Part shown: piece by piece, positions 1 to 64,000 of the stretch
How positions within the stretch are numbered: position 1 is the stretch's first letter
Layout: each line of letters begins with the position of its first letter
Assembly: GCA_004322365.1 (NCBI GenBank)
Contig: SCTS01000002.1
Location: 12,993 to 76,992 of the forward strand
Length of the DNA: 64,000 nt
Direction: 5' to 3'
From: Patescibacteria group bacterium
GTDB taxonomy: Bacteria; Patescibacteriota; Minisyncoccia; Phycocordibacterales; Phycocordibacteraceae
Notes under the pieces: generated by a model
What the model saw: the letters and a program-made list of their open reading frames with translations, nothing else
What the model was told of the DNA's origin: nothing
The model's database searches: none
Program-made: the position numbers and the translations under genes

Positions 1-713
1 AAAAAAGAACCGGCCGTTCCAAATGTATCAAGTGGAGGAAACTTTCCTTTACGAATTTCAATTACCGCCTCGCGTACTTCATGAATAGACGGCGCACCCT
101 GTGCATGTGCAAAATAATTCTTAAGATCACGGTACGAAAGATTCGGATTAGCATCTGTAGTCAAAGCGAAACTAACACGAACAACAATATAACGATCCAC
201 TTCCTTTTTAAAAATACTCGTGCGATATCCAAACTCACACTCAAGAGATGTGAGGGTCCGTATCTTCCCTTGCTTCGTATCATATACATCAACAGCAATA
301 ACTCGCTCTGATAGTGCAGAGCCATATGCTCCAATATTTTGAACAACTCCAGCACCAACGGTACCCGGAATTGATGATAAATTTTCTAACCCCCAAAAAC
401 CTTTTTCGACACTCTCTTCTACGAGCGCATCCCACAACACACCTGCCTCCGCAATACAGATACTGTTTGTACCATTCACCGTAAACGAAACATCGTGCAT
501 AGCAATGTTAAGAAAAACCGCATCTACTCCCGAGTCAGGGACGAGCATATTGGAGCCAGCACCAATAGGAATTAACGGCAACCCTTTTTCTTTTGCAAAT
601 TCGACTGCCTGCGGAATTTCTGCTTCACTCTTCACTGTCACTAAAAATCGTGCAGGCCCTCCAGTATGAAATGTCGTGCGAGTGGACAGTGGGACATTCT
701 CTAAAATTTCCAT
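1..713 (-). CDS. murB: UDP-N-acetylenolpyruvoylglucosamine reductase (MurB), C-terminally truncated by window edge
   Basis: Minus-strand frame from ATG at 711-713 runs off the window start. Translation MEILENVPLSTRTTFHTGGPARF..IPIGAGSNMLV..SSIPGTVGAGVVQNIGAYG matches the MurB FAD-binding domain. Not in the ORF track because no stop lies in the window. Confidence 0.7.
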   Translation of the reverse strand, partial: MEILENVPLSTRTTFHTGGPARFLVTVKSEAEIPQAVEFAKEKGLPLIPIGAGSNMLVPDSGVDAVFLNIAMHDVSFTVNGTNSICIAEAGVLWDALVEESVEKGFWGLENLSSIPGTVGAGVVQNIGAYGSALSERVIAVDVYDTKQGKIRTLTSLECEFGYRTSIFKKEVDRYIVVRVSFALTTDANPNLSYRDLKNYFAHAQGAPSIHEVREAVIEIRKGKFPPLDTFGTAGSF

Positions 714-863
714 ATATAAAAAATGAAATCATCTGCATTCTACGACCGACGGGTGCGAGCTCCAAGCAAAAATCTATGTGAGTGCCTACCGCCGGCCGTA
801 GAGTACAGGCGACTTTATTACTGTACGCCCTCCTTGAAAGAGAGACAACCTTACTCACAGGTA

Positions 864-889
864 CACAAAACCCCGCTTTCGCGGGGACT
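864..889 (-). terminator. Rho-independent terminator-like hairpin (CCCCGC-GAAA-GCGGGG followed by UUUUGU on the minus strand)
   Basis: Perfect 6-bp GC stem with 4-nt loop and a downstream U-run, read on the minus strand. Lies between the ligase-like gene and murB. Confidence 0.4.
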
Positions 890-1078
890 TATGCAGATTT
901 TCGTAGAGCTAGCAAAAACTAGCACTCACTTTTCATATGATAGCATTTTCGTGCTTCTTTTTCAAGTTCCCCTCCTCCTTCTTCCATGATCCCTACGGAT
1001 CCGATGAAGCTGGTCCCTTCGGACACGACGAAACGTCGCCTATCCCCTAACCACTAACCACTAAACGCTATCCACTAA

Positions 1079-3439
1079 CTAAGGAGTTCGCCCTGCCGCA
1101 ATCTCCTGTATGTAGTATTCACCTTGAGCTTTGAATGTAGCATCAATGGCAATCGCCTCCTGTAGAGCCTGAATCGCGTTTAATCTATCGCCTGCCTGCA
1201 TATACGCAGCTGCAAGCTGAACGCGTGCCTTTACATCCTTTGGTGCTTTATCAGCGCGTGCCTTCGCTATCAAAAGACCGTTCGCATAATCTCGTACATC
1301 AAAATACGCCTGCAGAATATTGTCATCGTCAGGCGTTGCTGTTCCAAAACGCTCCGTAAGAAGTTCGCGAGCAAGAGTCATGTTGCCACTCCTAATTAGG
1401 GCCGATGCATAGAAAGTGCGTGCAGTATCGTATGAAGGCTCTAGCTCATACGCTTGGCGAAATAAATCTAACCCGGTCTTCATATCTCCTCGAGCTATCT
1501 GTAAACTTCCAAGCTGAAAGAGTATTTGTTGTTTTTTGGGAGACAGTGTTAATGCTGTTGTAAGTTCTCTGAGAGCCTCGTCATTCTTTCCTATCTGCTG
1601 AAAAAACGAACCAAGAAAAACACGGAGCCTTGCATCGTTAGGGTTTAGTGCAATTTCTTCTGACATCTTTTCTAACGCATACGCTGTTGCGCCCTCTCGA
1701 AATGCAGTGTCTCCAATAGAAGAGTTCTTTGCCTGAATAGCAAATTGAACAATTTGCTCACGTACCTCTTGCCTGCCTAATCCTGTTGTCTCTCCCGCAC
1801 TCTTGAGGTAACGCACATTTTCAGCAAGTCCTGCGGTGTGAGGCTTTAATGCTTCAATGAGATTCGTTGCCGTCGCAAGTCCAGGAACATTGGCAAAATA
1901 AAATACAGCAACCATTCCTCCAACAATTATAGGAGCGCCGAATGCAAATAACCCTGATGGAACACTTTTACCCCAGAGAGTAATCAAGGCATTTGTTGAT
2001 TTTTCGTTTGACGTAGTAGTATCCGCCACATCTTCTCTACGGTGAGCAATGTACGCAAGGATGGTGAAGAAGAAGATATAGCTAACGAGATTGTCGAACA
2101 CAAACAAATCATGAAAGGCATATGCAGCAAGAAGGCCGGTCAATATTCCTCTCTCTACTATCTGAAAAGAAGATTTTGGTCGCCACAAATACCACAAAGC
2201 GAGTCCGAACAAAGAAATCCAGAGAGTAAAACCGAACACTCCACCAGCCACCAGCCAGTCAAGGTATTCATTGTGAGCACGGTCAAACCACGACTCCTGC
2301 GCATACATTGATGGAGCGTACTGTTTGTTAAAAATGTAGTTAAAGTTTTCTTGCCCCCAACCTAAGAGTGGTCTTTCAGCAACACCTTTAAGGGCCATGT
2401 TCCAAATAGCAAAACGAGCTGCACCATCAGAAATAGAGATGTTGGTAATTCGAGACAATACGCCGTTATTTTGCACAAACGAAGTGTCACGGATAGCGTA
2501 AAAGCCCCCCGCAATAACAACAAGAGTAATAATGCCTGCAATGCCTACTTTTTTTAACTTAGGTGCAGTTTTCCCAAAGAAAATAAAAATAGCCGAAGCA
2601 ACGAGAATGCCTCCAATAAGCCCAAGAATAGTTCCTCGAGTTCCCGCATAGAAAATCATGGTGAACTGTAATGCAATCGCTAGAGCATAAAACCACTGTC
2701 GTTTAACGAACAAGCTACCAATGCCAAGAGTGAAAAATAGTATAAAAATAAACCATCCTAAAGGCGGTAGTGAGGTGTCTGGAGGCAAGCTCGCAATTAG
2801 CCATAGTGTCGCACCGATGATCCCAAAGACACCAACAACTTTTTCTCCCGTTCTGAAGTATTCATGTCGGTGATGAAGGAAAAGCAATCCTACAATAAAA
2901 AGATTAAAAAGCATGTACACAGCCAGGTAGGTTGCGTTGCCAAATGTCCCATCAACACGCGAACCTCCTTGATTGATGGTAAATACACCAGCAAGCTGAA
3001 GCACACCATAGACCCCCACGGCAATAGAAACTGCGAGACTCGTTTCAAAAAGCATCTTCCACCATTTCGCTTCGCGGAGTGTTGACCACACAACGACAAA
3101 AAATGCGTAGAGGTGAATCAAACCAATCCATCCTTCCATGCGTTCAAAATTTGACCAGAAGCTCTTATGGGGATTCGCACCAAATATGTCAGCAATACCT
3201 ATGACTGCAACAAAAGCCGTGAGTGCGAAAAAGAGTAGAGATGCACGAGGTCGAACGGATACGTCCCGAAGTGCAAGAATAAGCCAAAGAGTAAATACAA
3301 TTTCAACCAAAATGCGAAAGGCAAAATTCTTACCCGTAATGAACGGGAAAAAGAGTGGCGTCGCCACAATAGTGGGAGTAAAGAATACCGCAAGAACCCC
3401 AATGACTATCCCCCATCGCAACCATGAGTCTAATTTCAT
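1079..3439 (-). CDS. O-antigen ligase / Wzy_C-family polytopic membrane protein with C-terminal TPR repeats (possible O-oligosaccharyltransferase or polymerase)
   Basis: 786 aa. N-terminal ~450 aa has many TM helices typical of WaaL/Wzy_C-type proteins. C-terminal ~300 aa has TPR-like repeats (AYxxLG..G....A...F..A.ELDP pattern). Confidence 0.55.
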   Translation of the reverse strand: MKLDSWLRWGIVIGVLAVFFTPTIVATPLFFPFITGKNFAFRILVEIVFTLWLILALRDVSVRPRASLLFFALTAFVAVIGIADIFGANPHKSFWSNFERMEGWIGLIHLYAFFVVVWSTLREAKWWKMLFETSLAVSIAVGVYGVLQLAGVFTINQGGSRVDGTFGNATYLAVYMLFNLFIVGLLFLHHRHEYFRTGEKVVGVFGIIGATLWLIASLPPDTSLPPLGWFIFILFFTLGIGSLFVKRQWFYALAIALQFTMIFYAGTRGTILGLIGGILVASAIFIFFGKTAPKLKKVGIAGIITLVVIAGGFYAIRDTSFVQNNGVLSRITNISISDGAARFAIWNMALKGVAERPLLGWGQENFNYIFNKQYAPSMYAQESWFDRAHNEYLDWLVAGGVFGFTLWISLFGLALWYLWRPKSSFQIVERGILTGLLAAYAFHDLFVFDNLVSYIFFFTILAYIAHRREDVADTTTSNEKSTNALITLWGKSVPSGLFAFGAPIIVGGMVAVFYFANVPGLATATNLIEALKPHTAGLAENVRYLKSAGETTGLGRQEVREQIVQFAIQAKNSSIGDTAFREGATAYALEKMSEEIALNPNDARLRVFLGSFFQQIGKNDEALRELTTALTLSPKKQQILFQLGSLQIARGDMKTGLDLFRQAYELEPSYDTARTFYASALIRSGNMTLARELLTERFGTATPDDDNILQAYFDVRDYANGLLIAKARADKAPKDVKARVQLAAAYMQAGDRLNAIQALQEAIAIDATFKAQGEYYIQEIAAGRTP

Positions 3440-3636
3440 CCCGTTAGAAATAGGGCGCGAACGCCTGTGCGCCCCCGCCTATTTGAGCTATGTATGTAAT
3501 ATTCGACTGTGACATGGTGAGATTCATTGACATGCGTCCGCGATTTCTAACGGGATTCATGCTGATTACTATACCATTTCTCTATCCGCATCCTGCAACT
3601 CTTCCGTGAGCCCTTGTATGAGAATAGCCAGTGCTA

Positions 3637-5253
3637 TCAGGGGTTCACGCTACAATCCCGTGCTTCGTAGATGTATATATCTTTTCCTAGTTGTTGTATC
3701 TGGTAAAAAGACGGCATAAGCATTCTGCCGAGGTTTATATCAATATCAAACACATCAGCCACCCCATTACCAAAATGTGCGAGTGGCGTGCAATTCACCA
3801 CTTCTCGCTCAACAATAATAAGATCAGCGGCCGGCACATCGGTATGCGCTAACAAATCGGAATCGTTCGTAACAACGAGTGGCCGAAACGAAATATCGCT
3901 CGAGAGCGCTTGTGTATGTTGGCACGCGGAGCCACACGATGATGGTGCATACAAAGCGTACGAAACTTTGTTCATTGGGAGCGTAAACTCAAAAATATTT
4001 TCATCAATACGAATCTCCGTATCTCCGTAACGCTCTACTATATAGTCGTACGCCACATTGTAGGTCGTAGGTATGGAGAGCAATACTATCGTATACACAT
4101 ACACAGCGAGCCCTACAACAAAAAAGACGCGCGACACCAATCGCAAAGGTGGTTTGAATGAGGCGAGGAGAAAGAGTAGAAAGAAGCCGACAGGAGCGAT
4201 GTGTCGAACATTGAGCGCAAGTCCGTGGTCGGCCCGGAACACAACCGAAACCGCAATAATATAAAGTGCGCTATACAAAAGGGCGAGGAAGAAGAGCGCT
4301 TTGTTGCGTATGCCGGCATACACAGCTGGTATGAGCGCCAAAAGAAGCAAGGGAAACGATTCAACGGCTTGACGCACATTAACTATGAGCGACTCAAACA
4401 CCGTAAGCGACGTCTGCACACTTGCACCTGCAGAATTAGACACGAAAAATTGCATCACAAATCCGGAAGCCTGCTCAACAACATTTCCCGCATTCAGTGC
4501 AAAGAACCCCAAGAACACCACCATGCCAACTGCAATCATCACTATAAGTCGCTTGAAGACTGCGGGTGTACGCCAAAATACGAAAAGAAGTATCGGAATA
4601 TTAATGAGAAAGAGGCCGGCAAAAAGGAAATTAGACGCTGCCAGAAATGCCGTCATTATTGAAGTGAATGACATCCATCCCAATTGACCACGCTCTCGAT
4701 CTTCCGTTATTGCACGGTACAGATAGATAAAAGAAACAACAATGAGAAGAATCGAGAGCATCCACATTTTGCCTGAGCGCACAAGAAGCGTGGTAAGCAC
4801 ACTGCCGAAGGTAAGCATGAGGAGTGCGAGTCGCCACTCCACACCTTGAATGTGCGCTTTCAGAAATCGGTACACTAGTATCAAGAGCGCCACCGATGTG
4901 AGCGCAGAGACAATGCGCGGTACGATGAGACTATACGAAGGATTCTGAATAAGCGCAGTTTTCAAAGCCACGATGTCGAAACCGAAAAACGGAATACTGC
5001 CAGCAAGTGCGACCACCATGGCGACATAATTCTGATAAAACGAGAGTGTGCCGTACGCGACACCGTAGCCTGGTAGAAGCGTGTGCGCTTCAATGGCACG
5101 GAGCACTCCACCGCCAAATGCCCACACATCGGTGATAGTGTTCACCATAGGGAACGCGTACCATACGCCAACAAAAAAACTTGCGCCAAAAATCATAATC
5201 ACCCACTGTTCCAGCGTCATGGCACGGAGGATGCTTCGCATTCTATTCAACAT
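3637..5253 (-). CDS. Polytopic membrane protein, probable GT-C superfamily glycosyltransferase (ArnT/PMT-like)
   Basis: About 12 predicted TM segments and a C-terminal soluble domain. Start set at the internal Met (MLNRMRSILRAMTLEQW), because the longer ORF would overlap the divergent gtrA promoter region and the REP-like repeat. Confidence 0.4.
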   Translation of the reverse strand: MLNRMRSILRAMTLEQWVIMIFGASFFVGVWYAFPMVNTITDVWAFGGGVLRAIEAHTLLPGYGVAYGTLSFYQNYVAMVVALAGSIPFFGFDIVALKTALIQNPSYSLIVPRIVSALTSVALLILVYRFLKAHIQGVEWRLALLMLTFGSVLTTLLVRSGKMWMLSILLIVVSFIYLYRAITEDRERGQLGWMSFTSIMTAFLAASNFLFAGLFLINIPILLFVFWRTPAVFKRLIVMIAVGMVVFLGFFALNAGNVVEQASGFVMQFFVSNSAGASVQTSLTVFESLIVNVRQAVESFPLLLLALIPAVYAGIRNKALFFLALLYSALYIIAVSVVFRADHGLALNVRHIAPVGFFLLFLLASFKPPLRLVSRVFFVVGLAVYVYTIVLLSIPTTYNVAYDYIVERYGDTEIRIDENIFEFTLPMNKVSYALYAPSSCGSACQHTQALSSDISFRPLVVTNDSDLLAHTDVPAADLIIVEREVVNCTPLAHFGNGVADVFDIDINLGRMLMPSFYQIQQLGKDIYIYEARDCSVNP

Positions 5254-5267
5254 AACGATACGAGAAA

Positions 5268-5381
5268 GTATACCCCCACACCAATTCTTTTGAAATTTCA
5301 CCATATTCAAAAAATATCTACCGAGAGAAAAATTCTTTCTTACTATAGGAAATACTGTGTGGAATTGGTGTGGGGGTATAC
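5268..5381. repeat. Perfect 20-bp inverted repeat pair GTATACCCCCACACCAATTC (5268-5287 and 5362-5381) in a divergent intergenic region
   Basis: Read directly: copy b is the exact reverse complement of copy a, spacer about 74 bp. Related single copies occur at 19818, 21925 and 34296. Confidence 0.8.
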
Positions 5382-5459
5382 CGCCAAACGGAGAGTGTGG
5401 CTGGACGAGCACGATGTATACTACTAGCGATGACTTGGCTGATTGCACTTCATACGCGA

Positions 5460-5879
5460 ATGGAAACATTGCTCGGAGTGCGTCTATATCGCATAGTTCG
5501 CTACCTCATGTCGGGAGGTATTGCTATGGCGAGCAACCTCGGCGTACTGTTTCTCCTCGTACATTTCATTAATGTGTATTATTTGTACGCATCAGTTATT
5601 TCATTCATCATGTCGGCCGCCGTTTCTTTCACGATGCAGAAATTTTGGACCTTTCAGGATCGACCGATGCACGATGTACAGAAGCAATTCACACGCTACA
5701 TCGTTGTCCTTATTGCCAATCTTCTGTTCAACACTCTCCTTATGTACCTATTCGTAGAAAAAATCGGCATGTGGTATTTGTTTGCACAACTCCTTGCAAC
5801 GATGATCGTTGCAGTAAGCGGCTACTTCGGATATCGACATTTTGTATTCCGTGATCGCTCGCCCACAACAAAGACATGA
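5460..5879 (+). CDS. GtrA-family membrane protein (polyprenyl-phosphate-sugar flippase-like)
   Basis: About 140 aa with 4 TM helices; LVRYLMSGGIAMASNLGVLFLL and C-terminal YxxHRxxVF pattern typical of the GtrA family. Stop overlaps the start of the next GT-C gene (ATGA). Start could also be 5430. Confidence 0.55.
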   Translation: METLLGVRLYRIVRYLMSGGIAMASNLGVLFLLVHFINVYYLYASVISFIMSAAVSFTMQKFWTFQDRPMHDVQKQFTRYIVVLIANLLFNTLLMYLFVEKIGMWYLFAQLLATMIVAVSGYFGYRHFVFRDRSPTTKT

Positions 5880-7156
5880 TGTTCCTACGAACATACCGCG
5901 CTGAAATCATAGTAGGACTTTTGGCACTTGCGGCACATCTCGCATGCTTTGCGTTTGTACTCCATGCAAATGACGGGAGCGTACTAAACACCGTTCGGGG
6001 CGACGACGGATACTTTGAACTTGCCAAAAATGTCCTTGCGGGCAACGGATTTTCCTGGGGAGCGTCCGCACCATACGCGCCCAATCCCCTACGCACACCA
6101 GGGTTTGTGTATGCGCTTTCCGGACTCCTCGGCATCTTTGGTGTAACAGGAGCCGCGCTCATACAACTCGCTCTAGCTTCTGCTATACCAATCTTTGGCA
6201 TGTGGATTGCAAGACGCATTAGTGCTTCACAGAAAATTGGCTATCTCGCTGGAGCCATTCTCGCCCTTGATCCAACACTCGCACTGCTCTCCTTCCAGTT
6301 TTATACCGAGACACTGTTTCTACTTCTTTTCCTACCCTGGCTTCTACTCACATTCCGCTATCTTGAAAAACGAGATTGGATAACACTCGCCCTCAGCGCC
6401 GCTATCCTCGGAAGCGCGATACTTGTTAAGACAAGCGCGCAGTATATTCCACTTATCTTCATCCCATTCATCCTCTGGCACTTCGGCAAAAAAGATTGGC
6501 AACGCGGTATCGCACATGCAAGCCTGTATCTTCTTATTATCGGTGCGATACTCACGCCGTGGATCTTACGGAATGCCTATACCTTTGGTGTACCCGGCTT
6601 GAGCGCACAAACGCCGTTCGTTCTCTATACCAACCTCGCCCCCGCCGTCTTGAGCGTAGCGAAAGGAAGTGACTTTCTTCAAGAAAGAGAAATGTTTATG
6701 ACGCCCGCCGAGTACAAAGGTGATGTCATTACCCTTGCGAACGAGAGCGACTACCGGAAGCGTGCACTCGATATCGCACTCGCACATCCCGTCGCAACGC
6801 TCTATGTCGCTGGCAAGTCCCTTGTTACTTTCTTCACCAACGATGGGTTCTATACACTCCTCGTGCGTGGAGGCTATAACCCGCACGAATTTTTACCACT
6901 CATTATTGTGGCGCGACTTCTATGGGTAGCAATAACACTCGCCGCATTCGTTGGCGCACTGGTCTACCTTCTGAGGCAACGTTCACAACTCGCAATTCTC
7001 ATTATCCTTCTTATTGCTTATTTTGCACTCACCAGTACCATCGCTGCATTCGGCACCAACCCTCGCTATCGACTCCCCGTTGACCCAATCATCATTGCGT
7101 TTGCGAGCGTCGGCTACATGTATCTCACAACACTACTACGACGACGCACACACTAG
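5876..7156 (+). CDS. GT-C superfamily membrane glycosyltransferase (ArnT / PMT_2-like, 4-amino-arabinose/mannosyltransferase-type)
   Basis: 426 aa, about 11 TM segments, N-terminal extracytoplasmic loop with D-x-D/DDGYF-like motif. Translationally coupled to gtrA. Confidence 0.5.
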   Translation: MMFLRTYRAEIIVGLLALAAHLACFAFVLHANDGSVLNTVRGDDGYFELAKNVLAGNGFSWGASAPYAPNPLRTPGFVYALSGLLGIFGVTGAALIQLALASAIPIFGMWIARRISASQKIGYLAGAILALDPTLALLSFQFYTETLFLLLFLPWLLLTFRYLEKRDWITLALSAAILGSAILVKTSAQYIPLIFIPFILWHFGKKDWQRGIAHASLYLLIIGAILTPWILRNAYTFGVPGLSAQTPFVLYTNLAPAVLSVAKGSDFLQEREMFMTPAEYKGDVITLANESDYRKRALDIALAHPVATLYVAGKSLVTFFTNDGFYTLLVRGGYNPHEFLPLIIVARLLWVAITLAAFVGALVYLLRQRSQLAILIILLIAYFALTSTIAAFGTNPRYRLPVDPIIIAFASVGYMYLTTLLRRRTH

Positions 7157-7180
7157 CTGAAGCAACACGCAACCGTTACT

Positions 7181-8458
7181 ATGGACAACATGTTTCAAGG
7201 ATTGAAAAAGCGGTTTATGCAATTTCTGCTTTGGAGTCAGAAATACACCAAGACCGATATGCTCTACCTAGCTCACGGTGGCTTGTGGCTTACGCTCGGA
7301 CAAGGTGTATCGTCGCTATCCACTCTCGCTCTTGCTGTAGCGTTTGCTAACCTAGTCCCACCTGAAACATACGGTACTTATAAGTATCTTCTTTCTATTG
7401 CAGGAGTGTTCGCTATATTTACCCTTCCAGGAATGAATACCGCACTTGCGCGTGCTGTGGCGCAAGGACACGAGGGACTTATCCATTCCGTTACACGATC
7501 GCGCGTGATGCATTCTTTTCTTGGAAGCATTGTGGCGCTTGCCGGCAGTAGCTATTACTTTCTAAACAACAATCTTGAACTTTCGCTCGCCCTTCTCATC
7601 ATCGCTGCCACACTCCCTGTGTTTGATACTGCAAACGGTTACCTTTCATACCTACTTGGTAAACGCCGTTTTGATTTGCAAACAACCTATCACATGCTCA
7701 CACAGATAATAAGTATCAGCATACTCATTGTCACCATTTTCTTCACACATAACATCGTTCTTATTCTTCTCGCATACTTCGTGCCACTTATTCTGGTTCG
7801 AGGATTTCTATACTTCCACATCACGCGTACCATTTCAAAAAACGAAGCAGGGGTGGATACAATAAAAGAAACGCACACCTACGGCAAACATCTTACGGCA
7901 ATGCAGATTTTGGGAGCTATATCAGGAAATATCGATAAAATATTGCTCTGGAAATTCCTCGGACCTGCGCAACTCGCCGTGTATGCATTCGCTGTTGCAA
8001 TACCTGAACAAATCTATGGGCCGCTCAAAGGTATGAGTAATATCATGCTCCCGAAGTACGCCGTGCATGCTTCCACAGAGACGCGCCGTCCACCGCAAAA
8101 TTTTTGGTATAAATTTTTACTCTACACTTCCTTGCTTGGAATCATATCGCTTGTCTATATTGCGGTCGCACCGCTTCTCTTCCATACTCTATTTCCATCT
8201 TATACAGAAAGTATATTTTTTTCTCAAATCTTAGCACTCTCCCTTTTTACCGGAGCGCAAACAATGCCAGCCACACTGCTCACCGCGCAAAAACGCGCAA
8301 AAACACAGTATGTGTTGACCATAGTTCGATCAGCGACACAGTTAATGATGTTTATAGTCCTCATACCTATGTTCGGGATTATGGGTGCAATTGTTGCCAC
8401 AATCATCACAAATGTAGTTGGTGTAGTTAGCACGATTATTGCGATAATGATAAAGTAG
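7181..8458 (+). CDS. Wzx-type oligosaccharide flippase (MOP/polysaccharide biosynthesis protein family)
   Basis: 425 aa, 12-14 TM helices, architecture and size typical of Wzx/RfbX. Confidence 0.55.
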   Translation: MDNMFQGLKKRFMQFLLWSQKYTKTDMLYLAHGGLWLTLGQGVSSLSTLALAVAFANLVPPETYGTYKYLLSIAGVFAIFTLPGMNTALARAVAQGHEGLIHSVTRSRVMHSFLGSIVALAGSSYYFLNNNLELSLALLIIAATLPVFDTANGYLSYLLGKRRFDLQTTYHMLTQIISISILIVTIFFTHNIVLILLAYFVPLILVRGFLYFHITRTISKNEAGVDTIKETHTYGKHLTAMQILGAISGNIDKILLWKFLGPAQLAVYAFAVAIPEQIYGPLKGMSNIMLPKYAVHASTETRRPPQNFWYKFLLYTSLLGIISLVYIAVAPLLFHTLFPSYTESIFFSQILALSLFTGAQTMPATLLTAQKRAKTQYVLTIVRSATQLMMFIVLIPMFGIMGAIVATIITNVVGVVSTIIAIMIK

Positions 8459-8520
8459 CACTATGAGTGTGCGAAATTAACTCTACGCACAGCGGCTAAG
8501 ATGTAACAAATGACGTGCGC

Positions 8521-9144
8521 CTATTTTTTTGCAACAATATACACATTGGTATAAAGATCAGGATGTTTAAAATATCCTTTTCTGTCGAAGTATTTTAGAA
8601 TCCCGAAAATTCTTGTAAAAAAAGCGCTACGCAATCTACTGTAGCCTGCAGTATAGTGATCGAGATACATGCGCCTCAACATCGCCGAGATAACTGACAA
8701 TGTGCTTCCTTGTGATCCAAGTTCAATCGTTGTAAAACCTGCTCGTTCAAAATAGAATCGAGCGGCTTCCTTAGTAAAGCGATGATAATCCGAAGGGTCT
8801 CCGTGTTGAGGAAATAAAAATGGCATCGTTACTATGGCATGCCCTCCTTTCTTCAATATCCGATACATTTCTCCCACCGTTGCTGAAGTATCGTCAATGT
8901 GTTCCAAAACTTGAAATGAAAGAACGGTGTCGAAACTCCCCTCAGAAAAAGACATCTTCCTGGCATCCTCTTTGAAGTCTACCTCAACCCCAGTCTCATA
9001 TAAGTCAGCAACCAGATAATCTGAAACACTTTTCTTTATTATTTCACGATATTTTGAAGTACCTCCTCCTATATCAAGAGTTCTCCCATTAGCATATTTA
9101 GGTACTAGAGCCTTTACAACCTCGCGGGTATCAATAAATTCCAT
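8521..9144 (-). CDS. Class I SAM-dependent methyltransferase (Methyltransf_11-like)
   Basis: Motif I LDIGGGT; motif post-I and LKKGG. Paralog of 12646-13293 (same motif order, roughly 35% identity by eye). Confidence 0.65.
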   Translation of the reverse strand: MEFIDTREVVKALVPKYANGRTLDIGGGTSKYREIIKKSVSDYLVADLYETGVEVDFKEDARKMSFSEGSFDTVLSFQVLEHIDDTSATVGEMYRILKKGGHAIVTMPFLFPQHGDPSDYHRFTKEAARFYFERAGFTTIELGSQGSTLSVISAMLRRMYLDHYTAGYSRLRSAFFTRIFGILKYFDRKGYFKHPDLYTNVYIVAKK

Positions 9145-9242
9145 ATGATGGGATTATTTATTAGAATAGCATACCGGCATACCAAGACAGATTGCCCCTC
9201 GTGTTTTGCCCTGTTACGATGTAGCGTGTACACGACTTAGTT

Positions 9243-9668
9243 ATGAAAATCAAAAAGATAACACCTCAGTCAAACCTAGATACCGTTCGCGATGAACGCG
9301 GTGGCATATTCACCTTCTACCCTGAAAAGCCAATTGTGGAATTCAATTTCCAATTCATTAACAAAGGCAAGGTACGCGGTAATCATTCCCATCCCGAGTT
9401 TGATGAGTACTATCTCATAACCGACGGCAACGGAGTTTTGGTCTCGAAAGATGAGAACGGCAAAGAAGAGTTCCTGTATGTCGGAAAAGGTGACTGTACA
9501 TTTACTCCAGAGGGCGTCACACATGTCCTCTATGCCATTACCGACATGAACATGGTCACATTCCTTACAAAAAAATGGGACGACTGCAAAGTGCCTATCG
9601 TCCACGAAAATCTAGGCATGGGTACCGGCGACCACGGCGATCCCAACTACAAACCGCCGACTCTCTAG
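9243..9668 (+). CDS. Cupin-fold protein, FdtA/QdtA/WxcM-like NDP-4-keto-6-deoxyhexose 3,4-ketoisomerase candidate
   Basis: 141 aa; RGNHSH motif resembling the RGxHAH catalytic His pair of the FdtA family; size matches FdtA (about 139 aa). Confidence 0.4.
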   Translation: MKIKKITPQSNLDTVRDERGGIFTFYPEKPIVEFNFQFINKGKVRGNHSHPEFDEYYLITDGNGVLVSKDENGKEEFLYVGKGDCTFTPEGVTHVLYAITDMNMVTFLTKKWDDCKVPIVHENLGMGTGDHGDPNYKPPTL

Positions 9669-9703
9669 GTCGGCGCTTGTCGTCCCATCTTTCTGATGAT
9701 GGT

Positions 9704-10345
9704 TTAATATTTGGTTTCTACTTTTATTATTCCCTCGCCAACATTACCCTTCTTCGTCGTCGTATAGTTCTTCATCGAGCCAATCTTATTCGCAATATAT
9801 ATGATTTCGTATGCGATACCAGGATGCCTAATGGGATTGAACCGTAGAGAAGTTTTAACGAGAGCAAACAAATAACCTTTCTCGTCTATCACCTTAAAAC
9901 CTGATCGTTCGAGAATGGTGCGCATATCGAAACGGGAGAAGCTATAAAAGTGTTCCTCTTTTTTTGCCTGCGCAACGCGATTTTTAAAAAAATGGTAGAA
10001 CACATTCAGCACCACTTCCCAGTAATAGTGCGGGTTTGGTGAGGTGACAACTAATCGCCCCCCATCTTTCAGTACACGATTTATCTCGCCCAAAACCTTT
10101 AGCGGGTTGGCTATATGCGCCAGCGTGCATCCGATTACTACGCTATCAAAAAAGTTAGGCGGGTACGGAAATAGGTCAGTGTTTAAATCAACTGTGTGCG
10201 TGTCGAAATATCCAGCTTTCTCGTTTTTTATAATATCTATTCCGTGAATTTCACCCTTCAAGTGGGAGTTTGGTTCTTGCGCATAACCTACATCCAAAAT
10301 CCGACCTGACACTTGTTCGGAAACAATTTCTTGTTTTGACTTCAT
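9704..10345 (-). CDS. Class I SAM-dependent methyltransferase
   Basis: ILDVGYAQE glycine-rich motif I and LKDGGRLVVTSPN motif; start set at MKSKQEI. Adjacent to the upstream GT4 stop. Confidence 0.55.
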   Translation of the reverse strand: MKSKQEIVSEQVSGRILDVGYAQEPNSHLKGEIHGIDIIKNEKAGYFDTHTVDLNTDLFPYPPNFFDSVVIGCTLAHIANPLKVLGEINRVLKDGGRLVVTSPNPHYYWEVVLNVFYHFFKNRVAQAKKEEHFYSFSRFDMRTILERSGFKVIDEKGYLFALVKTSLRFNPIRHPGIAYEIIYIANKIGSMKNYTTTKKGNVGEGIIKVETKY

Positions 10346-10346
10346 A

Positions 10347-11591
10347 TTACATACGGACGGCTTCAGTAAACACTCTCTCATATTGCTCGACTTGTCGTGC
10401 GAGCGAAAATTCTTTTCTCACGCGCTCGTGCCCCGCGACTCCAAACTGCTTTGCTTTCTCCTCATCCATTAGGAGGTCGACAACTTTCGCCGAGAGCGCT
10501 TCGACATCAAGCGGGTTAACCACATATCCAGAGACGCCGTCTTCAACGACTTCGCGTGAACCACCAAAGCATGTGGCAACCACTGGTCTCCCGGCGGCAA
10601 ATGCCTCTAAATTTACTGTAGGAAACGGATCGAGATATATGGACGGCGCGACGACAACGCGCGACGCGAAGTACGCAGACCTAAGCTCATCTCCCGTGAG
10701 CCATCCAGTAAAAACCAGACTCTTCTCCACTCCAAGCTCTATGGCATGTTTTATCATCCGCTCCGCAAACGCGTCCTGCTTCCCTGCCACGAGAAGCTGT
10801 GCGTCGGGAACAGTACGGCAGATTGCAGGCATGGCTTGAATCATTTGCATTGCTCCTTTGGGCTCCGAGAGTCTACCGCCGAAAAAAATAACGCGGTCGC
10901 CGAGATGATGCTTTTTTACGAATGTACCGACATCGAGACTGCCCCATTCTGATACGGCAATGCCGTTGTGGATGACAGAATGTACGCGAATGCCATTGTC
11001 TTCAAGTGCACGAGCAAGCGCCGTGCTCACGGCAACGCTTGCATGTACTGTCTTCCTCAAAATGTATCTGACAATAGGTGTGCGCAGAGGATTGTAGCGC
11101 CACTTATGCATACGCAGTTGCCGGATGATAGACTCGCGATGCACCTCACTCGGAAGTTCGTTTGAGACGCTGCTTAGTGCGGATGGGAGCTTGCCAAAAT
11201 GGAACGACATCGCGTCGTGTTCCGTCATAACAACCCTACGACCATATCGACGCGCAAGTACGAGCGAATAGTACGAAAGGTGTGTATGTACATTGTGCAC
11301 ATGCACAATGTCGGGCGTGTATTGTTTCAGCAGTCGTTCCACATCCCGCAGAGTGGCGCTATTATACAAACTTTTGTACGCGCGCAAACGCGGATGATAG
11401 GAGGAATAGAGTCGCACGACTTCTACTCCATCGATGAATTCACTCCCTGCATGTGCACGATTCTGGACGGTCGTAATGGCGGTTACTTCGTGACCGCGTC
11501 TGGCGAACTCTCTCGCGAGACGATACGCGATAACTCCGCCCCCGCCCACATGATACGGAGGAAGGTCGTCTTGCAGGACCACTATTTTCAT
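10347..11591 (-). CDS. GT4-family glycosyltransferase (GT-B fold, Glycos_transf_1)
   Basis: N-terminal GGxxxxxxxLA motif (HVGGGGVIAYRLAREFARRGHEV), C-terminal E-x7-E region (VNLEAFAAGRPVVAT..GG..E). Confidence 0.7.
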   Translation of the reverse strand: MKIVVLQDDLPPYHVGGGGVIAYRLAREFARRGHEVTAITTVQNRAHAGSEFIDGVEVVRLYSSYHPRLRAYKSLYNSATLRDVERLLKQYTPDIVHVHNVHTHLSYYSLVLARRYGRRVVMTEHDAMSFHFGKLPSALSSVSNELPSEVHRESIIRQLRMHKWRYNPLRTPIVRYILRKTVHASVAVSTALARALEDNGIRVHSVIHNGIAVSEWGSLDVGTFVKKHHLGDRVIFFGGRLSEPKGAMQMIQAMPAICRTVPDAQLLVAGKQDAFAERMIKHAIELGVEKSLVFTGWLTGDELRSAYFASRVVVAPSIYLDPFPTVNLEAFAAGRPVVATCFGGSREVVEDGVSGYVVNPLDVEALSAKVVDLLMDEEKAKQFGVAGHERVRKEFSLARQVEQYERVFTEAVRM

Positions 11592-11600
11592 ATTGAAATG

Positions 11601-12611
11601 TTAGAAGGATTCAGCCCCGTTCTTCTTTGCGAGCTCTATATCCGCATCAAGAAGTATCTTCACGAGGTCTTTGAACTTGACCTTCGCTTCCCATCCGAGA
11701 TCGCGCTTCGCCTTCGATGCGTCACCCATCAAAATATCAACCTCCGCCGGTCTGAAGAGTTCCTTCTTTATTTCCACATGATCTTCCCAGCGTTTGCCGA
11801 TAAGCGAAAAAGCTTCTTCGAGGAACTCACGAATCGTATGCGTCTCGCCAGTCGCGAGTACATAGTCCTCCGGCTTCTCAGCCTGGAGCATACGCCACAT
11901 GGCATCAACATACTCCGGCGCATAACCCCAGTCGCGTTTCGCGTCGAGATTGCCGAGGTAAATCTTGCGCGGACGGCCAAGTGCGATATCTGCAACACCA
12001 CGCGTGATCTTGCGCGTCACAAAGTTTGGTCCGCGTCGAGGACTCTCATGATTGAAAAGGATGCCATTGACGATGAACATGCCGTAGCTCTCGCGATAGC
12101 TCTTGCACATCCAGTACGCGTACAGCTTGCTCACCGCATACGGCGATTGCGGATTGAATGGCGTCGTCTCGCTTTGCGGTGTCTCGAAGACCTTGCCGTA
12201 GAGTTCCGAGGTCGATGCTTGGTAAATCCTGGCGGGAGCACCACTCTGGCGAACTGCTTCTATGACGCGTGCGACACCTAAGCCCGAGATGTCGCCTGTG
12301 TACTCGGGGATATCGAAGCTCACGCGTACATCACTCATCGCCGCGAGATTGTAGACTTCATCCGGCTTAACCTCTGAAACAATGCGGGAGATGGAGCTGA
12401 AGTCGCTCAGGTCTCCATAGTAAAGATAGAGATTGTCCTTCTTCGTTCCTTCAGCAGCGAGAGTGCCTTCGTGCGCACCGATGATGTACCTACTTGAACG
12501 GCGAACGAGACCGTGGACTTCGTATCCTTTTTCTAGCAACAGGTCGGCGAGATATGAGCCATCCTGCCCCGTAATGCCCGTGATGAATGCCTTCTTCATG
12601 TTGAGACTCAT
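11601..12611 (-). CDS. gmd: GDP-mannose 4,6-dehydratase
   Basis: [31 protein letters not shown]-terminus is diagnostic for Gmd, plus YAVSKLY catalytic YxxxK. Start set at MSLNMKK with an AGGGGA RBS-like sequence. Confidence 0.85.
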
Positions 12612-12645
12612 TCTATCCCCTGATGTGAGTGTGGGCAACGCGCCA

Positions 12646-13293
12646 TTATTCCTTTCTAAAGACAAAGCACCATCCGATGGCGTGTTTTCGATTCGCCTCA
12701 CTCGCATCTACGCGATCGAGGAATATAGCAAAAGTACCCATGAGGTGGAAAATCTTGCTCATTATCCTGCCCGCGATCGCATGACGGTGGAGATGGAAGC
12801 GATCCATGAGGTAGCGAATTGTCATCTGCGCGGACTGCGAAAAAAAGCCGCCACGCTGGTGAGATTCTACCGTCTTGAAACCGTTGCGTTCAAAAAGTTC
12901 AACGAATCCATATTTCGTGTAGCGCCAGTAGTCGTGTGGCTCGTCATGTAGTTCGTTCCACTGCGGAGCGGTAATCACCGCATAGCCACCCTTTTTTAGT
13001 ACGCGAAATATCTCTTGCACACACTTCTCTGGATACTTCACATGCTCGAGCATCTGCGTAGAGAGAATAGAATCTTTCGATCCGTCGGGAAGCGGGATTG
13101 CATCTGCCGATGCGACAATATCAATACCCTCTCCCGCATAGATGTCGAGACAGGTGAATGTCTTAAATGTGAAAAGGTCCTTGTAACGGTTCTTTTCTCC
13201 CCCACCGACATCGAGCACATCGCCCGTGAGGTACTTCGCGACATTCATCAGCTGTTTGCGTATCAGCGTGCGTTCAACTTGGTAAATATACAT
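12646..13293 (-). CDS. Class I SAM-dependent methyltransferase (paralog of 8521-9144)
   Basis: VLDVGGGE motif [13 protein letters not shown]; collinear similarity to the 8521 gene. Confidence 0.65.
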
Positions 13294-13310
13294 ATGCCTA
13301 CTACTGCGGA

Positions 13311-14363
13311 TTATCGCTCGAGCATACCACGATAGAGTTGTGCATAGAGCTTTGTGAGATGCGGAATATCATGTTCGTTGGCAAATTCACGCGCACGCGC
13401 ACTCATGCGCGCCCTCCGTTCTGTATCACCAAGTATCAGTGCGAGCGCTTCAGCGGTCGCCTCTGGGTCTTTTTGCGGAACCAGTATGCCCGTCTTGCCG
13501 TCCTCAACCGCATCGGCTATTCCGTTACCCAATGTACCGATACTGGGCAAACCATGCGCCGCGGCTTCAAGAAATACCATACCAAAACCTTCAAAATGAA
13601 AGTCCAGATTCACGGATGTCAAAATGAAAACAGAAGCCTTCTCGTAGAGCTCATTGAGATGTGCGTCGGATACATCCGTAAGAAAATCAACTCGATCCTC
13701 GACTCCAAGTTCGCGAGCAAGCTCTGTGAGCATTTTAAAATAACGAGGCTCATCTGTTTGGGATCCGACCATTATGTAGCGCAGCTCTGGTATTCGATCT
13801 TTAAGCAGAGCGAATGCGCGGAGCGACACCTCATACCCTTTACGCGCCTTCAATGCTCCGACACTAAGAATGAAAGGTTCCCTTTCGGAAACCGGTCCCC
13901 GTACAGGATCTGTGAATTTCGACATATCGATGCCAGGGTCTATCACGTGGACAGTGAGACCGCGCACTTTTTTTTGAATCTCTTGGGCGACAAACACGCT
14001 ACCTGCAACTACTGCATTGGCAGATCTATATACAATCTGAGAGAAGATCGCTGTTTTAAAATTGTACAACGGCGCTACAGCGTATGCAGCCTGGCAAATA
14101 ATCACAAGCTTCGCTCGAGTAAAGAGGGTTGCTAAAAATCCAGCGAACCCGAGCGGATTAATATCTACCGCCTGCACGATATCACTCCTTTTTGCCTCCT
14201 TGCGAGCAGTTCGTACGAACGCCCAAAAGTCTTTTTTAAAATCTAAAAGAGTCACTTCATATCCAGCTGCAGTAAGCACGGAGAGCATAGTAGCGGCATT
14301 CCTGCCACTACCAGAAGATCTGTCGGTTTCCTGCGCTAATAATAGTACTTTTTTCCCGTTCAT
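13311..14363 (-). CDS. GT4-family glycosyltransferase
   Basis: GT-B C-terminal motif EGFGMVFLEAAAHGLPSIGT..G...V.DG.TG; 350 aa. Confidence 0.65.
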   Translation of the reverse strand: MNGKKVLLLAQETDRSSGSGRNAATMLSVLTAAGYEVTLLDFKKDFWAFVRTARKEAKRSDIVQAVDINPLGFAGFLATLFTRAKLVIICQAAYAVAPLYNFKTAIFSQIVYRSANAVVAGSVFVAQEIQKKVRGLTVHVIDPGIDMSKFTDPVRGPVSEREPFILSVGALKARKGYEVSLRAFALLKDRIPELRYIMVGSQTDEPRYFKMLTELARELGVEDRVDFLTDVSDAHLNELYEKASVFILTSVNLDFHFEGFGMVFLEAAAHGLPSIGTLGNGIADAVEDGKTGILVPQKDPEATAEALALILGDTERRARMSARAREFANEHDIPHLTKLYAQLYRGMLER

Positions 14364-14395
14364 TTTTAGTGTGTGGAGCGCAGATTTTCTTCAAA

Positions 14396-15133
14396 CTATT
14401 GAGCGTTGGGTAGTTTTTGCAACAAATACACCTGTTCATGACATAGGTCAGGAAACACGGCCCCAACTATTTCTGCCATCGGCTGTACTATCCGTGCCAG
14501 AAATGGGATCCGCCAAATAAAGGGAACATAGAGACCGTACGCGCGAACTCCAACGATAGAAAAATACTTACGCAGAGCAGTTTCGTATGTGGCGTAGGTA
14601 TTCAAATGCTCACGACGCGCAGCGGCTTTATCAAGACGCGCGACAATGGAGTCGCGCCCAGCGAATCCACACAAAAAATATCCTCCCGGAACTAATTGTG
14701 TGGCGGCCCATTCCGCCTCTGTCTCAGTCTTGAGCGTAAGCTCCCCAACCCCGATCTCCATAGCCACCGTAAACCTCCTATTTGGTATAAATTCTTTGCG
14801 TACTTCATAGCTAATCGCTGGATCGTCGGTAGCATCTTTTGCGACCGCTATCATGCCTTCCGCAATATCTATCCCGACAAGTTGGTCAAACACTTTAGGC
14901 ATTCGCTCCTGAATAGAACGCAAAAGAATTCCATCAGCACAACCAATCTCAACAAGCGAACGCGGAGCTTCTGTGCGTTGAACCACTTCAGACAGAAGCT
15001 TCAATACTAGCTTGCGCCTCCGGGTAAAAAAGAACTGGATATAATTCGTCGCAACTTTAGGGTAGCGCCGACGAGAATAATTTTTGCTTTCCTCGTCGTA
15101 GAAGGTAGAGCTTCGTTTAAAACTTATATCCAT
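14396..15133 (-). CDS. SAM-dependent methyltransferase (class I)
   Basis: LVEIGCADG motif I and downstream acidic residue motif; 245 aa. Confidence 0.5.
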   Translation of the reverse strand: MDISFKRSSTFYDEESKNYSRRRYPKVATNYIQFFFTRRRKLVLKLLSEVVQRTEAPRSLVEIGCADGILLRSIQERMPKVFDQLVGIDIAEGMIAVAKDATDDPAISYEVRKEFIPNRRFTVAMEIGVGELTLKTETEAEWAATQLVPGGYFLCGFAGRDSIVARLDKAAARREHLNTYATYETALRKYFSIVGVRAYGLYVPFIWRIPFLARIVQPMAEIVGAVFPDLCHEQVYLLQKLPNAQ

Positions 15134-15240
15134 AAAAATCGCTTACTGTTATGTAGTTAGGTATGTAAGTATACTCCGCGCCTGCCCGTTCTACGAATAC
15201 CGGGGCTGGGCTTTCGGTACCATGGGTTTTTAGACATACT

Positions 15241-16056
15241 CTAGATTTTTCTGAATTCTTTGCGACGGCGCCATAGAGCTCTGATAAGACGAACATGGTA
15301 CACATGCCGGCTTAACTCAATCTTCAGTGGCATTTTCTTCCCCCTGCAGAACAGGCGAACCTTCACTAATTGCAACAAATAGAACAGTGACACGCGTGCG
15401 TGCCACCAAATGGTGTGGAAAAATTGTCGCCAGAACGATGCGCCGAGGACCTCCTGATTCACTTGTAGTTGAATATAGTAATCCATTTTTGATGGACTCG
15501 GACCTTGCGTACCGTCAACGGGTACATAGAGTGTGCCGACGACTTTCTCTGTCACGACACCCGGCTTGAGTTCAATACGCTCGTGCACTTTTTTTATAAA
15601 ACGCTTCACTGAAGCCTTAGCAAACAAACGCATGGATAGATTGGGATATGTGGTTGCGCACATGACCTCCTCCCCACCCACTACATACCTACGATATAGG
15701 GCGTACACACCCTCTGCCTGTGTCGTTGTGACACGGCGTATCTCATTTTCTAATTCCTTGGAAATATATTCATCTGAGTCGAGAAAGAAGAACCACGGCT
15801 CGCGCGATGCGTCGAGTGTCTGATTTCGTACGGCACCAAAATCGGCGATGCGTCCCTCTGTATCGAGCAATAAGGGATTCTGATGTATCACCCGTGCACC
15901 GTATTGCTCGGCGATATTCAAAGTGTCGTCAGTCGAACCGCCATCGCAAATAACGATGTCACTAAAATTCTTGACGCTCTCAAGCGCACGCGCGATTGTA
16001 TGCCCAGAATTCTTCGTCAGAATCGCAACGGTGCATGGCACAGAATTGTTGTTCAT
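15241..16056 (-). CDS. GT2-family glycosyltransferase
   Basis: VAILTKNSGHTIARALESV...DIVICDGGSTDDT..DSDE: GT-A fold with DxD (DSD); 271 aa. Confidence 0.65.
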   Translation of the reverse strand: MNNNSVPCTVAILTKNSGHTIARALESVKNFSDIVICDGGSTDDTLNIAEQYGARVIHQNPLLLDTEGRIADFGAVRNQTLDASREPWFFFLDSDEYISKELENEIRRVTTTQAEGVYALYRRYVVGGEEVMCATTYPNLSMRLFAKASVKRFIKKVHERIELKPGVVTEKVVGTLYVPVDGTQGPSPSKMDYYIQLQVNQEVLGASFWRQFFHTIWWHARVSLFYLLQLVKVRLFCRGKKMPLKIELSRHVYHVRLIRALWRRRKEFRKI

Positions 16057-17540
16057 ATTCGTTTGATCACCTCTTTTTTATTCAACAATGTTCCATATTT
16101 GCTGGCCGGAATCACTTTCACTTCGACAACTCCCTCACTATAACGAAGAGCTATAATTTTTCCAGTACGAACAGAATACCGCGGTAACAACAATACGATG
16201 CACTCCCGCACGAAGCACCACATACGCAGAACGGCTTCTCGGATGTATCCGCCACGGAGTGCGTACCAAGTGTGATTGACTGTTTCTCGGATTGAAAAAA
16301 GAAATGCGGGCGGAAGCGCCGGACATTTAAAGCTCCACCATACTGATCCCTCGAGTCCGTTGTCGTAAATACCTTCACTGAAGTTGCGCTTTTGCCATCG
16401 TGCGTTTACAAGAACACGATGTGAGGAATTCGTGTCCGTAAATACTTCCGTCCCTTCGAAACGAAACGAGAAATCCTCTAAAGACGATGCACTGTCGAGT
16501 TTCGACTTGATATCACCGACACGCAGCATCCACGCGAGATGCGCTGTCCAAAATATCGCACACTGAAAATTCACCGGCGCACCGATGTGCGAGTGCAAAT
16601 ATCCATCAAAGAAGTGTCTCTGTGTTTGGAACAAAAGATTGTGGAGCGCAACAGTAGCCGTCGGCTCTTTTGAATGAGCGAGCGCATACGCATCGAAGCC
16701 GGCGGAGGCGACCTCATACGGAGACTGCCAGTACCAGCGTTTACATTCCATTCGTAAATCTTTTGTGCCGTCGGCCTTGTACATCGCAAGCAACGCCCGC
16801 TCACTTTTAAGTAAGCGTTCTTCAAAAGGCGTCGCGTCTATTCCTGTGGCGTCGAGTGAATACCGGATGAACGCTATGCAGCGCGACTGATAAAATGTTG
16901 TGATACCCTCGTACCCTTCGAAATTGCCATGCTCGCGCGCGTGCGGCATATAGAGAAAGAAGCCGTCAACAGTCATGTCGGAAAACGCCTGCTCGATACT
17001 CGCACGAACTACATCATCGTATTCGTGCGTGCCCGCATAGTGCGCGTAGGATGCAAGACCGGTGAGTCCCCAGAGGCGCTGATTAGTGATCGATTTTTCC
17101 GCGGCAGCATTCACGAGATAGCTTTCGACGACATCGCGCAGCCCTGCCGTATACTCTTCATGCTCTTCGTTTGTAAACGCGCTCTGGTGCAAACGGAGAA
17201 AGCGAGATATGGAGTCGACGCACGCGCCGGCGTCGATCACATTCTGCGACATGTTCATCGGGTTCATATGCCCCGGGTAAAAGACCTTTCCTGCTTTTGT
17301 GTCGGTCACGAGAGTGAAGAGGTACGCGATAAGCTTCTTCCCTTTCTCAATCTCGCCGAGAGTTGAATAGAAATCGAGCAGGTAGCAGTTGCTTCCTGTA
17401 TGCTCGACATGATGCTTGCCACAGCGTTGATGCTTCTCAAGATATGAAGTAGCGTCGCGAACGAGTGTACCTAAGGTGCTCACAGATGCCGAATGTTGAC
17501 GCCTAGGTATTTCCTTCATACTACGGAAGAATAGCGTCAA
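16053..17540 (-). CDS. Hypothetical protein, possibly alpha/alpha-toroid polysaccharide-modifying enzyme (heparinase II/III-like or C5-epimerase-like)
   Basis: 495 aa, no TM; motifs NQRLWGLTGLASYAHYAG, W/Y/H-rich helical N-half and beta-rich C-half. Stop/start overlap with the GT2 gene (ATGA) implies co-expression. Confidence 0.25.
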   Translation of the reverse strand: MTLFFRSMKEIPRRQHSASVSTLGTLVRDATSYLEKHQRCGKHHVEHTGSNCYLLDFYSTLGEIEKGKKLIAYLFTLVTDTKAGKVFYPGHMNPMNMSQNVIDAGACVDSISRFLRLHQSAFTNEEHEEYTAGLRDVVESYLVNAAAEKSITNQRLWGLTGLASYAHYAGTHEYDDVVRASIEQAFSDMTVDGFFLYMPHAREHGNFEGYEGITTFYQSRCIAFIRYSLDATGIDATPFEERLLKSERALLAMYKADGTKDLRMECKRWYWQSPYEVASAGFDAYALAHSKEPTATVALHNLLFQTQRHFFDGYLHSHIGAPVNFQCAIFWTAHLAWMLRVGDIKSKLDSASSLEDFSFRFEGTEVFTDTNSSHRVLVNARWQKRNFSEGIYDNGLEGSVWWSFKCPALPPAFLFSIRETVNHTWYALRGGYIREAVLRMWCFVRECIVLLLPRYSVRTGKIIALRYSEGVVEVKVIPASKYGTLLNKKEVIKRI

Positions 17541-17594
17541 TGAGCATCGAGAGCGAGTGCTCGTTGGGAACTAAGATAAAGGTATACTACTTTT

Positions 17595-17891
17595 ATGAGA
17601 AACATCATGCAGTGGCAACAGGCCCTCAAGACGGCGGCAGAGCAGAAATTTCCCAATAGCGGATGGTCGCACACTGACCGTCTTGCTTCGGTACGAAGAC
17701 AACTCGAGGATGTTGAGGCTTCGCTCAAAGTGGAGAGTGGGGAATTACAAAGCGACGACCATGCACACCAAGACCCAAATCACCGAATTGGTGCACTGAT
17801 TGCCGACATCTTAATTCTCGCCGAAGAACGGAACGCCGATATTGAAAACGAGCTTGAAAAAGTACTCGCGTGGTTTGAAAAGCGCGACTAG
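17595..17891 (+). CDS. MazG-like nucleotide pyrophosphohydrolase domain protein
   Basis: 98 aa, EExxE...D acidic helix motifs (LEDVEASLKVESGE..ELEKVLAW) typical of small MazG/NTP-PPase proteins. Confidence 0.45.
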   Translation: MRNIMQWQQALKTAAEQKFPNSGWSHTDRLASVRRQLEDVEASLKVESGELQSDDHAHQDPNHRIGALIADILILAEERNADIENELEKVLAWFEKRD

Positions 17892-18883
17892 AGCGAGACG
17901 CGCCTTCCCTCTCGGGCTGAAATTCGCATCGCTTCCAAAACACTCGCTTGGCGGATGATACGGTCGTACATTTCTTCAAGCTGTTTTGTATTCTGTGCGA
18001 CAACAGCTTGGCAAAAGAAATCAAAACTAAGAGCGAATTGATTTGCTGTTGGGATTTCTAAACTCATGCGTGTGTCTTTGGCACCATCGTTGGTGATGAG
18101 TTCGACAATCGGTGCCATCGTAGGCGGTATAGCAAATGCGCGACTCGTTCGCACCATTCCTTTGGAACCCCAAACCGAATAGGTATTTTGATAGAGGTGA
18201 TCAAAACCAAATGACATCAGTGCAGTCCCCTTTTCGAATTCAAGAAATGCAGAACCTTTGATATCCACATCCTGGCCATCCTGTGCAAGCGTGCAAGTAA
18301 CGGCAACTGGTTCCTGTTGCATTATTTTTCGTGCCATGAAAACCGTATAGCAACCCGCATCGTTGAGAGCACCACCCTTCAAATCCGCGCTATAGCGAAT
18401 ATCACCAGACGGGAACGGTGGGAATCCGTACGCACCATTCCACACATGTGGTGTGCCGATTTTCCCTTCTGCAATGAGCGATAGAATTGTCGCGTGTTGT
18501 GGATGGAACTCGGGAACGAAATTCTCATACAATGCAACACCTTTTTCTCGACAAGCATTAACCATACGCTGTGCCGATTCTAGACTATAGGTAATCGACT
18601 TCTCGCAGATGATGTGTTTCCCAGACTGCGCCGTTTTTAGTACCCATTCCTCCTGAAGTCCCACAGGAAGTGGAATATATATGACATCGATATCGTCGCG
18701 CGCAATCAAGGAATCATAGGTCTCGGCTTCTACTCCGTGGCGCACTGCCCACTCCTCTGCCTTGCTCTTCTCGCGACTAGCTATCGCGACCAGCTCGATA
18801 TCGGGAAGGGATTTGAATGCTGGTATCGCGTATTTTTCCGCGATGTTAGCACAACCTAGAATACCGACACGGATTTTTTTCAT
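17888..18883 (-). CDS. Gfo/Idh/MocA-family NAD(P)-dependent oxidoreductase (candidate NDP-hexose 3-ketoreductase)
   Basis: IRVGILGCANIAEKYAIPAF Rossmann N-terminus and EKPI-like motif (ICEKS). Start at MKKIRVG overlaps the stop of the upstream gene (ATGA). Confidence 0.7.
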   Translation of the reverse strand: MKKIRVGILGCANIAEKYAIPAFKSLPDIELVAIASREKSKAEEWAVRHGVEAETYDSLIARDDIDVIYIPLPVGLQEEWVLKTAQSGKHIICEKSITYSLESAQRMVNACREKGVALYENFVPEFHPQHATILSLIAEGKIGTPHVWNGAYGFPPFPSGDIRYSADLKGGALNDAGCYTVFMARKIMQQEPVAVTCTLAQDGQDVDIKGSAFLEFEKGTALMSFGFDHLYQNTYSVWGSKGMVRTSRAFAIPPTMAPIVELITNDGAKDTRMSLEIPTANQFALSFDFFCQAVVAQNTKQLEEMYDRIIRQASVLEAMRISAREGRRVSL

Positions 18884-19518
18884 AACAAAGCGCATACATT
18901 ACGCGCGAGAGAATTAACCGTCGTATCAACGCGCAAGAGTTTCTTAATCTCGGGGAGTGTGAGCCAAATGTAATCTTCAGTAACGGGCACTTCTTCCGAT
19001 TCGTCCACCTCCACAAGCATTGAACGGTTCACCTTATGAAAAAACCGACCGCCGTCTTCGACGCCCAAAACTGATGCAATGAGTCTTCCTTTCGTCCCGT
19101 CAAAATATTCAGCAAGTCGTGGACGCTTTCCTCCATGCGCTTGCGCCAGATTGCCTTCGGAAACCTGACATGCCGGCGATATCTGCACATTGTTGATATT
19201 CCCCGGCTCAAATTTTGCATAGAAAAGATACTTTGTGACACCGTCTTTCTTTTGCACTAACACGCCTGAAATGCCGACCTCTTCCTGTTTCAACATCGGC
19301 TGACTCCACGACGGCACTTCCCTGTCCGACGCACCTGTTATCTTTACGCCAATAATCGAGAAAAATTTTCCTGACTCATGCGTGATATTCCCACTTACAG
19401 GATCTGTTTTCCAACCCTGCACATCATTTACCCCGACCGCTTCCACGGTGACTGGGTACGAATCCTGCTTTTCTTTGAGCCACGCGAGAATGGGATTTAT
19501 ATCAACGTCTTCATTCAT
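18880..19518 (-). CDS. Hypothetical protein, candidate single-domain NDP-hexose 2,3-dehydratase (EvaA/TylX3-like)
   Basis: 212 aa; EDGGRFFHK motif reminiscent of the EEGGRF motif of hexose 2,3-dehydratases. Context: immediately upstream of a Gfo/Idh/MocA reductase and near a sugar C-methyltransferase, as in 2,6-dideoxysugar pathways. Confidence 0.3.
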   Translation of the reverse strand: MNEDVDINPILAWLKEKQDSYPVTVEAVGVNDVQGWKTDPVSGNITHESGKFFSIIGVKITGASDREVPSWSQPMLKQEEVGISGVLVQKKDGVTKYLFYAKFEPGNINNVQISPACQVSEGNLAQAHGGKRPRLAEYFDGTKGRLIASVLGVEDGGRFFHKVNRSMLVEVDESEEVPVTEDYIWLTLPEIKKLLRVDTTVNSLARNVCALL

Positions 19519-19536
19519 ACCCCCACACCTTTTATC

Positions 19537-19791
19537 TCATAAAATGCTTCTTGAAATCCTCCTTTTGAGTTGCCCGAGCGCTTTCCCATCTTTCTTGAGA
19601 GAAAATTCTCTACCTCTTGCATCTCGTTCTGAAGTGTAAGCCTCATAATAACAGAGCTCAAAGGGTCGGCGAGGCTTGGTAGATTTGACCGCTCCGCCAT
19701 TGTGTTCGGAAAGTCTTCGACGCAAATCATTTGTCGATCCAACGTATAACTTTTCATCCTTGAGGCTTTTAAGCACATATACGTAATACAT
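19537..19791 (-). CDS. GIY-YIG nuclease-domain protein (stand-alone, UPF0213-like)
   Basis: YYVYVLKS...KLYVGSTNDLRRRLSEH: canonical GIY..YIG..R..H motif; 84 aa. Confidence 0.7.
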   Translation of the reverse strand: MYYVYVLKSLKDEKLYVGSTNDLRRRLSEHNGGAVKSTKPRRPFELCYYEAYTSERDARGREFSLKKDGKALGQLKRRISRSIL

Positions 19792-19830
19792 AGCGAATGG
19801 GTGGAGCCAATGAGATAAAAGGTGTGGGGG

Positions 19831-21060
19831 TCATACAATTTCAACACTAGGGATAGGGATAATAAATTTGGCACCGCGTGCACGCAATTCTTTTTCTTTT
19901 TCGAGAATGAAGTCACGGTAATTCCACGCAAGCAATAACACGTAGTCCGGCGTCTCGGTCTTTAGTATATCGGGAGAAACGACTGGAATATGACTCCCTG
20001 GTGTAAGGAGTCCAATTTTGTACGGAGTTGTATCAGTAACATACTCAACATCATCTTGAGTAAAGCCACAAAAATTTAAAAGAGTGTTGCCTTTGGCTGG
20101 TGCGCCATAAGCAACCACCTTCTTCTTTTCTCTCTGCATTCCTCGCACGAGCGACACGAGCTTCTCTTTGATTGCCTCTGCGTCTTTCTGGAAATCAGCA
20201 AATCGCGCGAGTGAGTGAAGTCCTGCTTTCTCTTCAAGTGCGAAAAGTTCATGCACAGAATTTTCAATCGGTAATCCGGACGCCTTGCGAGCAAAGACAC
20301 GAATAGACCCACCATGCGTCGGCATGCGTCGCACATCAAAAACTTCCATACCAAACCGACCAAATAAGTGCTGTAGAGGTTTCACGCTGTAATAGCACAG
20401 ATGCTCATGATAAACCGTATCAAATTCCCCATGCTCCACGAGGTCTAGTAAATAGTGCGACTCCGAAACGAATACGCCGTCATCAGTAAGAAGATCTTTT
20501 ACCCCTTGCACAATTTCATCAAGATCGTCTATGTGCGCAAAAACATTGTTCGCGGAAATGACTTTTGCCTTGCCCTTTGTCTCAACTATTTTTTTCGCCA
20601 TTTCAATGGTAAAAAAACCGTCCTCAGTTTCGATTCCTTTTGCACGCGCAGCTTCGGCAACATTCGCCGACGGTTCAATACCGAGCACTCGATTTGTACC
20701 AATGAAATTTTGTAACAAAATGCCATCATTGCTACCAATATCAACAACGAGGTCGTCTGGCGCCACATGTTCACTTTTTAAATCATTCGCATACGAACGA
20801 AAATGGTCAACGAGCGGTTTAGAAGCAGAGGAAAAATACGCATACTCACCGTGAAAAAGTTCGTCTTCCGCAACTACATCGAGAAGTTGAACCAGGTTGC
20901 AGGTACCGCAAAAATACACATCTAAGGGGTATCGTTTTTCGTCTTTGATATGTTCGGCATCAGTAAAATTATCAACTGGCGGATGCTCGCCAAGCGAGAG
21001 AATGCGCGTGAGACTAGAGCCTTTGCACACACGACAGATATCATTACGAAGATGGCTCAT
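19831..21060 (-). CDS. NDP-hexose C-methyltransferase (TylCIII/EryBIII-like; Zn-ribbon + class I MTase + C-terminal C-MT domain)
   Basis: N-terminal CxxC...CxxC (CRVCKG..CGTC), motif I VVDIGSNDG, 409 aa; architecture typical of sugar 3-C-methyltransferases. Confidence 0.6.
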   Translation of the reverse strand: MSHLRNDICRVCKGSSLTRILSLGEHPPVDNFTDAEHIKDEKRYPLDVYFCGTCNLVQLLDVVAEDELFHGEYAYFSSASKPLVDHFRSYANDLKSEHVAPDDLVVDIGSNDGILLQNFIGTNRVLGIEPSANVAEAARAKGIETEDGFFTIEMAKKIVETKGKAKVISANNVFAHIDDLDEIVQGVKDLLTDDGVFVSESHYLLDLVEHGEFDTVYHEHLCYYSVKPLQHLFGRFGMEVFDVRRMPTHGGSIRVFARKASGLPIENSVHELFALEEKAGLHSLARFADFQKDAEAIKEKLVSLVRGMQREKKKVVAYGAPAKGNTLLNFCGFTQDDVEYVTDTTPYKIGLLTPGSHIPVVSPDILKTETPDYVLLLAWNYRDFILEKEKELRARGAKFIIPIPSVEIV

Positions 21061-21084
21061 AGCACGCAGTATACCGAACGACTG

Positions 21085-21918
21085 TTATACCTTCCATTCC
21101 TCGGACACATACTCAGCAAGTGCCTCTTGCCACGGTCGGAGAGCTACCCGTTTTGAGGAAATAGATTCATTTGTTGGAAGCGTTGTGCTGGATGCGAAGT
21201 AACTTCGATCGACGGCACGCACGTGTGCGTCTGGCTTTACGTGGGTAGCCATTGCAGTAGCGAGGTCAAAGCGCGTAGCGGTACCAGCATTTGCAATGTG
21301 AAATATGCCCCGCTCGCCTTTTTCGAGCAGGTCTTTAATCGTTGCAACAAAATCTTTCCCGTATGTTGGCGAACCGTGCACATCGTAGAGAGCGGTGACC
21401 TCTGTGCCCGACCGCAATTGTTTCAGGACTTTTCCGTAAAACTTATTGTCTCGATCAGAACCACCACCAAATACCCACGCGGTGCGAGCGATGATGTACG
21501 ACTCTACAAGTGATGCGACGATGAGCTCGCTCATGTATTTAGTGCGGCCGTAGTGCGTCTGCGGATCTGGCGCGTCATCTTCAGTGTACGGACCTTTTTT
21601 GTGCCCGTCGAAAACACGCGAACTCGAAGCGAGAACCATGGTCGCGCCAACTGATGTGGCAGCTTGCGCCACATTGTACGTACCGCGCACATTAAGCTCG
21701 TAGGCATACAGGGGATCCTGTTCTGTTTTCACCATGTCAGTTGCGCCTGCGAGGTGAATGATCGCGCTTGGATTGTTTTTTTTGACGAACTCCATGACTG
21801 CATCCGCATCAAGAATATCGAGTGTTGTTTGGTCTGGACGATAGCCGAAATCTACATACGAACCGATCATTCCGCCGGCACCAATGGTAAGAACTTTTTC
21901 GAAATCAAAAGAGTTCAT
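21085..21918 (-). CDS. dTDP-4-dehydrorhamnose reductase-like SDR (RmlD-like 4-ketoreductase)
   Basis: Start set at MNSFDFEKVLTIGAGGMIGSYV (glycine-rich NAD motif), YGRTK YxxxK catalytic motif, about 277 aa. The upstream part of the track ORF carries the REP-like motif and is probably untranslated. Confidence 0.5.
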   Translation of the reverse strand: MNSFDFEKVLTIGAGGMIGSYVDFGYRPDQTTLDILDADAVMEFVKKNNPSAIIHLAGATDMVKTEQDPLYAYELNVRGTYNVAQAATSVGATMVLASSSRVFDGHKKGPYTEDDAPDPQTHYGRTKYMSELIVASLVESYIIARTAWVFGGGSDRDNKFYGKVLKQLRSGTEVTALYDVHGSPTYGKDFVATIKDLLEKGERGIFHIANAGTATRFDLATAMATHVKPDAHVRAVDRSYFASSTTLPTNESISSKRVALRPWQEALAEYVSEEWKV

Positions 21919-21940
21919 AGAGATGAAAGGTGTGGGGGGG

Positions 21941-22657
21941 TCATACAGCACGCTTCGCGATCTCATGTGCGACACGGAGTAGAGATTCGAATGTGCCCGC
22001 GTCCGACCACAAACCTTTAATAATTCCGTGGGAGAGTTTTTCTTTCTTGATATAGATGTTGTTGGCGTCCGTAATTTCCAACTCACTTCGCCCTGAAGGC
22101 TTCAGCGTTTTTATGATGGAAAAAATATCGTTGTCATACAGATAAAAACCAGTTTGGGCAAATTTTGATTTTGGTTTCTTTGGTTTTTCTTCAATCTTCA
22201 CTACCCTCTTACCTGCTGTATCAAACACGGGCACACCAAAACGGTGTGAGTCATTCATTGCCTTAAAAAATACTTTCGCGCCACCATTGAAAGAGGCAAC
22301 ATCTTTTGCAAAATCTTGTTCAAATATATTGTCACCCAGAATGACAGCAATCGGCCCTCCGTCGGAGAAATCTTCCGCGTAGCGTAGCGCGTCGGCGATA
22401 CCTCCGTTGTTTTTGTCTTGCAACGCATACGAGAGCTTGACACCGAACTCTCTGCCCGAGCCGAGGAATTGCATAAAGTGGCCCGCATGCTCGCGTCCAG
22501 TTACTATCATGATATCGGTAACGCCTGAACGCTGCAGCGTCTCCAGAGGGTAGAGAATCATTGGTTTGTTGTATACAGGAAGAAGGTGCTTATTTGTAAT
22601 AAGCGTCAAGGGGCGCAAGCGTGTACCGAGTCCTCCTGCAAGAATAACGCCTTTCAT
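21941..22657 (-). CDS. Sugar-1-phosphate nucleotidyltransferase, short-form glucose-1-phosphate thymidylyl/uridylyltransferase (RmlA-like)
   Basis: MKGVILAGGLGTRLRPLT signature, 238 aa. Confidence 0.7.
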   Translation of the reverse strand: MKGVILAGGLGTRLRPLTLITNKHLLPVYNKPMILYPLETLQRSGVTDIMIVTGREHAGHFMQFLGSGREFGVKLSYALQDKNNGGIADALRYAEDFSDGGPIAVILGDNIFEQDFAKDVASFNGGAKVFFKAMNDSHRFGVPVFDTAGKRVVKIEEKPKKPKSKFAQTGFYLYDNDIFSIIKTLKPSGRSELEITDANNIYIKKEKLSHGIIKGLWSDAGTFESLLRVAHEIAKRAV

Positions 22658-22658
22658 A

Positions 22659-23735
22659 CTATTTTTTATTTTTGTGCCCTTCCCACAAATCTATGTGCGG
22701 GTTGAATACACCAGTCTTACGGCGAACCCTCTCTATCCACTTCCTATTTTGAGTGTACCACTTTACCGTATCAGCAAAAGCCTGGTCAAAGAGGTACTCT
22801 GGTTTCCAGCCAAAGTCTTTCATAATGAGCGACGCGTCAATGGCATACCTACGGTCGTGCCCCGGCCTTTCGGCAACAAATTCAATCATGTCTTTACCTT
22901 TACCAAAATATTTCAAGATACGATCAGCGATTTCACGGTTATTCATCTCATTGTCCGCGCCAATGTTATACACCGTTCCTGGTTTTCCATTAAGGAGGCA
23001 TAGCTCCAGCGCCTTGCAGTGATCCAATACATACACCCAGTCACGCACATGATTACCATCACCATACAAAGGAAGTGTCTTTCCTTCAAGCATACGGAGT
23101 ACAAAAAATGGAATGAGTTTTTCTGGATACTGGCGCGGGCCGTAGTTATTAGAACAGTGCGTTACGACAACTGGCACGCCCCATGTATTGTGATAGGCAC
23201 GACACAGCATATCGCCTCCGGCTTTCGTCGCAGCATACGGCACATTCGGCGCAAACGCCGTATGCTCAGAAAACTTATCTTCAGAATCCAGCGCAAGCGA
23301 ACCATACACCTCGTCAGTAGAAACCTGTACAAACGATTGCACCGTACCTCCCACCTTGACGGCTTCAAGTAAATTGAACACACCAACGATGTTGGTATTG
23401 ATAAATTCCAGTGAGCCAACATGGATACTGCGATCAACATGCGTCTCGGCTGCGAAATTTATGACATAGTCGGGTTGATATTTCTTAAATACAGCAGTGA
23501 CTTTCTTTTGGTCAGCTATGTCACCGCGCACAAATGTATAGCGTGCATCTTTTACAAAATCTCGCACATTGTCCGTATTGCCGGAATAGGTAAGCTTATC
23601 AAAATTGATGATGCGCACCTTGGGATATTTCTCAAAGATATGATGAATGAAGTTCGAGCCAATGAATCCCGCTCCACCGCATACTAATAGCACCTTGCCA
23701 TTTAGGGAACGTTTCGCACTCTGTTTCGTTGACAT
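22659..23735 (-). CDS. rmlB: dTDP-glucose 4,6-dehydratase
   Basis: VCGGAGFIGSNF, YAATKAG (YxxxK), NNYGPRQYPEKLIP: hallmark RmlB motifs; 358 aa. Confidence 0.8.
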   Translation of the reverse strand: MSTKQSAKRSLNGKVLLVCGGAGFIGSNFIHHIFEKYPKVRIINFDKLTYSGNTDNVRDFVKDARYTFVRGDIADQKKVTAVFKKYQPDYVINFAAETHVDRSIHVGSLEFINTNIVGVFNLLEAVKVGGTVQSFVQVSTDEVYGSLALDSEDKFSEHTAFAPNVPYAATKAGGDMLCRAYHNTWGVPVVVTHCSNNYGPRQYPEKLIPFFVLRMLEGKTLPLYGDGNHVRDWVYVLDHCKALELCLLNGKPGTVYNIGADNEMNNREIADRILKYFGKGKDMIEFVAERPGHDRRYAIDASLIMKDFGWKPEYLFDQAFADTVKWYTQNRKWIERVRRKTGVFNPHIDLWEGHKNKK

Positions 23736-23785
23736 GAAAACATTTTTACACTAACACTGGATTCTTCACTTTACAATTCCGTGAC

Positions 23786-24553
23786 CTACAGTGTATCCTC
23801 CCAAACCTTATGCGTGAGTGTCCTCCCGCCGTATGTACCTGCCTTAATTTGTTCTACGGCTTTCGCTTCAGCAGCATTTCGTGCCTGCATACCTGGATCG
23901 TTTGCAAGCGTTACTTCAAAAAAGCGCTTAAATTTGTTGCTTTTTGTTGAGAGGATTTTGGTGGTATCAAGAAACTGCACTGTAAGTGCGTTACTCTTAA
24001 TGGCTCTCACAAACTCCGAGAGGAGTTCCCTTTCTTCATCGCTATCGGCAAAGTCCTCGATGTGATTGAAGAGCGCCATCGCGCGCGGCACATGCCATTC
24101 TGCCAATACAAATACTAGGTTATGCCACGAACGCTCTTTCCAAAATCGAGCGGCTTCTTTGTATTCGGTAATCGTGTCGACGGAAACTTCTTCGAGTAAG
24201 ATCTGTTTTTCGTTGACACCTTTTCCCATCAGTTCATCCTTAATGAGAGATGCGTATGTGGGCTTGTTTTCATCTCGCGACTTGCTCATTGCAACCAAAT
24301 ACGCTTCGGGATACGCTCCATTCATTTCAACAGTGGCAAGCACCCGATCTCTGCCACCAGCAGGAAGTGCCGTCCCTAAGACGCGTGCACTGTTTTCGTC
24401 ACCAACGCCAAACGAGCTGGTCACATATTTTCCCTTTGCCTCGTTCCACCTCATGTTTCCAGTGAGCACGAAGAATGCATCAGGGACACCTTCTACAAGA
24501 TGCCGTAATGCTTCTTTTGTTTTTTCACTTGAGTACCTCCGGCGTTCACTCAT
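23786..24553 (-). CDS. DUF218-domain protein (YdcF/ElyC/SanA family)
   Basis: FFVLTGN and VFVLAEWHVPRA resemble the conserved VTSxxHMxRA motif of DUF218; 255 aa. Confidence 0.4.
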   Translation of the reverse strand: MSERRRYSSEKTKEALRHLVEGVPDAFFVLTGNMRWNEAKGKYVTSSFGVGDENSARVLGTALPAGGRDRVLATVEMNGAYPEAYLVAMSKSRDENKPTYASLIKDELMGKGVNEKQILLEEVSVDTITEYKEAARFWKERSWHNLVFVLAEWHVPRAMALFNHIEDFADSDEERELLSEFVRAIKSNALTVQFLDTTKILSTKSNKFKRFFEVTLANDPGMQARNAAEAKAVEQIKAGTYGGRTLTHKVWEDTL

Positions 24554-25479
24554 ACCTCCTCCTGCACTATGTAAATTGGGCGTTTTTTAGTCTCTTCAAA
24601 TGTCTTGCCGAGGTAGAGTGCAATAATACCGAGCATTACCGACAAAAAACCGAAGATAAGCCAGAGTGAGCCCATGAGTAAACCAAACGACTGAGTAGAG
24701 CCGACAAGGAATCCTTGTACCACTGCAACTGCAAGATACCCACCTGCAAATAAAACAACAAGAACTCCTACTTTTATAATCAGGTGGAGTGGTTTTTCTG
24801 AATAGGCAAGAATGATATCCGTAGCGAGACTAAAAAGTTTTACGAGTGAGTATCCAGATTTGCCACCTTTCCGTGACGCATGTTCCACTGGCACGGTTGC
24901 GGTGCGGAAGCCTACCCACCGAACCATAACGGAGAAATATCGCATGTGATCTTGCAGAGAGAGAATTGCATCGATGACCTTCCGATGGTACAGCCCGAAA
25001 TTCGTGAGCGTACGGTTATGGCGACGCCCAGTGAGATAATTAAGAGTGGAATAAAATCCCCACGACACCAAAGACCGGAGCGGGCTGTCATGCCGTTTCT
25101 GCCGTGATCCAACGACGACGAAAAACCCTTCTTGGGCTTTCTGATACATCTTTTCAATTTCTTCCGGCTGATCTTGCAAATCGCAGTCCATAACAACCAC
25201 CCACTCGCCACGACTTGCTGAAAGTCCAGCAGTAATTGCCGGATACTGGCCAAAGTTGCGCGAAAGATTGAGTCCGCGGACTCGCGTATCGAGCACTGCC
25301 AACCCTTGTATCACCTGCCATGCACTATCGGGACTGGCGTCATTTACAAAAATTATCTCGAAATGCGGAGTGATTTTTTTGAGCGTTTCAAGGGTACGCC
25401 GATACAGCTCATCCAGTACCTCTGCAGAACCATACACGGGAACCACTACCGATATTTCAGACTGCACGCTCTGATCCAT
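24550..25479 (-). CDS. GT2 polyprenyl-phosphate glycosyltransferase (GtrB / DPM1 / ArnC-like) with C-terminal TM helices
   Basis: ISVVVPVYGSAEVL...EIIFVNDASPD...VVVMDCDLQD (DxD) and two C-terminal TM helices; 309 aa. Confidence 0.7.
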   Translation of the reverse strand: MDQSVQSEISVVVPVYGSAEVLDELYRRTLETLKKITPHFEIIFVNDASPDSAWQVIQGLAVLDTRVRGLNLSRNFGQYPAITAGLSASRGEWVVVMDCDLQDQPEEIEKMYQKAQEGFFVVVGSRQKRHDSPLRSLVSWGFYSTLNYLTGRRHNRTLTNFGLYHRKVIDAILSLQDHMRYFSVMVRWVGFRTATVPVEHASRKGGKSGYSLVKLFSLATDIILAYSEKPLHLIIKVGVLVVLFAGGYLAVAVVQGFLVGSTQSFGLLMGSLWLIFGFLSVMLGIIALYLGKTFEETKKRPIYIVQEEV

Positions 25480-25580
25480 ATGAAGCCTATAGTACTATCT
25501 TTGGCAAATTTAAAAAGGTTGCCCTTGTAGTGAGCCTCGGCTCATTGTGTACACTGAAACGAAGCACGCCTAATAAACAA

Positions 25581-26681
25581 TCAATCAGAGTATGCCTCAA
25601 CGATATGCTCAGCGCGCCGTTTCCATGAATATTCTGCTACACGCACCAATGCATTTGTAGCGCGAACGCTACCCTCTGCGAGCGCGCATCGAATGCCTTC
25701 CGCAAGCGCCACGGCATCGTCAGGTGGCACCAAGAATGCTGTATGTTCATCCAAAATTTCGCGAATACTTGGCAAATCACTCGCAACAACTGGAATGCCA
25801 CTTGTCATATAGGCGAAAAGTTTCAGTGGAGATGTGAACCGTGTTGAGATTTCGTCGGTACCAGTATTTGGAAGAACCAACACATCAGCCGCCGCCATAT
25901 TGTCTGCAAGCTCTTTGTACGGACGAAAACCAAGGAATCGTACATTTGGATAGCGTAGAGATAACTGCGCCACTTGTTCGGGCTCACCACCAATAACCGC
26001 AAGCACAATATTATTTGGCAGATTCTTTGATGCCTCTAGAAGCGTGGCGACCCCTTTCCAACCATCAAGTCGTCCGATATACATTGCTATGGTTGCATCG
26101 AGAGGAAGATTGAGACGCATGCGAGCGGCGTCTTTCGATTGCGAGTGTGCGAACTGCTCTATGTCAACGCCGTCGTGTGCAACTGAAATTTTTTCTGCAG
26201 GAACACCTTTTTCGATATAAAAATCTTTTAGCCCTTGCGATATAACAACAATACGTTTTGCCCGTCGTGCCACCGTACGCGCCACTCTGTTCCAAGACCC
26301 CGTGTGTGACTCCCACACATACGGAAAAGGCAGATGCACAAGAACCAGTTCGTCTCTGCCATAAAGCATCCCAAAGGTTTTTCCACGAATATACCGCCGA
26401 ACGGCGAATGCAAAAAGAAATGACTCTAAAAGAAATCCTATTCTTCCGTATCGAACGGTATCCCATACAGAAAGCCGTCGTAGTGGAAATTGTGTTTTCA
26501 GTCCGTAATATGAAAAAGTATCTTCCACAATATCCGTCTTTCTGTTTGGAACGACAAGTTCAACATCATGACCAAGTGCAGTGAATGCTTCGCATGTTTT
26601 CATAATCTGCACACCATGCGCCTTCTCGGTCGGCAAGCGTATGTTTGCGATATAACAGATAGAGAGTTTCTTATGCGACAT
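25581..26681 (-). CDS. GT4-family glycosyltransferase
   Basis: Start set at MSHKKLSICYIAN; C-terminal GT-B motif; overlaps the upstream gene by about 11 nt. Confidence 0.6.
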   Translation of the reverse strand: MSHKKLSICYIANIRLPTEKAHGVQIMKTCEAFTALGHDVELVVPNRKTDIVEDTFSYYGLKTQFPLRRLSVWDTVRYGRIGFLLESFLFAFAVRRYIRGKTFGMLYGRDELVLVHLPFPYVWESHTGSWNRVARTVARRAKRIVVISQGLKDFYIEKGVPAEKISVAHDGVDIEQFAHSQSKDAARMRLNLPLDATIAMYIGRLDGWKGVATLLEASKNLPNNIVLAVIGGEPEQVAQLSLRYPNVRFLGFRPYKELADNMAAADVLVLPNTGTDEISTRFTSPLKLFAYMTSGIPVVASDLPSIREILDEHTAFLVPPDDAVALAEGIRCALAEGSVRATNALVRVAEYSWKRRAEHIVEAYSD

Positions 26682-27591
26682 AGGCTTCAATAATGCGTGG
26701 AATAAGACTCTGGAGCGAATGATGTTCGCGAATGTACGAGGGAGAAAGTGGAAGCCCGTTGATTGCAGGGTCAGTGGAATCGACCAGGCAACCACAGGCG
26801 GCGGCCTCCAAAACCACTTTGTCCAAAGAGCCAGTTTCACTGCGGTGGATAAGCTTTGTGGCAATGCGGTATTCGTCGCGAAGCCCTAATTGCGTGAGTC
26901 CACCTAGAAAAGTAACCTGAACACCGAGCTCACGCGCGAGCGCCGTAAGGCGCTCGCGCTCAACACCCTCTCCTGCTATACGGAGGGCGACGCCTGCATC
27001 TTTTGCCACGCGAATTGCAAGGTCGTGACGTTTGGTGGGCATAAGACGCCCAACGGAAAGAAGATGATTCCCGCGGGACACCTTCTCATCTGGAGCGAAA
27101 AATTCGGTATCAATACCGTGACCCATGACTTGCAGTTTTTTAGATGGCAGTCGAAAACTTTCCTTTGAGGCAGTGAAAATAACATCCACAAAAAGCTCAG
27201 CGACACGCAGTTTTAAATCTACCGATTTGTGCGTATACCACAAACCTATTGATTTTTTCCACGATTTCCAAAATAATCCACCAAGAATCACATACTCCGG
27301 ATTCATGTGAACGAGTACGGTGTCATAGTTTTTTCGCAATTTCCAAATCAGATATAAAAACCGAACCGAATACCCTATCCGCTTCAACAAACCACTATCA
27401 TATATGATAGTGGTTTGTTCTTTGCCCAGAGAATGAACACGAACATTTGATGGAAGATTATGTTTCCCCTCTTTTAAACAAATCACCTCTATACTCTCCA
27501 CATGCTTTGAAAATTCTTCAATCCAACGATGAAAAAATCCTAAGATGGCATCATCCCTATCAACGATTTGTGTAACGAGAAGGAGCTTCAC
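26671..27591 (-). CDS. GT-B fold glycosyltransferase (GT4-like)
   Basis: 306 aa; MKLLLVTQIVD N-terminus and GT-B C-terminal half with E-x7-E-like region (VVLEAAACGCLV). Confidence 0.5.
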   Translation of the reverse strand: MKLLLVTQIVDRDDAILGFFHRWIEEFSKHVESIEVICLKEGKHNLPSNVRVHSLGKEQTTIIYDSGLLKRIGYSVRFLYLIWKLRKNYDTVLVHMNPEYVILGGLFWKSWKKSIGLWYTHKSVDLKLRVAELFVDVIFTASKESFRLPSKKLQVMGHGIDTEFFAPDEKVSRGNHLLSVGRLMPTKRHDLAIRVAKDAGVALRIAGEGVERERLTALARELGVQVTFLGGLTQLGLRDEYRIATKLIHRSETGSLDKVVLEAAACGCLVDSTDPAINGLPLSPSYIREHHSLQSLIPRIIEAYVA

Positions 27592-28109
27592 GAAAGTTCG
27601 TTGAAAGAGTGAATAACTGTATGAGTACCTGCCCCCGCCTTTCCATCACGACGCATTTCATAAAGTTGAACCTGAGGACAATGTAGAGCTACTGAATCAA
27701 GTTCGCTAATTTTATCATCAATGAAAATCAATGGCTCTTGATATGAAGTAAGCATACGGGCAATAAAAGTACCCTTCCTCTCATCGCCATTATAAAAGAT
27801 AGGAAAAGAGGGGTCGTCGTGAAATACACTTTCCAATTTTGCTTTTTGAAGTTCGACATTTCCCGCAGTAACTATTGCAGAATTGTCGTGATTCTTTCTC
27901 AAAAAATCATTAGCGTCTGCATACATAAAACGATCTAATTCCCCTGGAGCAAACACAAGCAGTCCTTTTGCTGTCAGAGAATTTAACTCAGTCGCCATTT
28001 CAACTTCAGAGAGAGAAAGAAGTCCACCAAGGTTGTCCCTCTCCAAAATGTAAGCCAGAAAAGCTGAAGTATCAAAAAGCGTTCTGTCGAAATCGAGAAA
28101 ATAGGTCAT
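27588..28109 (-). CDS. HAD-superfamily hydrolase/phosphatase
   Basis: FLDFDRTLFDT = HAD motif I (DxDxT); 173 aa. Confidence 0.5.
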   Translation of the reverse strand: MTYFLDFDRTLFDTSAFLAYILERDNLGGLLSLSEVEMATELNSLTAKGLLVFAPGELDRFMYADANDFLRKNHDNSAIVTAGNVELQKAKLESVFHDDPSFPIFYNGDERKGTFIARMLTSYQEPLIFIDDKISELDSVALHCPQVQLYEMRRDGKAGAGTHTVIHSFNELS

Positions 28110-29209
28110 AGAAGCGACTGAATTACATCAGCTATTTTTTTCGGATCATGACGAATGAGGCTCCGTTCAATAGCGTCGCCTTCAATCTTGTGAAGTGGCA
28201 CTACATCAGCAAATGTACCGCGAACTACACGCGAATCATTACCAAGATCATCAACCACAGGAAATGCATTTTTCTTTTCATAGTATTCCAAAATATCAGC
28301 CGGAATAGCACCGACATGCATGATTATGTGATCAGGCTTTCTTCCTGCATACGCCTCAATCTCTGCAACATGCTTTGATGCACTGTATCCACTTGTTTCA
28401 GAAGCAGTACTAAAAATATTGACGAAATAAATAAGACACGCATTTGATTGCCTGACAGCTTCCTTAAGTCCCGGTACAGCAAAGTTTGCCAAAGTCGATG
28501 TATAGAGATCTCCAGGACCTAAAATAATAAAATCGGCTGAACCAACAGCAAGCTCTGCTTGATCAGCGAGCGAAATCTTCTCCGAAACACTAAGTCCTAC
28601 AATTGCAGGGCCCCCTGGTGGACGAGCATTGATAGCGTGCTGACCAACAATCCTCTCACCACCCTCAAGCTCTGCTACTAAGGTTGCTGGGAAATCAGAC
28701 ACGGGCACCACATACCCACGAACACGAAGAATTTCCGAAACAGCACGAATGGCTGCACCGTCAGATCCAAGTTTGTCAGTGAGTGCAGTAAGTAAAAGAT
28801 TACCAAGGTTGTGTCCAGCAATATCCCCTTTTGAAAATCGGTAGGTAAAAATATCTCGAAGCATCGTTCCGTCTTTTGCAAGAGCAACAAGCGCTTGTCT
28901 GGCATCTCCCAAAGGAAGAAAACCGTACGAATCGCGCAAACGACCCGTTGAGCCACCATCATCCGCTACAGAAACCACAGCAGACAGAGAAACGCCCGGT
29001 AAAGACTTCAAAGCTGAAAGCACAACGAATGTCCCCGTGCCTCCACCAATAGTGACAACGCGTTTAGCGTTTGTTACAAAGCGATGCCCAGACACGAATG
29101 CATTGCGCACAGCATGAGCACGACTCTCTGGAGTACGGGCAGGGCCGAAAATCGCCTTAAAGTGCGTTTTGATACTCCGAGAGATGTTGATGTGAGGCTT
29201 CTTGTTCAT
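28106..29209 (-). CDS. YvcK/CofD-family protein (UPF0052; gluconeogenesis-factor / 2-phospho-L-lactate-transferase fold), paralog 1
   Basis: VVTIGGGTGTFVVLSALK and VVSVADDGGSTGRLR signatures. Confidence 0.7.
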   Translation of the reverse strand: MNKKPHINISRSIKTHFKAIFGPARTPESRAHAVRNAFVSGHRFVTNAKRVVTIGGGTGTFVVLSALKSLPGVSLSAVVSVADDGGSTGRLRDSYGFLPLGDARQALVALAKDGTMLRDIFTYRFSKGDIAGHNLGNLLLTALTDKLGSDGAAIRAVSEILRVRGYVVPVSDFPATLVAELEGGERIVGQHAINARPPGGPAIVGLSVSEKISLADQAELAVGSADFIILGPGDLYTSTLANFAVPGLKEAVRQSNACLIYFVNIFSTASETSGYSASKHVAEIEAYAGRKPDHIIMHVGAIPADILEYYEKKNAFPVVDDLGNDSRVVRGTFADVVPLHKIEGDAIERSLIRHDPKKIADVIQSLL

Positions 29210-30189
29210 AGTAGTTTACGAATAGCTGTAGCAATCTTCATTGAATCATGGCGAATGAAGCTTCTCGGAACCGTATCACCCGCAACCTTTTCAGCCACAA
29301 TCACATCAGCAAATGATCCGCGAATTATTGACGCATCCTGCGGTAAATCATCCACAATAGGAAATTCATTCTCTTTCTTATAAAGCTCCAAGACATCATC
29401 AGGAAATGCGCCAACATGCATGATAATCGTATCGGGTCGTCTTCCTACATACCTCGTTATCTCTTCAATATGATGTGATGCAGTGTAATTGTCTGTCTGT
29501 CCTGCTTTCGTAAATAAATTCACAATGTATACAAGGTGCGCCTTTGCCCCCGTGACAGCTTCAGTAAGACCTGAAACAGTAAAATTTGCTACAGTTGAAG
29601 TAAATAAATCTCCAGGTCCTAAAATAAGTACATCGGCTTCGGCAACTGCCTCGAGTGCATCTGGTGAAACTGCGACAGATTCTTTTGTCTCAAGCGAAAC
29701 TATTGGTGATCGTCCTGATATTCTCTCATCAATGAGATGTTCGCCAGTAATTTTTTCTCCATTCTCAAGATGAGCAACGAGAGTTGCGGGTCGATCTGAA
29801 ACTGGCACCACACGCCCATCAACACGAAGTATCTTCGATGCAGCTTCTATAGCAAGAGCATCTGACCCAAGAATGTCAGTAAGTGCAATCAAAAAAAGAT
29901 TTCCAAAATTATGTCCGTTGATATCGCCTTTTGGGAATCGGTAATCAAACAAAGAGCGCATGAGTGGAGCGCCCGTATCATCAGCAAGAGCAATCAACGC
30001 TTGTCTTGCATCTCCTAACGGAAGAAAACCATACCCATCACGAAGACGGCCAGTAGAACCTCCATCATCAGCAACTGAAACTATTGCTTTCAGACACACA
30101 CCTTCGACATGCTTCAAGCCTGACAAAACAACAAAAGTGCCAGTGCCGCCACCAATAGTCACAATATTCTTTCGAGGTAAATCTCCCAT
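29206..30189 (-). CDS. YvcK/CofD-family protein, paralog 2 (tandem duplicate)
   Basis: IVTIGGGTGTFVVLSGLK and IVSVADDGGSTGRLRDGYGFLPLGDARQAL; collinear with the upstream paralog along the whole length. Confidence 0.7.
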   Translation of the reverse strand: MGDLPRKNIVTIGGGTGTFVVLSGLKHVEGVCLKAIVSVADDGGSTGRLRDGYGFLPLGDARQALIALADDTGAPLMRSLFDYRFPKGDINGHNFGNLFLIALTDILGSDALAIEAASKILRVDGRVVPVSDRPATLVAHLENGEKITGEHLIDERISGRSPIVSLETKESVAVSPDALEAVAEADVLILGPGDLFTSTVANFTVSGLTEAVTGAKAHLVYIVNLFTKAGQTDNYTASHHIEEITRYVGRRPDTIIMHVGAFPDDVLELYKKENEFPIVDDLPQDASIIRGSFADVIVAEKVAGDTVPRSFIRHDSMKIATAIRKLL

Positions 30190-30201
30190 AGTGAAATACT
30201 T

Positions 30202-31047
30202 CTATTGCGGTCCGTGTACGCCCTCCAAAAGATCTGGATCCTTCCCCGTACTTTTGAGAAGTTGAATATTTTTTTCTTGGAGATGTTTCAATGCCCCCGC
30301 ACCAATGTTGTCATCAACATGTAATGAATAAAAATCATTAAATGCAGAAAGATCCTTTATAAGACAATACCCACCTGCGCCACGACCACCTTCAAAATTC
30401 ACTGTGAGATGGGTTTTCCCAATACGCGGATCAGCGCCAAAAGCATCCTTTACTTTTTCGTAGTCAGCGCCAATAGAGTTGGATAAATCAAAAAGCATAT
30501 TTGCAAACACCACTTTCATTGCAAGAAAAACATTGCCTGCGTACTTCACAAGCTCACTTTCCTTTGATGTAACAATCGTTTGAAATGGCGACTTTGGAAA
30601 TGTCGCAAGGACTGCCTCTGCTGCTGCTCGGTGTTCTGGAGTGTCTTTTGGTATACCAACAATATTCCTGTCAGGATTCTGAACATCCGCATCAGCTGAG
30701 CGTGCACGCAAGAATTCTGGGGAATGAAGTATGACTCTGTCAGGATACATCTCCTGAATCTTCTCAGTCGTACCGGGCAACAAAGTCGACTTAATGACTA
30801 CAATTTTTCCTACTCCGACGAGATCCATAACTCCTTCAACGATAGACGAGTCAAATCCTTCAGGTGTTGTGGGTGTTGGTACTGCAATAATAACAACGTC
30901 ACATTCTAGAATTGCATCTTTATTGCCGATATACGCAGGCTCTTTTGAATACCGCACTACTGAAAAGCCTCGACGCTCATAATCGTCGGCATACGCCTTT
31001 CCAATGAATCCTTGTCCGATAAAACCAATTTTCATAGAGTTCTGCAC
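30202..31047 (-). CDS. Nucleotide-sugar dehydrogenase homolog (UDP-glucose/GDP-mannose 6-dehydrogenase family) lacking the C-terminal UDP-binding domain
   Basis: MKIGFIGQGFIGKAYA Rossmann motif, central domain, and GGYCLIKD catalytic-Cys motif (compare GGSCFPKD). Only 281 aa, with no room for the C-terminal domain before the next gene. Confidence 0.5.
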   Translation of the reverse strand: MQNSMKIGFIGQGFIGKAYADDYERRGFSVVRYSKEPAYIGNKDAILECDVVIIAVPTPTTPEGFDSSIVEGVMDLVGVGKIVVIKSTLLPGTTEKIQEMYPDRVILHSPEFLRARSADADVQNPDRNIVGIPKDTPEHRAAAEAVLATFPKSPFQTIVTSKESELVKYAGNVFLAMKVVFANMLFDLSNSIGADYEKVKDAFGADPRIGKTHLTVNFEGGRGAGGYCLIKDLSAFNDFYSLHVDDNIGAGALKHLQEKNIQLLKSTGKDPDLLEGVHGPQ

Positions 31048-31083
31048 TGAATAGTACTAAAATAAACGCCTTTAAGCGATGCT

Positions 31084-32160
31084 TTATATAGAACACCTCG
31101 AGAGTGCCCTTTGGTAACAGAGGAGATACTCTTCCATAGACATACTATGATGACGGGCAGACTCAAGAGCCTGAGCGCCCAAACGCATGCGGATCTCCTT
31201 GTCTTCAATGAGGCGCTTCATAGCGACTGCAATTGCCGAGCTAGTTCCCGAGACTACCAAGGCTTCCTTTTTATCCTCGAACACTTCGCCAACAATCCCA
31301 ACATCAGTTGTAATTATTGCCAACCCAGAGAGCCCTGCTTCTATAAGAGATACTCCGTACCCCTCAAATCGAGACGCCTGAACAAACACATCTGCACTTT
31401 CATAGTATTGCGCAGGATCTTGCCATCCCACAAAACGAACCCTCTCCCCTAACCCTAAACGCTTTACCCTAAACTCTAAACTTTTCTTCAGCGGTCCATC
31501 ACCGACAATGGTGAGCTCAGCATCAGGAGTAAGAGCGACGGCATCAATAATTAAATGAACTCGTTTTTCACTCGTCAGTCTAGAAACTGATAGGAATTTC
31601 AAAGAACCAATGTTGGACCTCGTAGGTCCAACGTCTGAAGTGTATTCAGTATGTATAGGAAGCACTGTCACAGGCACCTTTGTAACTTTGCGGACACTTT
31701 TTAGAACACGCTCTGAAACAACACGGATGCAGGTAGCACGACCTAAAATAAAAATAGCGAGCAATGCCTCAATAACACGGCGAGGTGATTCCGTAAGAAA
31801 ACCGAGAGAAAAACAATCGGTATGGAGTTGTACTTGAAATGGAATATGGCGAGCTTTCGCAATACCGTATCCCAATACACCAATGAAAAAAGGATCTTGT
31901 GCTGACACGATGTCATATGCTTTCTCTTTAGTGAGCGCACGAAGAGTTCTTTGCATATTTAAAAAACTTGAAAATCTATTTGTACCTCCAGCAGTCACCG
32001 CTCGAACATTCGGTGCAAGTGTTATTTCTTGAGGCACTCCAACTCCAGCCACAACAATCAATAATTCATCAACAATACTGCCGTAAAGAGCCATGCGATT
32101 TGCTACGCGTGAACCTGCATCAAAAATCTTTACATCACTTGAAAGCATCAAGAGGTGCAT
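31084..32160 (-). CDS. GT4-family glycosyltransferase
   Basis: C-terminal EGYGVSLIEAGLSGLAIITTDVG GT-B motif; 358 aa. Confidence 0.65.
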   Translation of the reverse strand: MHLLMLSSDVKIFDAGSRVANRMALYGSIVDELLIVVAGVGVPQEITLAPNVRAVTAGGTNRFSSFLNMQRTLRALTKEKAYDIVSAQDPFFIGVLGYGIAKARHIPFQVQLHTDCFSLGFLTESPRRVIEALLAIFILGRATCIRVVSERVLKSVRKVTKVPVTVLPIHTEYTSDVGPTRSNIGSLKFLSVSRLTSEKRVHLIIDAVALTPDAELTIVGDGPLKKSLEFRVKRLGLGERVRFVGWQDPAQYYESADVFVQASRFEGYGVSLIEAGLSGLAIITTDVGIVGEVFEDKKEALVVSGTSSAIAVAMKRLIEDKEIRMRLGAQALESARHHSMSMEEYLLCYQRALSRCSI

Positions 32161-32161
32161 A

Positions 32162-33277
32162 TCAGTGTGTGTTCATCCCTTTTAGAAGCTTAGCGATTTC
32201 ATCAATCATGCGCTCATTAGAAAATTGCTTAACGCGCCGTTTCGCTGAAGCAACGAGATTGGCACGAAGTGTTGCGTCTCCCAAAAGAGCATTTGTATGG
32301 TTCATGATTGCATCCGCATCGTTTGCCTTCACAAGGTAGCCATTTTTTGCATGATCAACAATTTCCACATTGCCACCAACTTTGGTAGTAATAATAGGCA
32401 CGCCAATTGCCATTGCCTCCAAAATGAGATGCGAAAATCCTTCGTATGCAGTATTGAGAATAAACACATCAGACGCACGAAGATAGCGTATGAGAATATC
32501 TCGCTCTAAAGAGCCTGCGAAGATAACGTCATTCTCAACACCTGTTTCAACAGCAAGACGCTCGAGCATGCCTGCATCAGGACCTGAACCAATGATAAGC
32601 AGTTTTGTTTCTGGAAAAGATTTTTGAATTTTTGGAAGCAGACGAATGAGTGTGTCGAAACCTTTCCATGGCACCAACCTTCCCACTGATACAAGAAGTT
32701 TTCCATGAAACCTCAAGAGTCCACGAAGCACTGTTTTATTGCCAGTGTCTCCTAAGTCTTCAATGCCGTTGTATATAACTGAAACTTTTTTATGAGAGAG
32801 ATTCCATGCTCCAAGAATTTTTGCTAAATACTTTGACGGCACCACCACTCTGTCAGCACGACTTGCAACAGCACGCTCAACAAAGCGAAACATCTTAGGG
32901 ATTAGTGGAAGCGTAGCGTATTGAAATGATTCAAGGGTGCCAGTGTAACCAAAGCGTTGTGTCGCCTGCTCCCATGCGTAGTCACCAACAACTTTCAATA
33001 CAAAAGTTTTTTTCATGAAAAACGAAGCAATCATCGTCGGCACGCCGACAGACATTGGGTCTTGCGCATAAAGAATGTCAGCACGACGACCCTCCTTAAG
33101 TATGAGGAAAAAATACACTATATGGCGTATGAATTTCGGAAAACGACGGACTTTTATGAACGGCAAAACAATCACCTCAATTCCATACTGAGGAAGCGCC
33201 ACTTCAAGTTTCCTTGAATAGGTTGCGGGTCCGCCAATCTCGGGCGGGTAGAGTCCTGTCGCAATAAGGACTTTCAT
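32162..33277 (-). CDS. GT4-family glycosyltransferase
   Basis: MKVLIATGLYPPEIGGPATYS N-terminus and EGFSHLILEAMAIGVPIITTKVGG C-terminal motif. Confidence 0.7.
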   Translation of the reverse strand: MKVLIATGLYPPEIGGPATYSRKLEVALPQYGIEVIVLPFIKVRRFPKFIRHIVYFFLILKEGRRADILYAQDPMSVGVPTMIASFFMKKTFVLKVVGDYAWEQATQRFGYTGTLESFQYATLPLIPKMFRFVERAVASRADRVVVPSKYLAKILGAWNLSHKKVSVIYNGIEDLGDTGNKTVLRGLLRFHGKLLVSVGRLVPWKGFDTLIRLLPKIQKSFPETKLLIIGSGPDAGMLERLAVETGVENDVIFAGSLERDILIRYLRASDVFILNTAYEGFSHLILEAMAIGVPIITTKVGGNVEIVDHAKNGYLVKANDADAIMNHTNALLGDATLRANLVASAKRRVKQFSNERMIDEIAKLLKGMNTH

Positions 33278-33337
33278 GAGTGCACTATATCAAAATCAGC
33301 AACTTCGCGTCGTTAATTGACGAAACATGAATACCGC

Positions 33338-34285
33338 TCAAAAACTGAGACCCTGAGGACGTATAGGGTTCTCTTTTCTGAGAGTAATCAACTCACGAAT
33401 ACCCGTCTGCAAAGAAACACGAGGTGCATAGCCAAGAATGGTGGAAATTTTAGAAAGATCTGCCTGCTGATTCTGAATATAGCCTGACGGAATTGGATTT
33501 TCTATAAATGTCGCTGGTATAGCCACCTCACGCTCCGCATTAATGATGTCTACAAGGTCACGCACACTCACTGCCTCACTTGTACCAACATTGAAAATCT
33601 CAAACCCAGAAATATCCGCCGTGATGGCAAGTTCGAACGCGGAGACAAGATCATGAACGCTCGTAAAATCGCGTGTCTGTGTACCGTCACCATAAATGAC
33701 CGGCGACTTCCCTTCTTCCATTCCCCAAATAAATTGCGATACCAAATTTGCAAAAGCCCCCTTATGTTCTTCATGGGGTCCGTACACACTCATAAAACGA
33801 AACGCGACTATGGGCATACCATGGAGTGCGCTAAAAACTCTTGAGATATTTTCTTGTGCATACTTACTCACCGCATAGAAATTAGTCGGTATAACCTCTT
33901 GTGTTTCTTTGAGTGGAACCGGATTATTAGCGTACACCGATGAAGTTGAGGCAAAAAGAACTTTTTTTGCTTTCACTGCCACTGCGTACTCAAGAACGGC
34001 AATGTGCCCCAATATGTTATTAGACAGAGCTCCAGATAAATCAACAGTAAACATTGGTGATGAAGAAGACGCGGCGAGATGGATAATGATGTCTGGAGCA
34101 TCTGCTTTTTTTAAAACGGACATATCTCGCACATCACCCTCAATACAGAGAATGCCGGGCTCAAGATTTTCTGGAACGCCGAGCGAAAAATTATCTATAA
34201 CGGTAACGCTATGACCTTGCTGAGAAAAAGTATTCGCCGCATTACTGCCGATAAACCCAGCGCCACCAGTGATAAGTATTTTCAT
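33338..34285 (-). CDS. NAD-dependent sugar epimerase (GalE/WbpP-like UDP-hexose 4-epimerase family)
   Basis: MKILITGGAGFIGSN, YAVSKYA (YxxxK); 315 aa. Confidence 0.65.
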   Translation of the reverse strand: MKILITGGAGFIGSNAANTFSQQGHSVTVIDNFSLGVPENLEPGILCIEGDVRDMSVLKKADAPDIIIHLAASSSSPMFTVDLSGALSNNILGHIAVLEYAVAVKAKKVLFASTSSVYANNPVPLKETQEVIPTNFYAVSKYAQENISRVFSALHGMPIVAFRFMSVYGPHEEHKGAFANLVSQFIWGMEEGKSPVIYGDGTQTRDFTSVHDLVSAFELAITADISGFEIFNVGTSEAVSVRDLVDIINAEREVAIPATFIENPIPSGYIQNQQADLSKISTILGYAPRVSLQTGIRELITLRKENPIRPQGLSF

Positions 34286-34294
34286 GATTAATTT

Positions 34295-35389
34295 TTATGA
34301 AAGGTGTGGCTCGTTTTCAAGAAGCCGTTGCAATGTGGGCTTTATATCCTGACTTCTATTTTTAGACATAATCAAGACCGCGTCTTCAGTTTCTACCACA
34401 ATAAGATTATCAACCCCAATAGCAACGATTGGTCTATGGGTACTTATGAGGAGAGTATTTTTACTTTCATGCTCAACCACTTTCCCTGCAGTATGAAGAC
34501 CCTTCTTTCTTTTCTGAGTGAGAATACTGTGTACGGCTTCCCAATCACCGATATCAGACCAATCGACAGAAGACGGAATAACAATGAGTCGTGCAGTCTT
34601 TTCAGTAATCAAGTACTCAAACGACTGTTTTGATAGTTTCTTAAAATACACTCCTGCACTTTTTGATTTATCTGCGAGAGCCCCTACAAGAAGATGAATA
34701 TTTTCTTTATATTCTTTTTTCGATTTCTTCAGCATCTCCAAAAGATTTTTTGCGTTTGTGATTTTATAGCCGGTATTCCATAAGTAACGCCCAGAAGCGA
34801 TGAACTTCAATGCGTGCTTTGTGTCAGGCTTCTCAACAAAAGATTCAACACGGTACAGCGGTGCCCGAAATCCTTTGATTGGCTTCGCATCATTAAAACG
34901 TATATATCCTAAACCTGTGTGAGGTGAAAGTGGTCGTACTCCTATCATCACAATATCCTCAGGAAACTGCCGTGCTGCATCAAAACCCAACGCAACAGAG
35001 TCATGAAAAATCTTCGGAGTATCGATGAGATGGTCTGAGTTAAAAATTCCTACAGTAGCATCTTTATCTTTTGCATAAATCACCGCCGCAGCAAACGCAA
35101 ACGCTGGTGCGGTATCACGAGCTTCAGGTTCAATGATTATGTTCTTCTTCGCAATATCTGGCTCCTGCTCCTGTATATACGATAAATATTCTGCAGGAAT
35201 TTGTACAAAAATCTTCTCTGGGGCGAATGACAGCAAGAGCTGTTTGTACATGAGCTGAAAAAGCGTTTTCTCTCCAACGAAGCGTTGAAACTGCTTCGGT
35301 TTATTTTTTCGACTCAAAGGCCAAAGTCGTGTTCCGCTACCGCCAGCCATGATGACTGCGTAGTCATGAGAGTTTTTTGTTTTTTTCAT
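34295..35389 (-). CDS. Mannose-1-phosphate guanylyltransferase-like nucleotidyltransferase (ManC/CpsB N-terminal domain type)
   Basis: AVIMAGGSGTRLWPLSRKNKPKQF signature; 364 aa, no cupin/PMI domain. Confidence 0.6.
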   Translation of the reverse strand: MKKTKNSHDYAVIMAGGSGTRLWPLSRKNKPKQFQRFVGEKTLFQLMYKQLLLSFAPEKIFVQIPAEYLSYIQEQEPDIAKKNIIIEPEARDTAPAFAFAAAVIYAKDKDATVGIFNSDHLIDTPKIFHDSVALGFDAARQFPEDIVMIGVRPLSPHTGLGYIRFNDAKPIKGFRAPLYRVESFVEKPDTKHALKFIASGRYLWNTGYKITNAKNLLEMLKKSKKEYKENIHLLVGALADKSKSAGVYFKKLSKQSFEYLITEKTARLIVIPSSVDWSDIGDWEAVHSILTQKRKKGLHTAGKVVEHESKNTLLISTHRPIVAIGVDNLIVVETEDAVLIMSKNRSQDIKPTLQRLLENEPHLS

Positions 35390-35435
35390 AAAAATACTCG
35401 AGGAGTATGAAGTGTAGCAGAATCAGAAAAATGGC

Positions 35436-36638
35436 TCAAAATATACTGAACACCCTTTCTCGCATATCTTTGGCAATGTGATTCCAGTCATATCCTTTCT
35501 CGGTAAGTGCCTCTGCATTCTGTACCACTACAGCTACGGCTTCAGGGTGCGCCAATATATGCTTCACCGTTTCAGCTATCTGCTTAGGGCTGTCAGCGTC
35601 AACCGCAAAACCGGTTGGTGCTTTATCTGGATTGCGCACCGAGTCAAAGAGAAAATCAGCAATACCTCCTTCTTGGGTTGCAATCACAGGGATGCCACTA
35701 GCAAAAGCCTCTATAAATGAATTTCCCATACCCTCCGAGCGTGAAGGTCGAATGAATATGTCGGACACATGAAGATACTTCGGGATATCCCCGTAGGTAA
35801 CATGACCAAGAAACAGCACCCTAGTTTGTAACTTGGAGTTTGTAACTTGGAGTTTGAGCTTCTCTTCATCCGGACCAGTGCCGAGAATAAGAAATTTTAT
35901 ATTTTCAGGGAGAAGTGAGAGTGCATGAATAACATCATCAATTGCATTTTTATGAACGAGTCGTGATGCAGTAATGAGAAAAATATCATCCTTCCCTTTA
36001 TGGAGTTTTTCTTTAAGAGCAATGAGTTCCAACACAGGAACTTCCTTTGAAAACGCCACCGTGTTAACACCATTTGGAATTACTATCGGCTCGCCTGCAT
36101 AGCCCATTCGTTTTGCCCACGCCCCAAGAAAAGTGGAAATAACCTGCACCCTATCTGCACCTGTAAAAGCATATTTAAATAGAGGCCACGCTGGCAATGC
36201 AAGTCGTTCAATATATTTTGGCGGATCTCCCTCTTGAAGAGTAAGAACATATTTAACTGAAGGCTTAAGGAGTTTAAATATCCCTACTGCAATACCCACT
36301 GAATGCGCCATCATCCCCCATATCCCGTCGTAGCGGTATTTCTTATGAAGAGTAAGTGCGTAGAAAGGTGCGAGGCCTTGGAAAAGAAATTTATTTAAAG
36401 CAAGCGGAAACTTCTTTAAATCAGCCATTGACGGGTTGTTGGTAACAAACCCAATGCGGTGCACCAACACATTTCCTACCTGCTCCACTTTTGGTAGAGC
36501 CGAATCAAAACGAAGCGTCACCATATGAAACTCAATGTCTGTGCAGGCTACACGGTCGGTAATATCTTTAATGGCAACCTCAGCGCCCCCTATATATTTT
36601 GGATAGTATGCGAGAGAAAAAATGAGAACTCGTTTCAT
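35436..36638 (-). CDS. GT4-family glycosyltransferase
   Basis: LAYYPKYIGGAEVAIKDI N-terminus and EGMGNSFIEAFASGIPVIATQEGG C-terminal motif. Contains a 14-nt tandem duplication at about 35826-35853. Confidence 0.7.
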   Translation of the reverse strand: MKRVLIFSLAYYPKYIGGAEVAIKDITDRVACTDIEFHMVTLRFDSALPKVEQVGNVLVHRIGFVTNNPSMADLKKFPLALNKFLFQGLAPFYALTLHKKYRYDGIWGMMAHSVGIAVGIFKLLKPSVKYVLTLQEGDPPKYIERLALPAWPLFKYAFTGADRVQVISTFLGAWAKRMGYAGEPIVIPNGVNTVAFSKEVPVLELIALKEKLHKGKDDIFLITASRLVHKNAIDDVIHALSLLPENIKFLILGTGPDEEKLKLQVTNSKLQTRVLFLGHVTYGDIPKYLHVSDIFIRPSRSEGMGNSFIEAFASGIPVIATQEGGIADFLFDSVRNPDKAPTGFAVDADSPKQIAETVKHILAHPEAVAVVVQNAEALTEKGYDWNHIAKDMRERVFSIF

Positions 36639-37504
36639 TTCTTTCCTGTTACTTCATGAATGTACTCTGCCACACCTTTAGTCGGATTCCATCCCAGTGC
36701 CTGAGCCTTAGAAATATCAATAGCGGAACTGAGTCGGTTTCCTGCTCGCTCTGGCAACATCTCTATTTCGCCACCAAACATCTGTGCGATTTCGAGGACT
36801 GAATACTCTTGCGTATCTCCGAGCCCATAGTTATCGCCCTCACCTTTTTCACCAACCAGCGCCAGACCAGCAACAATGTCGCCAACATACGTGAAATTAC
36901 GCTTCTGTGTTCCCGGTGTCACCACACCGAGCACTTCTCCTTTCAAATGCTTCTGTCGAAATATTTCAATGAGCGTCCCGTATGCTCCGGAGCGCTCTCG
37001 AGGACCGTACACATTGTAGAAATAAGTAACTGCATACGACAGCCCGTACCACTCACCATAATTTTTTACGAGCTCAGTGTTCGCTGCCTTTGTCCACGCA
37101 TACGGAGTAGCCGTGCGACTCAAACCTCCATCACCAAACTTTGTTGAGGAACCCGCGTAGACTATTTTGCATTTTCGTTTTCTCCAAAACTCCAACACCC
37201 CAAAAGTACCGAGGGTATTCAAGTCAAACACCAACTCTGGTTCAGCGAGACTTATTTCCACGCGCGAATATTCACCAAGATGGTAGATGAGATCGATGTG
37301 CTCAGGAACAAACTTCTCAATGTCTTTCGTGTGTCCTTCTCGGTAATCCACCCCCGCAACATGGTTATCCTTTGAGCCAGCAAAATAGTTATCGAGCGAG
37401 ATGACCGTATGGCCATCTTTTACCAACCTCTCGCACAAGTGCGAACCTACAAGCCCAGCTCCGCCAGTGACTAAAATAGTTTTCTTTCCTGAGTCTTGAG
37501 CCAT
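36635..37504 (-). CDS. NAD-dependent epimerase/dehydratase family SDR (function unresolved; decarboxylase, reductase or epimerase)
   Basis: ILVTGGAGLVGSHL, YAWTKAA (YxxxK), NVYGPRE; 289 aa. Confidence 0.55.
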   Translation of the reverse strand: MAQDSGKKTILVTGGAGLVGSHLCERLVKDGHTVISLDNYFAGSKDNHVAGVDYREGHTKDIEKFVPEHIDLIYHLGEYSRVEISLAEPELVFDLNTLGTFGVLEFWRKRKCKIVYAGSSTKFGDGGLSRTATPYAWTKAANTELVKNYGEWYGLSYAVTYFYNVYGPRERSGAYGTLIEIFRQKHLKGEVLGVVTPGTQKRNFTYVGDIVAGLALVGEKGEGDNYGLGDTQEYSVLEIAQMFGGEIEMLPERAGNRLSSAIDISKAQALGWNPTKGVAEYIHEVTGKK

Positions 37505-37522
37505 GAATGTTGTTTTTTGATT

Positions 37523-38956
37523 CTACTCCTCCTCAATGATTGTATAGCCTGTTGTCGTACCTTTGCTACCCCGAATAAGTAACACGGCACCCACCGCTAT
37601 TCCAATGACCGCAAGAAGCCCTACAATCCAAGGAAGCATACCAAATGAAGCGAGTTCTGGCATTGAGGTTGAGCTAAGAGCAGTAATAGGTGCGGCGAGT
37701 AGATTTGAGGATGAGTTAGACGCACGCACCGTGTTTGAAGATTGCGCCTTGTTCGGTGAGGATGCTTGCGGGTATGACTGCGCTACCCCAGCTGTTTTTC
37801 GCGCCACAATTAACTCTGTCCCGTACGCAGCGGCAAGTGTGCCGTTTGGATACAGCAATGTCACCGCACGCGGCGAGGATGGCGCAAGTCCTGTCGCGAT
37901 ATTCGATATCGCAACAGATTCATGAGGAAACAAAATAGTATTCGCGGGAAATCTAAATATTTGACCATCGGCAGTTAGTTGCCATAAACCTAAGTTAAGT
38001 TCGATGTTGGAACTATTCGTAATTTCCACAAAATCAGAATTGACTTCGGAAACTGACACCTGCGCAGGTACAACTGTCACAATAAGTCGTGTAGTCGCAC
38101 TATATATTTCTGATGATGCATCAAGTATCACCACATACCTCCCTGGATATGGAAACGCATACAAAACCGAACGACCTTCACGACTCTCACCATTACCAAA
38201 ATTCCAAACCAAACGGGCGTTGGTAATGGCCTCCCCTTTCAAACCCTGCACACGCCCCTCGAATATAGTCCCCGCACTCGCAACCACCACCCTGTCTCCC
38301 CCAGCAGACACGCTAATCTTTGGTTCAATGAAATATGAGCCCCCGGAGTTTGATGAGGTGCTTGATGCACTGCTCGAACCAGAGGTCTCCGTACTAGTAC
38401 TTCCACCACCTGAAGTGCTAGGTGAACTACCACCACTAATCGCAGAGCCCGGTGTAGGCGAAGATGCCGTAAACGAAGATCCTACTTTCTGAAGCGAATT
38501 ACCATCACCGTTCGCACCTAGTGCAGGGCTATAGGTAATCGAATCAATATCAACCAAGGAATCATTTCGTAGTATCAGTACCTCGCCATTTGTATTATTT
38601 AATCCGCCTGAAAAAACAGTATCAAAAATTTGGCCAGAAAAGCTCGGCCAATCAGCAAGAAATTTTGAAGGATTATCTACCAAAACCACATACCCTCCTG
38701 TGGCTAGATTAGAACCTCCTGCATATGCGCTAATGCCATGATTTGTTCCGCCCTCAAATAACTTCCATTTTGAAAGATCAAAAGATGCGCCAGAGTTATA
38801 TACCTCCACCCATTCATGTCCATCATCCGCCCCACTCGGGTCGTACATAACCTCCGATATAGAAACGGAAGCGAAAGAATACAGAGGGGGAAAAGAAAAA
38901 AGAAATACTAAAATTAAGAAGGAATATTTACAGTGCGTATGCAGGCTCTGCGTCAT
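37523..38956 (-). CDS. Secreted/anchored lamin-tail-domain (LTD) protein with Ser/Gly-rich linker and C-terminal TM anchor
   Basis: Signal peptide; two LTD-like motifs (ISEVMYDPSGADDGHEWVEVYN and VSEVNSDFVEITN); S/G/T low-complexity stretch; C-terminal hydrophobic helix. Confidence 0.5.
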   Translation of the reverse strand: MTQSLHTHCKYSFLILVFLFSFPPLYSFASVSISEVMYDPSGADDGHEWVEVYNSGASFDLSKWKLFEGGTNHGISAYAGGSNLATGGYVVLVDNPSKFLADWPSFSGQIFDTVFSGGLNNTNGEVLILRNDSLVDIDSITYSPALGANGDGNSLQKVGSSFTASSPTPGSAISGGSSPSTSGGGSTSTETSGSSSASSTSSNSGGSYFIEPKISVSAGGDRVVVASAGTIFEGRVQGLKGEAITNARLVWNFGNGESREGRSVLYAFPYPGRYVVILDASSEIYSATTRLIVTVVPAQVSVSEVNSDFVEITNSSNIELNLGLWQLTADGQIFRFPANTILFPHESVAISNIATGLAPSSPRAVTLLYPNGTLAAAYGTELIVARKTAGVAQSYPQASSPNKAQSSNTVRASNSSSNLLAAPITALSSTSMPELASFGMLPWIVGLLAVIGIAVGAVLLIRGSKGTTTGYTIIEEE

Positions 38957-38998
38957 ACCTGGTAGTTTTTTATAACTACATAGTACAGCCTTTAAAAG

Positions 38999-40534
38999 CT
39001 ACACAGGCAGACCCACACCAGAAATAGGCTCCACATGAAGCATCTGTCGAAGATCATCTTCGGGAATCTCTGAAGCCTGCTTTTCTTCCTTCTTAGGAGA
39101 GGCATCTTCTTTTTTAGTCGCACCATCCGTCTTCGCATCAGGAGTTTTTGGTTTTGGTTTTTCACTAGCATCCGCCTTCTTACCTCCTGCTGGTTCTCCT
39201 GGTGTTGGCGTAGCTGTACGCTTGTTAAAGATAGATCGGAATGTATCTGAAAATGACCCTGGCTCACCCCCCTTTCCTTTATCTTTTGGATCTTCTTCCT
39301 TAGGAGCTTTGAAAAGCGCATCAACTTTTACTCGCTGAGTTGTGTATTTTTCTCGAGAAAAGGTCTGCAAATCTTGGTATGACTCCCCCGTTCTCTCGGG
39401 GCGTGGAAGTGCCATGGCAAAAAACGGACGCGCGCGTACTGAATCAATAGTGAGTGCAACGCACATTTCACCTTCCTTCAATTTTGATAAATCCTCTGGC
39501 GAAACATACGGATAAAAAATCTTTTCAGCGAGTGAGAAATCTGCAGGATGCGGTGCAAAGGCAAGAACCGATCCACATCGTCGAAATGCTTTTTCATATA
39601 ACTCTTCATCTTCTTCATTCTGTGGAGTACTTGCAAATGCGCATGCAACTTTCCGCTCTGGCAGTATGAGCTCAATATCTTTTTCAGAAAGGTATTTCAA
39701 ACAGTCATATAAATAGAGTGCGGTGTTTTCACCAAGTACCCCCCGAGCACGAGCTGCGTGTGTAAAGATGCGCACCAAGGGCGTTATGCGTGTTGGAAAC
39801 ATTCGAATACGCGACACATCAACAACAATCACAGCCCCAGCGTTATTTTGTGCGAGTGAAAATTTTGATTCTGTCTGCCCAAGAACATTGCGCACCAGAG
39901 TATCTTTCGCAATGTAACGGCCATGCTCAATAATTAACGCAGCATCATCTTCGTTCGATTTCATAATCTCTTCAAAACGAATACTCTCTGGAGTTTGAGC
40001 ACCAAACATTTTGTCGCGCGCCTTTGGATCAGCAACTGCGTTATATAAACAAAGTGCACTTACATCTTGGCGAGCAAGAGAAAATTCAGCGATGTATTCG
40101 GTAAGGGCGCTTGGAGCAATGCGATACATGCTCGCAAGTGCTTCAGAAAAAACGCCAACGGCTTTTTCACCGAGCGGACGAAATTCATTAATAGGATTCC
40201 ACGAAAAAGGATGTTCTCCGTCAGAAGGGTCAAGAAACACAAGTCGCTCGCGAGCACTCTCGCTTAAACGCTCTAAAAGCATCGGCACCAAATTTCCTGA
40301 TGCATCCAAAATAACCACACTCATCCCTCGCTCAATATCTTGCAGAGCCATACCTGCAAAAAGAGTTGCACGGCCACTGCCAGCCTTCCCCATCACAGAA
40401 AAATGTTCCAAGCGGTCAGCGTCTTTAATACCAAACGGCACCACACCATCACGAAAAGCTGTTTTCCCGATGTAGGTCACTTTGCCACCCCAATCCATTG
40501 CGCCAGTGTACCTCGTTAGATAATTAATATTCAA
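38999..40534 (-). CDS. TraG/VirD4/TraD-like P-loop NTPase (type IV coupling-protein-like) with degenerate Walker A and K/E/P-rich C-terminal tail
   Basis: VMGKAGSGRATLF...GMSVVILDASGN resembles the T4CP GxxGSGKS...VVxDPKGE region, but Lys is replaced by Arg. No N-terminal TM. C-terminal 100 aa is low-complexity (PKDKGKGGEPG...KPKPKTPDAK). Confidence 0.35.
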   Translation of the reverse strand: MNINYLTRYTGAMDWGGKVTYIGKTAFRDGVVPFGIKDADRLEHFSVMGKAGSGRATLFAGMALQDIERGMSVVILDASGNLVPMLLERLSESARERLVFLDPSDGEHPFSWNPINEFRPLGEKAVGVFSEALASMYRIAPSALTEYIAEFSLARQDVSALCLYNAVADPKARDKMFGAQTPESIRFEEIMKSNEDDAALIIEHGRYIAKDTLVRNVLGQTESKFSLAQNNAGAVIVVDVSRIRMFPTRITPLVRIFTHAARARGVLGENTALYLYDCLKYLSEKDIELILPERKVACAFASTPQNEEDEELYEKAFRRCGSVLAFAPHPADFSLAEKIFYPYVSPEDLSKLKEGEMCVALTIDSVRARPFFAMALPRPERTGESYQDLQTFSREKYTTQRVKVDALFKAPKEEDPKDKGKGGEPGSFSDTFRSIFNKRTATPTPGEPAGGKKADASEKPKPKTPDAKTDGATKKEDASPKKEEKQASEIPEDDLRQMLHVEPISGVGLPV

Positions 40535-40626
40535 TATTGACTATTGCCTCTTTGGGTAGTAACAGGCCTAGCGAGTGAGCTTTTCAGCTCAACCTTATAG
40601 ATCCACCTCTTTTACAGAAAAACTAC

Positions 40627-40668
40627 CGATATAGTTTAATCTAACGATCGTTAGATTAAACTATATCG
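40627..40668. promoter_or_regulatory. 42-bp perfect palindrome CGATATAGTTTAATCTAACGATCGTTAGATTAAACTATATCG (operator-like), copy 1
   Basis: Read directly; centered on GATC. Lies between the PaaX-like gene stop and the T4CP-like gene start. Confidence 0.75.
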
Positions 40669-40701
40669 TCTTTCTCTCTATCTCCGTGCGGTTTTTGAAG
40701 A

Positions 40702-41283
40702 TTATTTAGCTGGAGACAAACCAAAGCGTCGGCGAAGAGCTCCATCATTCTCTATGGTGTCAGCAATGATGTAGAGAACCTCCTGCCCCATCTTAAGGTC
40801 AGCCTTGATGAGTATAATCAAGTCCTCACAGTCATACGGATACGCCCACACACTATTCTGCAAACGAACAAACCCAAGATTGATCAGCGCCATTCGCATC
40901 TTGTCGCGCAAACCTCGTCGTTTCTCCTCAATATCAAAAACAAGTACACGCCACTTACCATCCCACTGCTTTGGTTTTTTAGGAGTCACTGAACCCTCAT
41001 GCACCAGCATCGCAAATCGCTCCCCTTTCGGAGTCAAAGACGCATACGAAGTGCCATTTCTTTTTTCAAGAACGATGTACCCTTCACGAATCATTCGTGA
41101 AAAAGATTCTTTCACCTGATAGCGCCGTTGGTTAAGAAACTTCATCTTTCCCAAAGCCCCAAGAACATTTGGTGCGACAGCGGCAACAGCAAGCGTGCCA
41201 GTAAGCGCTACTGCATTAATGATTGCATTGTTAATCTTTGTACGGCGAATCTTCCCTTTCAGCGCTTGTTCAATTTTTCCCAT
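40702..41283 (-). CDS. PaaX-family transcriptional regulator (wHTH + PaaX middle domain)
   Basis: QWDGKWRVLVFDIEEKRRGLRDKMRMALINLGFVRLQNSVWAYP matches the PaaX WDGxW / GFGxLxxSVW core; N-terminal wing RNGTSYASLTPKG; 193 aa. Confidence 0.55.
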   Translation of the reverse strand: MGKIEQALKGKIRRTKINNAIINAVALTGTLAVAAVAPNVLGALGKMKFLNQRRYQVKESFSRMIREGYIVLEKRNGTSYASLTPKGERFAMLVHEGSVTPKKPKQWDGKWRVLVFDIEEKRRGLRDKMRMALINLGFVRLQNSVWAYPYDCEDLIILIKADLKMGQEVLYIIADTIENDGALRRRFGLSPAK

Positions 41284-41323
41284 ATGCGACAGAATTAATG
41301 TAGTAAAAATGGCTAAATAATAG

Positions 41324-41365
41324 CGATATAGTTTAATCTAACGATCGTTAAATTATACTATACAG
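41324..41365. promoter_or_regulatory. Operator-like palindrome copy 2 (imperfect right arm: CGATATAGTTTAATCTAACGATCGTTAAATTATACTATACAG)
   Basis: Read directly; about 40 bp upstream of the PaaX-like start. Confidence 0.65.
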
Positions 41366-41411
41366 AGAGATACATGGCACGTACTGATGAAGTCAGCGCC
41401 TTTGCAAAAGG

Positions 41412-42080
41412 CTAGTTCTTTTTTCGAAGAGCGAGTGTTTTCCAAACAATGATCCCTAAACTAATGACCACAAAAACCCCTCCCATAATGTAGGCTCTGT
41501 ATTCAAAACTAATAGGAAGTCCAAAAAAGCTAAAGAGGTATCCTTCTAGAAATTCGTGCACAAGTGGTGGCATCAAAACAAACGCGAGCGAAAATGGAAC
41601 CCAAAAGTAGCTGAAGGAGAATAAGGCCTTCAATGTACTGTGAAAACTAGCGGTGTACTTATCTAAAAACACCGTCAGTAACTTCCCAACGATAATTCCT
41701 ACACTCACCATGACAAAAAGGCTACTCATTAAAAATACGGCATCTTTTTGAATGAAAGAGTAAATTGGCATCATTGCACCGCCTGGTTCTGATGCAACCA
41801 CAATAACCAGTATTGAAAGTGGAACCCACCACATCGTAAACTTAAGCCATGATTTAAAAATCGAAGAAGAAACAAAAATGAGAAAGAAGGCGGTGGGTAG
41901 AGTTACAATTGAAAAAAGGTAAACAGGTGTGAGCAAACCAAAAGATTGATGTACTAATGACCCATAACAAGCATCGAGAGAATCAACACACCAATGTGCA
42001 ACATAATCTAATGTTATCCAAAAAAATATCAAAAATAACGGCATTGCCTGTTTTATTTTCATAGATTTATAGATGATCAA
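41412..42080 (-). CDS. Hypothetical polytopic membrane protein
   Basis: 222 aa, about 6 TM helices, no recognizable motif; stop/start overlap (ATGA) with the large secreted hydrolase gene. Confidence 0.4.
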   Translation of the reverse strand: MIIYKSMKIKQAMPLFLIFFWITLDYVAHWCVDSLDACYGSLVHQSFGLLTPVYLFSIVTLPTAFFLIFVSSSIFKSWLKFTMWWVPLSILVIVVASEPGGAMMPIYSFIQKDAVFLMSSLFVMVSVGIIVGKLLTVFLDKYTASFHSTLKALFSFSYFWVPFSLAFVLMPPLVHEFLEGYLFSFFGLPISFEYRAYIMGGVFVVISLGIIVWKTLALRKKN

Positions 42081-45000
42081 AAAAGAAAATCCAAAAACTT
42101 AAATGAACTCCTAAAACCATTGTATACCTGCAAAATAAAGTCAGAGAATCCCCTCTGTTGAGAAACGGGGCGGAAAGGCGTGACTGTTTGTATAATTGTT
42201 TGAGTTTTTTGAACAGAATTTTTTTCTTGAACTCTGGCTACTTCCTGTACACTTTTTTTCGAGATAACTTGAATATTCTCTACAGGCGTATCTGTTGCGT
42301 GAGCTTGAGTAGATGTGAGGTTAACGAAAACGGCAATAGTACTTGTGCCAGCAACCATACCTACAGAAGCATTCCAAATTGGCCCTCCACCGCCAGCTTG
42401 AACCGGAGCTTGTGTCGAGGTCTCTGCGGGAACAATAGGTTCTTCATAGATTACAGTTTCTCCGACTAATGGTTGAAGTGTGATATCGACCACCTCATCA
42501 CCATCTTCATCAACTTCAAGTAATGAAGCAGTCTCGATACCATCGCCTATACTTAAAGTTACTTTGGTGTTTCCAGTCGTGGGTAGGTTTGCAAGAGTAG
42601 TTTGTTTCATCAGGTTATTTTCTTCCACCTCTTGAATATCAAGTGAAAAAGTTCCTACATCAAGCCCATTTAAAACAACTTGGTACTGAGGCCCTTGCTG
42701 AGCAGTGATGTATTGCACATCTCCAAGCTCTCCATACTCAACATCGGGAATTTCTTGGTCAAACGAGCCATCTTCATTGTACCCAACATGATTTCCAGAT
42801 GAGTCGAAGAGCTCAAGGGTGAGAGGAGAATGGAGGAAGAAGCGGAGCTTTTTTGCTTGTTTTAATGTAGAAGGTTGTTCTGTTTGAACATAACTAGTAA
42901 GTGTGTTTGTTGTATTAAAAATATTTTTAATAAACTGACGCAATTCAGGAACTTCTAGAATATTTCCATGGTCACTTGGATTGTCTTTATGGTCACTATT
43001 ATAGTCTTCTAAATTTACCCAATACCTCTTCACATTTTCAGTGCTCGTACTCATCATGAGAGCACTCGGAACGGGCACGACGCCGTCACCATCTTCAACA
43101 AAAAGTGGACGATACGCCCTTGGATTAAGAGCAGTGAAGGCACTCACCTGCGGTGCATCATAAAATTCAATACCTGCCACTGTGCCCACTCCCCACCCAG
43201 CGATTTGATACAAAGTAATATTTTCTGGTGGCACCCATACATCAAGATTGTCGTGAAGAGACTTGGCATAGTCAACAAGCGCTGAATTTAAAACATTTGC
43301 TTTGCCAATTTGGTTTGAAAGCGGTTTCTCTCTTCCGCCGTCTCGCGCGAGCAAAAAATCACCAAGCTCTGTACTGTTTCCAACTACTAACCCATACGCA
43401 ATTCGCTCTTTCTCAAACGCTTTTTCACCATCAAAAATAACTACAGGATGATTAATGTCTTTCGTGTCATCAAAATACTTTTGTGACGGAAGGAGGTGAT
43501 ATCCCATCGGAGAATTTTCTGCAAACTCACGTGCGGTTTTTTTATCAACAACTGAAACAGGGAAAAAAGAAATATCCTCTTTATAACCATAAAGAAGAGC
43601 GCCAATGCTTTGTGGTGCGCCACTTTGCGGAACGCCGACAAAAATAACTCTGTCGACAAGTTTTTGAGCCCCAGTGTCTCCGAGCTGTTGCAGTAATGCC
43701 TTAGTAACTAATCCACCATTTGAATGCGCAACAATAGTCACCTTCCCCGTTTGCGACTGCGATGCGAGCTCACGAAGTGTCTGCGTAATGTAGGGCGTTG
43801 CTGTAGCAGTGTCGTAAAAAATCTTTCCATCGACCTCGGCACCATTCGCCAAAATGTCATCGAGAGAAAGACGCCAGTCATACGCAACAGGTTGCCAGTC
43901 TGTTATGGCTCTGGCGCTCTTGAGTTCATCCATGTCAGAAATGAAAGATTTGTAGTAGTCCTTTCCGCCTGCGGAATCAAGAATACTTCCCTCTTTTACA
44001 TAGACATTCCCAGTGCTCTTGCCGTTTGAATCAAGAAACATTCCTCGCACATCAGCGTTCCCCTCAAGTAAATCAGGTTCCCATAACTTATTTTCCGCAC
44101 CACCACTCTCCACATAGAGTCGACTTCCTTTAATTCCTGGCAAAAACAGCACACTCGAGCAACACTTCTGAAACTCAGTGGGAGAAAACGGCGTGGTTTG
44201 AATAACAGAAGCATCTCCGTCAATCGTTCCGTAGAAAGAAACATAGGTTGAATCAGATATATCCCCCGCACACCCCGTGCAGGAAAGTGCAATATCGTTT
44301 TCGTCGTCCCACAGCACAAAGTGAGTCGACGAGGTCATGCGAAATGAGTAATAGCGAATGTACGGCGTGAAAGAAGAATCTGGTGAAAGCGATGAATAGC
44401 TGGGTACACTCGTGACACACGACTCATCGCCCACCAACACTGCCGTACGAAACACTCTCCCGTCGTTATACGGAGTCTTCAGTCGCAAGTGGACACGCAG
44501 CAAACCATCCACATACTCTGCACTTTCTGAGAAATCAAAATAATAACCACTCGCACTACCTGCATTACAGGGCGTAGGTTTTTCTATTGAATTTTGAAAC
44601 GTGGGAGGTGTTGCATCTTTTTCTATATGTAAAGTTTGTGAAGTAAAAACACTCCCGCCGTTATCTATGGTTCCCTCAAAAGAAATCCTTGTGTAAAGAG
44701 GCACTGCGGGTATATCAAAACTTGCCATCATTACCTCATTTTGATCATCCCATACATCAAAATGAGTGCCTGAGGTGAAGCGAATACTCCAGCTTACAAC
44801 CCCAGCCGGAAGAGCTACGGATACAAACGAATTTGCTGACGTGAGGGAATTACACTCGTCATCAATATACGACCAACGGATTTTAAAAGAACGACCGTCC
44901 GAATACTGCGGTAGATTATGGAAATTGTGAATTAAATACCCTGCATCTGAATACTGTATATTTTCATACGAATCAAAAAAGTATCCACTTGCGGAAAGAG

Positions 45001-45097
45001 CGGTTGCCCCACATGGAGCGGTATCAGCAAATACCTGTATAGGGAAAAAGACAGAAACGAAAAATAGAACGACAACTGTCGTCACTGTTCTCTTCAC
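42077..45097 (-). CDS. Large secreted alpha/beta-hydrolase (LCAT/PGAP1-like lipase/esterase/acyltransferase) with two N-terminal Cys-containing repeat domains
   Basis: Signal peptide. Two about 150-aa repeats (CGATALSASGYFFDS.. / CNAGSASGYYFDFS..). Lipase-type motifs VLFLPGIKGSRL and VTIVAHSNGGLV (GxSxG nucleophile elbow). 1006 aa; GTG start. Confidence 0.5.
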   Translation of the reverse strand: MKRTVTTVVVLFFVSVFFPIQVFADTAPCGATALSASGYFFDSYENIQYSDAGYLIHNFHNLPQYSDGRSFKIRWSYIDDECNSLTSANSFVSVALPAGVVSWSIRFTSGTHFDVWDDQNEVMMASFDIPAVPLYTRISFEGTIDNGGSVFTSQTLHIEKDATPPTFQNSIEKPTPCNAGSASGYYFDFSESAEYVDGLLRVHLRLKTPYNDGRVFRTAVLVGDESCVTSVPSYSSLSPDSSFTPYIRYYSFRMTSSTHFVLWDDENDIALSCTGCAGDISDSTYVSFYGTIDGDASVIQTTPFSPTEFQKCCSSVLFLPGIKGSRLYVESGGAENKLWEPDLLEGNADVRGMFLDSNGKSTGNVYVKEGSILDSAGGKDYYKSFISDMDELKSARAITDWQPVAYDWRLSLDDILANGAEVDGKIFYDTATATPYITQTLRELASQSQTGKVTIVAHSNGGLVTKALLQQLGDTGAQKLVDRVIFVGVPQSGAPQSIGALLYGYKEDISFFPVSVVDKKTAREFAENSPMGYHLLPSQKYFDDTKDINHPVVIFDGEKAFEKERIAYGLVVGNSTELGDFLLARDGGREKPLSNQIGKANVLNSALVDYAKSLHDNLDVWVPPENITLYQIAGWGVGTVAGIEFYDAPQVSAFTALNPRAYRPLFVEDGDGVVPVPSALMMSTSTENVKRYWVNLEDYNSDHKDNPSDHGNILEVPELRQFIKNIFNTTNTLTSYVQTEQPSTLKQAKKLRFFLHSPLTLELFDSSGNHVGYNEDGSFDQEIPDVEYGELGDVQYITAQQGPQYQVVLNGLDVGTFSLDIQEVEENNLMKQTTLANLPTTGNTKVTLSIGDGIETASLLEVDEDGDEVVDITLQPLVGETVIYEEPIVPAETSTQAPVQAGGGGPIWNASVGMVAGTSTIAVFVNLTSTQAHATDTPVENIQVISKKSVQEVARVQEKNSVQKTQTIIQTVTPFRPVSQQRGFSDFILQVYNGFRSSFKFLDFLF

Positions 45098-45160
45098 CTA
45101 TACATCTTTGCCCTTCTAAAAAAATGCGCTACCTCATTCACTGCAACTAAGGGGAAAACT

Positions 45161-45202
45161 TCGATATAGTTTAATCTAACGGTCGTTAAATTATACTATA
45201 TC
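45161..45202. promoter_or_regulatory. Operator-like palindrome copy 3 (CGATATAGTTTAATCTAACGGTCGTTAAATTATACTATATCG)
   Basis: Read directly; about 65 bp upstream of the hydrolase operon start. Confidence 0.65.
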
Positions 45203-45286
45203 GTAGGAGGAGTGGAAAGAGCAAAAAAGGTCAGCCTCTGAATACCACATTCAGAGTAAGCATACAAAGGTCGGACCTTTGTAAAC

Positions 45287-45326
45287 TTAATACACCCCTA
45301 ATTCGTGCGAATTAGGGGTGTATTAA
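45287..45326 (-). terminator. Strong hairpin TTAATACACCCCTAATTCG-TG-CGAATTAGGGGTGTATTAA (19-bp perfect stem), candidate terminator after the P-loop kinase gene; related to the REP-like GTATAC-C5 family
   Basis: Read directly. Two further hairpins at 45265-45281 and 45235-45255; the latter is followed on the minus strand by a T-run. Confidence 0.45.
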
Positions 45327-45346
45327 AGTGCTATCAGCAAGAGGTA

Positions 45347-45868
45347 CTAAAGAGCACCAAAAACATTGTTTTTTATGAGGGTGTAGACAGCTTCTGGGTT
45401 TAAGTTAGTGGTATCTATCACTGTTGCTCCCGATCTTTCGTGACGAAATTTTTCTGCACTCTCCCATAACTCCTCCACTTTTTTTGGAGTAAGCAAACTG
45501 TCAGGGCTGTACCCCCTCTGCGCTGCACGCTCAATTACTTTCTCCTTCTCTGCGGTCAACACAAACTCATGAATCTCTGCACCATACTTTGCTCCGAGTA
45601 GCGTTATGGCATCAAGGATTTCTGGAGCATCCAAAAGTACTTTATCGACAATGACACTGTTGCCAGTTTTTAAATACGACTCAATGGCGTCCGTTGTGTA
45701 TTGGTATGCAAGCCTCAAACTCTCATCGGTATGCTCTTTATAGGCACTAATGAATCTGCGCCATACATCCACCTCAACCAAAAGCGATAGCGGAATTTCC
45801 TTATGCAATCGCTCTGCAACAGTAGACTTCCCTACCCCCGAAGGTCCATTTATAAGTATGAGTTTCAT
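45347..45868 (-). CDS. P-loop kinase (AAA_33 / CPT-like small-molecule or nucleotide kinase)
   Basis: LINGPSGVGKSTVAERL Walker A; 173 aa. Confidence 0.5.
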   Translation of the reverse strand: MKLILINGPSGVGKSTVAERLHKEIPLSLLVEVDVWRRFISAYKEHTDESLRLAYQYTTDAIESYLKTGNSVIVDKVLLDAPEILDAITLLGAKYGAEIHEFVLTAEKEKVIERAAQRGYSPDSLLTPKKVEELWESAEKFRHERSGATVIDTTNLNPEAVYTLIKNNVFGAL

Positions 45869-45904
45869 AGCTCTTTAAGATAGCCACTCTCAAGCATATC
45901 CTGC

Positions 45905-46363
45905 CTATTTTTTATTCTCAACCAGATCAATCGCCCGCTTGCCGTAAAACGCAACATTGCTTTGTAAATCACTCATTGCATCAATATCTTCTTTGGTACA
46001 CCACTTCCATGCATCGGAAATTTTCTCAGGAACGATTTCATCGGTGTTTGTAGTGGCGAAATAAATAAGCGAGATGTGTTCGTGTGTACCAGAAATACTG
46101 TGACGATTCATTGAAATAGGTGCAATGAGTTCTTTTATTTTTGCATCTCCTTGATATTCTCTAGTGTCAAAAAGCTCTACAGTGAGCCCCACTTCCTCTT
46201 GTACCTCCCGGAGTGCCGCTTGATTGGGATCTTCATTAAGTTCAATGTGCCCACCAACAGAAAGCCAAATGCCATATTTGTCATGCTTTCTTAAAAGCAC
46301 TTTGCCATTGAAGACTACAAATACCTCAACGGTAAAATCAATGTGCTCGTGTAGATGAGGCAT
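45905..46363 (-). CDS. Nudix hydrolase
   Basis: Nudix box GGHIELNEDPNQAALREVQEEVGL. Confidence 0.7.
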   Translation of the reverse strand: MPHLHEHIDFTVEVFVVFNGKVLLRKHDKYGIWLSVGGHIELNEDPNQAALREVQEEVGLTVELFDTREYQGDAKIKELIAPISMNRHSISGTHEHISLIYFATTNTDEIVPEKISDAWKWCTKEDIDAMSDLQSNVAFYGKRAIDLVENKK

Positions 46364-46368
46364 GATTT

Positions 46369-47064
46369 TTATATTTCAACAGTAGCTGATATCGGCAGAT
46401 GATCAGAGCCTTTTGAATTCTCTACTTTTGAGGCAATTGTTTTTATGTCTGAGCTCAAAAAAATATAATCGAGCCTTGTATCAATTTTCTGCGGATTACA
46501 AACGGGACATCCTTCGGGATACACGCTCCATGTAGGAGTATGAGTAGTGTCTGTATCAGTAAGTACAGAGTGCATTTTTTGCACAGCAACGCTTTCAGGG
46601 GTTGCGTTAAAATCCCCCATCACCATTACTTTCTCTAGAGGAAGAACCTTTAGTAAGTTTTCTACTTGTAATTCTTGAATGCTAGAGACTTTTTGATGCG
46701 TATGAAGAAGGTGAACAGAAAACACATGCACTGTTTCTCCCTCAATAGTAATGTCAGCTTGCACGGCTACACGCTTATTTTCGTCAGAAAGCATATGAAC
46801 CGCACTACTTACGATTGGGTGTCTACTAAAAACAGCATTGCCCATTTCGTCAGTCCCATCACTTGAAAGGGTTGCGGCGCGCGCAGGCGCATATACATGT
46901 TCGTAGCCGAGTGATGTCAAAAATTCAATGATTGGAATGCTTTTACTGAATGGAAGCACTTCCTGCAGACCAATAATGTCCGCCTCTGAGGACCTCAAAA
47001 ACTCTGCAATTTCATCAAAGTGTCCTTCGTCCCAAATATTCCAAGAGAGCACTTTTAGTTGCAT
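46369..47064 (-). CDS. Endonuclease/exonuclease/phosphatase (EEP) family protein
   Basis: LKVLSWNIWDEG, IIGLQEV, MGDFN, SDHLPI: EEP family catalytic motifs; start set at MQLKVLSWNIW. Confidence 0.6.
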   Translation of the reverse strand: MQLKVLSWNIWDEGHFDEIAEFLRSSEADIIGLQEVLPFSKSIPIIEFLTSLGYEHVYAPARAATLSSDGTDEMGNAVFSRHPIVSSAVHMLSDENKRVAVQADITIEGETVHVFSVHLLHTHQKVSSIQELQVENLLKVLPLEKVMVMGDFNATPESVAVQKMHSVLTDTDTTHTPTWSVYPEGCPVCNPQKIDTRLDYIFLSSDIKTIASKVENSKGSDHLPISATVEI

Positions 47065-47095
47065 ACAGTAAGCATAGCAAACAGAGTATGGCGAA

Positions 47096-47626
47096 TTACA
47101 AAAGACGTCGTCGTGGATTAAATTCGCGTTCACGCTCACGAGGCATTTTTGCTTTTACTAATTCCCCAACCTCATTGAGTACAAAGATAGCATCGAAGCC
47201 ATCATCTATTTGTGGAGGAAATTTCTTGAGATGATCAACTCGACCATCAAATAGTTTTCGAGTTGTTTTTTCTTCAGCGCTCCGCGCCTGAACGCGCGCC
47301 CACGCATGTTCTTCTGGAGTATCAACAAATATTCCTTGTATTCTCTTCACACCGTTCGCTCGCGCGAATGCAATAAGCTCTCGTCGATATCCATTAAGAA
47401 AAGTGCCGTCAAGGACTACAGTCTTACCTGCGCGATAGAGCTCGAGCATGCGTGAACCAATATGTTCAAATACCGCCGGAGTAGATGACTCCGCACGACT
47501 AAGTCCGAACGCCTCTCGAACGGTGTCGAAACTTATATATTCATAGGCATACTTTTGAGCAAGCTTGGTGAGATTTGTCGATTTACCAGAGCCCGGAAGC
47601 CCCATCCCTACCATCAGTTTTGCCAT
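47096..47626 (-). CDS. P-loop kinase (AAA_33 / polynucleotide-kinase-like)
   Basis: MVGMGLPGSGKST Walker A; 176 aa. Confidence 0.5.
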   Translation of the reverse strand: MAKLMVGMGLPGSGKSTNLTKLAQKYAYEYISFDTVREAFGLSRAESSTPAVFEHIGSRMLELYRAGKTVVLDGTFLNGYRRELIAFARANGVKRIQGIFVDTPEEHAWARVQARSAEEKTTRKLFDGRVDHLKKFPPQIDDGFDAIFVLNEVGELVKAKMPREREREFNPRRRLL

Positions 47627-47699
47627 ACGCCTACCCTAATGTACTTAGGGGAGAGAGGCAAGGAAACGTATGAGATTGAAAAAATCAGAACTATCGCTT

Positions 47700-47951
47700 T
47701 CAACGATGAATACAACCTGCCCAACAACAAGGCCTGCGCATCCCGCCTTTAAGTTTCGAAAGTGCCTTCTCAATACGGATATTCCTTGTTTCCGCTTTTT
47801 TCCCAGAGATGACCCAGCAGATCCATTCATTGCGTGCGAGCGGTGTAATATCCTCCCATACGGCAAGCGTCTTAGGTATTTTAAGTATCGCCGTTTCTAA
47901 ATCTTCCGGCATTTTGTGTACCACACCACCAGCAAGCGTTTGTTTGGTCAT
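47700..47951 (-). CDS. YdeI/OmpD-associated family (DUF1801/OmdA-like) small protein
   Basis: PEDLETAILKIPKTLAVWEDITPLARNEWICWVISGKKAETRNIRIEKAL matches the YdeI C-terminal pattern. Confidence 0.4.
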   Translation of the reverse strand: MTKQTLAGGVVHKMPEDLETAILKIPKTLAVWEDITPLARNEWICWVISGKKAETRNIRIEKALSKLKGGMRRPCCWAGCIHR

Positions 47952-48197
47952 ACGGTCATGGTATCAAATCGTCTGTGGAGATAATCACGTCAAACTTAAC
48001 AAAGTTTGACGTGATTATTATCTATTCTCGTCTTGGCGCCTTGTGGGGCGTCCGCGACGCGAATTTGCACCTAGGACTTCTTGGTGCCATATCTATGGCA
48101 CTCGCGAAGCGAATTTGAGCTTACAAGTCTTTCCGATGATGATATAACCTCGTCGAAATTTGCTAATTTCGACGTGATTTTTACGCTTAAAAATCAG

Positions 48198-48268
48198 CTG
48201 CGGGACCTGGACTCGAACCAAGATAGCCTCCTCCAGAGGGAGGTGTCCTACCATTAGACGATCCCGCA
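48198..48268 (-). tRNA. tRNA-Gln (anticodon CUG)
   Basis: Cloverleaf folded by hand: acceptor UGCGGGA/UCCCGCA (U1-A72 and G73 are Gln-like), D-stem GUCU/GGAC, anticodon stem CCUCC/GGAGG with loop CUCUGGA, T-arm CUUGG-UUCGAGU-CCAGG; no encoded CCA. Confidence 0.7.
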
Positions 48269-48276
48269 ATTCTTAA

Positions 48277-48332
48277 CTAGCTTCTAGCTTTCAGCTTCTA
48301 GCTGTTAGCTGTTAGCTGTTAGCTTTTAGAGA
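48277..48332. repeat. Heptanucleotide tandem repeat (CTAGCTT/TTAGCTG units, about 8 copies)
   Basis: Read directly; TAG recurring every 7 nt between the tRNA-Gln 5' flank and the 3' end of the membrane-protein gene. Confidence 0.7.
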
Positions 48333-48354
48333 ATACTATGGAAACAAAGCAGAT

Positions 48355-48966
48355 TCAACGCAGAGCAGAGATGGGTTTTGGGATGTTTCGTCTTTTGAAA
48401 AGGCAGATACTTATAACAATAGTATTGAGGGTGGCGCTCATCGCAAGGTATACAACGGTGAGGAAATTATACTGAGCAAGGGCTACAAGTCCAATAAGCC
48501 CTGTTGCGGTGAAAAGAAGCCACGATGAAAGCGATTCACTCCACGGCTCTTCCAAGACCTTACGGATCGTTGGCACATATCCGAATGCATCAATCGCAGT
48601 AACCATGAGAATTGAAAGAAGTGGAGCATTGAGTTGCCACCATACAAGAATCGCAAAAAGAGCGAGTACAAGCAGTGCTACATCCCCCTTCGTAATATTT
48701 TTTGTTCCATATTTAAAAGAAAGAAGAAAAACCAAAAATGTAAGCACTGACCACAGAGCGAGTAACAAAACACCGTACCCGCCACCTCCATACCAACCTC
48801 CCACAGCGGCAGTGCCTGTCGTGATGGACCAAATAAGCCATGTGTATGGGTGGGGCGTGGTTTGCCTCCGAACCATACTTCGTATGTAAGGTATGTACGA
48901 AAGCGCACCAAGAACGAGCGAAAGAACAGTCGCCACAATTTTAAAATCGATTGGAAACGGAAACAT
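48355..48966 (-). CDS. Hypothetical membrane protein (6 TM)
   Basis: 203 aa, hydrophobic throughout, GGWYGGGGYG loop; no recognizable family motif. Confidence 0.35.
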   Translation of the reverse strand: MFPFPIDFKIVATVLSLVLGALSYIPYIRSMVRRQTTPHPYTWLIWSITTGTAAVGGWYGGGGYGVLLLALWSVLTFLVFLLSFKYGTKNITKGDVALLVLALFAILVWWQLNAPLLSILMVTAIDAFGYVPTIRKVLEEPWSESLSSWLLFTATGLIGLVALAQYNFLTVVYLAMSATLNTIVISICLFKRRNIPKPISALR

Positions 48967-49111
48967 ATCGTCAGTATACTCTCAGAAACAAAGCATTTTC
49001 TCCATGTATCACTGTAGCACTACAGTGATACATGGAGAAAGAAAGCGAAAATAAAACCTCGAGAACATCGAGGGATTCTACTTCAGACTACGGTGCGCGC
49101 TTCGTTCGCAC

Positions 49112-50164
49112 CTAGTCTTCAAAAACTTTCGCAAGAGAGTGCGGATTGTTTTCTTTGACTGATGCTCCCGAAACTACCATGAACTGAACTTTCTTTTCAA
49201 AGTCAGAAAGTTTTTTTGCACCAACATACCCCATAGAAACTCGAATACCTCCCACGAGCTTCGAAACAACATCCTCAAGCGTACCTGCGTATGGCACCAA
49301 TGCTGAAACACCTTCAGGAACAATGCCTTTTGAAGTACCGAGGTAACGGTCATTTGCTTTTCCTTTTTTCAGAACTGCCAAAGAGCCCATGCCACGATAC
49401 TCTTTGAATTTTTTTCCACCAACGGTAACCATTTTTCCTGGTGCGGCGTCAGTACCCGCAAGAGTGTTTCCAAGCATGACAGCAGAGGCGCCAGCACCCA
49501 GTGCTTTCGCAATGTCGCCCGACATACGAATACCTCCATCAGCAATAACAGGAACTCCGAATTTTTTTGCAACTGCAACCACCTCCATAATTGCTGAAAG
49601 TTGTGGCACACCGACGCCCGAAACAATGCGTGTAGTGCAAATGGAACCAGGACCAATACCAACTTTAATTCCATCTGCAAATTTAACGAGTTCGAGCGCA
49701 GCTTCTTTTGTTGCAATGTTTCCAACGAGAAGTGGTGTTTTGCCTATGGCTTTCTTTATTCTTCTTGCACCAGCAACAACATTCATGTTGTGACCATGTG
49801 CTGAGTCAACCGCAATCACATCAGCCCCTGCTTTTTTGAGAGCGATAGCTCGCTCCAAATCAAATGCACTACATGCAGCGCCAACACGCACACCTGCTTT
49901 CTTAACTTCCTTCACCATTTTTACTTCCTCTTCAAGTGTATTTGAGCGGTGAATAATTCCTAAGCCTCCAAGCTTACCCAGAGCAATCGCCATCTTCGTT
50001 TCCGTCACTTTGTCCATCGCAGCAGAAATGATTGGTATGGTAAGAAAAAAACCACGAGCAATCGCGGTCTCTACATTTGCTTCGCGCGGCTCAACAGAAC
50101 TTCGAGCAGGCCGAATCAAGACATCATCGAAAGTCAAAAACTTCCCTGTGTGTACTTTCCCCAT
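49112..50164 (-). CDS. IMP dehydrogenase / GMP reductase family protein lacking the CBS pair
   Basis: GIGPGSICTTR catalytic-Cys loop, TIM-barrel phosphate-binding motifs GGIR and MLG; 350 aa. Confidence 0.7.
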   Translation of the reverse strand: MGKVHTGKFLTFDDVLIRPARSSVEPREANVETAIARGFFLTIPIISAAMDKVTETKMAIALGKLGGLGIIHRSNTLEEEVKMVKEVKKAGVRVGAACSAFDLERAIALKKAGADVIAVDSAHGHNMNVVAGARRIKKAIGKTPLLVGNIATKEAALELVKFADGIKVGIGPGSICTTRIVSGVGVPQLSAIMEVVAVAKKFGVPVIADGGIRMSGDIAKALGAGASAVMLGNTLAGTDAAPGKMVTVGGKKFKEYRGMGSLAVLKKGKANDRYLGTSKGIVPEGVSALVPYAGTLEDVVSKLVGGIRVSMGYVGAKKLSDFEKKVQFMVVSGASVKENNPHSLAKVFED

Positions 50165-50231
50165 GCCTCAGGATACCATAATTGGTATAAGGTCGCCAAG
50201 TAGCGGGCTTTAGGTGGAAAACACACAAAAT

Positions 50232-50828
50232 ATGAGCGCTAAAACACCTAAAAATCTAGCCGTCTTTGTGTCAGGGACAGGTTCGAATTTTGAAGCCATG
50301 CTGAAAGAGCATATCCCCATCAAACTCGTAGTTGCTGATCGTCCATGCAAGGCAATCGACAGAGCGAAAGAAGTAGGAATCCCCACGGCACTCATAGAAC
50401 GTAAAAATTTTGGTACTAGCTTCGACCGAGGACTGTACACACAAAAAATTCTAGAAGTATTGCAAACCCATGGAATTGATTTGGTTGCCATGGCTGGCTT
50501 CATGACCATCCTTGGAGACTCTCTCTTCACTACATACGACGGATACATTCTTAATACACATCCATCTCTCCTTCCCCTATTTAAAGGTGATCATGCGGTG
50601 AAAGACGCTCTTGAGGCTAGGGCAAAAGAAACAGGATGCACGATCCACATTGCAACAGCAGATCTCGATGATGGCCCGATACTTGCACAAAGAAGTGTGC
50701 CAATACTTCCAAACGACAGCATAGAAACCCTTCATGAGAGAATCAAGATTGAAGAAAGGAAGCTCTATCCCGAGGTATTAAAAAACATACTAGTTGGTAA
50801 CCTTGTCCTTCCTCAGACAGTAGTTTAG
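50232..50828 (+). CDS. purN: Phosphoribosylglycinamide formyltransferase
   Basis: NLAVFVSGTGSNF and NTHPSLLP motifs; AGGTGG SD upstream. The track ORF begins at an in-frame GTG at 50214. Confidence 0.75.
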   Translation: MSAKTPKNLAVFVSGTGSNFEAMLKEHIPIKLVVADRPCKAIDRAKEVGIPTALIERKNFGTSFDRGLYTQKILEVLQTHGIDLVAMAGFMTILGDSLFTTYDGYILNTHPSLLPLFKGDHAVKDALEARAKETGCTIHIATADLDDGPILAQRSVPILPNDSIETLHERIKIEERKLYPEVLKNILVGNLVLPQTVV

Positions 50829-51014
50829 AATAGGCGCTGACCTACAATTGAATACGTATCAAGAGTGTGAGGAGGCATCTGGGCCTACGATTCACCAGCA
50901 ACTTGTCGAAAGATAAAGTGCTACCAGCCCTTCGGGGAAAGATATCTTACACAAAATCTTTCCTTAATAGGGAAAGATTTTTTATTTATTATTCACTCAT
51001 TAATCAACATCAAT

Positions 51015-52067
51015 ATGCTTCACTTACTTAAGACATACACAACCGAGAGCGTTACCGCAGGACATCCCGACAAAGTCTGCGATCAAATATCAGATGCAAT
51101 TTTAGATGCCTGCTTAACGCAAGATCCAACAAGTCGAGTAGCTGTCGAGTCTTTTGGCAGTCATGGATACATGATGCTCGGCGGTGAAGTGCGGACAAAT
51201 GCGACAGTTGATTATACAGGTATCGCCCGTAAGGTCTATACAGATATTGGCTACACAGAACCGTTAGATATTCTTGAACATATCGCCAAGCAATCTGGAG
51301 ATATTGCGATGGGTGTAGACACCGGTGGCGCAGGTGACCAAGGCATCATGTATGGCTACGCTACAAATGAAACAAAAGAAATGCTCCCATTAGGTGTCGT
51401 ACTTTCTCATGCACTTGCACGCCGACTAGAAGCGCTTCGTCGTGACGGAACACTTCCCTGGGCACGACCAGATGGAAAAACACAAGTCACCATTTCAAAT
51501 GGCAAAGTAATTACTGCACTCACTTCAACTCAGCACACAGCGGATGTTTCTCAAGAAGAAATTCGCGCAAAACTCACCGAGCATTTGTTCGGGTCAGTAT
51601 TGGGAGATCTATCGGGAATTGAAATACTAGTGAATCCAACAGGTCAATTTATTCAGGGAGGATTTGAAGCAGACGCAGGTCTCACTGGACGAAAGATAAT
51701 GGTAGACACCTACGGAGGTTTGATGCCACACGGGGGCGGAGCTTTCTCAGGAAAAGACGCTACAAAGGTTGATCGCTCCGCTGCGTACATGTGCCGATTT
51801 GCTGCAAAGAACCTCGTTGCAAATGGCTATGGCACAAAAGTATTAGTGTCAGTTGCCTACGCTATCGGTCGCGTGGAGCCAGTGATGGTTGAAGCATTTG
51901 ATGATTCTGGAAAAGACTTGAGCGAGATTGTGCAGAAAAACTTTGACTTCCGTCCACGGGCAATTATTGAGCGCCTAGGACTCACCCGCCCAATCTTTCA
52001 AGCAACAGCAGCATACGGACACTTCGGCGTTGAAGGTAGACCATGGGAAAATATTGAGAAAATCTAA
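51015..52067 (+). CDS. metK: S-adenosylmethionine synthetase
   Basis: ESVTAGHPDKVCDQISDAILDA and GGGAFSGKDATKVDRSAAY signatures. Confidence 0.9.
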   Translation: MLHLLKTYTTESVTAGHPDKVCDQISDAILDACLTQDPTSRVAVESFGSHGYMMLGGEVRTNATVDYTGIARKVYTDIGYTEPLDILEHIAKQSGDIAMGVDTGGAGDQGIMYGYATNETKEMLPLGVVLSHALARRLEALRRDGTLPWARPDGKTQVTISNGKVITALTSTQHTADVSQEEIRAKLTEHLFGSVLGDLSGIEILVNPTGQFIQGGFEADAGLTGRKIMVDTYGGLMPHGGGAFSGKDATKVDRSAAYMCRFAAKNLVANGYGTKVLVSVAYAIGRVEPVMVEAFDDSGKDLSEIVQKNFDFRPRAIIERLGLTRPIFQATAAYGHFGVEGRPWENIEKI

Positions 52068-52086
52068 AACGATTTCTTTTTAGAAA

Positions 52087-52114
52087 CAAAAAATCCCGCA
52101 TGCGGGATTTTTTG
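52087..52114. terminator. Bidirectional Rho-independent terminator (AAAAAATCCCGCA|TGCGGGATTTTTTG)
   Basis: Perfect palindromic GC-rich stem flanked by A-run and T-run between convergent metK and the pilin gene. Confidence 0.75.
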
Positions 52115-52122
52115 TTAATGCG

Positions 52123-52587
52123 TTATGGCTTCACATCAAACATTGGATCAGCTCCTGAAAAATCACTGGAAGATCCTGTACATCTTGATCCTGGAGTGGC
52201 GTCACTATCACTACCTAATACCTGATTGGTACTGTCCTCTAGCGTAGCTCCAAGATGGTAGCTCGAACATCCAGCGCCAACACCGAGTGCTGCGTACCTA
52301 TAAGAAATAGGAGAAGAGGCGGTGCCGGAAGGATCTGTAGGAAGAACGGCAATATAGGTTGGCACGAGACCGTTCAGTGTTGTTGGATACGATGATGAGT
52401 TGGCGTTTGCGTACGCCCCGAGGGCAATCTGCAACTGCCTGATGTCTGAAGTGCGACGCGAATCACGAGACTTTATTCGCACAACATTGAGTGACGCTAA
52501 AACCACCGACGCAAGAATACCGAAAATTGCAATGACAATAAGGAGCTCAATGAGAGTGAACCCTTTGTGTGATTTAAATAACGCCAT
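52123..52587 (-). CDS. Type IV pilin / pseudopilin (prepilin-type N-terminal methylation domain)
   Basis: KGFTLIELLIVIAIFGILASV class III signal peptide; 154 aa. Confidence 0.7.
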   Translation of the reverse strand: MALFKSHKGFTLIELLIVIAIFGILASVVLASLNVVRIKSRDSRRTSDIRQLQIALGAYANANSSSYPTTLNGLVPTYIAVLPTDPSGTASSPISYRYAALGVGAGCSSYHLGATLEDSTNQVLGSDSDATPGSRCTGSSSDFSGADPMFDVKP

Positions 52588-52631
52588 ACCCTTTTAGAGT
52601 AACAGACTTCTTGAGTTAAAAACCAGTAAGG

Positions 52632-52868
52632 TTAGGAAAATTTAAAACGTCGATCCTTACCAGAACCCTCACAGGAAGGACATGAACCTGGACGAAAATC
52701 GCCCCCTCCCGAGCTTGATGAACACTCCCAACACACTTCAACGGAGTCTCTCCGTTGACCATAATTACAGCCTGCAGAACAGTTACCACTACCCTTACAC
52801 AATCCACACATCCTTTCAGCTAAAGAGGTCAGTACTGCGTAAGGTTTTATCTCGAGACTCCCATCCAT
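52632..52868 (-). CDS. Small Cys-rich protein with DnaJ-type zinc-finger repeats (CxxCxGxG)
   Basis: CGLCKGSG, CSAGC, CWEC, CPSCEGSG in 78 aa; 7 nt downstream of the pyrG stop. Confidence 0.35.
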   Translation of the reverse strand: MDGSLEIKPYAVLTSLAERMCGLCKGSGNCSAGCNYGQRRDSVEVCWECSSSSGGGDFRPGSCPSCEGSGKDRRFKFS

Positions 52869-52875
52869 CTCGGCA

Positions 52876-54570
52876 TTAAATCACAGCGTCATTCCGCACG
52901 CACGCCTTCAAAAAAGCAGTGAAAAGCGGGTGTGGTGCCAATGGTCGCGCCTGTAATTCAGGGTGAAACTGGGTACCCACCATGAATGGATGCACTTCTC
53001 GAGGTAACTCTGCAATTTCCATCAAAATACCTGAGGGTGATACGCCTGAAAAAACCACACCTCCCTCTTCAAACTGCGAAATATACTCTGGATTCACTTC
53101 ATAGCGATGACGATGACGCTCTTCAACGCTCTCTGCCGAATATGCATCTCCAGCAATAGTTCCCTTCTTCAAGAGAGCAGGATACACACCAAGTCGCATC
53201 GTGGCACCATATTTTTCACTTGCAAGAATTGCTTTTTGTTCTGGAAGAATGTCAATGACTGGGTGTGTTGGATTTGAGTCAATTTCTGTCGTGTGAGAGC
53301 CTGGCAACTTTAGAACATTCCGTGCGTATTCTATGAGCATTAACTGCATGCCGTAACAAAGGCCGAAGTAAGGAATTTTCTTTTCACGCGCGTATTGTAT
53401 TGCCAAAATCTTTCCCTCAATTCCAGTCTCCCCAAACCCTCCTGGCACAATAATCCCGTGGTATTTCTTCAATGCTGAAACAGACTTCGGATTTTTCTGG
53501 AAATCTTTTGCGTTGACCCATGTAATCTCTACGCGTGCACCCACAGCAGCGGCAGAGAATTTTATTGCTTCTATAACAGAAAGATATGCATCTGAAAGCA
53601 CGAAGTCACCTGTATCAAAATATTTACCGACAATTGCTATTTTTATCTCTTTCTTTGCGTTTTTTATCTTTGCAACAAAATTTTGCCAATCAGCTAAACC
53701 TGTTGCTGGTTTCTTAGGAAGTCGTAGTGCTTTTAAAAGCATTTCCCCTATTTTCTCCCGTTCAAAATTTAATGGCACATCATAAATAGACTCGACATCG
53801 GGTGCTGAAATAATATGGTCAGCTGAGACATTTGAACTAATGGCAATTTTTTCTTTACGCCGCTGGTCTAACTTCTGCGAAGAACGCGCAATAATAATAT
53901 TTGCCTGCACCCCATAAGAATTTAATTGCTGAACGGCATTTTGCGTTGGACGAGTTTTCATTTCACCCAAGGCTCCTGGAACCGGTAAGTACGAAACAAG
54001 AATAAACAAAACATCATCAGGGTGTTCAAGTTTCAACACACGAGCGGCTTCTATGAAAAGAGCATTTTGAAAATCGCCCACCGTACCACCTATTTCAATG
54101 ACTGAAATATCAGACCCGTTCTGTTCACTGGCAAGACGAATACGACGAATAATTTCATCTCGCACATGTGGAATCGCCTCTACACATTTACCTTTGTATC
54201 CAAGATTTCGCTCTTTCTCCAAAACACTCTGGTACACCATACCGCTTGTCATGTAGTCCTCTTGATTCAAAGATACATTTAAGAATCTTTCGTAGTTGCC
54301 CATATCCTGATCCGTTTCAAGACCAGAGCGAAGCACGAACACTTCACCGTGTTCAGTTGGATTCATTGTCCCAGCATCAATATTCAAATAGGGGTCAACC
54401 TTTACAGCATTCACCTTGTATCCTTTGCTTTGCAAAATGAGTGCAACCGAAGATGTTGCAATACCTTTACCTACACCACTCATCACACCTCCAATGACGA
54501 AAATGTATTTGTGACGCTTCTTTGAGGGGGCACGACCCGATCTTTTTTTAGTTGATCGAGCGTCTTCCAT
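52876..54570 (-). CDS. pyrG: CTP synthase
   Basis: KYIFVIGGVMSGVGKGI N-terminus and GLCYGMQ glutaminase Cys motif; about 20-aa basic N-terminal extension. Confidence 0.9.
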   Translation of the reverse strand: MEDARSTKKRSGRAPSKKRHKYIFVIGGVMSGVGKGIATSSVALILQSKGYKVNAVKVDPYLNIDAGTMNPTEHGEVFVLRSGLETDQDMGNYERFLNVSLNQEDYMTSGMVYQSVLEKERNLGYKGKCVEAIPHVRDEIIRRIRLASEQNGSDISVIEIGGTVGDFQNALFIEAARVLKLEHPDDVLFILVSYLPVPGALGEMKTRPTQNAVQQLNSYGVQANIIIARSSQKLDQRRKEKIAISSNVSADHIISAPDVESIYDVPLNFEREKIGEMLLKALRLPKKPATGLADWQNFVAKIKNAKKEIKIAIVGKYFDTGDFVLSDAYLSVIEAIKFSAAAVGARVEITWVNAKDFQKNPKSVSALKKYHGIIVPGGFGETGIEGKILAIQYAREKKIPYFGLCYGMQLMLIEYARNVLKLPGSHTTEIDSNPTHPVIDILPEQKAILASEKYGATMRLGVYPALLKKGTIAGDAYSAESVEERHRHRYEVNPEYISQFEEGGVVFSGVSPSGILMEIAELPREVHPFMVGTQFHPELQARPLAPHPLFTAFLKACVRNDAVI

Positions 54571-54590
54571 ATCGGACTAGAATAACACAG

Positions 54591-54680
54591 CGAGGTGCTA
54601 GGTGCTAGGGACTAGGTTCAAGGTGTTAGGTTTAATTTCAGAAAAGCTAGAACCTAGAAGCTAACACCTATAACCTTTCT
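54591..54680. repeat. Heptamer-periodic repeat region (AGGTGCT AGGTGCT AGGGACT AGGTTCA AGGTGTT ... CTAGAAC CTAGAAG CTAACAC CTATAAC) with internal inverted sub-motifs
   Basis: Read directly, between the ftsX stop and the pyrG start. Confidence 0.65.
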
Positions 54681-54682
54681 CT

Positions 54683-55603
54683 TTAGACCGAAAGGTACTT
54701 CCTCACCGCAAGGAAAGCAGATAGGGCACCAAGAAACGCACCTGCTGATATAAGAACAATGAAGAATATCGGGAAAGCGCCTAGATAGTGCGAGAAGATA
54801 TCTGCACCAAACATTTTTTGAGCTGGAGCCTTTAAGAACCATGCGAGTGGGAAAAATGTAATTAACGCAATAAGACCTGAAACAACACCGTACAAGGTGC
54901 CCTCCACTACAAATGGACCTCTAATATACATATTTGACGCCCCCACAAGGCGCATCACTGATATTTCCTCGCGAGCAGTATAAATAGCCAACCTAATTGT
55001 ATTGAATGTAATCAATATTGAAGCTAACGAAAAGATAAAAATCATAAACCAACCAAACTGTTGAACATAGGTGGTTAGATTCCCCAACTGCGTAATGACC
55101 GCCTTATTTTGCGCATAGTTCACAGAGCTAATAAAAGGTTTGCCGTTGGAATCATTCAAGTGATCATTAAGAAACAACGCAATGGCTTCATACTGTGATG
55201 GCTGTTTTGCCTTAATAGCAAGCGCCGCACCAAACGGATTGGAGTTCAATTCATCAAGAGCTTGTAGAGTTAGTTGATCATCCTCGTGACGAAGACGGAA
55301 CTCTGCTATTGCATCATCTCTTGAGGTGTATGTAACATAGGCAACCTCAGGAATGTTTTGAAGTACTGTTTTAAAATCAAAAATTGATTGCTCAGAAGCT
55401 GAAGTAACAAAATATACATTTACATCAACCTTATCTTTCACATAGGTGACAAATTCACCCACAAGTGTATTCAAAAACATCAACGAACCGATGATGATTA
55501 AGGTCATGGTCATCACAAAGATAGATGCAAGCGAAACAAAACTATTTCGCATCACATTCACTGATCCTGCACGCAATACTCTTCTGATATTAGTCCACAA
55601 CAT
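54683..55603 (-). CDS. ftsX: Cell division permease FtsX
   Basis: 4-TM ABC permease-like topology with large periplasmic loop, adjacent to ftsE. Confidence 0.7.
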   Translation of the reverse strand: MLWTNIRRVLRAGSVNVMRNSFVSLASIFVMTMTLIIIGSLMFLNTLVGEFVTYVKDKVDVNVYFVTSASEQSIFDFKTVLQNIPEVAYVTYTSRDDAIAEFRLRHEDDQLTLQALDELNSNPFGAALAIKAKQPSQYEAIALFLNDHLNDSNGKPFISSVNYAQNKAVITQLGNLTTYVQQFGWFMIFIFSLASILITFNTIRLAIYTAREEISVMRLVGASNMYIRGPFVVEGTLYGVVSGLIALITFFPLAWFLKAPAQKMFGADIFSHYLGAFPIFFIVLISAGAFLGALSAFLAVRKYLSV

Positions 55604-55625
55604 ACATTAGGTTATAGGTTTTAGC

Positions 55626-56306
55626 TTACAACACATACCTTCCTTCTTTATCATCCCTCACTACATGCCCATTATCCATCGTGATAACCCTCTTCCCAAG
55701 TGAATCAACAACACCTTTATTATGACTCGTCAGAATGACAGTCGTACCAAGTTCATTAATACGCTTAAGAATTTCAACCACCTGATAGGTGTTAATAGGA
55801 TCCAAGTTACCTGTTGGCTCATCCGCAAGAAGCACCTCTGGCTGATTAACAATCGCGCGCCCAATAGCAACCCGTTGGCGCTCACCTCCGGAAAGCTCAC
55901 GGGGGAAATTCCATGCTTTATCAGCAAGATCTACAAGCTCTAATACATGAGGGACATCTGCGGCAATCTCATCATCACTCCTCCCTGAGGCCTCCATTGC
56001 AAATGCCACATTTTCATACGCGGTTTTATTTGGAATCAATCGATAATCCTGAAAAACGGTTCCTATTTTTCTTCGAAGCGTATGGAGCTTATTTTTTGGT
56101 ATTTTATGAACATCAGTGGATTCAAAAAAGACCACTCCTGAAGAAGGTGTCTCTTCTGCCAATATCATTTTAAGCAGGGTTGTCTTTCCAGCACCGGCGT
56201 GTCCCACGATAGACGCAAATTCCTTAGGTCCAAACGACAGCGTCACATCTTCAAGTGCGACAGACTTGTCTTGGTATATTTTTGTAACTTTGTCGAAATA
56301 AATCAT
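55626..56306 (-). CDS. ftsE: Cell division ABC transporter ATP-binding protein FtsE
   Basis: Walker A GHAGAGKTT, ABC signature LSGGERQRV, Walker B LLADEPTGNLD; 226 aa. Confidence 0.85.
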   Translation of the reverse strand: MIYFDKVTKIYQDKSVALEDVTLSFGPKEFASIVGHAGAGKTTLLKMILAEETPSSGVVFFESTDVHKIPKNKLHTLRRKIGTVFQDYRLIPNKTAYENVAFAMEASGRSDDEIAADVPHVLELVDLADKAWNFPRELSGGERQRVAIGRAIVNQPEVLLADEPTGNLDPINTYQVVEILKRINELGTTVILTSHNKGVVDSLGKRVITMDNGHVVRDDKEGRYVL

Positions 56307-56404
56307 TCTAGCGAGGGGTTAAGCGATGCTTCGTCGGATCCGTAGGGATCATTTAGTATCTCTGAAAGATGGCAACAGGAAAAGCCACCCTTAAGTACAT
56401 ACTA

Positions 56405-57316
56405 CTACAAGTCTTCGCTTGAAATATCAGACTCTGCAACTTTTCCAGATTGCATTGCTTGTATAAATGTATCTAATTCACCCGACAGCACTGCATCAGT
56501 GTCATGCATTTCAACGCCAGTGCGATGATCCTTCACTAATTTATATGGATGGAGTACATATGAGCGAATCTGACTCCCCCATTCATTTTTCACCGTACCG
56601 GCAATTGAAAGTCCTTTTAACTCACGGGCGCGCTTTTCTTCTTCAAGAATAAATAATTTTGCACGCAACAAAGTAAGCGCACGGTCGCGATTTGCAGCTT
56701 GAGAGCGTTCTGTAGAAGCACGCACCGCCATACCCGTTGGCTTATGCACAATGCGCACTGCTGTTTCTCTCTTGTTAACATTTTGCCCTCCCGCGCCACC
56801 CGAGCGAGAAAATTGTACTTCTATCTCATCATCTTTTATTTCCAACCCCTCCCCTGGTGCAAACTTTGGCACCACTTCCACGAGCGCAAACGATGTTTGT
56901 CGTTTTGCGTTCGCATTGAATGGCGATATACGCACCAATCGATGCACGCCTGCTTCATGTTTCAAATGACCATAAGCACCAGTACCTGCCACCTCAAATG
57001 TGACACTTCGAAAACCGCCGTGGTCATTTTCATTGTCGTCAAGAAATGTTACCGACCACCCTTTCTTTGAAGCATGTCCTTGGTACATACGAAAAAGAAT
57101 ACCTGCAAAGTCCTCGGCATCATCTCCACCAGCTCCTGCAAGAATAGACAATATTGCGGAGCCTTTGTCGTAACGGGTGGGGCCCGCAACAACGGCTTCC
57201 AAATCTTTCATCTCGCGAATCATCTTCTGCGCTTTATCAACATCACTCCAAAAATCAGCGCCTGCCATCGCTGTTTCAATTTCTGTAATACGAGCTTTTG
57301 CTTGTTCGGGAGACAT
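56405..57316 (-). CDS. prfB: Peptide chain release factor 2 (short N-terminus, no programmed frameshift detected)
   Basis: SPF tripeptide ([15 protein letters not shown]) and GGQ ([11 protein letters not shown]); 303 aa. In-frame TAA lies 6 codons upstream of the ATG. Confidence 0.75.
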
Positions 57317-57330
57317 GAGAATAGAGTACA

Positions 57331-57358
57331 GCGTTTAGCGTTTAGGGGCTAGGTCTCC
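57331..57358. repeat. Heptamer tandem repeat GCGTTTA GCGTTTA GGGGCTA GGTCTCC
   Basis: Read directly in the 51-nt spacer between the DUF1653 gene and prfB. Confidence 0.55.
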
Positions 57359-57367
57359 GGTTCCCGA

Positions 57368-57589
57368 TTAGGCTTCACGGAGGAATTCAAAACGAGGTAT
57401 TTTTTTCCCTTCAACCACAACCACCTCAGTGAACATTGGCACAGGTCTGATCCATAATCGAGACAAAGTATTTTCATACAATGCCTCGTAGACGACCACA
57501 TCTTCTAAAGTTTCACTATGTTTAGCAATACCAATTACTCTATACTCCTTACCTTTGTAATGACGGTAGATACCGAGTTTAAGAATCAT
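57368..57589 (-). CDS. DUF1653-domain protein
   Basis: GIYRHYKGKEYRVIGIAKHSETLEDVVVYEALY matches the DUF1653 core. Start set at MILKLG because the upstream part of the track ORF is tRNA-Thr sequence. Confidence 0.5.
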   Translation of the reverse strand: MILKLGIYRHYKGKEYRVIGIAKHSETLEDVVVYEALYENTLSRLWIRPVPMFTEVVVVEGKKIPRFEFLREA

Positions 57590-57591
57590 TT

Positions 57592-57667
57592 TGGAGCCAG
57601 AGGGCGGAATCGGACCGCCGACCTTCTCGTTACGAGTGAGATGCTCTACCAACTGAGCTACTCTGGC
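57592..57667 (-). tRNA. tRNA-Thr (anticodon CGU), CCA encoded
   Basis: Hand-folded: acceptor GCCAGAG/CUCUGGC, D-arm GCUC-AGUUGGUA-GAGC, anticodon loop CUCGUAA, T-arm GGCGG-UCCGAUU-CCGCC, 3' UCCA. Confidence 0.8.
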
Positions 57668-57690
57668 GAATGAGAAGGATAATAGCACAA

Positions 57691-58128
57691 TCAAGCAAGC
57701 AAACGAGCCTTGCCGGCTCGTTTGCTTGGTGCTCTGTTTCTTCTCCCATTTCCTTTGTTAAGAGCCGCGTACGTAGGACTCAATGAATCACAATTCGGAC
57801 AAATCAGTCGTAAATTTGATTCTCTATTGCTTTGCCAATTCCCGTCAATATGATCCGCCACCAGAGGCACACGTCCTGTTTTGGAATTCACTTCTGCCCA
57901 TCCGCACAAGCAACACTTATTACCAAATTTCCTTCGTAAGTATTTTTTAATCGCATTACTGACTATACCTGTACTTCGTAAACCAGTTCGTTTTCCTCGT
58001 TTCCAATTCTCGATATATACCCGATATTCATGCTCGCCTTGACACACATTACTGCAGTACTTGTAACCGGCACGATCCGGCTCTGCGCCACAAGCTAGGC
58101 ATGGAGTTCTGGGCTTCTTAGGATTCAC
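57691..58128 (-). CDS. HNH endonuclease family protein
   Basis: Two Cys pairs (CLACG, CLCGW..CPNC) and HIDGNWQSNRESNLRLICPNCD HNH motif; 145 aa; immediately upstream of tRNA-Thr(CGU). Confidence 0.6.
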   Translation of the reverse strand: MNPKKPRTPCLACGAEPDRAGYKYCSNVCQGEHEYRVYIENWKRGKRTGLRSTGIVSNAIKKYLRRKFGNKCCLCGWAEVNSKTGRVPLVADHIDGNWQSNRESNLRLICPNCDSLSPTYAALNKGNGRRNRAPSKRAGKARLLA

Positions 58129-58232
58129 TAAGCCATTTTAACTCAATATGCGACCTAAAATAATTTAATTACTGGTCGTATGTTGATAAATCTTGAGCCA
58201 ATGATCCCGCTCCCAATGTTACTATTACACCC

Positions 58233-59807
58233 GTGATTGAAGTTGCTATCTTTTTTGCAAACGCAGCGATTCTCGCACTTGAAATAGTTGGTGGTAGATC
58301 TCTTACTCCTTACTTTGGTTCTTCCGCAGAAGTGTGGGCTGGCATTCTTGCTGTTGTTCTTGCTGGCCTTGCAATAGGATATCGGGCTGGCGGAATATTT
58401 GCTGATCGTGCAAAAGACGAACAACGCCTCCGCACACTACTAGCAATAACACTCGGAGGTGCGGGTATAGCAATTGCCACAACATGGATGGTAGCTGATG
58501 CATTTGCAATTGTTGGCACCGCACTAGCACAAAGCGCAGGTCTTACTGTGGGTGCTGCGACAGTTGCACTCTTCCTTTTATTCCCAGCAAGTATTCTTCT
58601 TGCGGCAGTCTCCCCTATTGCAGCAAAAATTCGTATCCGTTCTCTTGCAGACTCTGCGAGTGTCGTCGGACGTTTGTCCGCCATCGCGGCAATCGGAAGT
58701 GTCGCTGGGTCACTCATCACTGGCATTGTTCTCATTCCAAATGTGGGCTCAAAGGAATCAATTATTGGTATTGGAATCAGTCTCATCGTTCTTGCGATTC
58801 TTCTCAGCACCAAAGGGAAGAGAGTGACTATGACTACTCTCTTTGTTTTCTTTATAGGTGCATTAATAAGTACACACCTAGTCTTCGCTTCAAGTGCCGC
58901 CGGAGCAGTAGTGGGGACACTCGTTGCCGATATCGACACTCGTTACAATCGTATGTGGATTATTGATGCACCCCACAGAGAGGGCGACACATACCTCCGC
59001 GTAGTGCGTACCGACCCAAATAGCACACAGTGCGGAGCACTCATGAAAGGCAATGCTCCAACAGACGCAGATGAAACTCCTATTTTCCAGTACACAAAAG
59101 CATTTGATGCTGTGTTTCGTGCAATACCAGAACCAGAACACATACTCATCATTGGTGGGTGTAACTATTCATACCCCCGACACACAGCGCGTATCGCACC
59201 AAAGGCCACCATTGATGTTGTGGAACTTGATCCAGGGATGACGGCAATGGCAGAGCGTTGGTTTGGTTTTGTTCGTCCACCTACCATGAACATCTTTCAT
59301 GCAGATGGACGCACATTTCTGAATGAGGCGGGCGATGGGAAAAAACAATACGACATTGTTTTTATAGACGCCTATAATTCGATCCTTTCAATTCCCTATC
59401 AGCTTATGACACAAGAAGCATTCGAGAAATTACGCCATTCACTTGCTCCAGGGGGAATCGTAGTCTTCAATATTATCGGCACCTTTGAAGGCAAGGGTAG
59501 TCCATACCTTGGAAGTGTATTGGCAACCTTGCGTACAAGCTTCACGCATGTGGAAGTATTCCGCATCAAAGATGTACCACTTAGTACTACACAAAATATT
59601 ATCGTCATGGCGAGCGCCGATGAGATGGGTCGCGAATTACTGACACACGCAATCGGAGAAAGTGGAGTACCGACTCTCACCCAATACCCGGTAACACTGC
59701 GACGAATGCCTAATGAAAAAATTAATTCTGGCGGGGCACTTGTTCTCACCGACAACTACGCCCCCGTTGAAGCACTGACAAAACCACTTCGAGAGCGACG
59801 TTACTAA
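58233..59807 (+). CDS. Spermidine synthase-like aminopropyltransferase fused to an N-terminal multi-TM domain
   Basis: N-terminal about 220 aa with 6-7 TM helices. C-terminal LIIGGCNYSYPRH...DIVFIDAY resembles the spermidine synthase GGGDG / D-x-x-D region; GTG start. Confidence 0.6.
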   Translation: MIEVAIFFANAAILALEIVGGRSLTPYFGSSAEVWAGILAVVLAGLAIGYRAGGIFADRAKDEQRLRTLLAITLGGAGIAIATTWMVADAFAIVGTALAQSAGLTVGAATVALFLLFPASILLAAVSPIAAKIRIRSLADSASVVGRLSAIAAIGSVAGSLITGIVLIPNVGSKESIIGIGISLIVLAILLSTKGKRVTMTTLFVFFIGALISTHLVFASSAAGAVVGTLVADIDTRYNRMWIIDAPHREGDTYLRVVRTDPNSTQCGALMKGNAPTDADETPIFQYTKAFDAVFRAIPEPEHILIIGGCNYSYPRHTARIAPKATIDVVELDPGMTAMAERWFGFVRPPTMNIFHADGRTFLNEAGDGKKQYDIVFIDAYNSILSIPYQLMTQEAFEKLRHSLAPGGIVVFNIIGTFEGKGSPYLGSVLATLRTSFTHVEVFRIKDVPLSTTQNIIVMASADEMGRELLTHAIGESGVPTLTQYPVTLRRMPNEKINSGGALVLTDNYAPVEALTKPLRERRY

Positions 59808-59828
59808 AATCAGCGGGAGTTCGACTAT

Positions 59829-60824
59829 TTAACGACCTGCAATAAAGGTCGCATCAAATGCCCACGCCGTTGCACGGTCAATCTCTTCTTGAGTAAGAAT
59901 ATTTTCTTTGAGCAAAAAAGCTTCTTCGTCGGCTAAGTTGGACTGATACATTTCTGGTCCATCAGTATTAATGGTGAACTTCACCCCACTATCAACAAAT
60001 GTACGGAGAGTGGAGCGCAATTCATCGACACTTTTAATAATGCTATTTTTCAAATTTGATGTTGGACAAATTTCAAGTGTTATTCCAGATTCACGCACAA
60101 GCTCCATGAGCGATGGATCTTGTGCTGCTAATACGCCGTGCCCGATTCTCTGTGGCTTTATTGTAGTTACTACATAGCGCATTTCATCAATGGAACCTTC
60201 TTCTCCTGTATGAATAGTGACACCTAAGCCTGCGTCGCGCGCACGGGAAAATAAAGGAGCATGTGCCTCCATAGAAAAATCTGTTACATGAGGACCGGCA
60301 ATATCAATACCAACAACGCCGTCCTTAGCGTAGCGAATTGCTTTGTTCAAAATAATCTCATTTTGTTCAAACGAAAAACGACGATCCATCGAAAGAAGAA
60401 TACCCGCTTTAACTTGAGGGTACTCTAGAAGTGCACGATCCATCCCCCGGAGTCCTGCACTAATGATGTGATCGAGATCTCGCTCACCAGAGCGGTTACG
60501 ACGCATAGGATTAAAGCGAAGCTCTTGCAACACAATATTGCACTTTCTATATCCCCCACCAATGACTGAGTGCACTGACACCTCAAGAGCTTCTGGTGAT
60601 GATTGAATTCTCTCTGTCCACTCAAAGTATTTACGGTCCATTTCTTCGAGCGAAGTGTTTCGCTCGTCCGCAGACATAGTGATCATCGCTTCAAAATCCC
60701 AATAGTCTTTAGAAGGGAGTTTTATTCCTTGCTGATGAGCAATTGTCCACATAATGACGGGATCCACGGATGAGCCGAGGTGCGAGTGGAGTTCCGCTCG
60801 TTTTTTCATCATGCGGTGCGTCAT
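59829..60824 (-). CDS. Adenosine/adenine deaminase family metallohydrolase
   Basis: ELHSHLGSS (HxH zinc motif), HTGE, INTDGPEM (compare SLNTDDP) signatures; 331 aa. Confidence 0.65.
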   Translation of the reverse strand: MTHRMMKKRAELHSHLGSSVDPVIMWTIAHQQGIKLPSKDYWDFEAMITMSADERNTSLEEMDRKYFEWTERIQSSPEALEVSVHSVIGGGYRKCNIVLQELRFNPMRRNRSGERDLDHIISAGLRGMDRALLEYPQVKAGILLSMDRRFSFEQNEIILNKAIRYAKDGVVGIDIAGPHVTDFSMEAHAPLFSRARDAGLGVTIHTGEEGSIDEMRYVVTTIKPQRIGHGVLAAQDPSLMELVRESGITLEICPTSNLKNSIIKSVDELRSTLRTFVDSGVKFTINTDGPEMYQSNLADEEAFLLKENILTQEEIDRATAWAFDATFIAGR

Positions 60825-60887
60825 ATAGAGATATACGAACCTTGTTCGTATCGTATTTTTATACTATCACAAAGCACTTAAAATTCT

Positions 60888-60907
60888 GAGCCGATGGTCG
60901 GAATTGG
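60888..60907 (-). repeat. Partial duplicate (20 nt) of the 3' end of tRNA-Thr(GGU), 121 bp from the intact gene
   Basis: GAGCCGATGGTCGGAATTG at 60888-60907 equals the T-arm/acceptor 3' segment at 61031-61049 of the tRNA; read directly. Confidence 0.6.
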
Positions 60908-61028
60908 CGTCAAGTCACTAAGCTCGAAGACTCACTAAGTGCTTCCTGCCCGACCTCGCCTGCCGTACACGGCATGGCTCCGGTTTTCAATTCCGAACAT
61001 ACGCAAAGCAGTTTGCGTATTCCATTCG

Positions 61029-61104
61029 CTGGAGCCGATGGTCGGAATTGAACCGACGACCCCGTCCTTACCATGGACGTGCTCTACCAACTGAGCTACA
61101 TCGG
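61029..61104 (-). tRNA. tRNA-Thr (anticodon GGU), CCA encoded
   Basis: Hand-folded: acceptor GCCGAUG/CAUCGGC, D-arm GCUC-AGUUGGUA-GAGC, anticodon stem CGUCC/GGACG with loop AUGGUAA, T-arm GUCGG-UUCAAUU-CCGAC. Confidence 0.85.
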
Positions 61105-61305
61105 CGAGTGAGGGAGAAAATAAAGAACTTGTTCTTATTTTTCCCGAACGAAGCCGATGAAAGCTTTGCTTACAGTGGCGAAATTCTTCTTAGAACTTTG
61201 CGAGAAGCTTAGCTTACATCGACCCCCTTATTGTATTTGAACTGCAGGTAGAAAGTACCATAGAAACAAGGCAAATTCACCTTTTGAGAATGCTAAAATA
61301 CTCCT

Positions 61306-61851
61306 GTGCTCAAACATTACCCCCGCTTCACTACTATTGCTCTTTCCTATGTTGCCGCAGGATTATTATTCTTTTTTCTCGGGCCGTCATTTTTTCAAAC
61401 ACTCATACTGCCATTTGGCATCTTTGGGGTCATCGTCGCCGGAGCTCTTTACACATACAGCTTCACTACAGCCATCGGTGCCTTACTCTTAATCGCACTC
61501 ATTCCCTATCATCCGATAGGAGTCATGGCAGTCGTCGGTGGCATCGGTGCCACTCTTGCCGATTTCACTATTTTCAAATTCGTCCGTGATGATTTAAAAA
61601 AAGAAGTACGACGTTTTGGTGCATCAAAGATGATACAAAATGTATGCTCAGCCAACGGTATTCTGTGTAAAAAATGGATGCGTAACTTGCTTGGTACTCT
61701 CATTATGGCTTCTCCATTTCCTGACGAACTCGGCATTGCAATGATGAGTACTACAAAAATGAAACGGGAGACATTCCTCCTTCTTGCATTTATTGTAGAT
61801 GTAGTTGGTATCTACCTTTTATTGTTCACTGCGAATGCACTATTGCCGTAG
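61306..61851 (+). CDS. Hypothetical membrane protein (about 5 TM)
   Basis: Hydrophobic ORF; GTG start; no recognizable motif. The alternative overlapping ORF 61284-61589 is Cys/Arg-rich and unlikely to be real. Confidence 0.35.
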   Translation: MLKHYPRFTTIALSYVAAGLLFFFLGPSFFQTLILPFGIFGVIVAGALYTYSFTTAIGALLLIALIPYHPIGVMAVVGGIGATLADFTIFKFVRDDLKKEVRRFGASKMIQNVCSANGILCKKWMRNLLGTLIMASPFPDELGIAMMSTTKMKRETFLLLAFIVDVVGIYLLLFTANALLP

Positions 61852-62033
61852 AAGATGGAGCTGATGGGTTTGATCACAAATATTTCCTCGCCGTCGCTCG
61901 GAAATTTCGCGACCTCCTCTCGGTACGATTTTCTAATCGCCAGCTCGCCTGTTTTGGTTACTACCAAAACATGGCTCCGCTTGTCAGCATCCAACGCAGG
62001 CAAAACTATTTGCCTGCTTCAGCCACGCAAGCA

Positions 62034-62058
62034 AAAATCCCCTTTCGGGGATTTTTTT
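62034..62058. terminator. Rho-independent terminator hairpin AAAAATCCCC-TTTC-GGGGATTTTTTT downstream of tRNA-Asp
   Basis: Perfect 8-bp stem (AAATCCCC/GGGGATTT) with flanking A-run and T-run; read directly. Confidence 0.7.
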
Positions 62059-62059
62059 G

Positions 62060-62131
62060 CGCGGCTGATGGGTGCTGACCCCACGACCTCCCGCGTGACA
62101 GGCGGGTGCTCTACCGTTGAGCTACAGCCGC
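62060..62131 (-). tRNA. tRNA-Asp (anticodon GUC) with non-canonical T-loop
   Basis: Acceptor GCGGCUG/CAGCCGC, D-arm GCUC-AACGGUA-GAGC, anticodon stem CCCGC/GCGGG with loop CUGUCAC, T-stem GUGGG/CCCAU with loop GUCAGCA instead of UUCGAAU; G73, no CCA. Confidence 0.6.
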
Positions 62132-62324
62132 AAACGAGGAGGAGAATAAGACGCTTGCGTATATTCTCTCCGAGTGCCGTGACTGTATGCTTACATACAG
62201 CCGCAAATGAAGAGATAGTAAGCGTTTGCGATTACTATCTCTGGCTACCAACTATATGTACTCATACAGCCGTAGTAGAGAAGAATACTTCAAAATAAGG
62301 CTCTTTTCAATGCCCTGCTTCGCT

Positions 62325-62399
62325 TGGTGCCGGTGGGTGGAGTCGCGCCACCGTCTAGGGTTTATGAGTCCCTCGTTCTGACTCTTGAACTACACCGGC
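62325..62399 (-). tRNA. tRNA-Met/Ile2 (anticodon CAU) with unusual T-loop, CCA encoded
   Basis: Acceptor GCCGGUG/CACCGGC, D-stem GUUC/GAAC, anticodon loop CUCAUAA, T-arm GGUGG-CGCGACU-CCACC, ACCA 3' end. The 5' end overlaps the stop codon of the upstream ORF by about 10 nt. Confidence 0.55.
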
Positions 62400-63079
62400 T
62401 TTACTACTACCTCGAACGCCCTCTGGATAAGGCCGAGAATACGATACTTACTGTCGGTTCCCTTGAGTACCCGGAGAGCTAGTACACCATAATACATATT
62501 CCTGTTTTCGTAAATTTTTTTGTTCCTGGGAAGAAAAATTACTTTAGTGAATTGTGACTTTGGGAGATTAAGAGTTTTTGACCAATATGCTAACAAAAGC
62601 CTTTCCCTGTCACGGTGAGTGTCACTTATAAAAATTTGGGGCCTGAAATTACCCCTCGAAATACCGAGAAATTCTTCAAACCACCGCATTGCAATAAGAA
62701 TGATGCGATAGTCTGAATTAGTTATTCCCATCGGGCTTTTGTCAGCTTTGACACCCTCACCCCAATACAATCCTAAACCAAGAAAAAATAATTCTTTGGG
62801 AGTCAGCAAATGCATATTTTTATGAGCATCTCCGTTCCAATATTCAATGCGCCTTAATCTCTTTTCTTTATTCACCAAAGCCCCTTTTAAACGACCAGTA
62901 TGCCCAGCCAATACCATCTTCCTAAAAAGACGTTTACGTTGTGCCTCTGTCAGAGCAATATCCCTAACCCAAAAACTCACTGTACTTTTTGGGACTTGCA
63001 GTTTTACACTTATATCTTTCACGCTTTCCCCTTGCCGACGAAGGGCTATCGCCGAAATTTTCTTTGCAGAGTTAGCCAT
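62390..63079 (-). CDS. HTH-domain protein with LAGLIDADG-like motif (possible free-standing homing-endonuclease-like protein)
   Basis: N-terminal HTH (ISAIALRRQGESVKDISVKLQVPKSTVSFWVRDI); central FFLGLGLYWGEGVK resembles a single LAGLIDADG motif; 229 aa; abuts tRNA-Met. Confidence 0.3.
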   Translation of the reverse strand: MANSAKKISAIALRRQGESVKDISVKLQVPKSTVSFWVRDIALTEAQRKRLFRKMVLAGHTGRLKGALVNKEKRLRRIEYWNGDAHKNMHLLTPKELFFLGLGLYWGEGVKADKSPMGITNSDYRIILIAMRWFEEFLGISRGNFRPQIFISDTHRDRERLLLAYWSKTLNLPKSQFTKVIFLPRNKKIYENRNMYYGVLALRVLKGTDSKYRILGLIQRAFEVVVKPV

Positions 63080-63145
63080 AGACTTATACCAACATTATAA
63101 CGGCGGTACAATTCACTCTATCCACAAGACTACTTCGTGCAACTT

Positions 63146-63826
63146 TCAACTCTTCCTCAAAAGTGTTTCTGCTACCGCAACATCTTCAGGGTAGGTCACA
63201 GTAATCCATTGATTCTGACGAACAACGGCCACAGGCTTTTCTTTTGCGATTACTGAAAGCATGTCGGTTAAGAAATACTCACCAAGTCGTGGGTGAGGAA
63301 ACGGAGTGATTGAAAACATATCAGGAGAAAGTATCATTGCGCCAGAATTGACCAGATTACCGACAGGATTTTCTGGCTTCTCAATTACCTCTTTCAGGGT
63401 GCCATCTTGATTCAATGCAACAACACCATAGCGTTCTGGATGCTCTTTCTCTGCCACAAAAAGACAGTATTCATATTCAGTGCCTTTTGTGAAAGCCTGC
63501 TTGTCTCCAATATCATCACCATAGAGCATGATGAATTTTTCGTTGATGAGCTCTTTTGCCAAATATACTGCATTCCAAGTTCCAATTTGTTTTTCTTGAA
63601 CAATATAATGAACAGACCTCCCTCTCCATTCACTGCCAAAATACTCCTGTATTTTTTCTCCCTTGTACCCAATGATGATAATGATATCCGTCACTGCATC
63701 AGGGAGTTGCTCTAGTACATATTCCAACAACGGCTTCCCATTAAGAAGCACCATGCCTTTAGGCTTGTCATCTGTGAGTGGACGAAGGCGTTGCCCCTCT
63801 CCACCTGCGAGTATTAATGCTTGCAT
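63146..63826 (-). CDS. Sugar-phosphate nucleotidyltransferase (NTP_transferase family)
   Basis: MQALILAGGEGQRLRPLTDDKPKGMV signature; start set at the internal Met. Confidence 0.6.
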   Translation of the reverse strand: MQALILAGGEGQRLRPLTDDKPKGMVLLNGKPLLEYVLEQLPDAVTDIIIIIGYKGEKIQEYFGSEWRGRSVHYIVQEKQIGTWNAVYLAKELINEKFIMLYGDDIGDKQAFTKGTEYEYCLFVAEKEHPERYGVVALNQDGTLKEVIEKPENPVGNLVNSGAMILSPDMFSITPFPHPRLGEYFLTDMLSVIAKEKPVAVVRQNQWITVTYPEDVAVAETLLRKS

Positions 63827-64000
63827 TACCCTACGATAATAACCCAAAAAACTAAATCATGTTGCGGGGCCAGGATTCTCTCCCTACAGGAGCTGTACAC
63901 CTTTGCTATTTTCTCAAAGCAAAGCTTCTCAAAAATATAACAAAGGACTTCGAATCCTGACGCGAGACGACCGCTCGTCTCGCTGCCCTCGCAAAAGCTA

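Follow-up and report, generated by a model that had tools for sequence, protein, structure and literature searches.

The window analysed here is a stretch of 64 kb from a genome of the ultra-small Patescibacteria (Paceibacterota/Parcubacteria), and gene context was taken from this window and from locus flanks of up to 10 kb. Its minus strand carries four co-directional and tightly packed genes: a short dehydrogenase of the UDP-glucose dehydrogenase (UGDH) family (30202..31047, 281 aa when read from a GTG), two paralogues of YvcK/GlmR, here called YvcK-B (29206..30189, 327 aa) and YvcK-A (28106..29209, 367 aa), and a small HAD-fold protein with a C1 cap (27588..28109, 173 aa). The dehydrogenase stop codon is separated from the YvcK-B start by 12 nt, the YvcK-B/YvcK-A and YvcK-A/HAD junctions are ATGA overlaps, and the HAD stop codon overlaps the downstream gene in a GTGA. 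This downstream gene encodes a GT1-type glycosyltransferase (26671..27591, 306 aa), two GT4 glycosyltransferases of 358 and 371 aa (31084..33277) precede the four genes, and a further GT4 (400 aa) together with an NAD-dependent epimerase/dehydratase (289 aa) forms the upstream end of the conserved core (35436..37504), all on the minus strand, assigned by Pfam and conserved in order. The four ORFs, their motifs and overlaps and the setting in a glycan locus had been described in an earlier, sequence-only reading of this DNA and were found as it gave them. In a tblastn search of the 64 kb, YvcK has exactly two copies and the short dehydrogenase and the HAD-like gene have one each; all four genes are under purifying selection (dN/dS 0.04-0.09). 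The tandem YvcK genes, the HAD gene and the short dehydrogenase make up a conserved and hitherto undescribed module in a cell-surface sugar operon, not an artefact.

Both YvcK ORFs contain the motifs GGGTGTFVVLS and VSVADDGGSTGRLR, match the Pfam family PF01933 (CofD; 1.7e-72 and 1.6e-76), and share 61% identity across 321 residues (E 8e-140). They had been introduced as YvcK/CofD-family proteins, and the subfamily scores place them on the YvcK side: against the YvcK/GlmR model TIGR01826, with a curated cutoff of 196 bits, YvcK-A scores 263.1 and YvcK-B 275.4, and against the CofD equivalog TIGR01819, with a cutoff of 257, the paralogues score 23.9 and 29.5. Judged by sequence, both are of the YvcK/GlmR type and not of the CofD type. 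Two pairs of residues have reported roles in this family: a consecutive Asp pair (D38/D39 in B. subtilis, D40/D41 in L. monocytogenes) is required for GlmR uridyltransferase activity (PMC10128056, PMC13046274), and a Tyr and an Arg (B. subtilis Y265 and R301) are required for the binding of UDP-GlcNAc, one of the UDP-sugars bound by YvcK (PMC7525490). In an alignment of 147 sequences in three groups, the Asp pair, D41/D42 within VADDGGSTG, is present in both window copies, with D41 conserved at ≥95% in all three groups, and Y270 and R313 (YvcK-B numbering), which correspond to Y265 and R301 by way of an alignment with BH3568, are conserved in every sequence compared.

These residues bear on the proposal of a phospho-lactyl or phosphoglycerol decoration made in the earlier reading, towards which nothing found in the analysis points. 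In the form considered here, YvcK-A and/or YvcK-B would move a phospho-sugar, phosphoglycerol or phospholactyl group from a nucleotide-diphospho donor to the glycan or its lipid carrier, giving a teichoic-acid-like decoration. YvcK shares homology with CofD, which is a true phosphotransferase (with a weak match to 3c3d), the genes have transferase genes around them, donors could come from several nucleotidyltransferases in the window, a CDP-glycerol glycerophosphotransferase is encoded close to the module in one related locus (L021), and in M. fermentans a CofD-family gene has been noted next to a polysaccharide synthase (PMC11658790). Such a transfer is nonetheless distinctly unlikely, given the conservation of the GlmR-defining residues and the CofD equivalog scores far under the cutoff; moreover, the genes do not consistently have a CofC-like partner next to them, it is not obvious what a HAD phosphomonoesterase would do once a phosphodiester has been made, and an otherwise identical cluster works without the module.

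The presence of two copies is explained by the position of yvcK in related genomes. In related species a single yvcK occupies exactly this site, and the pair is therefore a lineage-specific duplication of a resident gene. In a neighbour-joining tree on simple distances, the YvcK-A clade is supported in 100/100 bootstrap replicates and the B type is inseparable from the single-copy orthologues (20/100). Both paralogues derive from the single yvcK held by related Paceibacterota at the same position, which was duplicated in tandem within one sub-lineage, copy B remaining ancestral. This is largely the situation, a housekeeping YvcK present once per genome, that the sequence-only reading had set against its own proposal. 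Both copies are intact, as had been supposed, and under purifying selection (dN/dS 0.085-0.091 for YvcK-B and 0.037-0.049 for YvcK-A). YvcK-B keeps D41/D42, E150, Y270 and R313, and YvcK-A shows clade-specific changes at otherwise conserved residues (E150Q, D154N, R160G, I222F and E273K). The first of these affects the Glu of the 'GE' motif (BH3568 E145), which is Gln in 100% of the A clade and is retained in each of the five YvcK homologues with a solved structure and in 94-100% of the non-A sequences compared. YvcK-A has in addition an N-terminal extension of ~48 codons (29066..29209, minus strand), cationic and partly amphipathic, whose length and pattern are conserved in 27 of 35 A-clade sequences, with two shorter and six lacking it. 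The extension evolves at a dN/dS of ~0.09, carries a net charge of +7 to +13 and reaches a peak hydrophobic moment of 0.5-0.7, compared with a 95th percentile of 0.44 in the protein body.

The tandem arrangement is a minority state. Among 56 loci of an independent metagenome sample anchored on the HAD gene, of which 49 were informative, yvcK adjoins the HAD gene in 42, directly in 39 and with the dehydrogenase between them in three, and just three of these 42 loci have the tandem pair; the short dehydrogenase occurs in about half of the long yvcK loci. Likewise, all 20 window-related loci with a HAD-like gene carry yvcK, beside it or with no more than the dehydrogenase in between. What is conserved as a unit is yvcK with the HAD gene, rather than the tandem pair. 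Gene order within the module varies (D-Y-H, Y-D-H or Y-H-D for dehydrogenase, yvcK and HAD gene), the genes remaining neighbours, and the operon follows a conserved order of epimerase, three GT4 genes, an optional short dehydrogenase, yvcK, HAD gene and GT1 gene; orthologues of the two GT4 genes ahead of the module hold the same position, and the GT1 gene follows the HAD gene, in nearly all loci. A yvcJ-yvcK-whiA operon has been described for Firmicutes and Actinobacteria. Pfam finds neither RapZ (yvcJ) nor WhiA domains in the scanned window ORFs of at least 150 aa. Synteny of yvcK with yvcJ (rapZ) and whiA has been stated to be constant in bacteria without F420 (PMC7525490). The sequence-only reading had remarked neither on the HAD gene as the constant partner of yvcK nor on the location of the whole module in a glycosyltransferase operon, outside the yvcJ-yvcK-whiA operon.

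The glycosyltransferase cluster is also found without the yvcK-HAD pair (locus L022) or without yvcK (L031). The pair is therefore accessory, and supply or regulation fits it better than a step in chain building. Regulation in its purest form would make YvcK a non-catalytic sensor of UDP-GlcNAc or UDP-glucose that switches a partner enzyme on or off (the candidates being a GT4, the dehydrogenase and the HAD protein), in the manner of B. subtilis GlmR with GlmS and YvcJ, with the A/B pair widening the range of ligands or partners. [quoted passage not shown] However, the catalytic Asp pair and other family-invariant residues are conserved as well, yvcK is translationally coupled to enzymes of a biosynthetic operon, and its regulatory partner yvcJ is not found among the scanned ORFs, so that a purely sensory YvcK appears rather unlikely.

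The partner of yvcK was named a HAD phosphatase in the earlier reading, and its membership of the HAD superfamily holds by motifs and fold, though not by a Pfam match: the score to PF12710 is 16.1 bits with a cutoff of 27 (E 0.016). Despite this sub-threshold score, the assignment is confirmed by invariant HAD motifs (D6, D8, T10, K112, D131 and D132 in all 68 homologues, the motif II Thr sitting in a conserved VTxG segment of the consensus) and by the fold, the AF2 model (pLDDT 95.3) having 23 Foldseek matches in the PDB at E≤1e-3, all of the HAD fold and including HAD phosphatases and beta-phosphoglucomutase. The nearest folds are soluble sugar-phosphate phosphatases and beta-phosphoglucomutase. 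The gene evolves at a dN/dS of ~0.08, and its family, ~50 representative clusters at E≤1e-30, is apparently confined to Patescibacteria-like contigs. In a sister subclade, the HAD protein has as its partner a DAGK_cat kinase, a phosphotransfer enzyme of the YegS type, to which it is fused or which its gene overlaps; in L061, a gene of this subclade lies between MraY-like and FtsW-like genes. DAGK_cat enzymes act mostly on lipids, and the link could indicate lipid phosphates in place of sugar phosphates.

The dehydrogenase ORF does extend from the GTG at 31047, giving the 281 aa originally counted, but translation probably begins at the ATG at 31035 (277 aa), since homologues measure 277 aa. 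It lacks the C-terminal nucleotide-sugar-binding domain and keeps the catalytic Cys motif GGYCLIKD, as the sequence-only reading had it: Pfam matches PF03721 and PF00984, the N-terminal NAD(P)-binding and central dimerisation domains, and does not find PF03720. Its TIGR03026 score is 135.9 bits, below the cutoff of 189.8. The word 'truncated' is misleading, however, and no local deletion or assembly artefact, of the kind that the same reading had proposed to check for, explains the short gene. Of the best 120 homologues, 119 measure 276-330 aa and one 415 aa, all with only the same two UGDH domains, and the 12-nt gap to YvcK-B is too small to hold a frameshifted C-terminal domain; in this conserved dehydrogenase family of Patescibacteria, being short is the norm. 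T88, E111, K168, N172, C228 and D232, equated with the UGDH catalytic residues by alignment and established UGDH enzymology, are invariant across 39 homologues, and the AF2 model (pLDDT 94.7) matches UGDH in Foldseek with a TM-score of 0.79 over the query and ~0.5 over the target, spanning only about half of UGDH. These features suggest an active enzyme with UGDH-type chemistry, whose substrate is probably held differently from UDP-glucose. Elsewhere, the short dehydrogenase directly precedes GtrA, a polyprenyl-phosphate GT2 and a PMT_2 GT-C enzyme.

One way to make up for the missing domain would be a two-subunit UDP-glucose dehydrogenase in which YvcK supplies the UDP-binding function in trans. 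YvcK does bind UDP-sugars (PMC7525490), and the two genes are adjacent in 16 of 20 window-related loci, staying neighbours through changes of order. Such a division of labour is very improbable, however, as YvcK and the UGDH C-terminal domain have unrelated folds, the dehydrogenase is present in only about half of the long yvcK loci of the HAD-anchored sample, and in all five sampled loci whose dehydrogenase is ~55-60% identical to that of the window, no yvcK lies within 6-7 kb. The dehydrogenase is a member of the glycan cluster and not an obligate partner of YvcK. Alternatively, it might represent a new class of hexose 6-dehydrogenase acting on a non-nucleoside hexose (a sugar-1-phosphate, a polyprenyl-phosphate-hexose or a glycolipid), with the YvcK-HAD pair completing a route, specific to Patescibacteria, by which envelope glycans or glycolipids containing uronic acids are made without the classical UDP-glucose dehydrogenase step; the dehydrogenase may, for example, oxidise a hexose-1-phosphate, YvcK uridylylate the product and the HAD protein serve as mutase or phosphatase. 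We regard this route as a long shot; if it is true, YvcK/GlmR would have a clearly enzymatic primary function in a natural operon.

A related possibility places the module at the membrane. Here the HAD protein would dephosphorylate a lipid phosphate (for instance phosphatidate, giving diacylglycerol, or the phosphate of a polyprenol or glycolipid), the GT4 enzymes would build a glycolipid or lipid-linked glycan, the dehydrogenase would form a uronic acid by oxidising a hexose linked to a lipid or a phosphate, hence its lack of a UDP-binding domain, and the YvcK-A extension would dock the complex on the membrane. The lipid-kinase partner and MraY/FtsW-like setting of the sister HAD subclade, the lipid-linked neighbours of the dehydrogenase elsewhere, an ArnC/PgfS-like GT2 in the window cluster, the cationic, amphipathic extension and the invariant R222 in the loop preceding the catalytic Cys of the dehydrogenase all speak for it. 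Every link is one of gene context, though, the closest HAD folds belong to soluble enzymes, NAD kinases and sugar-phosphate kinases, too, are found among the DAGK_cat-fold kinases, and no membrane segment is predicted in any of the four module proteins; a lipid pathway of this kind seems improbable.

The most likely role of the module would be the supply or gating of UDP-sugar for the glycosyltransferases of the operon. A resident yvcK/glmR, translationally coupled to a dedicated small HAD-fold gene inside an envelope-glycan operon, would together with its partner handle small phospho-sugar and nucleotide-sugar metabolites and so feed or gate the UDP-sugar used by the flanking enzymes. YvcK would act as reported for GlmR, converting a sugar-1-phosphate and UTP to a UDP-sugar with product binding as feedback, and the HAD protein would handle a sugar phosphate as phosphatase or mutase. 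Where yvcK is duplicated, the copies probably act jointly, B as the catalytic and A as a modified, possibly membrane-targeting or regulatory subunit, and might conceivably form a hetero-oligomer. As the best overall explanation, a duplicated resident yvcK coupled to the HAD gene and feeding or gating UDP-sugar has about an even chance of being correct.

Compared with known systems, the module is a variant of families already described. Like GlmR/YvcK of B. subtilis and Listeria monocytogenes (TIGR01826; solved homologues 2O2Z, 2HZB, 2PPV, 2P0Y, 2Q7X), both paralogues score above the cutoff of the family, show an end-to-end alignment with BH3568 (E 3e-58 and 2e-54) and have retained the GGGTG loop, the catalytic Asp pair and the Tyr and Arg that bind UDP-GlcNAc; unlike them, the window genes are tandemly duplicated, lie outside the yvcJ-yvcK-whiA operon and are coupled to a HAD gene within a glycosyltransferase operon, copy A having Gln for the GE Glu and the cationic extension of ~48 aa. 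With CofD/FbiA, the LPPG:Fo 2-phospho-L-lactate transferase (TIGR01819; 3C3D), they share the Pfam superfamily PF01933 and, for copy A, a distant match to 3C3D (E 0.004), but score at about one tenth of the equivalog cutoff, with no F420 genes among the scanned window ORFs and no adjacent CofC partner. The short dehydrogenase has the N-terminal Rossmann and central helical domains of UGDH (Ugd/TuaD/AglM, human UGDH), the catalytic Thr, Glu, Lys, Asn, Cys and Asp all being invariant and the top structural matches being UGDH, and it is nearer to UDP-glucose dehydrogenases than to UDP-ManNAc or GDP-mannose dehydrogenases. In contrast to UGDH, its family is without the C-terminal UDP-binding domain throughout and falls under the TIGR03026 cutoff, the N-terminal domain is compact, the remodelled loop ahead of the catalytic Cys reads GRGAGG(H/Y)C and includes an invariant Arg, and the acidic residue that UGDH has after strand beta-2 is replaced by an Arg-Tyr pair, which may reflect a preference for NADP. 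The HAD protein shares with the C1-cap HAD phosphatases and mutases (AlnB, HDHD4/NANP, CbbY, beta-phosphoglucomutase, YihX) the Rossmannoid core, the small helical cap after motif I and all four catalytic motifs, and differs from them in its very small size of 173 aa, its position below the threshold of every Pfam HAD model, its unusual motif I, DFDRT, and its invariant or nearly invariant basic residues R9, K91, R153 and R154.

On the minus strand, four successive ORFs encode a short UGDH-family dehydrogenase (281 aa; 30202-31047), two tandem YvcK paralogues, copy B (327 aa; 29206-30189) and copy A (367 aa; 28106-29209), and a small HAD-fold protein (173 aa; 27588-28109). Their positions, first assigned in a sequence-only reading of this DNA, were confirmed in the sequence, and the motifs quoted in that reading are found in the ORFs. 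The genes are closely packed, with 12 nt between the dehydrogenase stop and the start of copy B, ATGA overlaps joining copy B to copy A and copy A to the 173-aa gene, and a GTGA overlap joining the HAD gene to the following glycosyltransferase. Copies A and B share 61% identity across 321 residues; tblastn of the 64 kb found neither a third YvcK copy nor any extra copy of the dehydrogenase or HAD-like family. A 'Patescibacteria group bacterium' MAG encodes a protein with 100% identity to the 173-aa one, and the closest species representatives are Parcubacteria/Paceibacterota MAGs. A promoter and terminator scan aimed at the operon limits gave no guidance: it returned fewer promoter-like sites than shuffled sequence, and those terminator-like matches compared with gene coordinates sit within coding sequence.

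According to Pfam, approximately 1-38 kb of the window form a single long envelope-glycan locus, which includes a Wzy-like ligase, a PMT_2 enzyme, a Wzx-like flippase, several GT4 and GT2 glycosyltransferases, methyltransferases, GDP-mannose and dTDP-deoxysugar pathway genes, and an LTD/PKD surface protein. No equivalog model, tried for glycan identity, reaches its cutoff on the flanking glycosyltransferases. A complete-looking dTDP-sugar set for a reduced Patescibacteria genome lies at 17888-23735 (RmlA-, RmlB- and RmlD-like proteins, an NDP-hexose 2,3-dehydratase, a GFO/IDH/MocA reductase and a C-methyltransferase) and suggests a deoxy or branched-chain sugar. Within it, the RmlD-like ORF (333 aa, GTG start; 21085-22657) shares about 145 bp with the RmlA-like gene, its Pfam match begins at residue 83, and its start is probably over-extended. 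The GT4 gene at 25581-26864 is called as a 427-aa ORF with a TTG start that shares about 190 bp with the GT1 gene upstream; since its homologues measure 365-405 aa, the real start is probably an internal Met (MSHKKL, near 26678). The stretch 40702-45097, just beyond the glycan locus, encodes a PaaX/Cas2-like protein of 193 aa and a larger one, of 1006 aa, that bears an LCAT-like alpha/beta-hydrolase (lipase/acyltransferase) domain; the larger protein may be relevant to lipid scavenging.

The role of YvcK/GlmR is argued over, with the protein regarded as a GlmS activator, a UDP-GlcNAc sensor or an accessory uridyltransferase, and a pure sensor role is one of the alternatives to be weighed for the copies described here. 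Uridyltransferase activity of GlmR requires a pair of Asp residues (PMC10128056, PMC13046274), and UDP-GlcNAc binding in B. subtilis requires a Tyr and an Arg (PMC7525490); the Asp pair and the Tyr/Arg residues are all conserved across an alignment of 147 sequences, and both paralogues can be aligned over their full length with the solved YvcK of B. halodurans. Copies A and B score 263 and 275 bits against TIGR01826 (cutoff 196), compared with 24 and 30 bits against the CofD equivalog (cutoff 257). Both are thus of the YvcK/GlmR type and not of the CofD type; the CofD-like transfer of a phospho-group proposed in the sequence-only reading is a less likely alternative role for the pair.

In a neighbour-joining tree of the 147 sequences, the A type is monophyletic (100/100 bootstrap) and the B type is not separable from single-copy genes (20/100). 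The two types differ at five positions, E150Q, D154N, R160G, I222F and E273K, each conserved to at least 90% within the A clade and within the B clade. Other non-A sequences match the B residue at four of the five (86-94%), I222 being variable there, and the Glu at position 150 is retained by each of the five solved YvcKs from Firmicutes. Among 35 A-clade sequences, the N terminus is extended by about 48 residues in 27, by fewer in two and not at all in six; the extension carries a net charge of +7 to +13, with one segment of high hydrophobic moment. Measured against nearest relatives (dS 0.8-0.9), all four genes are under purifying selection, with dN/dS of 0.04-0.05 for YvcK-A, about 0.09 for its extension and for YvcK-B, and about 0.08 for the HAD gene and the dehydrogenase. 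Neither YvcK copy decays, values of 0.04-0.09 that take in the N-terminal extension ruling out a pseudogene or decaying duplicate. Copy A, with its Glu lost and its cationic extension, would be best read as a modified subunit working with copy B, possibly in a regulatory or membrane-directed capacity.

The dehydrogenase carries the N-terminal and central UGDH domains only (Pfam) and, at 135.9 bits, falls below the nucleotide-sugar dehydrogenase cutoff of 189.8. It had been described as truncated, yet it is naturally short: among its best 120 homologues from a collection of 5.8 billion proteins, 119 measure 276-330 aa and one 415 aa, and all 120, from many independent contigs, carry the same two domains. 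A local deletion, which a full-length gene in relatives had been expected to reveal, is therefore not seen, and the equally short homologues together with the 12-nt gap exclude a frameshift or assembly artefact. The ORF begins at a GTG (31047), but as most homologues are 277 aa long, translation probably starts from the ATG at 31035. The UGDH catalytic set (T88, E111, K168, N172, C228, D232) is invariant across 39 homologues, and the loop preceding the catalytic Cys is remodelled to GRGAGG-H/Y-C with an invariant Arg. An AlphaFold model (pLDDT 94.7), superposed on UGDH with a TM-score of 0.79 by query and about 0.5 by target, corresponds to a UGDH minus its UDP-binding domain. A split dehydrogenase, in which YvcK would provide the lacking UDP-binding function in trans, is the least likely of the alternatives. 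Among window ORFs of at least 150 aa scanned with Pfam, none carries a separate UGDH C-terminal domain. With its C-terminal domain absent and every catalytic residue kept, the enzyme is a candidate for acting on sugars that are not nucleotide-linked, and its substrate may not be a nucleotide sugar. A literature search on UGDH proteins lacking the C-terminal domain found nothing relevant.

Short dehydrogenases of this kind occur in four settings: in the GT4 cluster alongside yvcK, in a version of that cluster that lacks yvcK (sampled locus L022), immediately ahead of GtrA, GT2 and PMT_2 enzymes, and alone. As these settings vary, the enzyme is taken to be part of envelope-glycan synthesis and untied from YvcK. 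The 169-aa gene behind a stand-alone copy (L002) was considered as a HAD homologue and rejected, as it shows no similarity. At another locus (L023:2909-4345), a bAvd-like gene is paired with a reverse transcriptase gene (RVT_1), a combination typical of diversity-generating retroelements, and the two lie just upstream of a GT4/short-dehydrogenase/GtrA cluster.

The conserved unit consists of yvcK and the HAD gene. Among window-related loci, collected by anchoring independently on the dehydrogenase, on YvcK and on HAD, all 20 with a HAD-like gene also have yvcK adjoining, or with the dehydrogenase between, in a recurring core of epimerase, GT4, GT4, GT4, (dehydrogenase), yvcK, HAD and GT1; two yvcK genes are found in this set only in the window's closer relatives (L001 and L004-L010), and the duplication is lineage-specific. 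In two species (L013:4231-6897, L018:4386-7040) the first core GT4 lies within an ORF of 884-888 aa, roughly double the usual size, which may be a fusion with an upstream gene. An independent sample of 56 HAD-anchored metagenome loci comprised 39 with yvcK immediately ahead of the HAD gene, three with the order yvcK, dehydrogenase, HAD, one cluster without yvcK (L031), six of a different HAD subclade and seven cut close to a contig end, the last outside the informative count. Hence yvcK adjoins the HAD gene in 42 of 49 informative loci, as a tandem pair in three of the 42. The dehydrogenase is present in about half of the long HAD-anchored loci. Across the loci of both sets the order may be dehydrogenase-yvcK-HAD, yvcK-dehydrogenase-HAD or yvcK-HAD-dehydrogenase, the three remaining neighbours.

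By sequence, the 173-aa protein falls below every Pfam HAD threshold. Its HAD residues D6, D8, T10, K112, D131 and D132 do not vary across 68 homologues, and its model (pLDDT 95.3) matches the folds of HAD phosphatases with a C1 cap and of beta-phosphoglucomutase. Searching 1.84 billion representatives with a profile gave about 50 close clusters, one of which is a 485-aa fusion with a DAGK_cat/YegS-type kinase domain (P0367; L026:8001-9458, L027:463-1920), found on six contigs with no yvcK nearby; its C-terminal half, considered as the GT1 neighbour, is that kinase domain. This HAD subclade also accounts for the six odd loci of the metagenome sample. In five, again with no yvcK nearby, the HAD gene shares a few bases with a stand-alone DAGK_cat gene (4-17 nt; among them L064:6150-7576, L069:6121-7588, L070:1342-2804 and L081:6120-7582), the domain being confirmed by Pfam in three and inferred for two from near-identical loci; in the sixth (L061), the HAD gene lies between MraY-like and FtsW-like genes. 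With these subclade loci included, the HAD family is tightly coupled to either YvcK or a DAGK_cat kinase, each a protein of the phosphotransfer type. The DAGK link, like the GtrA/PMT_2 contexts, suggests a rival, less likely placement of the module in a membrane-lipid pathway.

From sequence and context, we favour a module in which YvcK and the HAD enzyme would supply or gate a UDP-sugar, because no feature known to be important for GlmR is missing from the proteins, the module is accessory (the cluster also occurs without it), the HAD fold is closest to sugar-phosphate-handling enzymes and the genes are co-translated with UDP-sugar-consuming enzymes. The proteins all fall into known superfamilies; the module, the diverged paralogue and the family of short dehydrogenases are new as variants and not as kinds. 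Within the library searched, there was no paper pairing YvcK with Patescibacteria, and nothing relevant on YvcK or CofD in Patescibacteria or on GlmU in CPR.

In these reduced genomes yvcK is hard-wired to a dedicated HAD enzyme, and in one lineage it exists as two copies, one ancestral and the other mutated at a conserved Glu, which makes the module a simple, clean natural system for testing what YvcK/GlmR does. Together with the dehydrogenase family, it bears on how Patescibacteria build their cell surface and hence on host attachment. No RapZ or WhiA domain occurs among window ORFs of at least 150 aa scanned with Pfam. In non-F420 bacteria, yvcK is described as always associated with yvcJ (PMC7525490). 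In contrast to this usual YvcK/GlmR context, yvcK here stands outside the company of yvcJ and whiA, within a glycosyltransferase operon.

Follow-up and report, generated by a model that had tools for sequence, protein, structure and literature searches.

The window, the whole 64-kb stretch of DNA analysed here, contains a minus-strand gene cluster punctuated by three copies of a GATC-centred 42-bp palindrome. The features are as follows.

38999..40534, minus strand: 511-aa P-loop ATPase with HerA/FtsK/TraD-type matches, sub-threshold only
40627..40668, no strand: PAL1, a perfect 42-bp palindrome CGATATAGTTTAATCTAACGATCGTTAGATTAAACTATATCG, both arms of subtype A, CGATATAGTTTAATCTAACG
40702..41283, minus strand: 193-aa winged-helix and Cas2-like (PaaX_M) protein, Pfam PF20803 E 6e-20, candidate palindrome binder
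41324..41365, no strand: PAL2, a 42-bp copy with 4 mismatches, a hybrid of A and B arms
41412..42080, minus strand: 222-aa hydrophobic (membrane) protein, no family match, sharing 4 bases with the end of the LCAT-like gene
42077..45097, minus strand: 1006-aa secreted-type alpha/beta hydrolase with an LCAT domain, Pfam LCAT E 4.7e-13
45162..45203, no strand: PAL3, a 42-bp copy with 3 mismatches
45284..45329, minus strand: canonical G+C-containing terminator hairpin 3' of a 173-aa kinase gene, separating that gene from PAL3

With every gene here on the minus strand, each palindrome copy follows one unit and lies upstream of the next. PAL3 precedes the LCAT-like and membrane genes, lying 64 bp upstream of the LCAT-like ORF and past the kinase-gene terminator; PAL2 is 46 bp beyond the stop of the 222-aa gene and 40 bp upstream of the start of the 193-aa gene; PAL1 is 33 bp beyond the stop of the latter and ~93 bp ahead of the 511-aa ORF. 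A preliminary description of the locus had placed the first two copies correctly and the third one base too low, and it had rightly recognised a PaaX-type protein with a WDGKW motif that is bracketed by the palindrome. The full 64 kb holds no further copy. In shuffled sequence, the 42-mer gave 0 matches and the half-site 0.01 versus 5 observed. PAL2, the weakest palindrome of the three with arms of 18 bp, was detected by the half-site search and a repeat finder. As single-stranded DNA, PAL1, PAL2 and PAL3 fold with -16.9, -5.1 and -10.0 kcal/mol, respectively, and the PAL1 hairpin has a z of -8.4. The best promoter-like matches across 7.5 kb overlap PAL2 (sigma70-like, 10/12, GTGCCA-17-TATAAT, with the -10 within the distal arm) and PAL3 (10/12, TTTCCA-17-TATAAT).

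The 193-aa protein is predicted to comprise a complete winged helix and a Cas2-like domain. In a Foldseek search with the AF2 model, PaaX 8A39 (E 4.5e-6) is the top match, as it is by sequence, and other matches are to AspA, MarR and F93 winged helices and to Cas2 and VapD homologues. PaaX, the GntR-type phenylacetyl-CoA-responsive repressor (PDB 8A39, 3L09), shares the N-terminal winged helix, the Cas2-like dimerisation domain that follows it and WDGKW. The earlier idea of a dimeric winged-helix operator has its precedent in PaaX of E. coli, which autoregulates and binds inverted half-sites in a 39-bp dyad, TGATTC(N27)GAATCA (PMC9493321). However, PaaX has 316 aa and a C-terminal effector domain, which Pfam and NCBIfam profiles do not find in the 193-aa protein; the latter scores 49 bits against the NCBIfam PaaX cutoff of 264.6, while it passes the Cas2 cutoff (29.7 bits versus 24.5) and matches PADLOC Cas2 models. 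It also retains the active-site Asp of Cas2 (FDI), at a position where PaaX reads LLSEG. This residue, D117, is invariant across 111 family sequences and absent from E. coli PaaX and Rv0674, and several further acidic residues are invariant or almost so. The likeness to Cas2 of CRISPR-Cas adaptation modules includes the ferredoxin-like beta-alpha-beta-beta-alpha-beta fold with Asp at the end of strand 1 and an association with partly palindromic repeats of CRISPR-repeat length. By contrast with Cas2, the 193-aa protein is fused to a winged helix, is accompanied by neither cas1 nor a repeat-spacer array, and is associated with repeats that are solitary and dispersed. The family is highly conserved with a uniform length of ~190 aa, and variation in these otherwise 60%-identical proteins lies in the recognition helix. 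No paa genes lie near the 193-aa gene, and the family gene has no conserved neighbour or operon partner among the loci compared.

In the preliminary description, the locus was read as a local, effector-responsive and autoregulated repressor with three operators, serving the LCAT-like/membrane operon, its own gene and the ATPase gene. Within the window this fits, since all three copies are upstream of transcription units and promoter-like matches overlap two of them. Moreover, the LCAT-like gene is linked to the 193-aa gene in L001, L046, L049 and L002, and in L002 the LCAT-like pair is again palindrome-bounded beside the regulator despite rearrangement. However, the linkage is limited to near relatives: the 80 more distant loci lack LCAT adjacency, with the sole exception of a partial match in L072, where an LCAT-like N-terminus comes after the PaaX_M gene. 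The gene called T4CP-like does lie downstream of PAL1, but its HerA/TrwB matches are sub-threshold (DUF87 18.4 bits, cutoff 23.2; TrwB 15.5, cutoff 20.5; CedD 23, cutoff 600; PADLOC mad8 2e-6, HerA 5e-5), and the corresponding 516-aa ATPase gene of L002 has no palindrome in front of it. Together with the missing effector domain and the dispersal described below, by which it is already largely refuted, these observations leave the local repressor model with little probability.

What does recur is the pairing of palindrome and gene. Palindromes lie on both flanks of the gene in the window, L001/L034, L046 and L049 (orthologous copies of PAL1 being present in L034, L046 and L049), in L002/L003 (73% identity), where the gene order is rearranged, and in the Vogelbacteria homologue L019 (36% identity), where the arms differ and the core is the same; L004 (72% identity) has the upstream copy on a contig that ends ~90 bp beyond the gene. 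Gene and palindrome co-occur in relatives at 36-73% identity and after rearrangement. Both flanks are readable in 66 metagenomic homologues; 35 of these (53%) have a long, lineage-specific palindrome (arms >=12 bp, within 170 bp) beside the gene, and in 7/66 the same palindrome is on both flanks, with a different sequence in each lineage, versus 0/361 control genes. All repeated palindromes in the metagenomic loci are at or adjoining the PaaX_M gene. They usually lie ~25-50 bp ahead of the start codon and 0-35 bp past the stop codon, often abut these codons (L072, L078-L081, L087, L104, L120), and are found even where the neighbouring gene is convergent. In other words, the palindrome family travels with the winged-helix/Cas2-like protein across candidate-phyla-radiation bacteria. 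Conceivably, this protein is not needed for what the palindromes do; they could be structural DNA, hairpins of a terminator-like kind or targets of a different factor, with adjacency incidental to expression of the gene. About half of the homologues have no strong palindrome nearby, and contigs of Paceibacterota, Vogelbacteria and Saccharibacteria share an identical core, TAATCTAACGRTCGTTAGATTA, despite a protein identity of only 36%. Yet lineage-specific palindromes on both flanks in 7/66 versus 0/361 genes would hardly arise unless the gene or its product were directly involved, and we regard this explanation as very improbable.

The palindrome is also dispersed. In three closely related Paceibacterota genomes of ~0.8 Mb, it is present in 15-20 copies per genome, all intergenic, beside unrelated housekeeping genes such as those for RecG, GlmS, Fmt, PepQ, AdoHcyase, L9, L7/L12, PheS, GluRS and NUDIX proteins, among which no regulon theme was seen. 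The three copies in the window are the home cluster of this genome-wide intergenic family, and not the small regulon for hydrolase and ATPase genes that had been proposed; a widespread dispersed repeat unrelated to these genes had been named as the outcome that would speak against such a regulon, and it is largely what the three relatives contain. Gene orientations around 49 palindrome spacers (tandem/divergent/convergent 29/10/10) resemble those of palindrome-free spacers (72/29/24), i.e. there is no depletion between convergent genes, and productive directions do not have better -35 boxes than unproductive ones (mean match 2.60 versus 2.44 of 6). Dispersal would suit a centromere-binding or nucleoid-associated factor of the AspA, ParB or Noc kind with the palindromes as scattered loading sites. 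AspA winged helices are the best matches of the N-terminal domain (TM 0.72, rmsd 1.8 A), the sites occur on all five VMHB01 contigs whatever the gene orientation, and the family is conserved without an operon partner. However, in known systems of this type a single site sequence is conserved over wide phylogenetic distances and sites inside genes are tolerated, while the sites here differ by lineage and are strictly confined to intergenic DNA; there is no linked ParA-like partner, and many lineages have only the gene-adjoining copies within 12 kb. A role in chromosome organisation or segregation is, consequently, improbable.

The palindromes are islands of identity inside diverged, indel-rich spacers. 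They are homogeneous within a genome and their arms differ between lineages around a conserved G+C centre, TAAYYTAACGRTCGTTARRTTA; there are symmetric subfamilies (A/A, B/B, GC..GC, GG..CC). The arms covary strongly, with double changes in 15/21 pairs and 90% of cells paired versus 81% in shuffles, and the covariation extends to site-specific outermost pairs. Such pairing might be expected if the hairpins were transcribed, as parts of 5' and 3' untranslated regions or of the segments between cistrons, with the Cas2/VapD-like domain as a hairpin-directed ribonuclease or RNA binder that processes them, the two on its own mRNA included, in RNase III-style autoregulation. The position of the downstream copy close behind the stop codon would fit, as would the asymmetric centre, whose sense-direction reading in tandem contexts is GT 11 times and AC twice, these sites not being independent, and the Cas2 and VapD homologues among the structural matches. 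However, 10/49 copies lie between divergent genes, where transcription is not required, and the N-terminal domain has the classical winged-helix fold of DNA-binding proteins. The stems are A+T-rich without a conserved U-tract, the T-run after PAL1 being confined to the window, while canonical G+C-rich terminators exist in the same genomes. An RNA-level system is, therefore, not likely.

The main rival, which we consider possible although rather doubtful, is that the palindromes are hairpin-forming, duplicative repeats that the gene product recognises and cuts, copies or maintains, as a non-HUH analogue of a RAYT sitting between REP sequences. As in REP/REPIN systems, the palindromes are dispersed and extragenic, differ between lineages, and flank a single-copy, apparently vertically inherited gene; RAYTs are also single-copy and REP-associated (PMC5581495). 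The palindromes are, in addition, neutral to context and bracket the gene on both sides irrespective of its neighbour. The swapped order of palindrome-bounded PaaX and LCAT units between the window and L002, the invariant D117 and other acidic residues, and a polA-holA copy that is present in two genomes and missing from relatives with 77-82% PolA identity, in which the spacer is 28 bp long or occupied by an ORF, all point in this direction. By contrast, the 193-aa protein has no transposase domain and is not an HUH/IS200-type tyrosine transposase, its fold is that of a repressor, the copies number 3 to ~20 and not tens to hundreds, and they are single perfect palindromes and not REP doublets with a spacer. 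No target-site duplication or clean empty site was seen, and 16/18 site groups are common to two or three related genomes, which gives little sign of recent movement. Mirrored changes could also come from template-switch "perfecting" of quasi-palindromes.

We suggest, with a probability of roughly 0.4, that the palindrome is the cognate dimer site of the 193-aa protein, giving autoregulation and orientation-independent boundary sites. The Cas2-like domains would dimerise as in PaaX, seated on the G+C centre, and the two winged helices would reach the outer lineage-specific arms ~26 bp apart; binding, dimer geometry and any repression or roadblock effect are what we infer. The copy ahead of its own gene overlaps the -10-like TATAAT, and binding there would result in negative autoregulation; binding just past its own stop codon and at the dispersed copies would result in a roadblock or boundary between transcription units. 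This proposal is favoured by the gene-site association out to L019, by PaaX as top match with its autoregulatory 39-bp dyad, by lineage-dependent arms alongside a recognition helix in which the otherwise conserved family varies, by the identity islands, by the typical spacing to start and stop codons with promoter-like matches at PAL2 and PAL3, and by viral contigs, in which nothing was found. It is disfavoured by the half of the family without a strong adjoining palindrome, by the lack of a regulon theme, of convergent depletion and of better -35 boxes, and by the fact that by-eye inspection saw no recognition-helix residue tracking centre type. Also, perfect 42-46-bp symmetry with mirrored site-specific changes exceeds the needs of a dimeric operator, and a pure repressor does not explain the invariant Asp. 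Compared with those of PaaX, the sites are perfect over the whole 42 bp, dispersed genome-wide and also downstream of the gene.

In RTP/Ter of B. subtilis and Tus/Ter, the gene for a small DNA-binding dimer (a winged-helix protein in RTP) adjoins one of some ten dispersed intergenic sites and is autoregulated through it. However, Ter sites have polarity and are restricted to the terminus region, while the palindromes are symmetric and on all contigs. If the cognate dimer site proposal is correct, such sites would number at least 15 across the genome, with their home cluster in the window, and the system would not serve to switch a single pathway; effects on the ATPase gene and on the LCAT-like/membrane pair would arise only because these are chance neighbours of home-cluster copies in this clade. 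The palindrome is a member of a repeat family paired with the protein and not a private switch for lipase-like and ATPase genes, and it is this pairing, and not linkage to LCAT, the ATPase or any other conserved partner gene, that generalises.

We suggest a tentative model, to which we assign a probability of about 0.4, in which a GATC-centred 42-bp palindrome is the dimer site of a 193-aa winged-helix/Cas2-like protein and serves both in autoregulation and as an orientation-independent boundary or roadblock. In this model, the Cas2-like domains of the protein dimer would rest on the conserved palindrome centre and its winged helices would read the lineage-specific arms, about 26 bp from each other. 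The palindrome copy upstream of the gene would mediate autoregulation, and the downstream and dispersed copies would act as boundaries or roadblocks regardless of their orientation. The features of the window on which the model builds are the following.

40627-40668, PAL1, perfect 42-bp palindrome
40702-41283, minus strand, gene for the 193-aa protein
41324-41365, PAL2, palindrome copy with four mismatches
45162-45203, PAL3, palindrome copy with three mismatches

The preliminary description had recognized all three palindromes; PAL1 and PAL2 lie where it placed them, while PAL3 is equally real and lies one base further rightward. In searches of the window, five half-sites were observed versus 0.01 in shuffled sequence, matches to the 42-mer in shuffled sequence numbered zero, and the 64 kb contained no palindrome copies beyond the three. 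All genes around the palindromes are on the minus strand. In the order of transcription, a gene for a 173-aa kinase is followed by a terminator hairpin (45284-45329), PAL3, the genes for a 1006-aa LCAT-like hydrolase and a 222-aa membrane protein, PAL2, the gene for the 193-aa protein, PAL1, and the genes for a 511-aa P-loop ATPase and a 477-aa LTD/PKD protein. The 511-aa protein had been labelled T4CP-like. This label is not supported, as no TrwB, TraD or VirD4 domain scored above threshold (TrwB_AAD_bind, 15.5 bits with a cutoff of 20.5; TraD, 17 bits with a cutoff of 366) and the protein gave only a generic HerA/FtsK-type P-loop signal. Elsewhere in the window, a SAM riboswitch (Rfam RF00162, 46.1 bits; gathering score 44.4) at 50853-50948 on the plus strand directly precedes a 350-aa ORF (51015-52067); a pair of neighbouring paralogues (367 and 327 aa) at 28106-30189 gives rise to direct repeats that are 70-74% identical with a spacing of 1100-1106 bp; and a 7-nt tandem repeat (TAGCTTT, 7.4 copies, 48278-48329) adjoins tRNA-Gln (48197-48268). 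Three further long perfect or near-perfect palindromes (27386-27419, 47981-48018 and 48997-49040) occur once each in the window, have no sequence relationship to the 42-mer and may serve other regulators as operators.

The 193-aa protein is neither a PaaX equivalog nor a CRISPR Cas2. It shares with PaaX the central Cas2-like PaaX_M domain (PF20803; E 6.2e-20, 71.5 bits versus a cutoff of 24); however, it is far below the PaaX equivalog score (TIGR02277; 49 bits versus 264.55), its gene has no paa linkage, and it lacks the effector (phenylacetyl-CoA) domain, with the chain ending at residue 193 and no match to PaaX_C. The Pfam PaaX N-domain also gave no match, and no paa catabolic genes were found in the window region or in the gene-scanned related loci. 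The likeness to Cas2 lies in the fold, the profile match (TIGR01573, 29.7 bits versus a cutoff of 24.5, residues 112-149 on profile positions 3-41; PADLOC Cas2 models, E 8e-8; Foldseek Cas2 matches to the structural model, probability 0.99) and D117, which is at the position of the strand-1 Asp in the Cas2 profile, is invariant in 111 sequences, and is missing from PaaX (LLSEG there) and Rv0674. By contrast, no cas1 gene or CRISPR array neighbours the gene: there is no repeat-spacer array in the window, and no Cas1 among the genes scanned at 37.5-49 kb or in precomputed Pfam listings for four relatives (L001-L004). With defence-system models, the proteins of the locus gave only the Cas2 match and weak HerA/mad8 matches.

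An AlphaFold (AF2) model from 111 homologues predicts two domains, first a winged helix with its helices at 16-28, 33-43 and 50-66 and its wing at 70-83, and then a ferredoxin fold of the Cas2 type. Structurally, the model is closest to E. coli PaaX (8A39, E 4.5e-6); next come the winged helices of AspA, F93 and MarR and then Cas2 proteins. The N-terminal domain has the H-S-H-H-S-S topology of AspA, F93 and MarR at a pLDDT of about 57-70, while in a shallower model from 25 sequences residues 1-56 were unstructured with a pLDDT below 50. A membrane anchor at residues 17-45 was downgraded because the 111-sequence model folds these residues as helix 1, strand 1 and helix 2 in an AspA/MarR-like manner; because they are uncharged, a membrane segment retains some plausibility. 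Searching the PDB with the C-terminal domain as a single sequence gave no match. The family is sizeable: at an E below 1e-30 it comprises 485 clusters (50% identity), almost all with a length of 185-200 aa (about 190), from sources named as Parcubacteria, Kaiserbacteria and Patescibacteria. In E. coli, PaaX recognises TGATTC(N27)GAATCA and acts as a repressor of its own promoter (PMC9493321), so that a dyad of about 40 bp is in keeping with a PaaX-type fold.

A scan with the core TAATYTAACGRTCGTTARATTA in one genome per species returned 50 blocks, and in three closely related Paceibacterota genomes the palindrome was present in many copies.

Palindrome copies per genome, with up to three core mismatches allowed
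VMHB01: 15 copies, distributed over all five contigs, of which contig 4 corresponds to the window
JAGOSG01: 16 copies
JBBAAE01: 20 copies

All these copies are intergenic without exception. The genes beside them (RecG, GlmS, Fmt, PepQ, AdoHcyase, HhH-GPD glycosylase, L9, L7/L12, PheS, GluRS, NUDIX proteins, PolA and tRNA genes) are functionally unrelated and form no coherent target set. When intergenic spacers of 90 bp or more were compared, the palindrome-containing ones were tandem in 29 cases, divergent in 10 and convergent in 10, a distribution equal to that of palindrome-free spacers (72, 29 and 24, respectively). Convergent spacers are not depleted, the targets are functionally incoherent and there is no -35 signal (matches towards gene starts are no better than towards gene ends), which does not fit a regulon of transcription-factor operators. 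A promoter within the palindrome was rejected: the -10-like TATAAT is real, but lacks this directional -35 signal, and in other lineages the TATAAT-like hexamer is displaced or missing. An intrinsic terminator is contradicted by the A+T-rich stem, the absence of a conserved U-tract and the presence of palindromes between divergent genes; the T-run after PAL1 occurs in the window only and not in its orthologues, and canonical G+C-rich terminators coexist in the same genomes. The element does not qualify as a canonical REP, operator set or terminator. That these dispersed sites serve chromosome organisation is improbable in our estimate. The core was also found on contigs binned outside the candidate phyla radiation (CPR), i.e. 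L010 (labelled Simkania), in which palindrome, gene sizes and spacings are identical to those around the copy at 6789 in L033, and L018 (76 kb, labelled Thiobacillus), in which A+T-rich sequence directly surrounds the match; both contigs probably belong to CPR bacteria and were mis-binned. Viral contigs yielded neither palindrome copies nor protein homologues, and a phage origin was rejected on this basis.

The palindrome and the gene for the 193-aa protein stay together across relatives. VMHB01 and JBBAAE01 encode orthologues of the protein with 97-98% identity. In L002 and L003 (73% identity), the order is palindrome, gene, palindrome, LCAT gene, gene for a 137-aa protein, palindrome; relative to the window, two palindrome-bounded units are swapped and all three palindromes are retained. 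A diverged copy is 28 bp upstream of the gene in L004 (72%), and in the Vogelbacteria locus L019 (36%) palindromes with an identical core and different yet symmetric arms lie to either side of the gene. Two-sided flanking was found in five lineages and in 7/66 metagenomic loci, with the gene giving a single tblastn match per genome among the blocks examined. The metagenomic comparison covered 80 loci with homologues at 39-58% identity, many of which have near-perfect palindromes of 32-52 bp adjoining the gene, often directly abutting its start or stop codon. Their sequence is lineage-specific and their design is common, with arms rich in A+T around a G+C-rich centre (GCTATAGC, CCTATAGG, CGRYCG or GCGGCCGC); by eye, no residue of the recognition helix tracked the type of centre. 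Among the 66 genes with both flanks readable, a palindrome adjoined the gene in 35 and was present on both sides in 11; the identical palindrome occurred on both sides of seven of these homologues versus 0/361 other genes. As a separate observation, a 5.2-kb Logan contig with a 99%-identical PolA (L137) terminates inside the palindrome (5190-5221), consistent with the repeat or hairpin breaking short-read assemblies.

These data also bear on the small, dedicated and autoregulated local regulon, comprising the LCAT-like operon and the T4CP-like gene, that the preliminary description had proposed. The co-occurrence of regulator and palindrome is supported by the flanking in the rearranged L002/L003 loci and in L019. 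LCAT adjacency, however, is limited to near relatives and one partial match, the palindrome before the ATPase gene is absent in L002, and no neighbouring gene family is present in more than 7/47 loci. Moreover, a widespread dispersed repeat unrelated to these genes had been named in advance as speaking against such a regulon, and this is for the most part what the genome-wide search revealed, making the local regulon very improbable.

The main rival to our model is a repeat-and-keeper system resembling REP sequences and RAYTs, which are single-copy and REP-associated (PMC5581495). We consider this system less likely than a dimer site with boundary function, yet it better explains the two-sided, codon-abutting bracket around the gene, the context-neutral dispersal of copies, the symmetry of the palindrome subfamilies and the retained Asp at the Cas2 position. 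The likeness lies in dispersed extragenic palindromes, here 15-20 per genome, with copies flanking a single-copy gene. On the other hand, the 193-aa protein matches PaaX_M/Cas2 only and has no HUH Y1 (IS200/IS605-type) or other transposase domain, and movement of copies is not evident. A polA-holA copy is present in two genomes, and relatives whose PolA is 77-82% identical lack it. This comparison indicates turnover of copies; the spacers in the relatives have diverged too far to reveal a clean empty site or a precise insertion. In its most specific and more doubtful form, this rival is a new CPR keeper system in which the Asp-retaining winged-helix/Cas2-like protein would recognise and cut or copy lineage-specific 32-52-bp hairpin palindromes, which would bracket the protein's own gene and seed solitary copies around the genome.

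Of the 18 site groups, 16 are common to two or three of the Paceibacterota genomes, and the palindromes stand out as identity blocks within diverged, indel-carrying orthologous spacers. Arm positions covary, with changes on both sides in 15/21 pairs. Paired cells amount to 90.3% versus 80.8% in shuffles (0/500 as high) and about 27-36% in slid controls, and the outermost site-specific bases are complementary too (e.g. ACCTG...CAGGT and CACGG...CCGTG). The arms form symmetric subtypes, A (CGATATAGTTTAATCTAACG) and B (CTGTATAGTATAATTTAACG), with some hybrids, among them PAL2 and PAL3. This covariation implies that hairpin or cruciform potential has been preserved or that sites have been copied; template-switch repair of quasi-palindromes could yield the same pattern. 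With respect to such hairpins, it is improbable that the 193-aa protein processes them as RNA, and least probable of all readings that they act independently of the protein. In JBBAAE01, the central GATC reads GGTC at many independent sites (L049, L052, L022, L013, L027 and L036) relative to the VMHB01 and JAGOSG01 orthologues, and in almost all cases the altered strand is the sense strand of the adjacent genes. The A-to-G change is thus parallel and strand-biased, and it eliminates a GATC (Dam/MboI-type) site. A second, G+C-rich inverted-repeat family (GTATACCCCCACACC...GGTGTGGGGGTATAC) is present in the window (5268-5287/5362-5381 and 19519-19540/19810-19831) and in relatives (L042 682-724 and 1747-1789; L054 2406-2448). 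In the alignment of orthologous spacers, L042 has an extra hairpin unit relative to L054 that is bounded by a direct GTATACCCC and looks like a polymorphic MITE-like insertion.

In the portions of the literature covered by full-text searches (PaaX with Cas2-like; palindromic intergenic repeats in Patescibacteria), we found no description of this palindrome-gene pairing. Neither of the database labels for the family, "PaaX repressor" or "Cas2 endonuclease", fits, and regulator-adjacent palindromes should be counted genome-wide before a local regulon is inferred. Few DNA-binding proteins are conserved throughout the reduced, mostly uncultivated CPR bacteria; this family is among them, and the lineage-specific palindromes are a concrete candidate for its DNA partner. 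If the protein is a repeat maintainer, it would represent a second, unrelated route to the REP/RAYT lifestyle using the Cas2 fold. Such a system would parallel RAYT/REPIN without an HUH protein and would be a stand-alone pair of Cas2 and palindromic repeat outside CRISPR. If the protein instead regulates genes or marks boundaries, as in the model preferred here, the palindromes would mark the borders of transcription units in genomes for which there is almost no knowledge of gene control.
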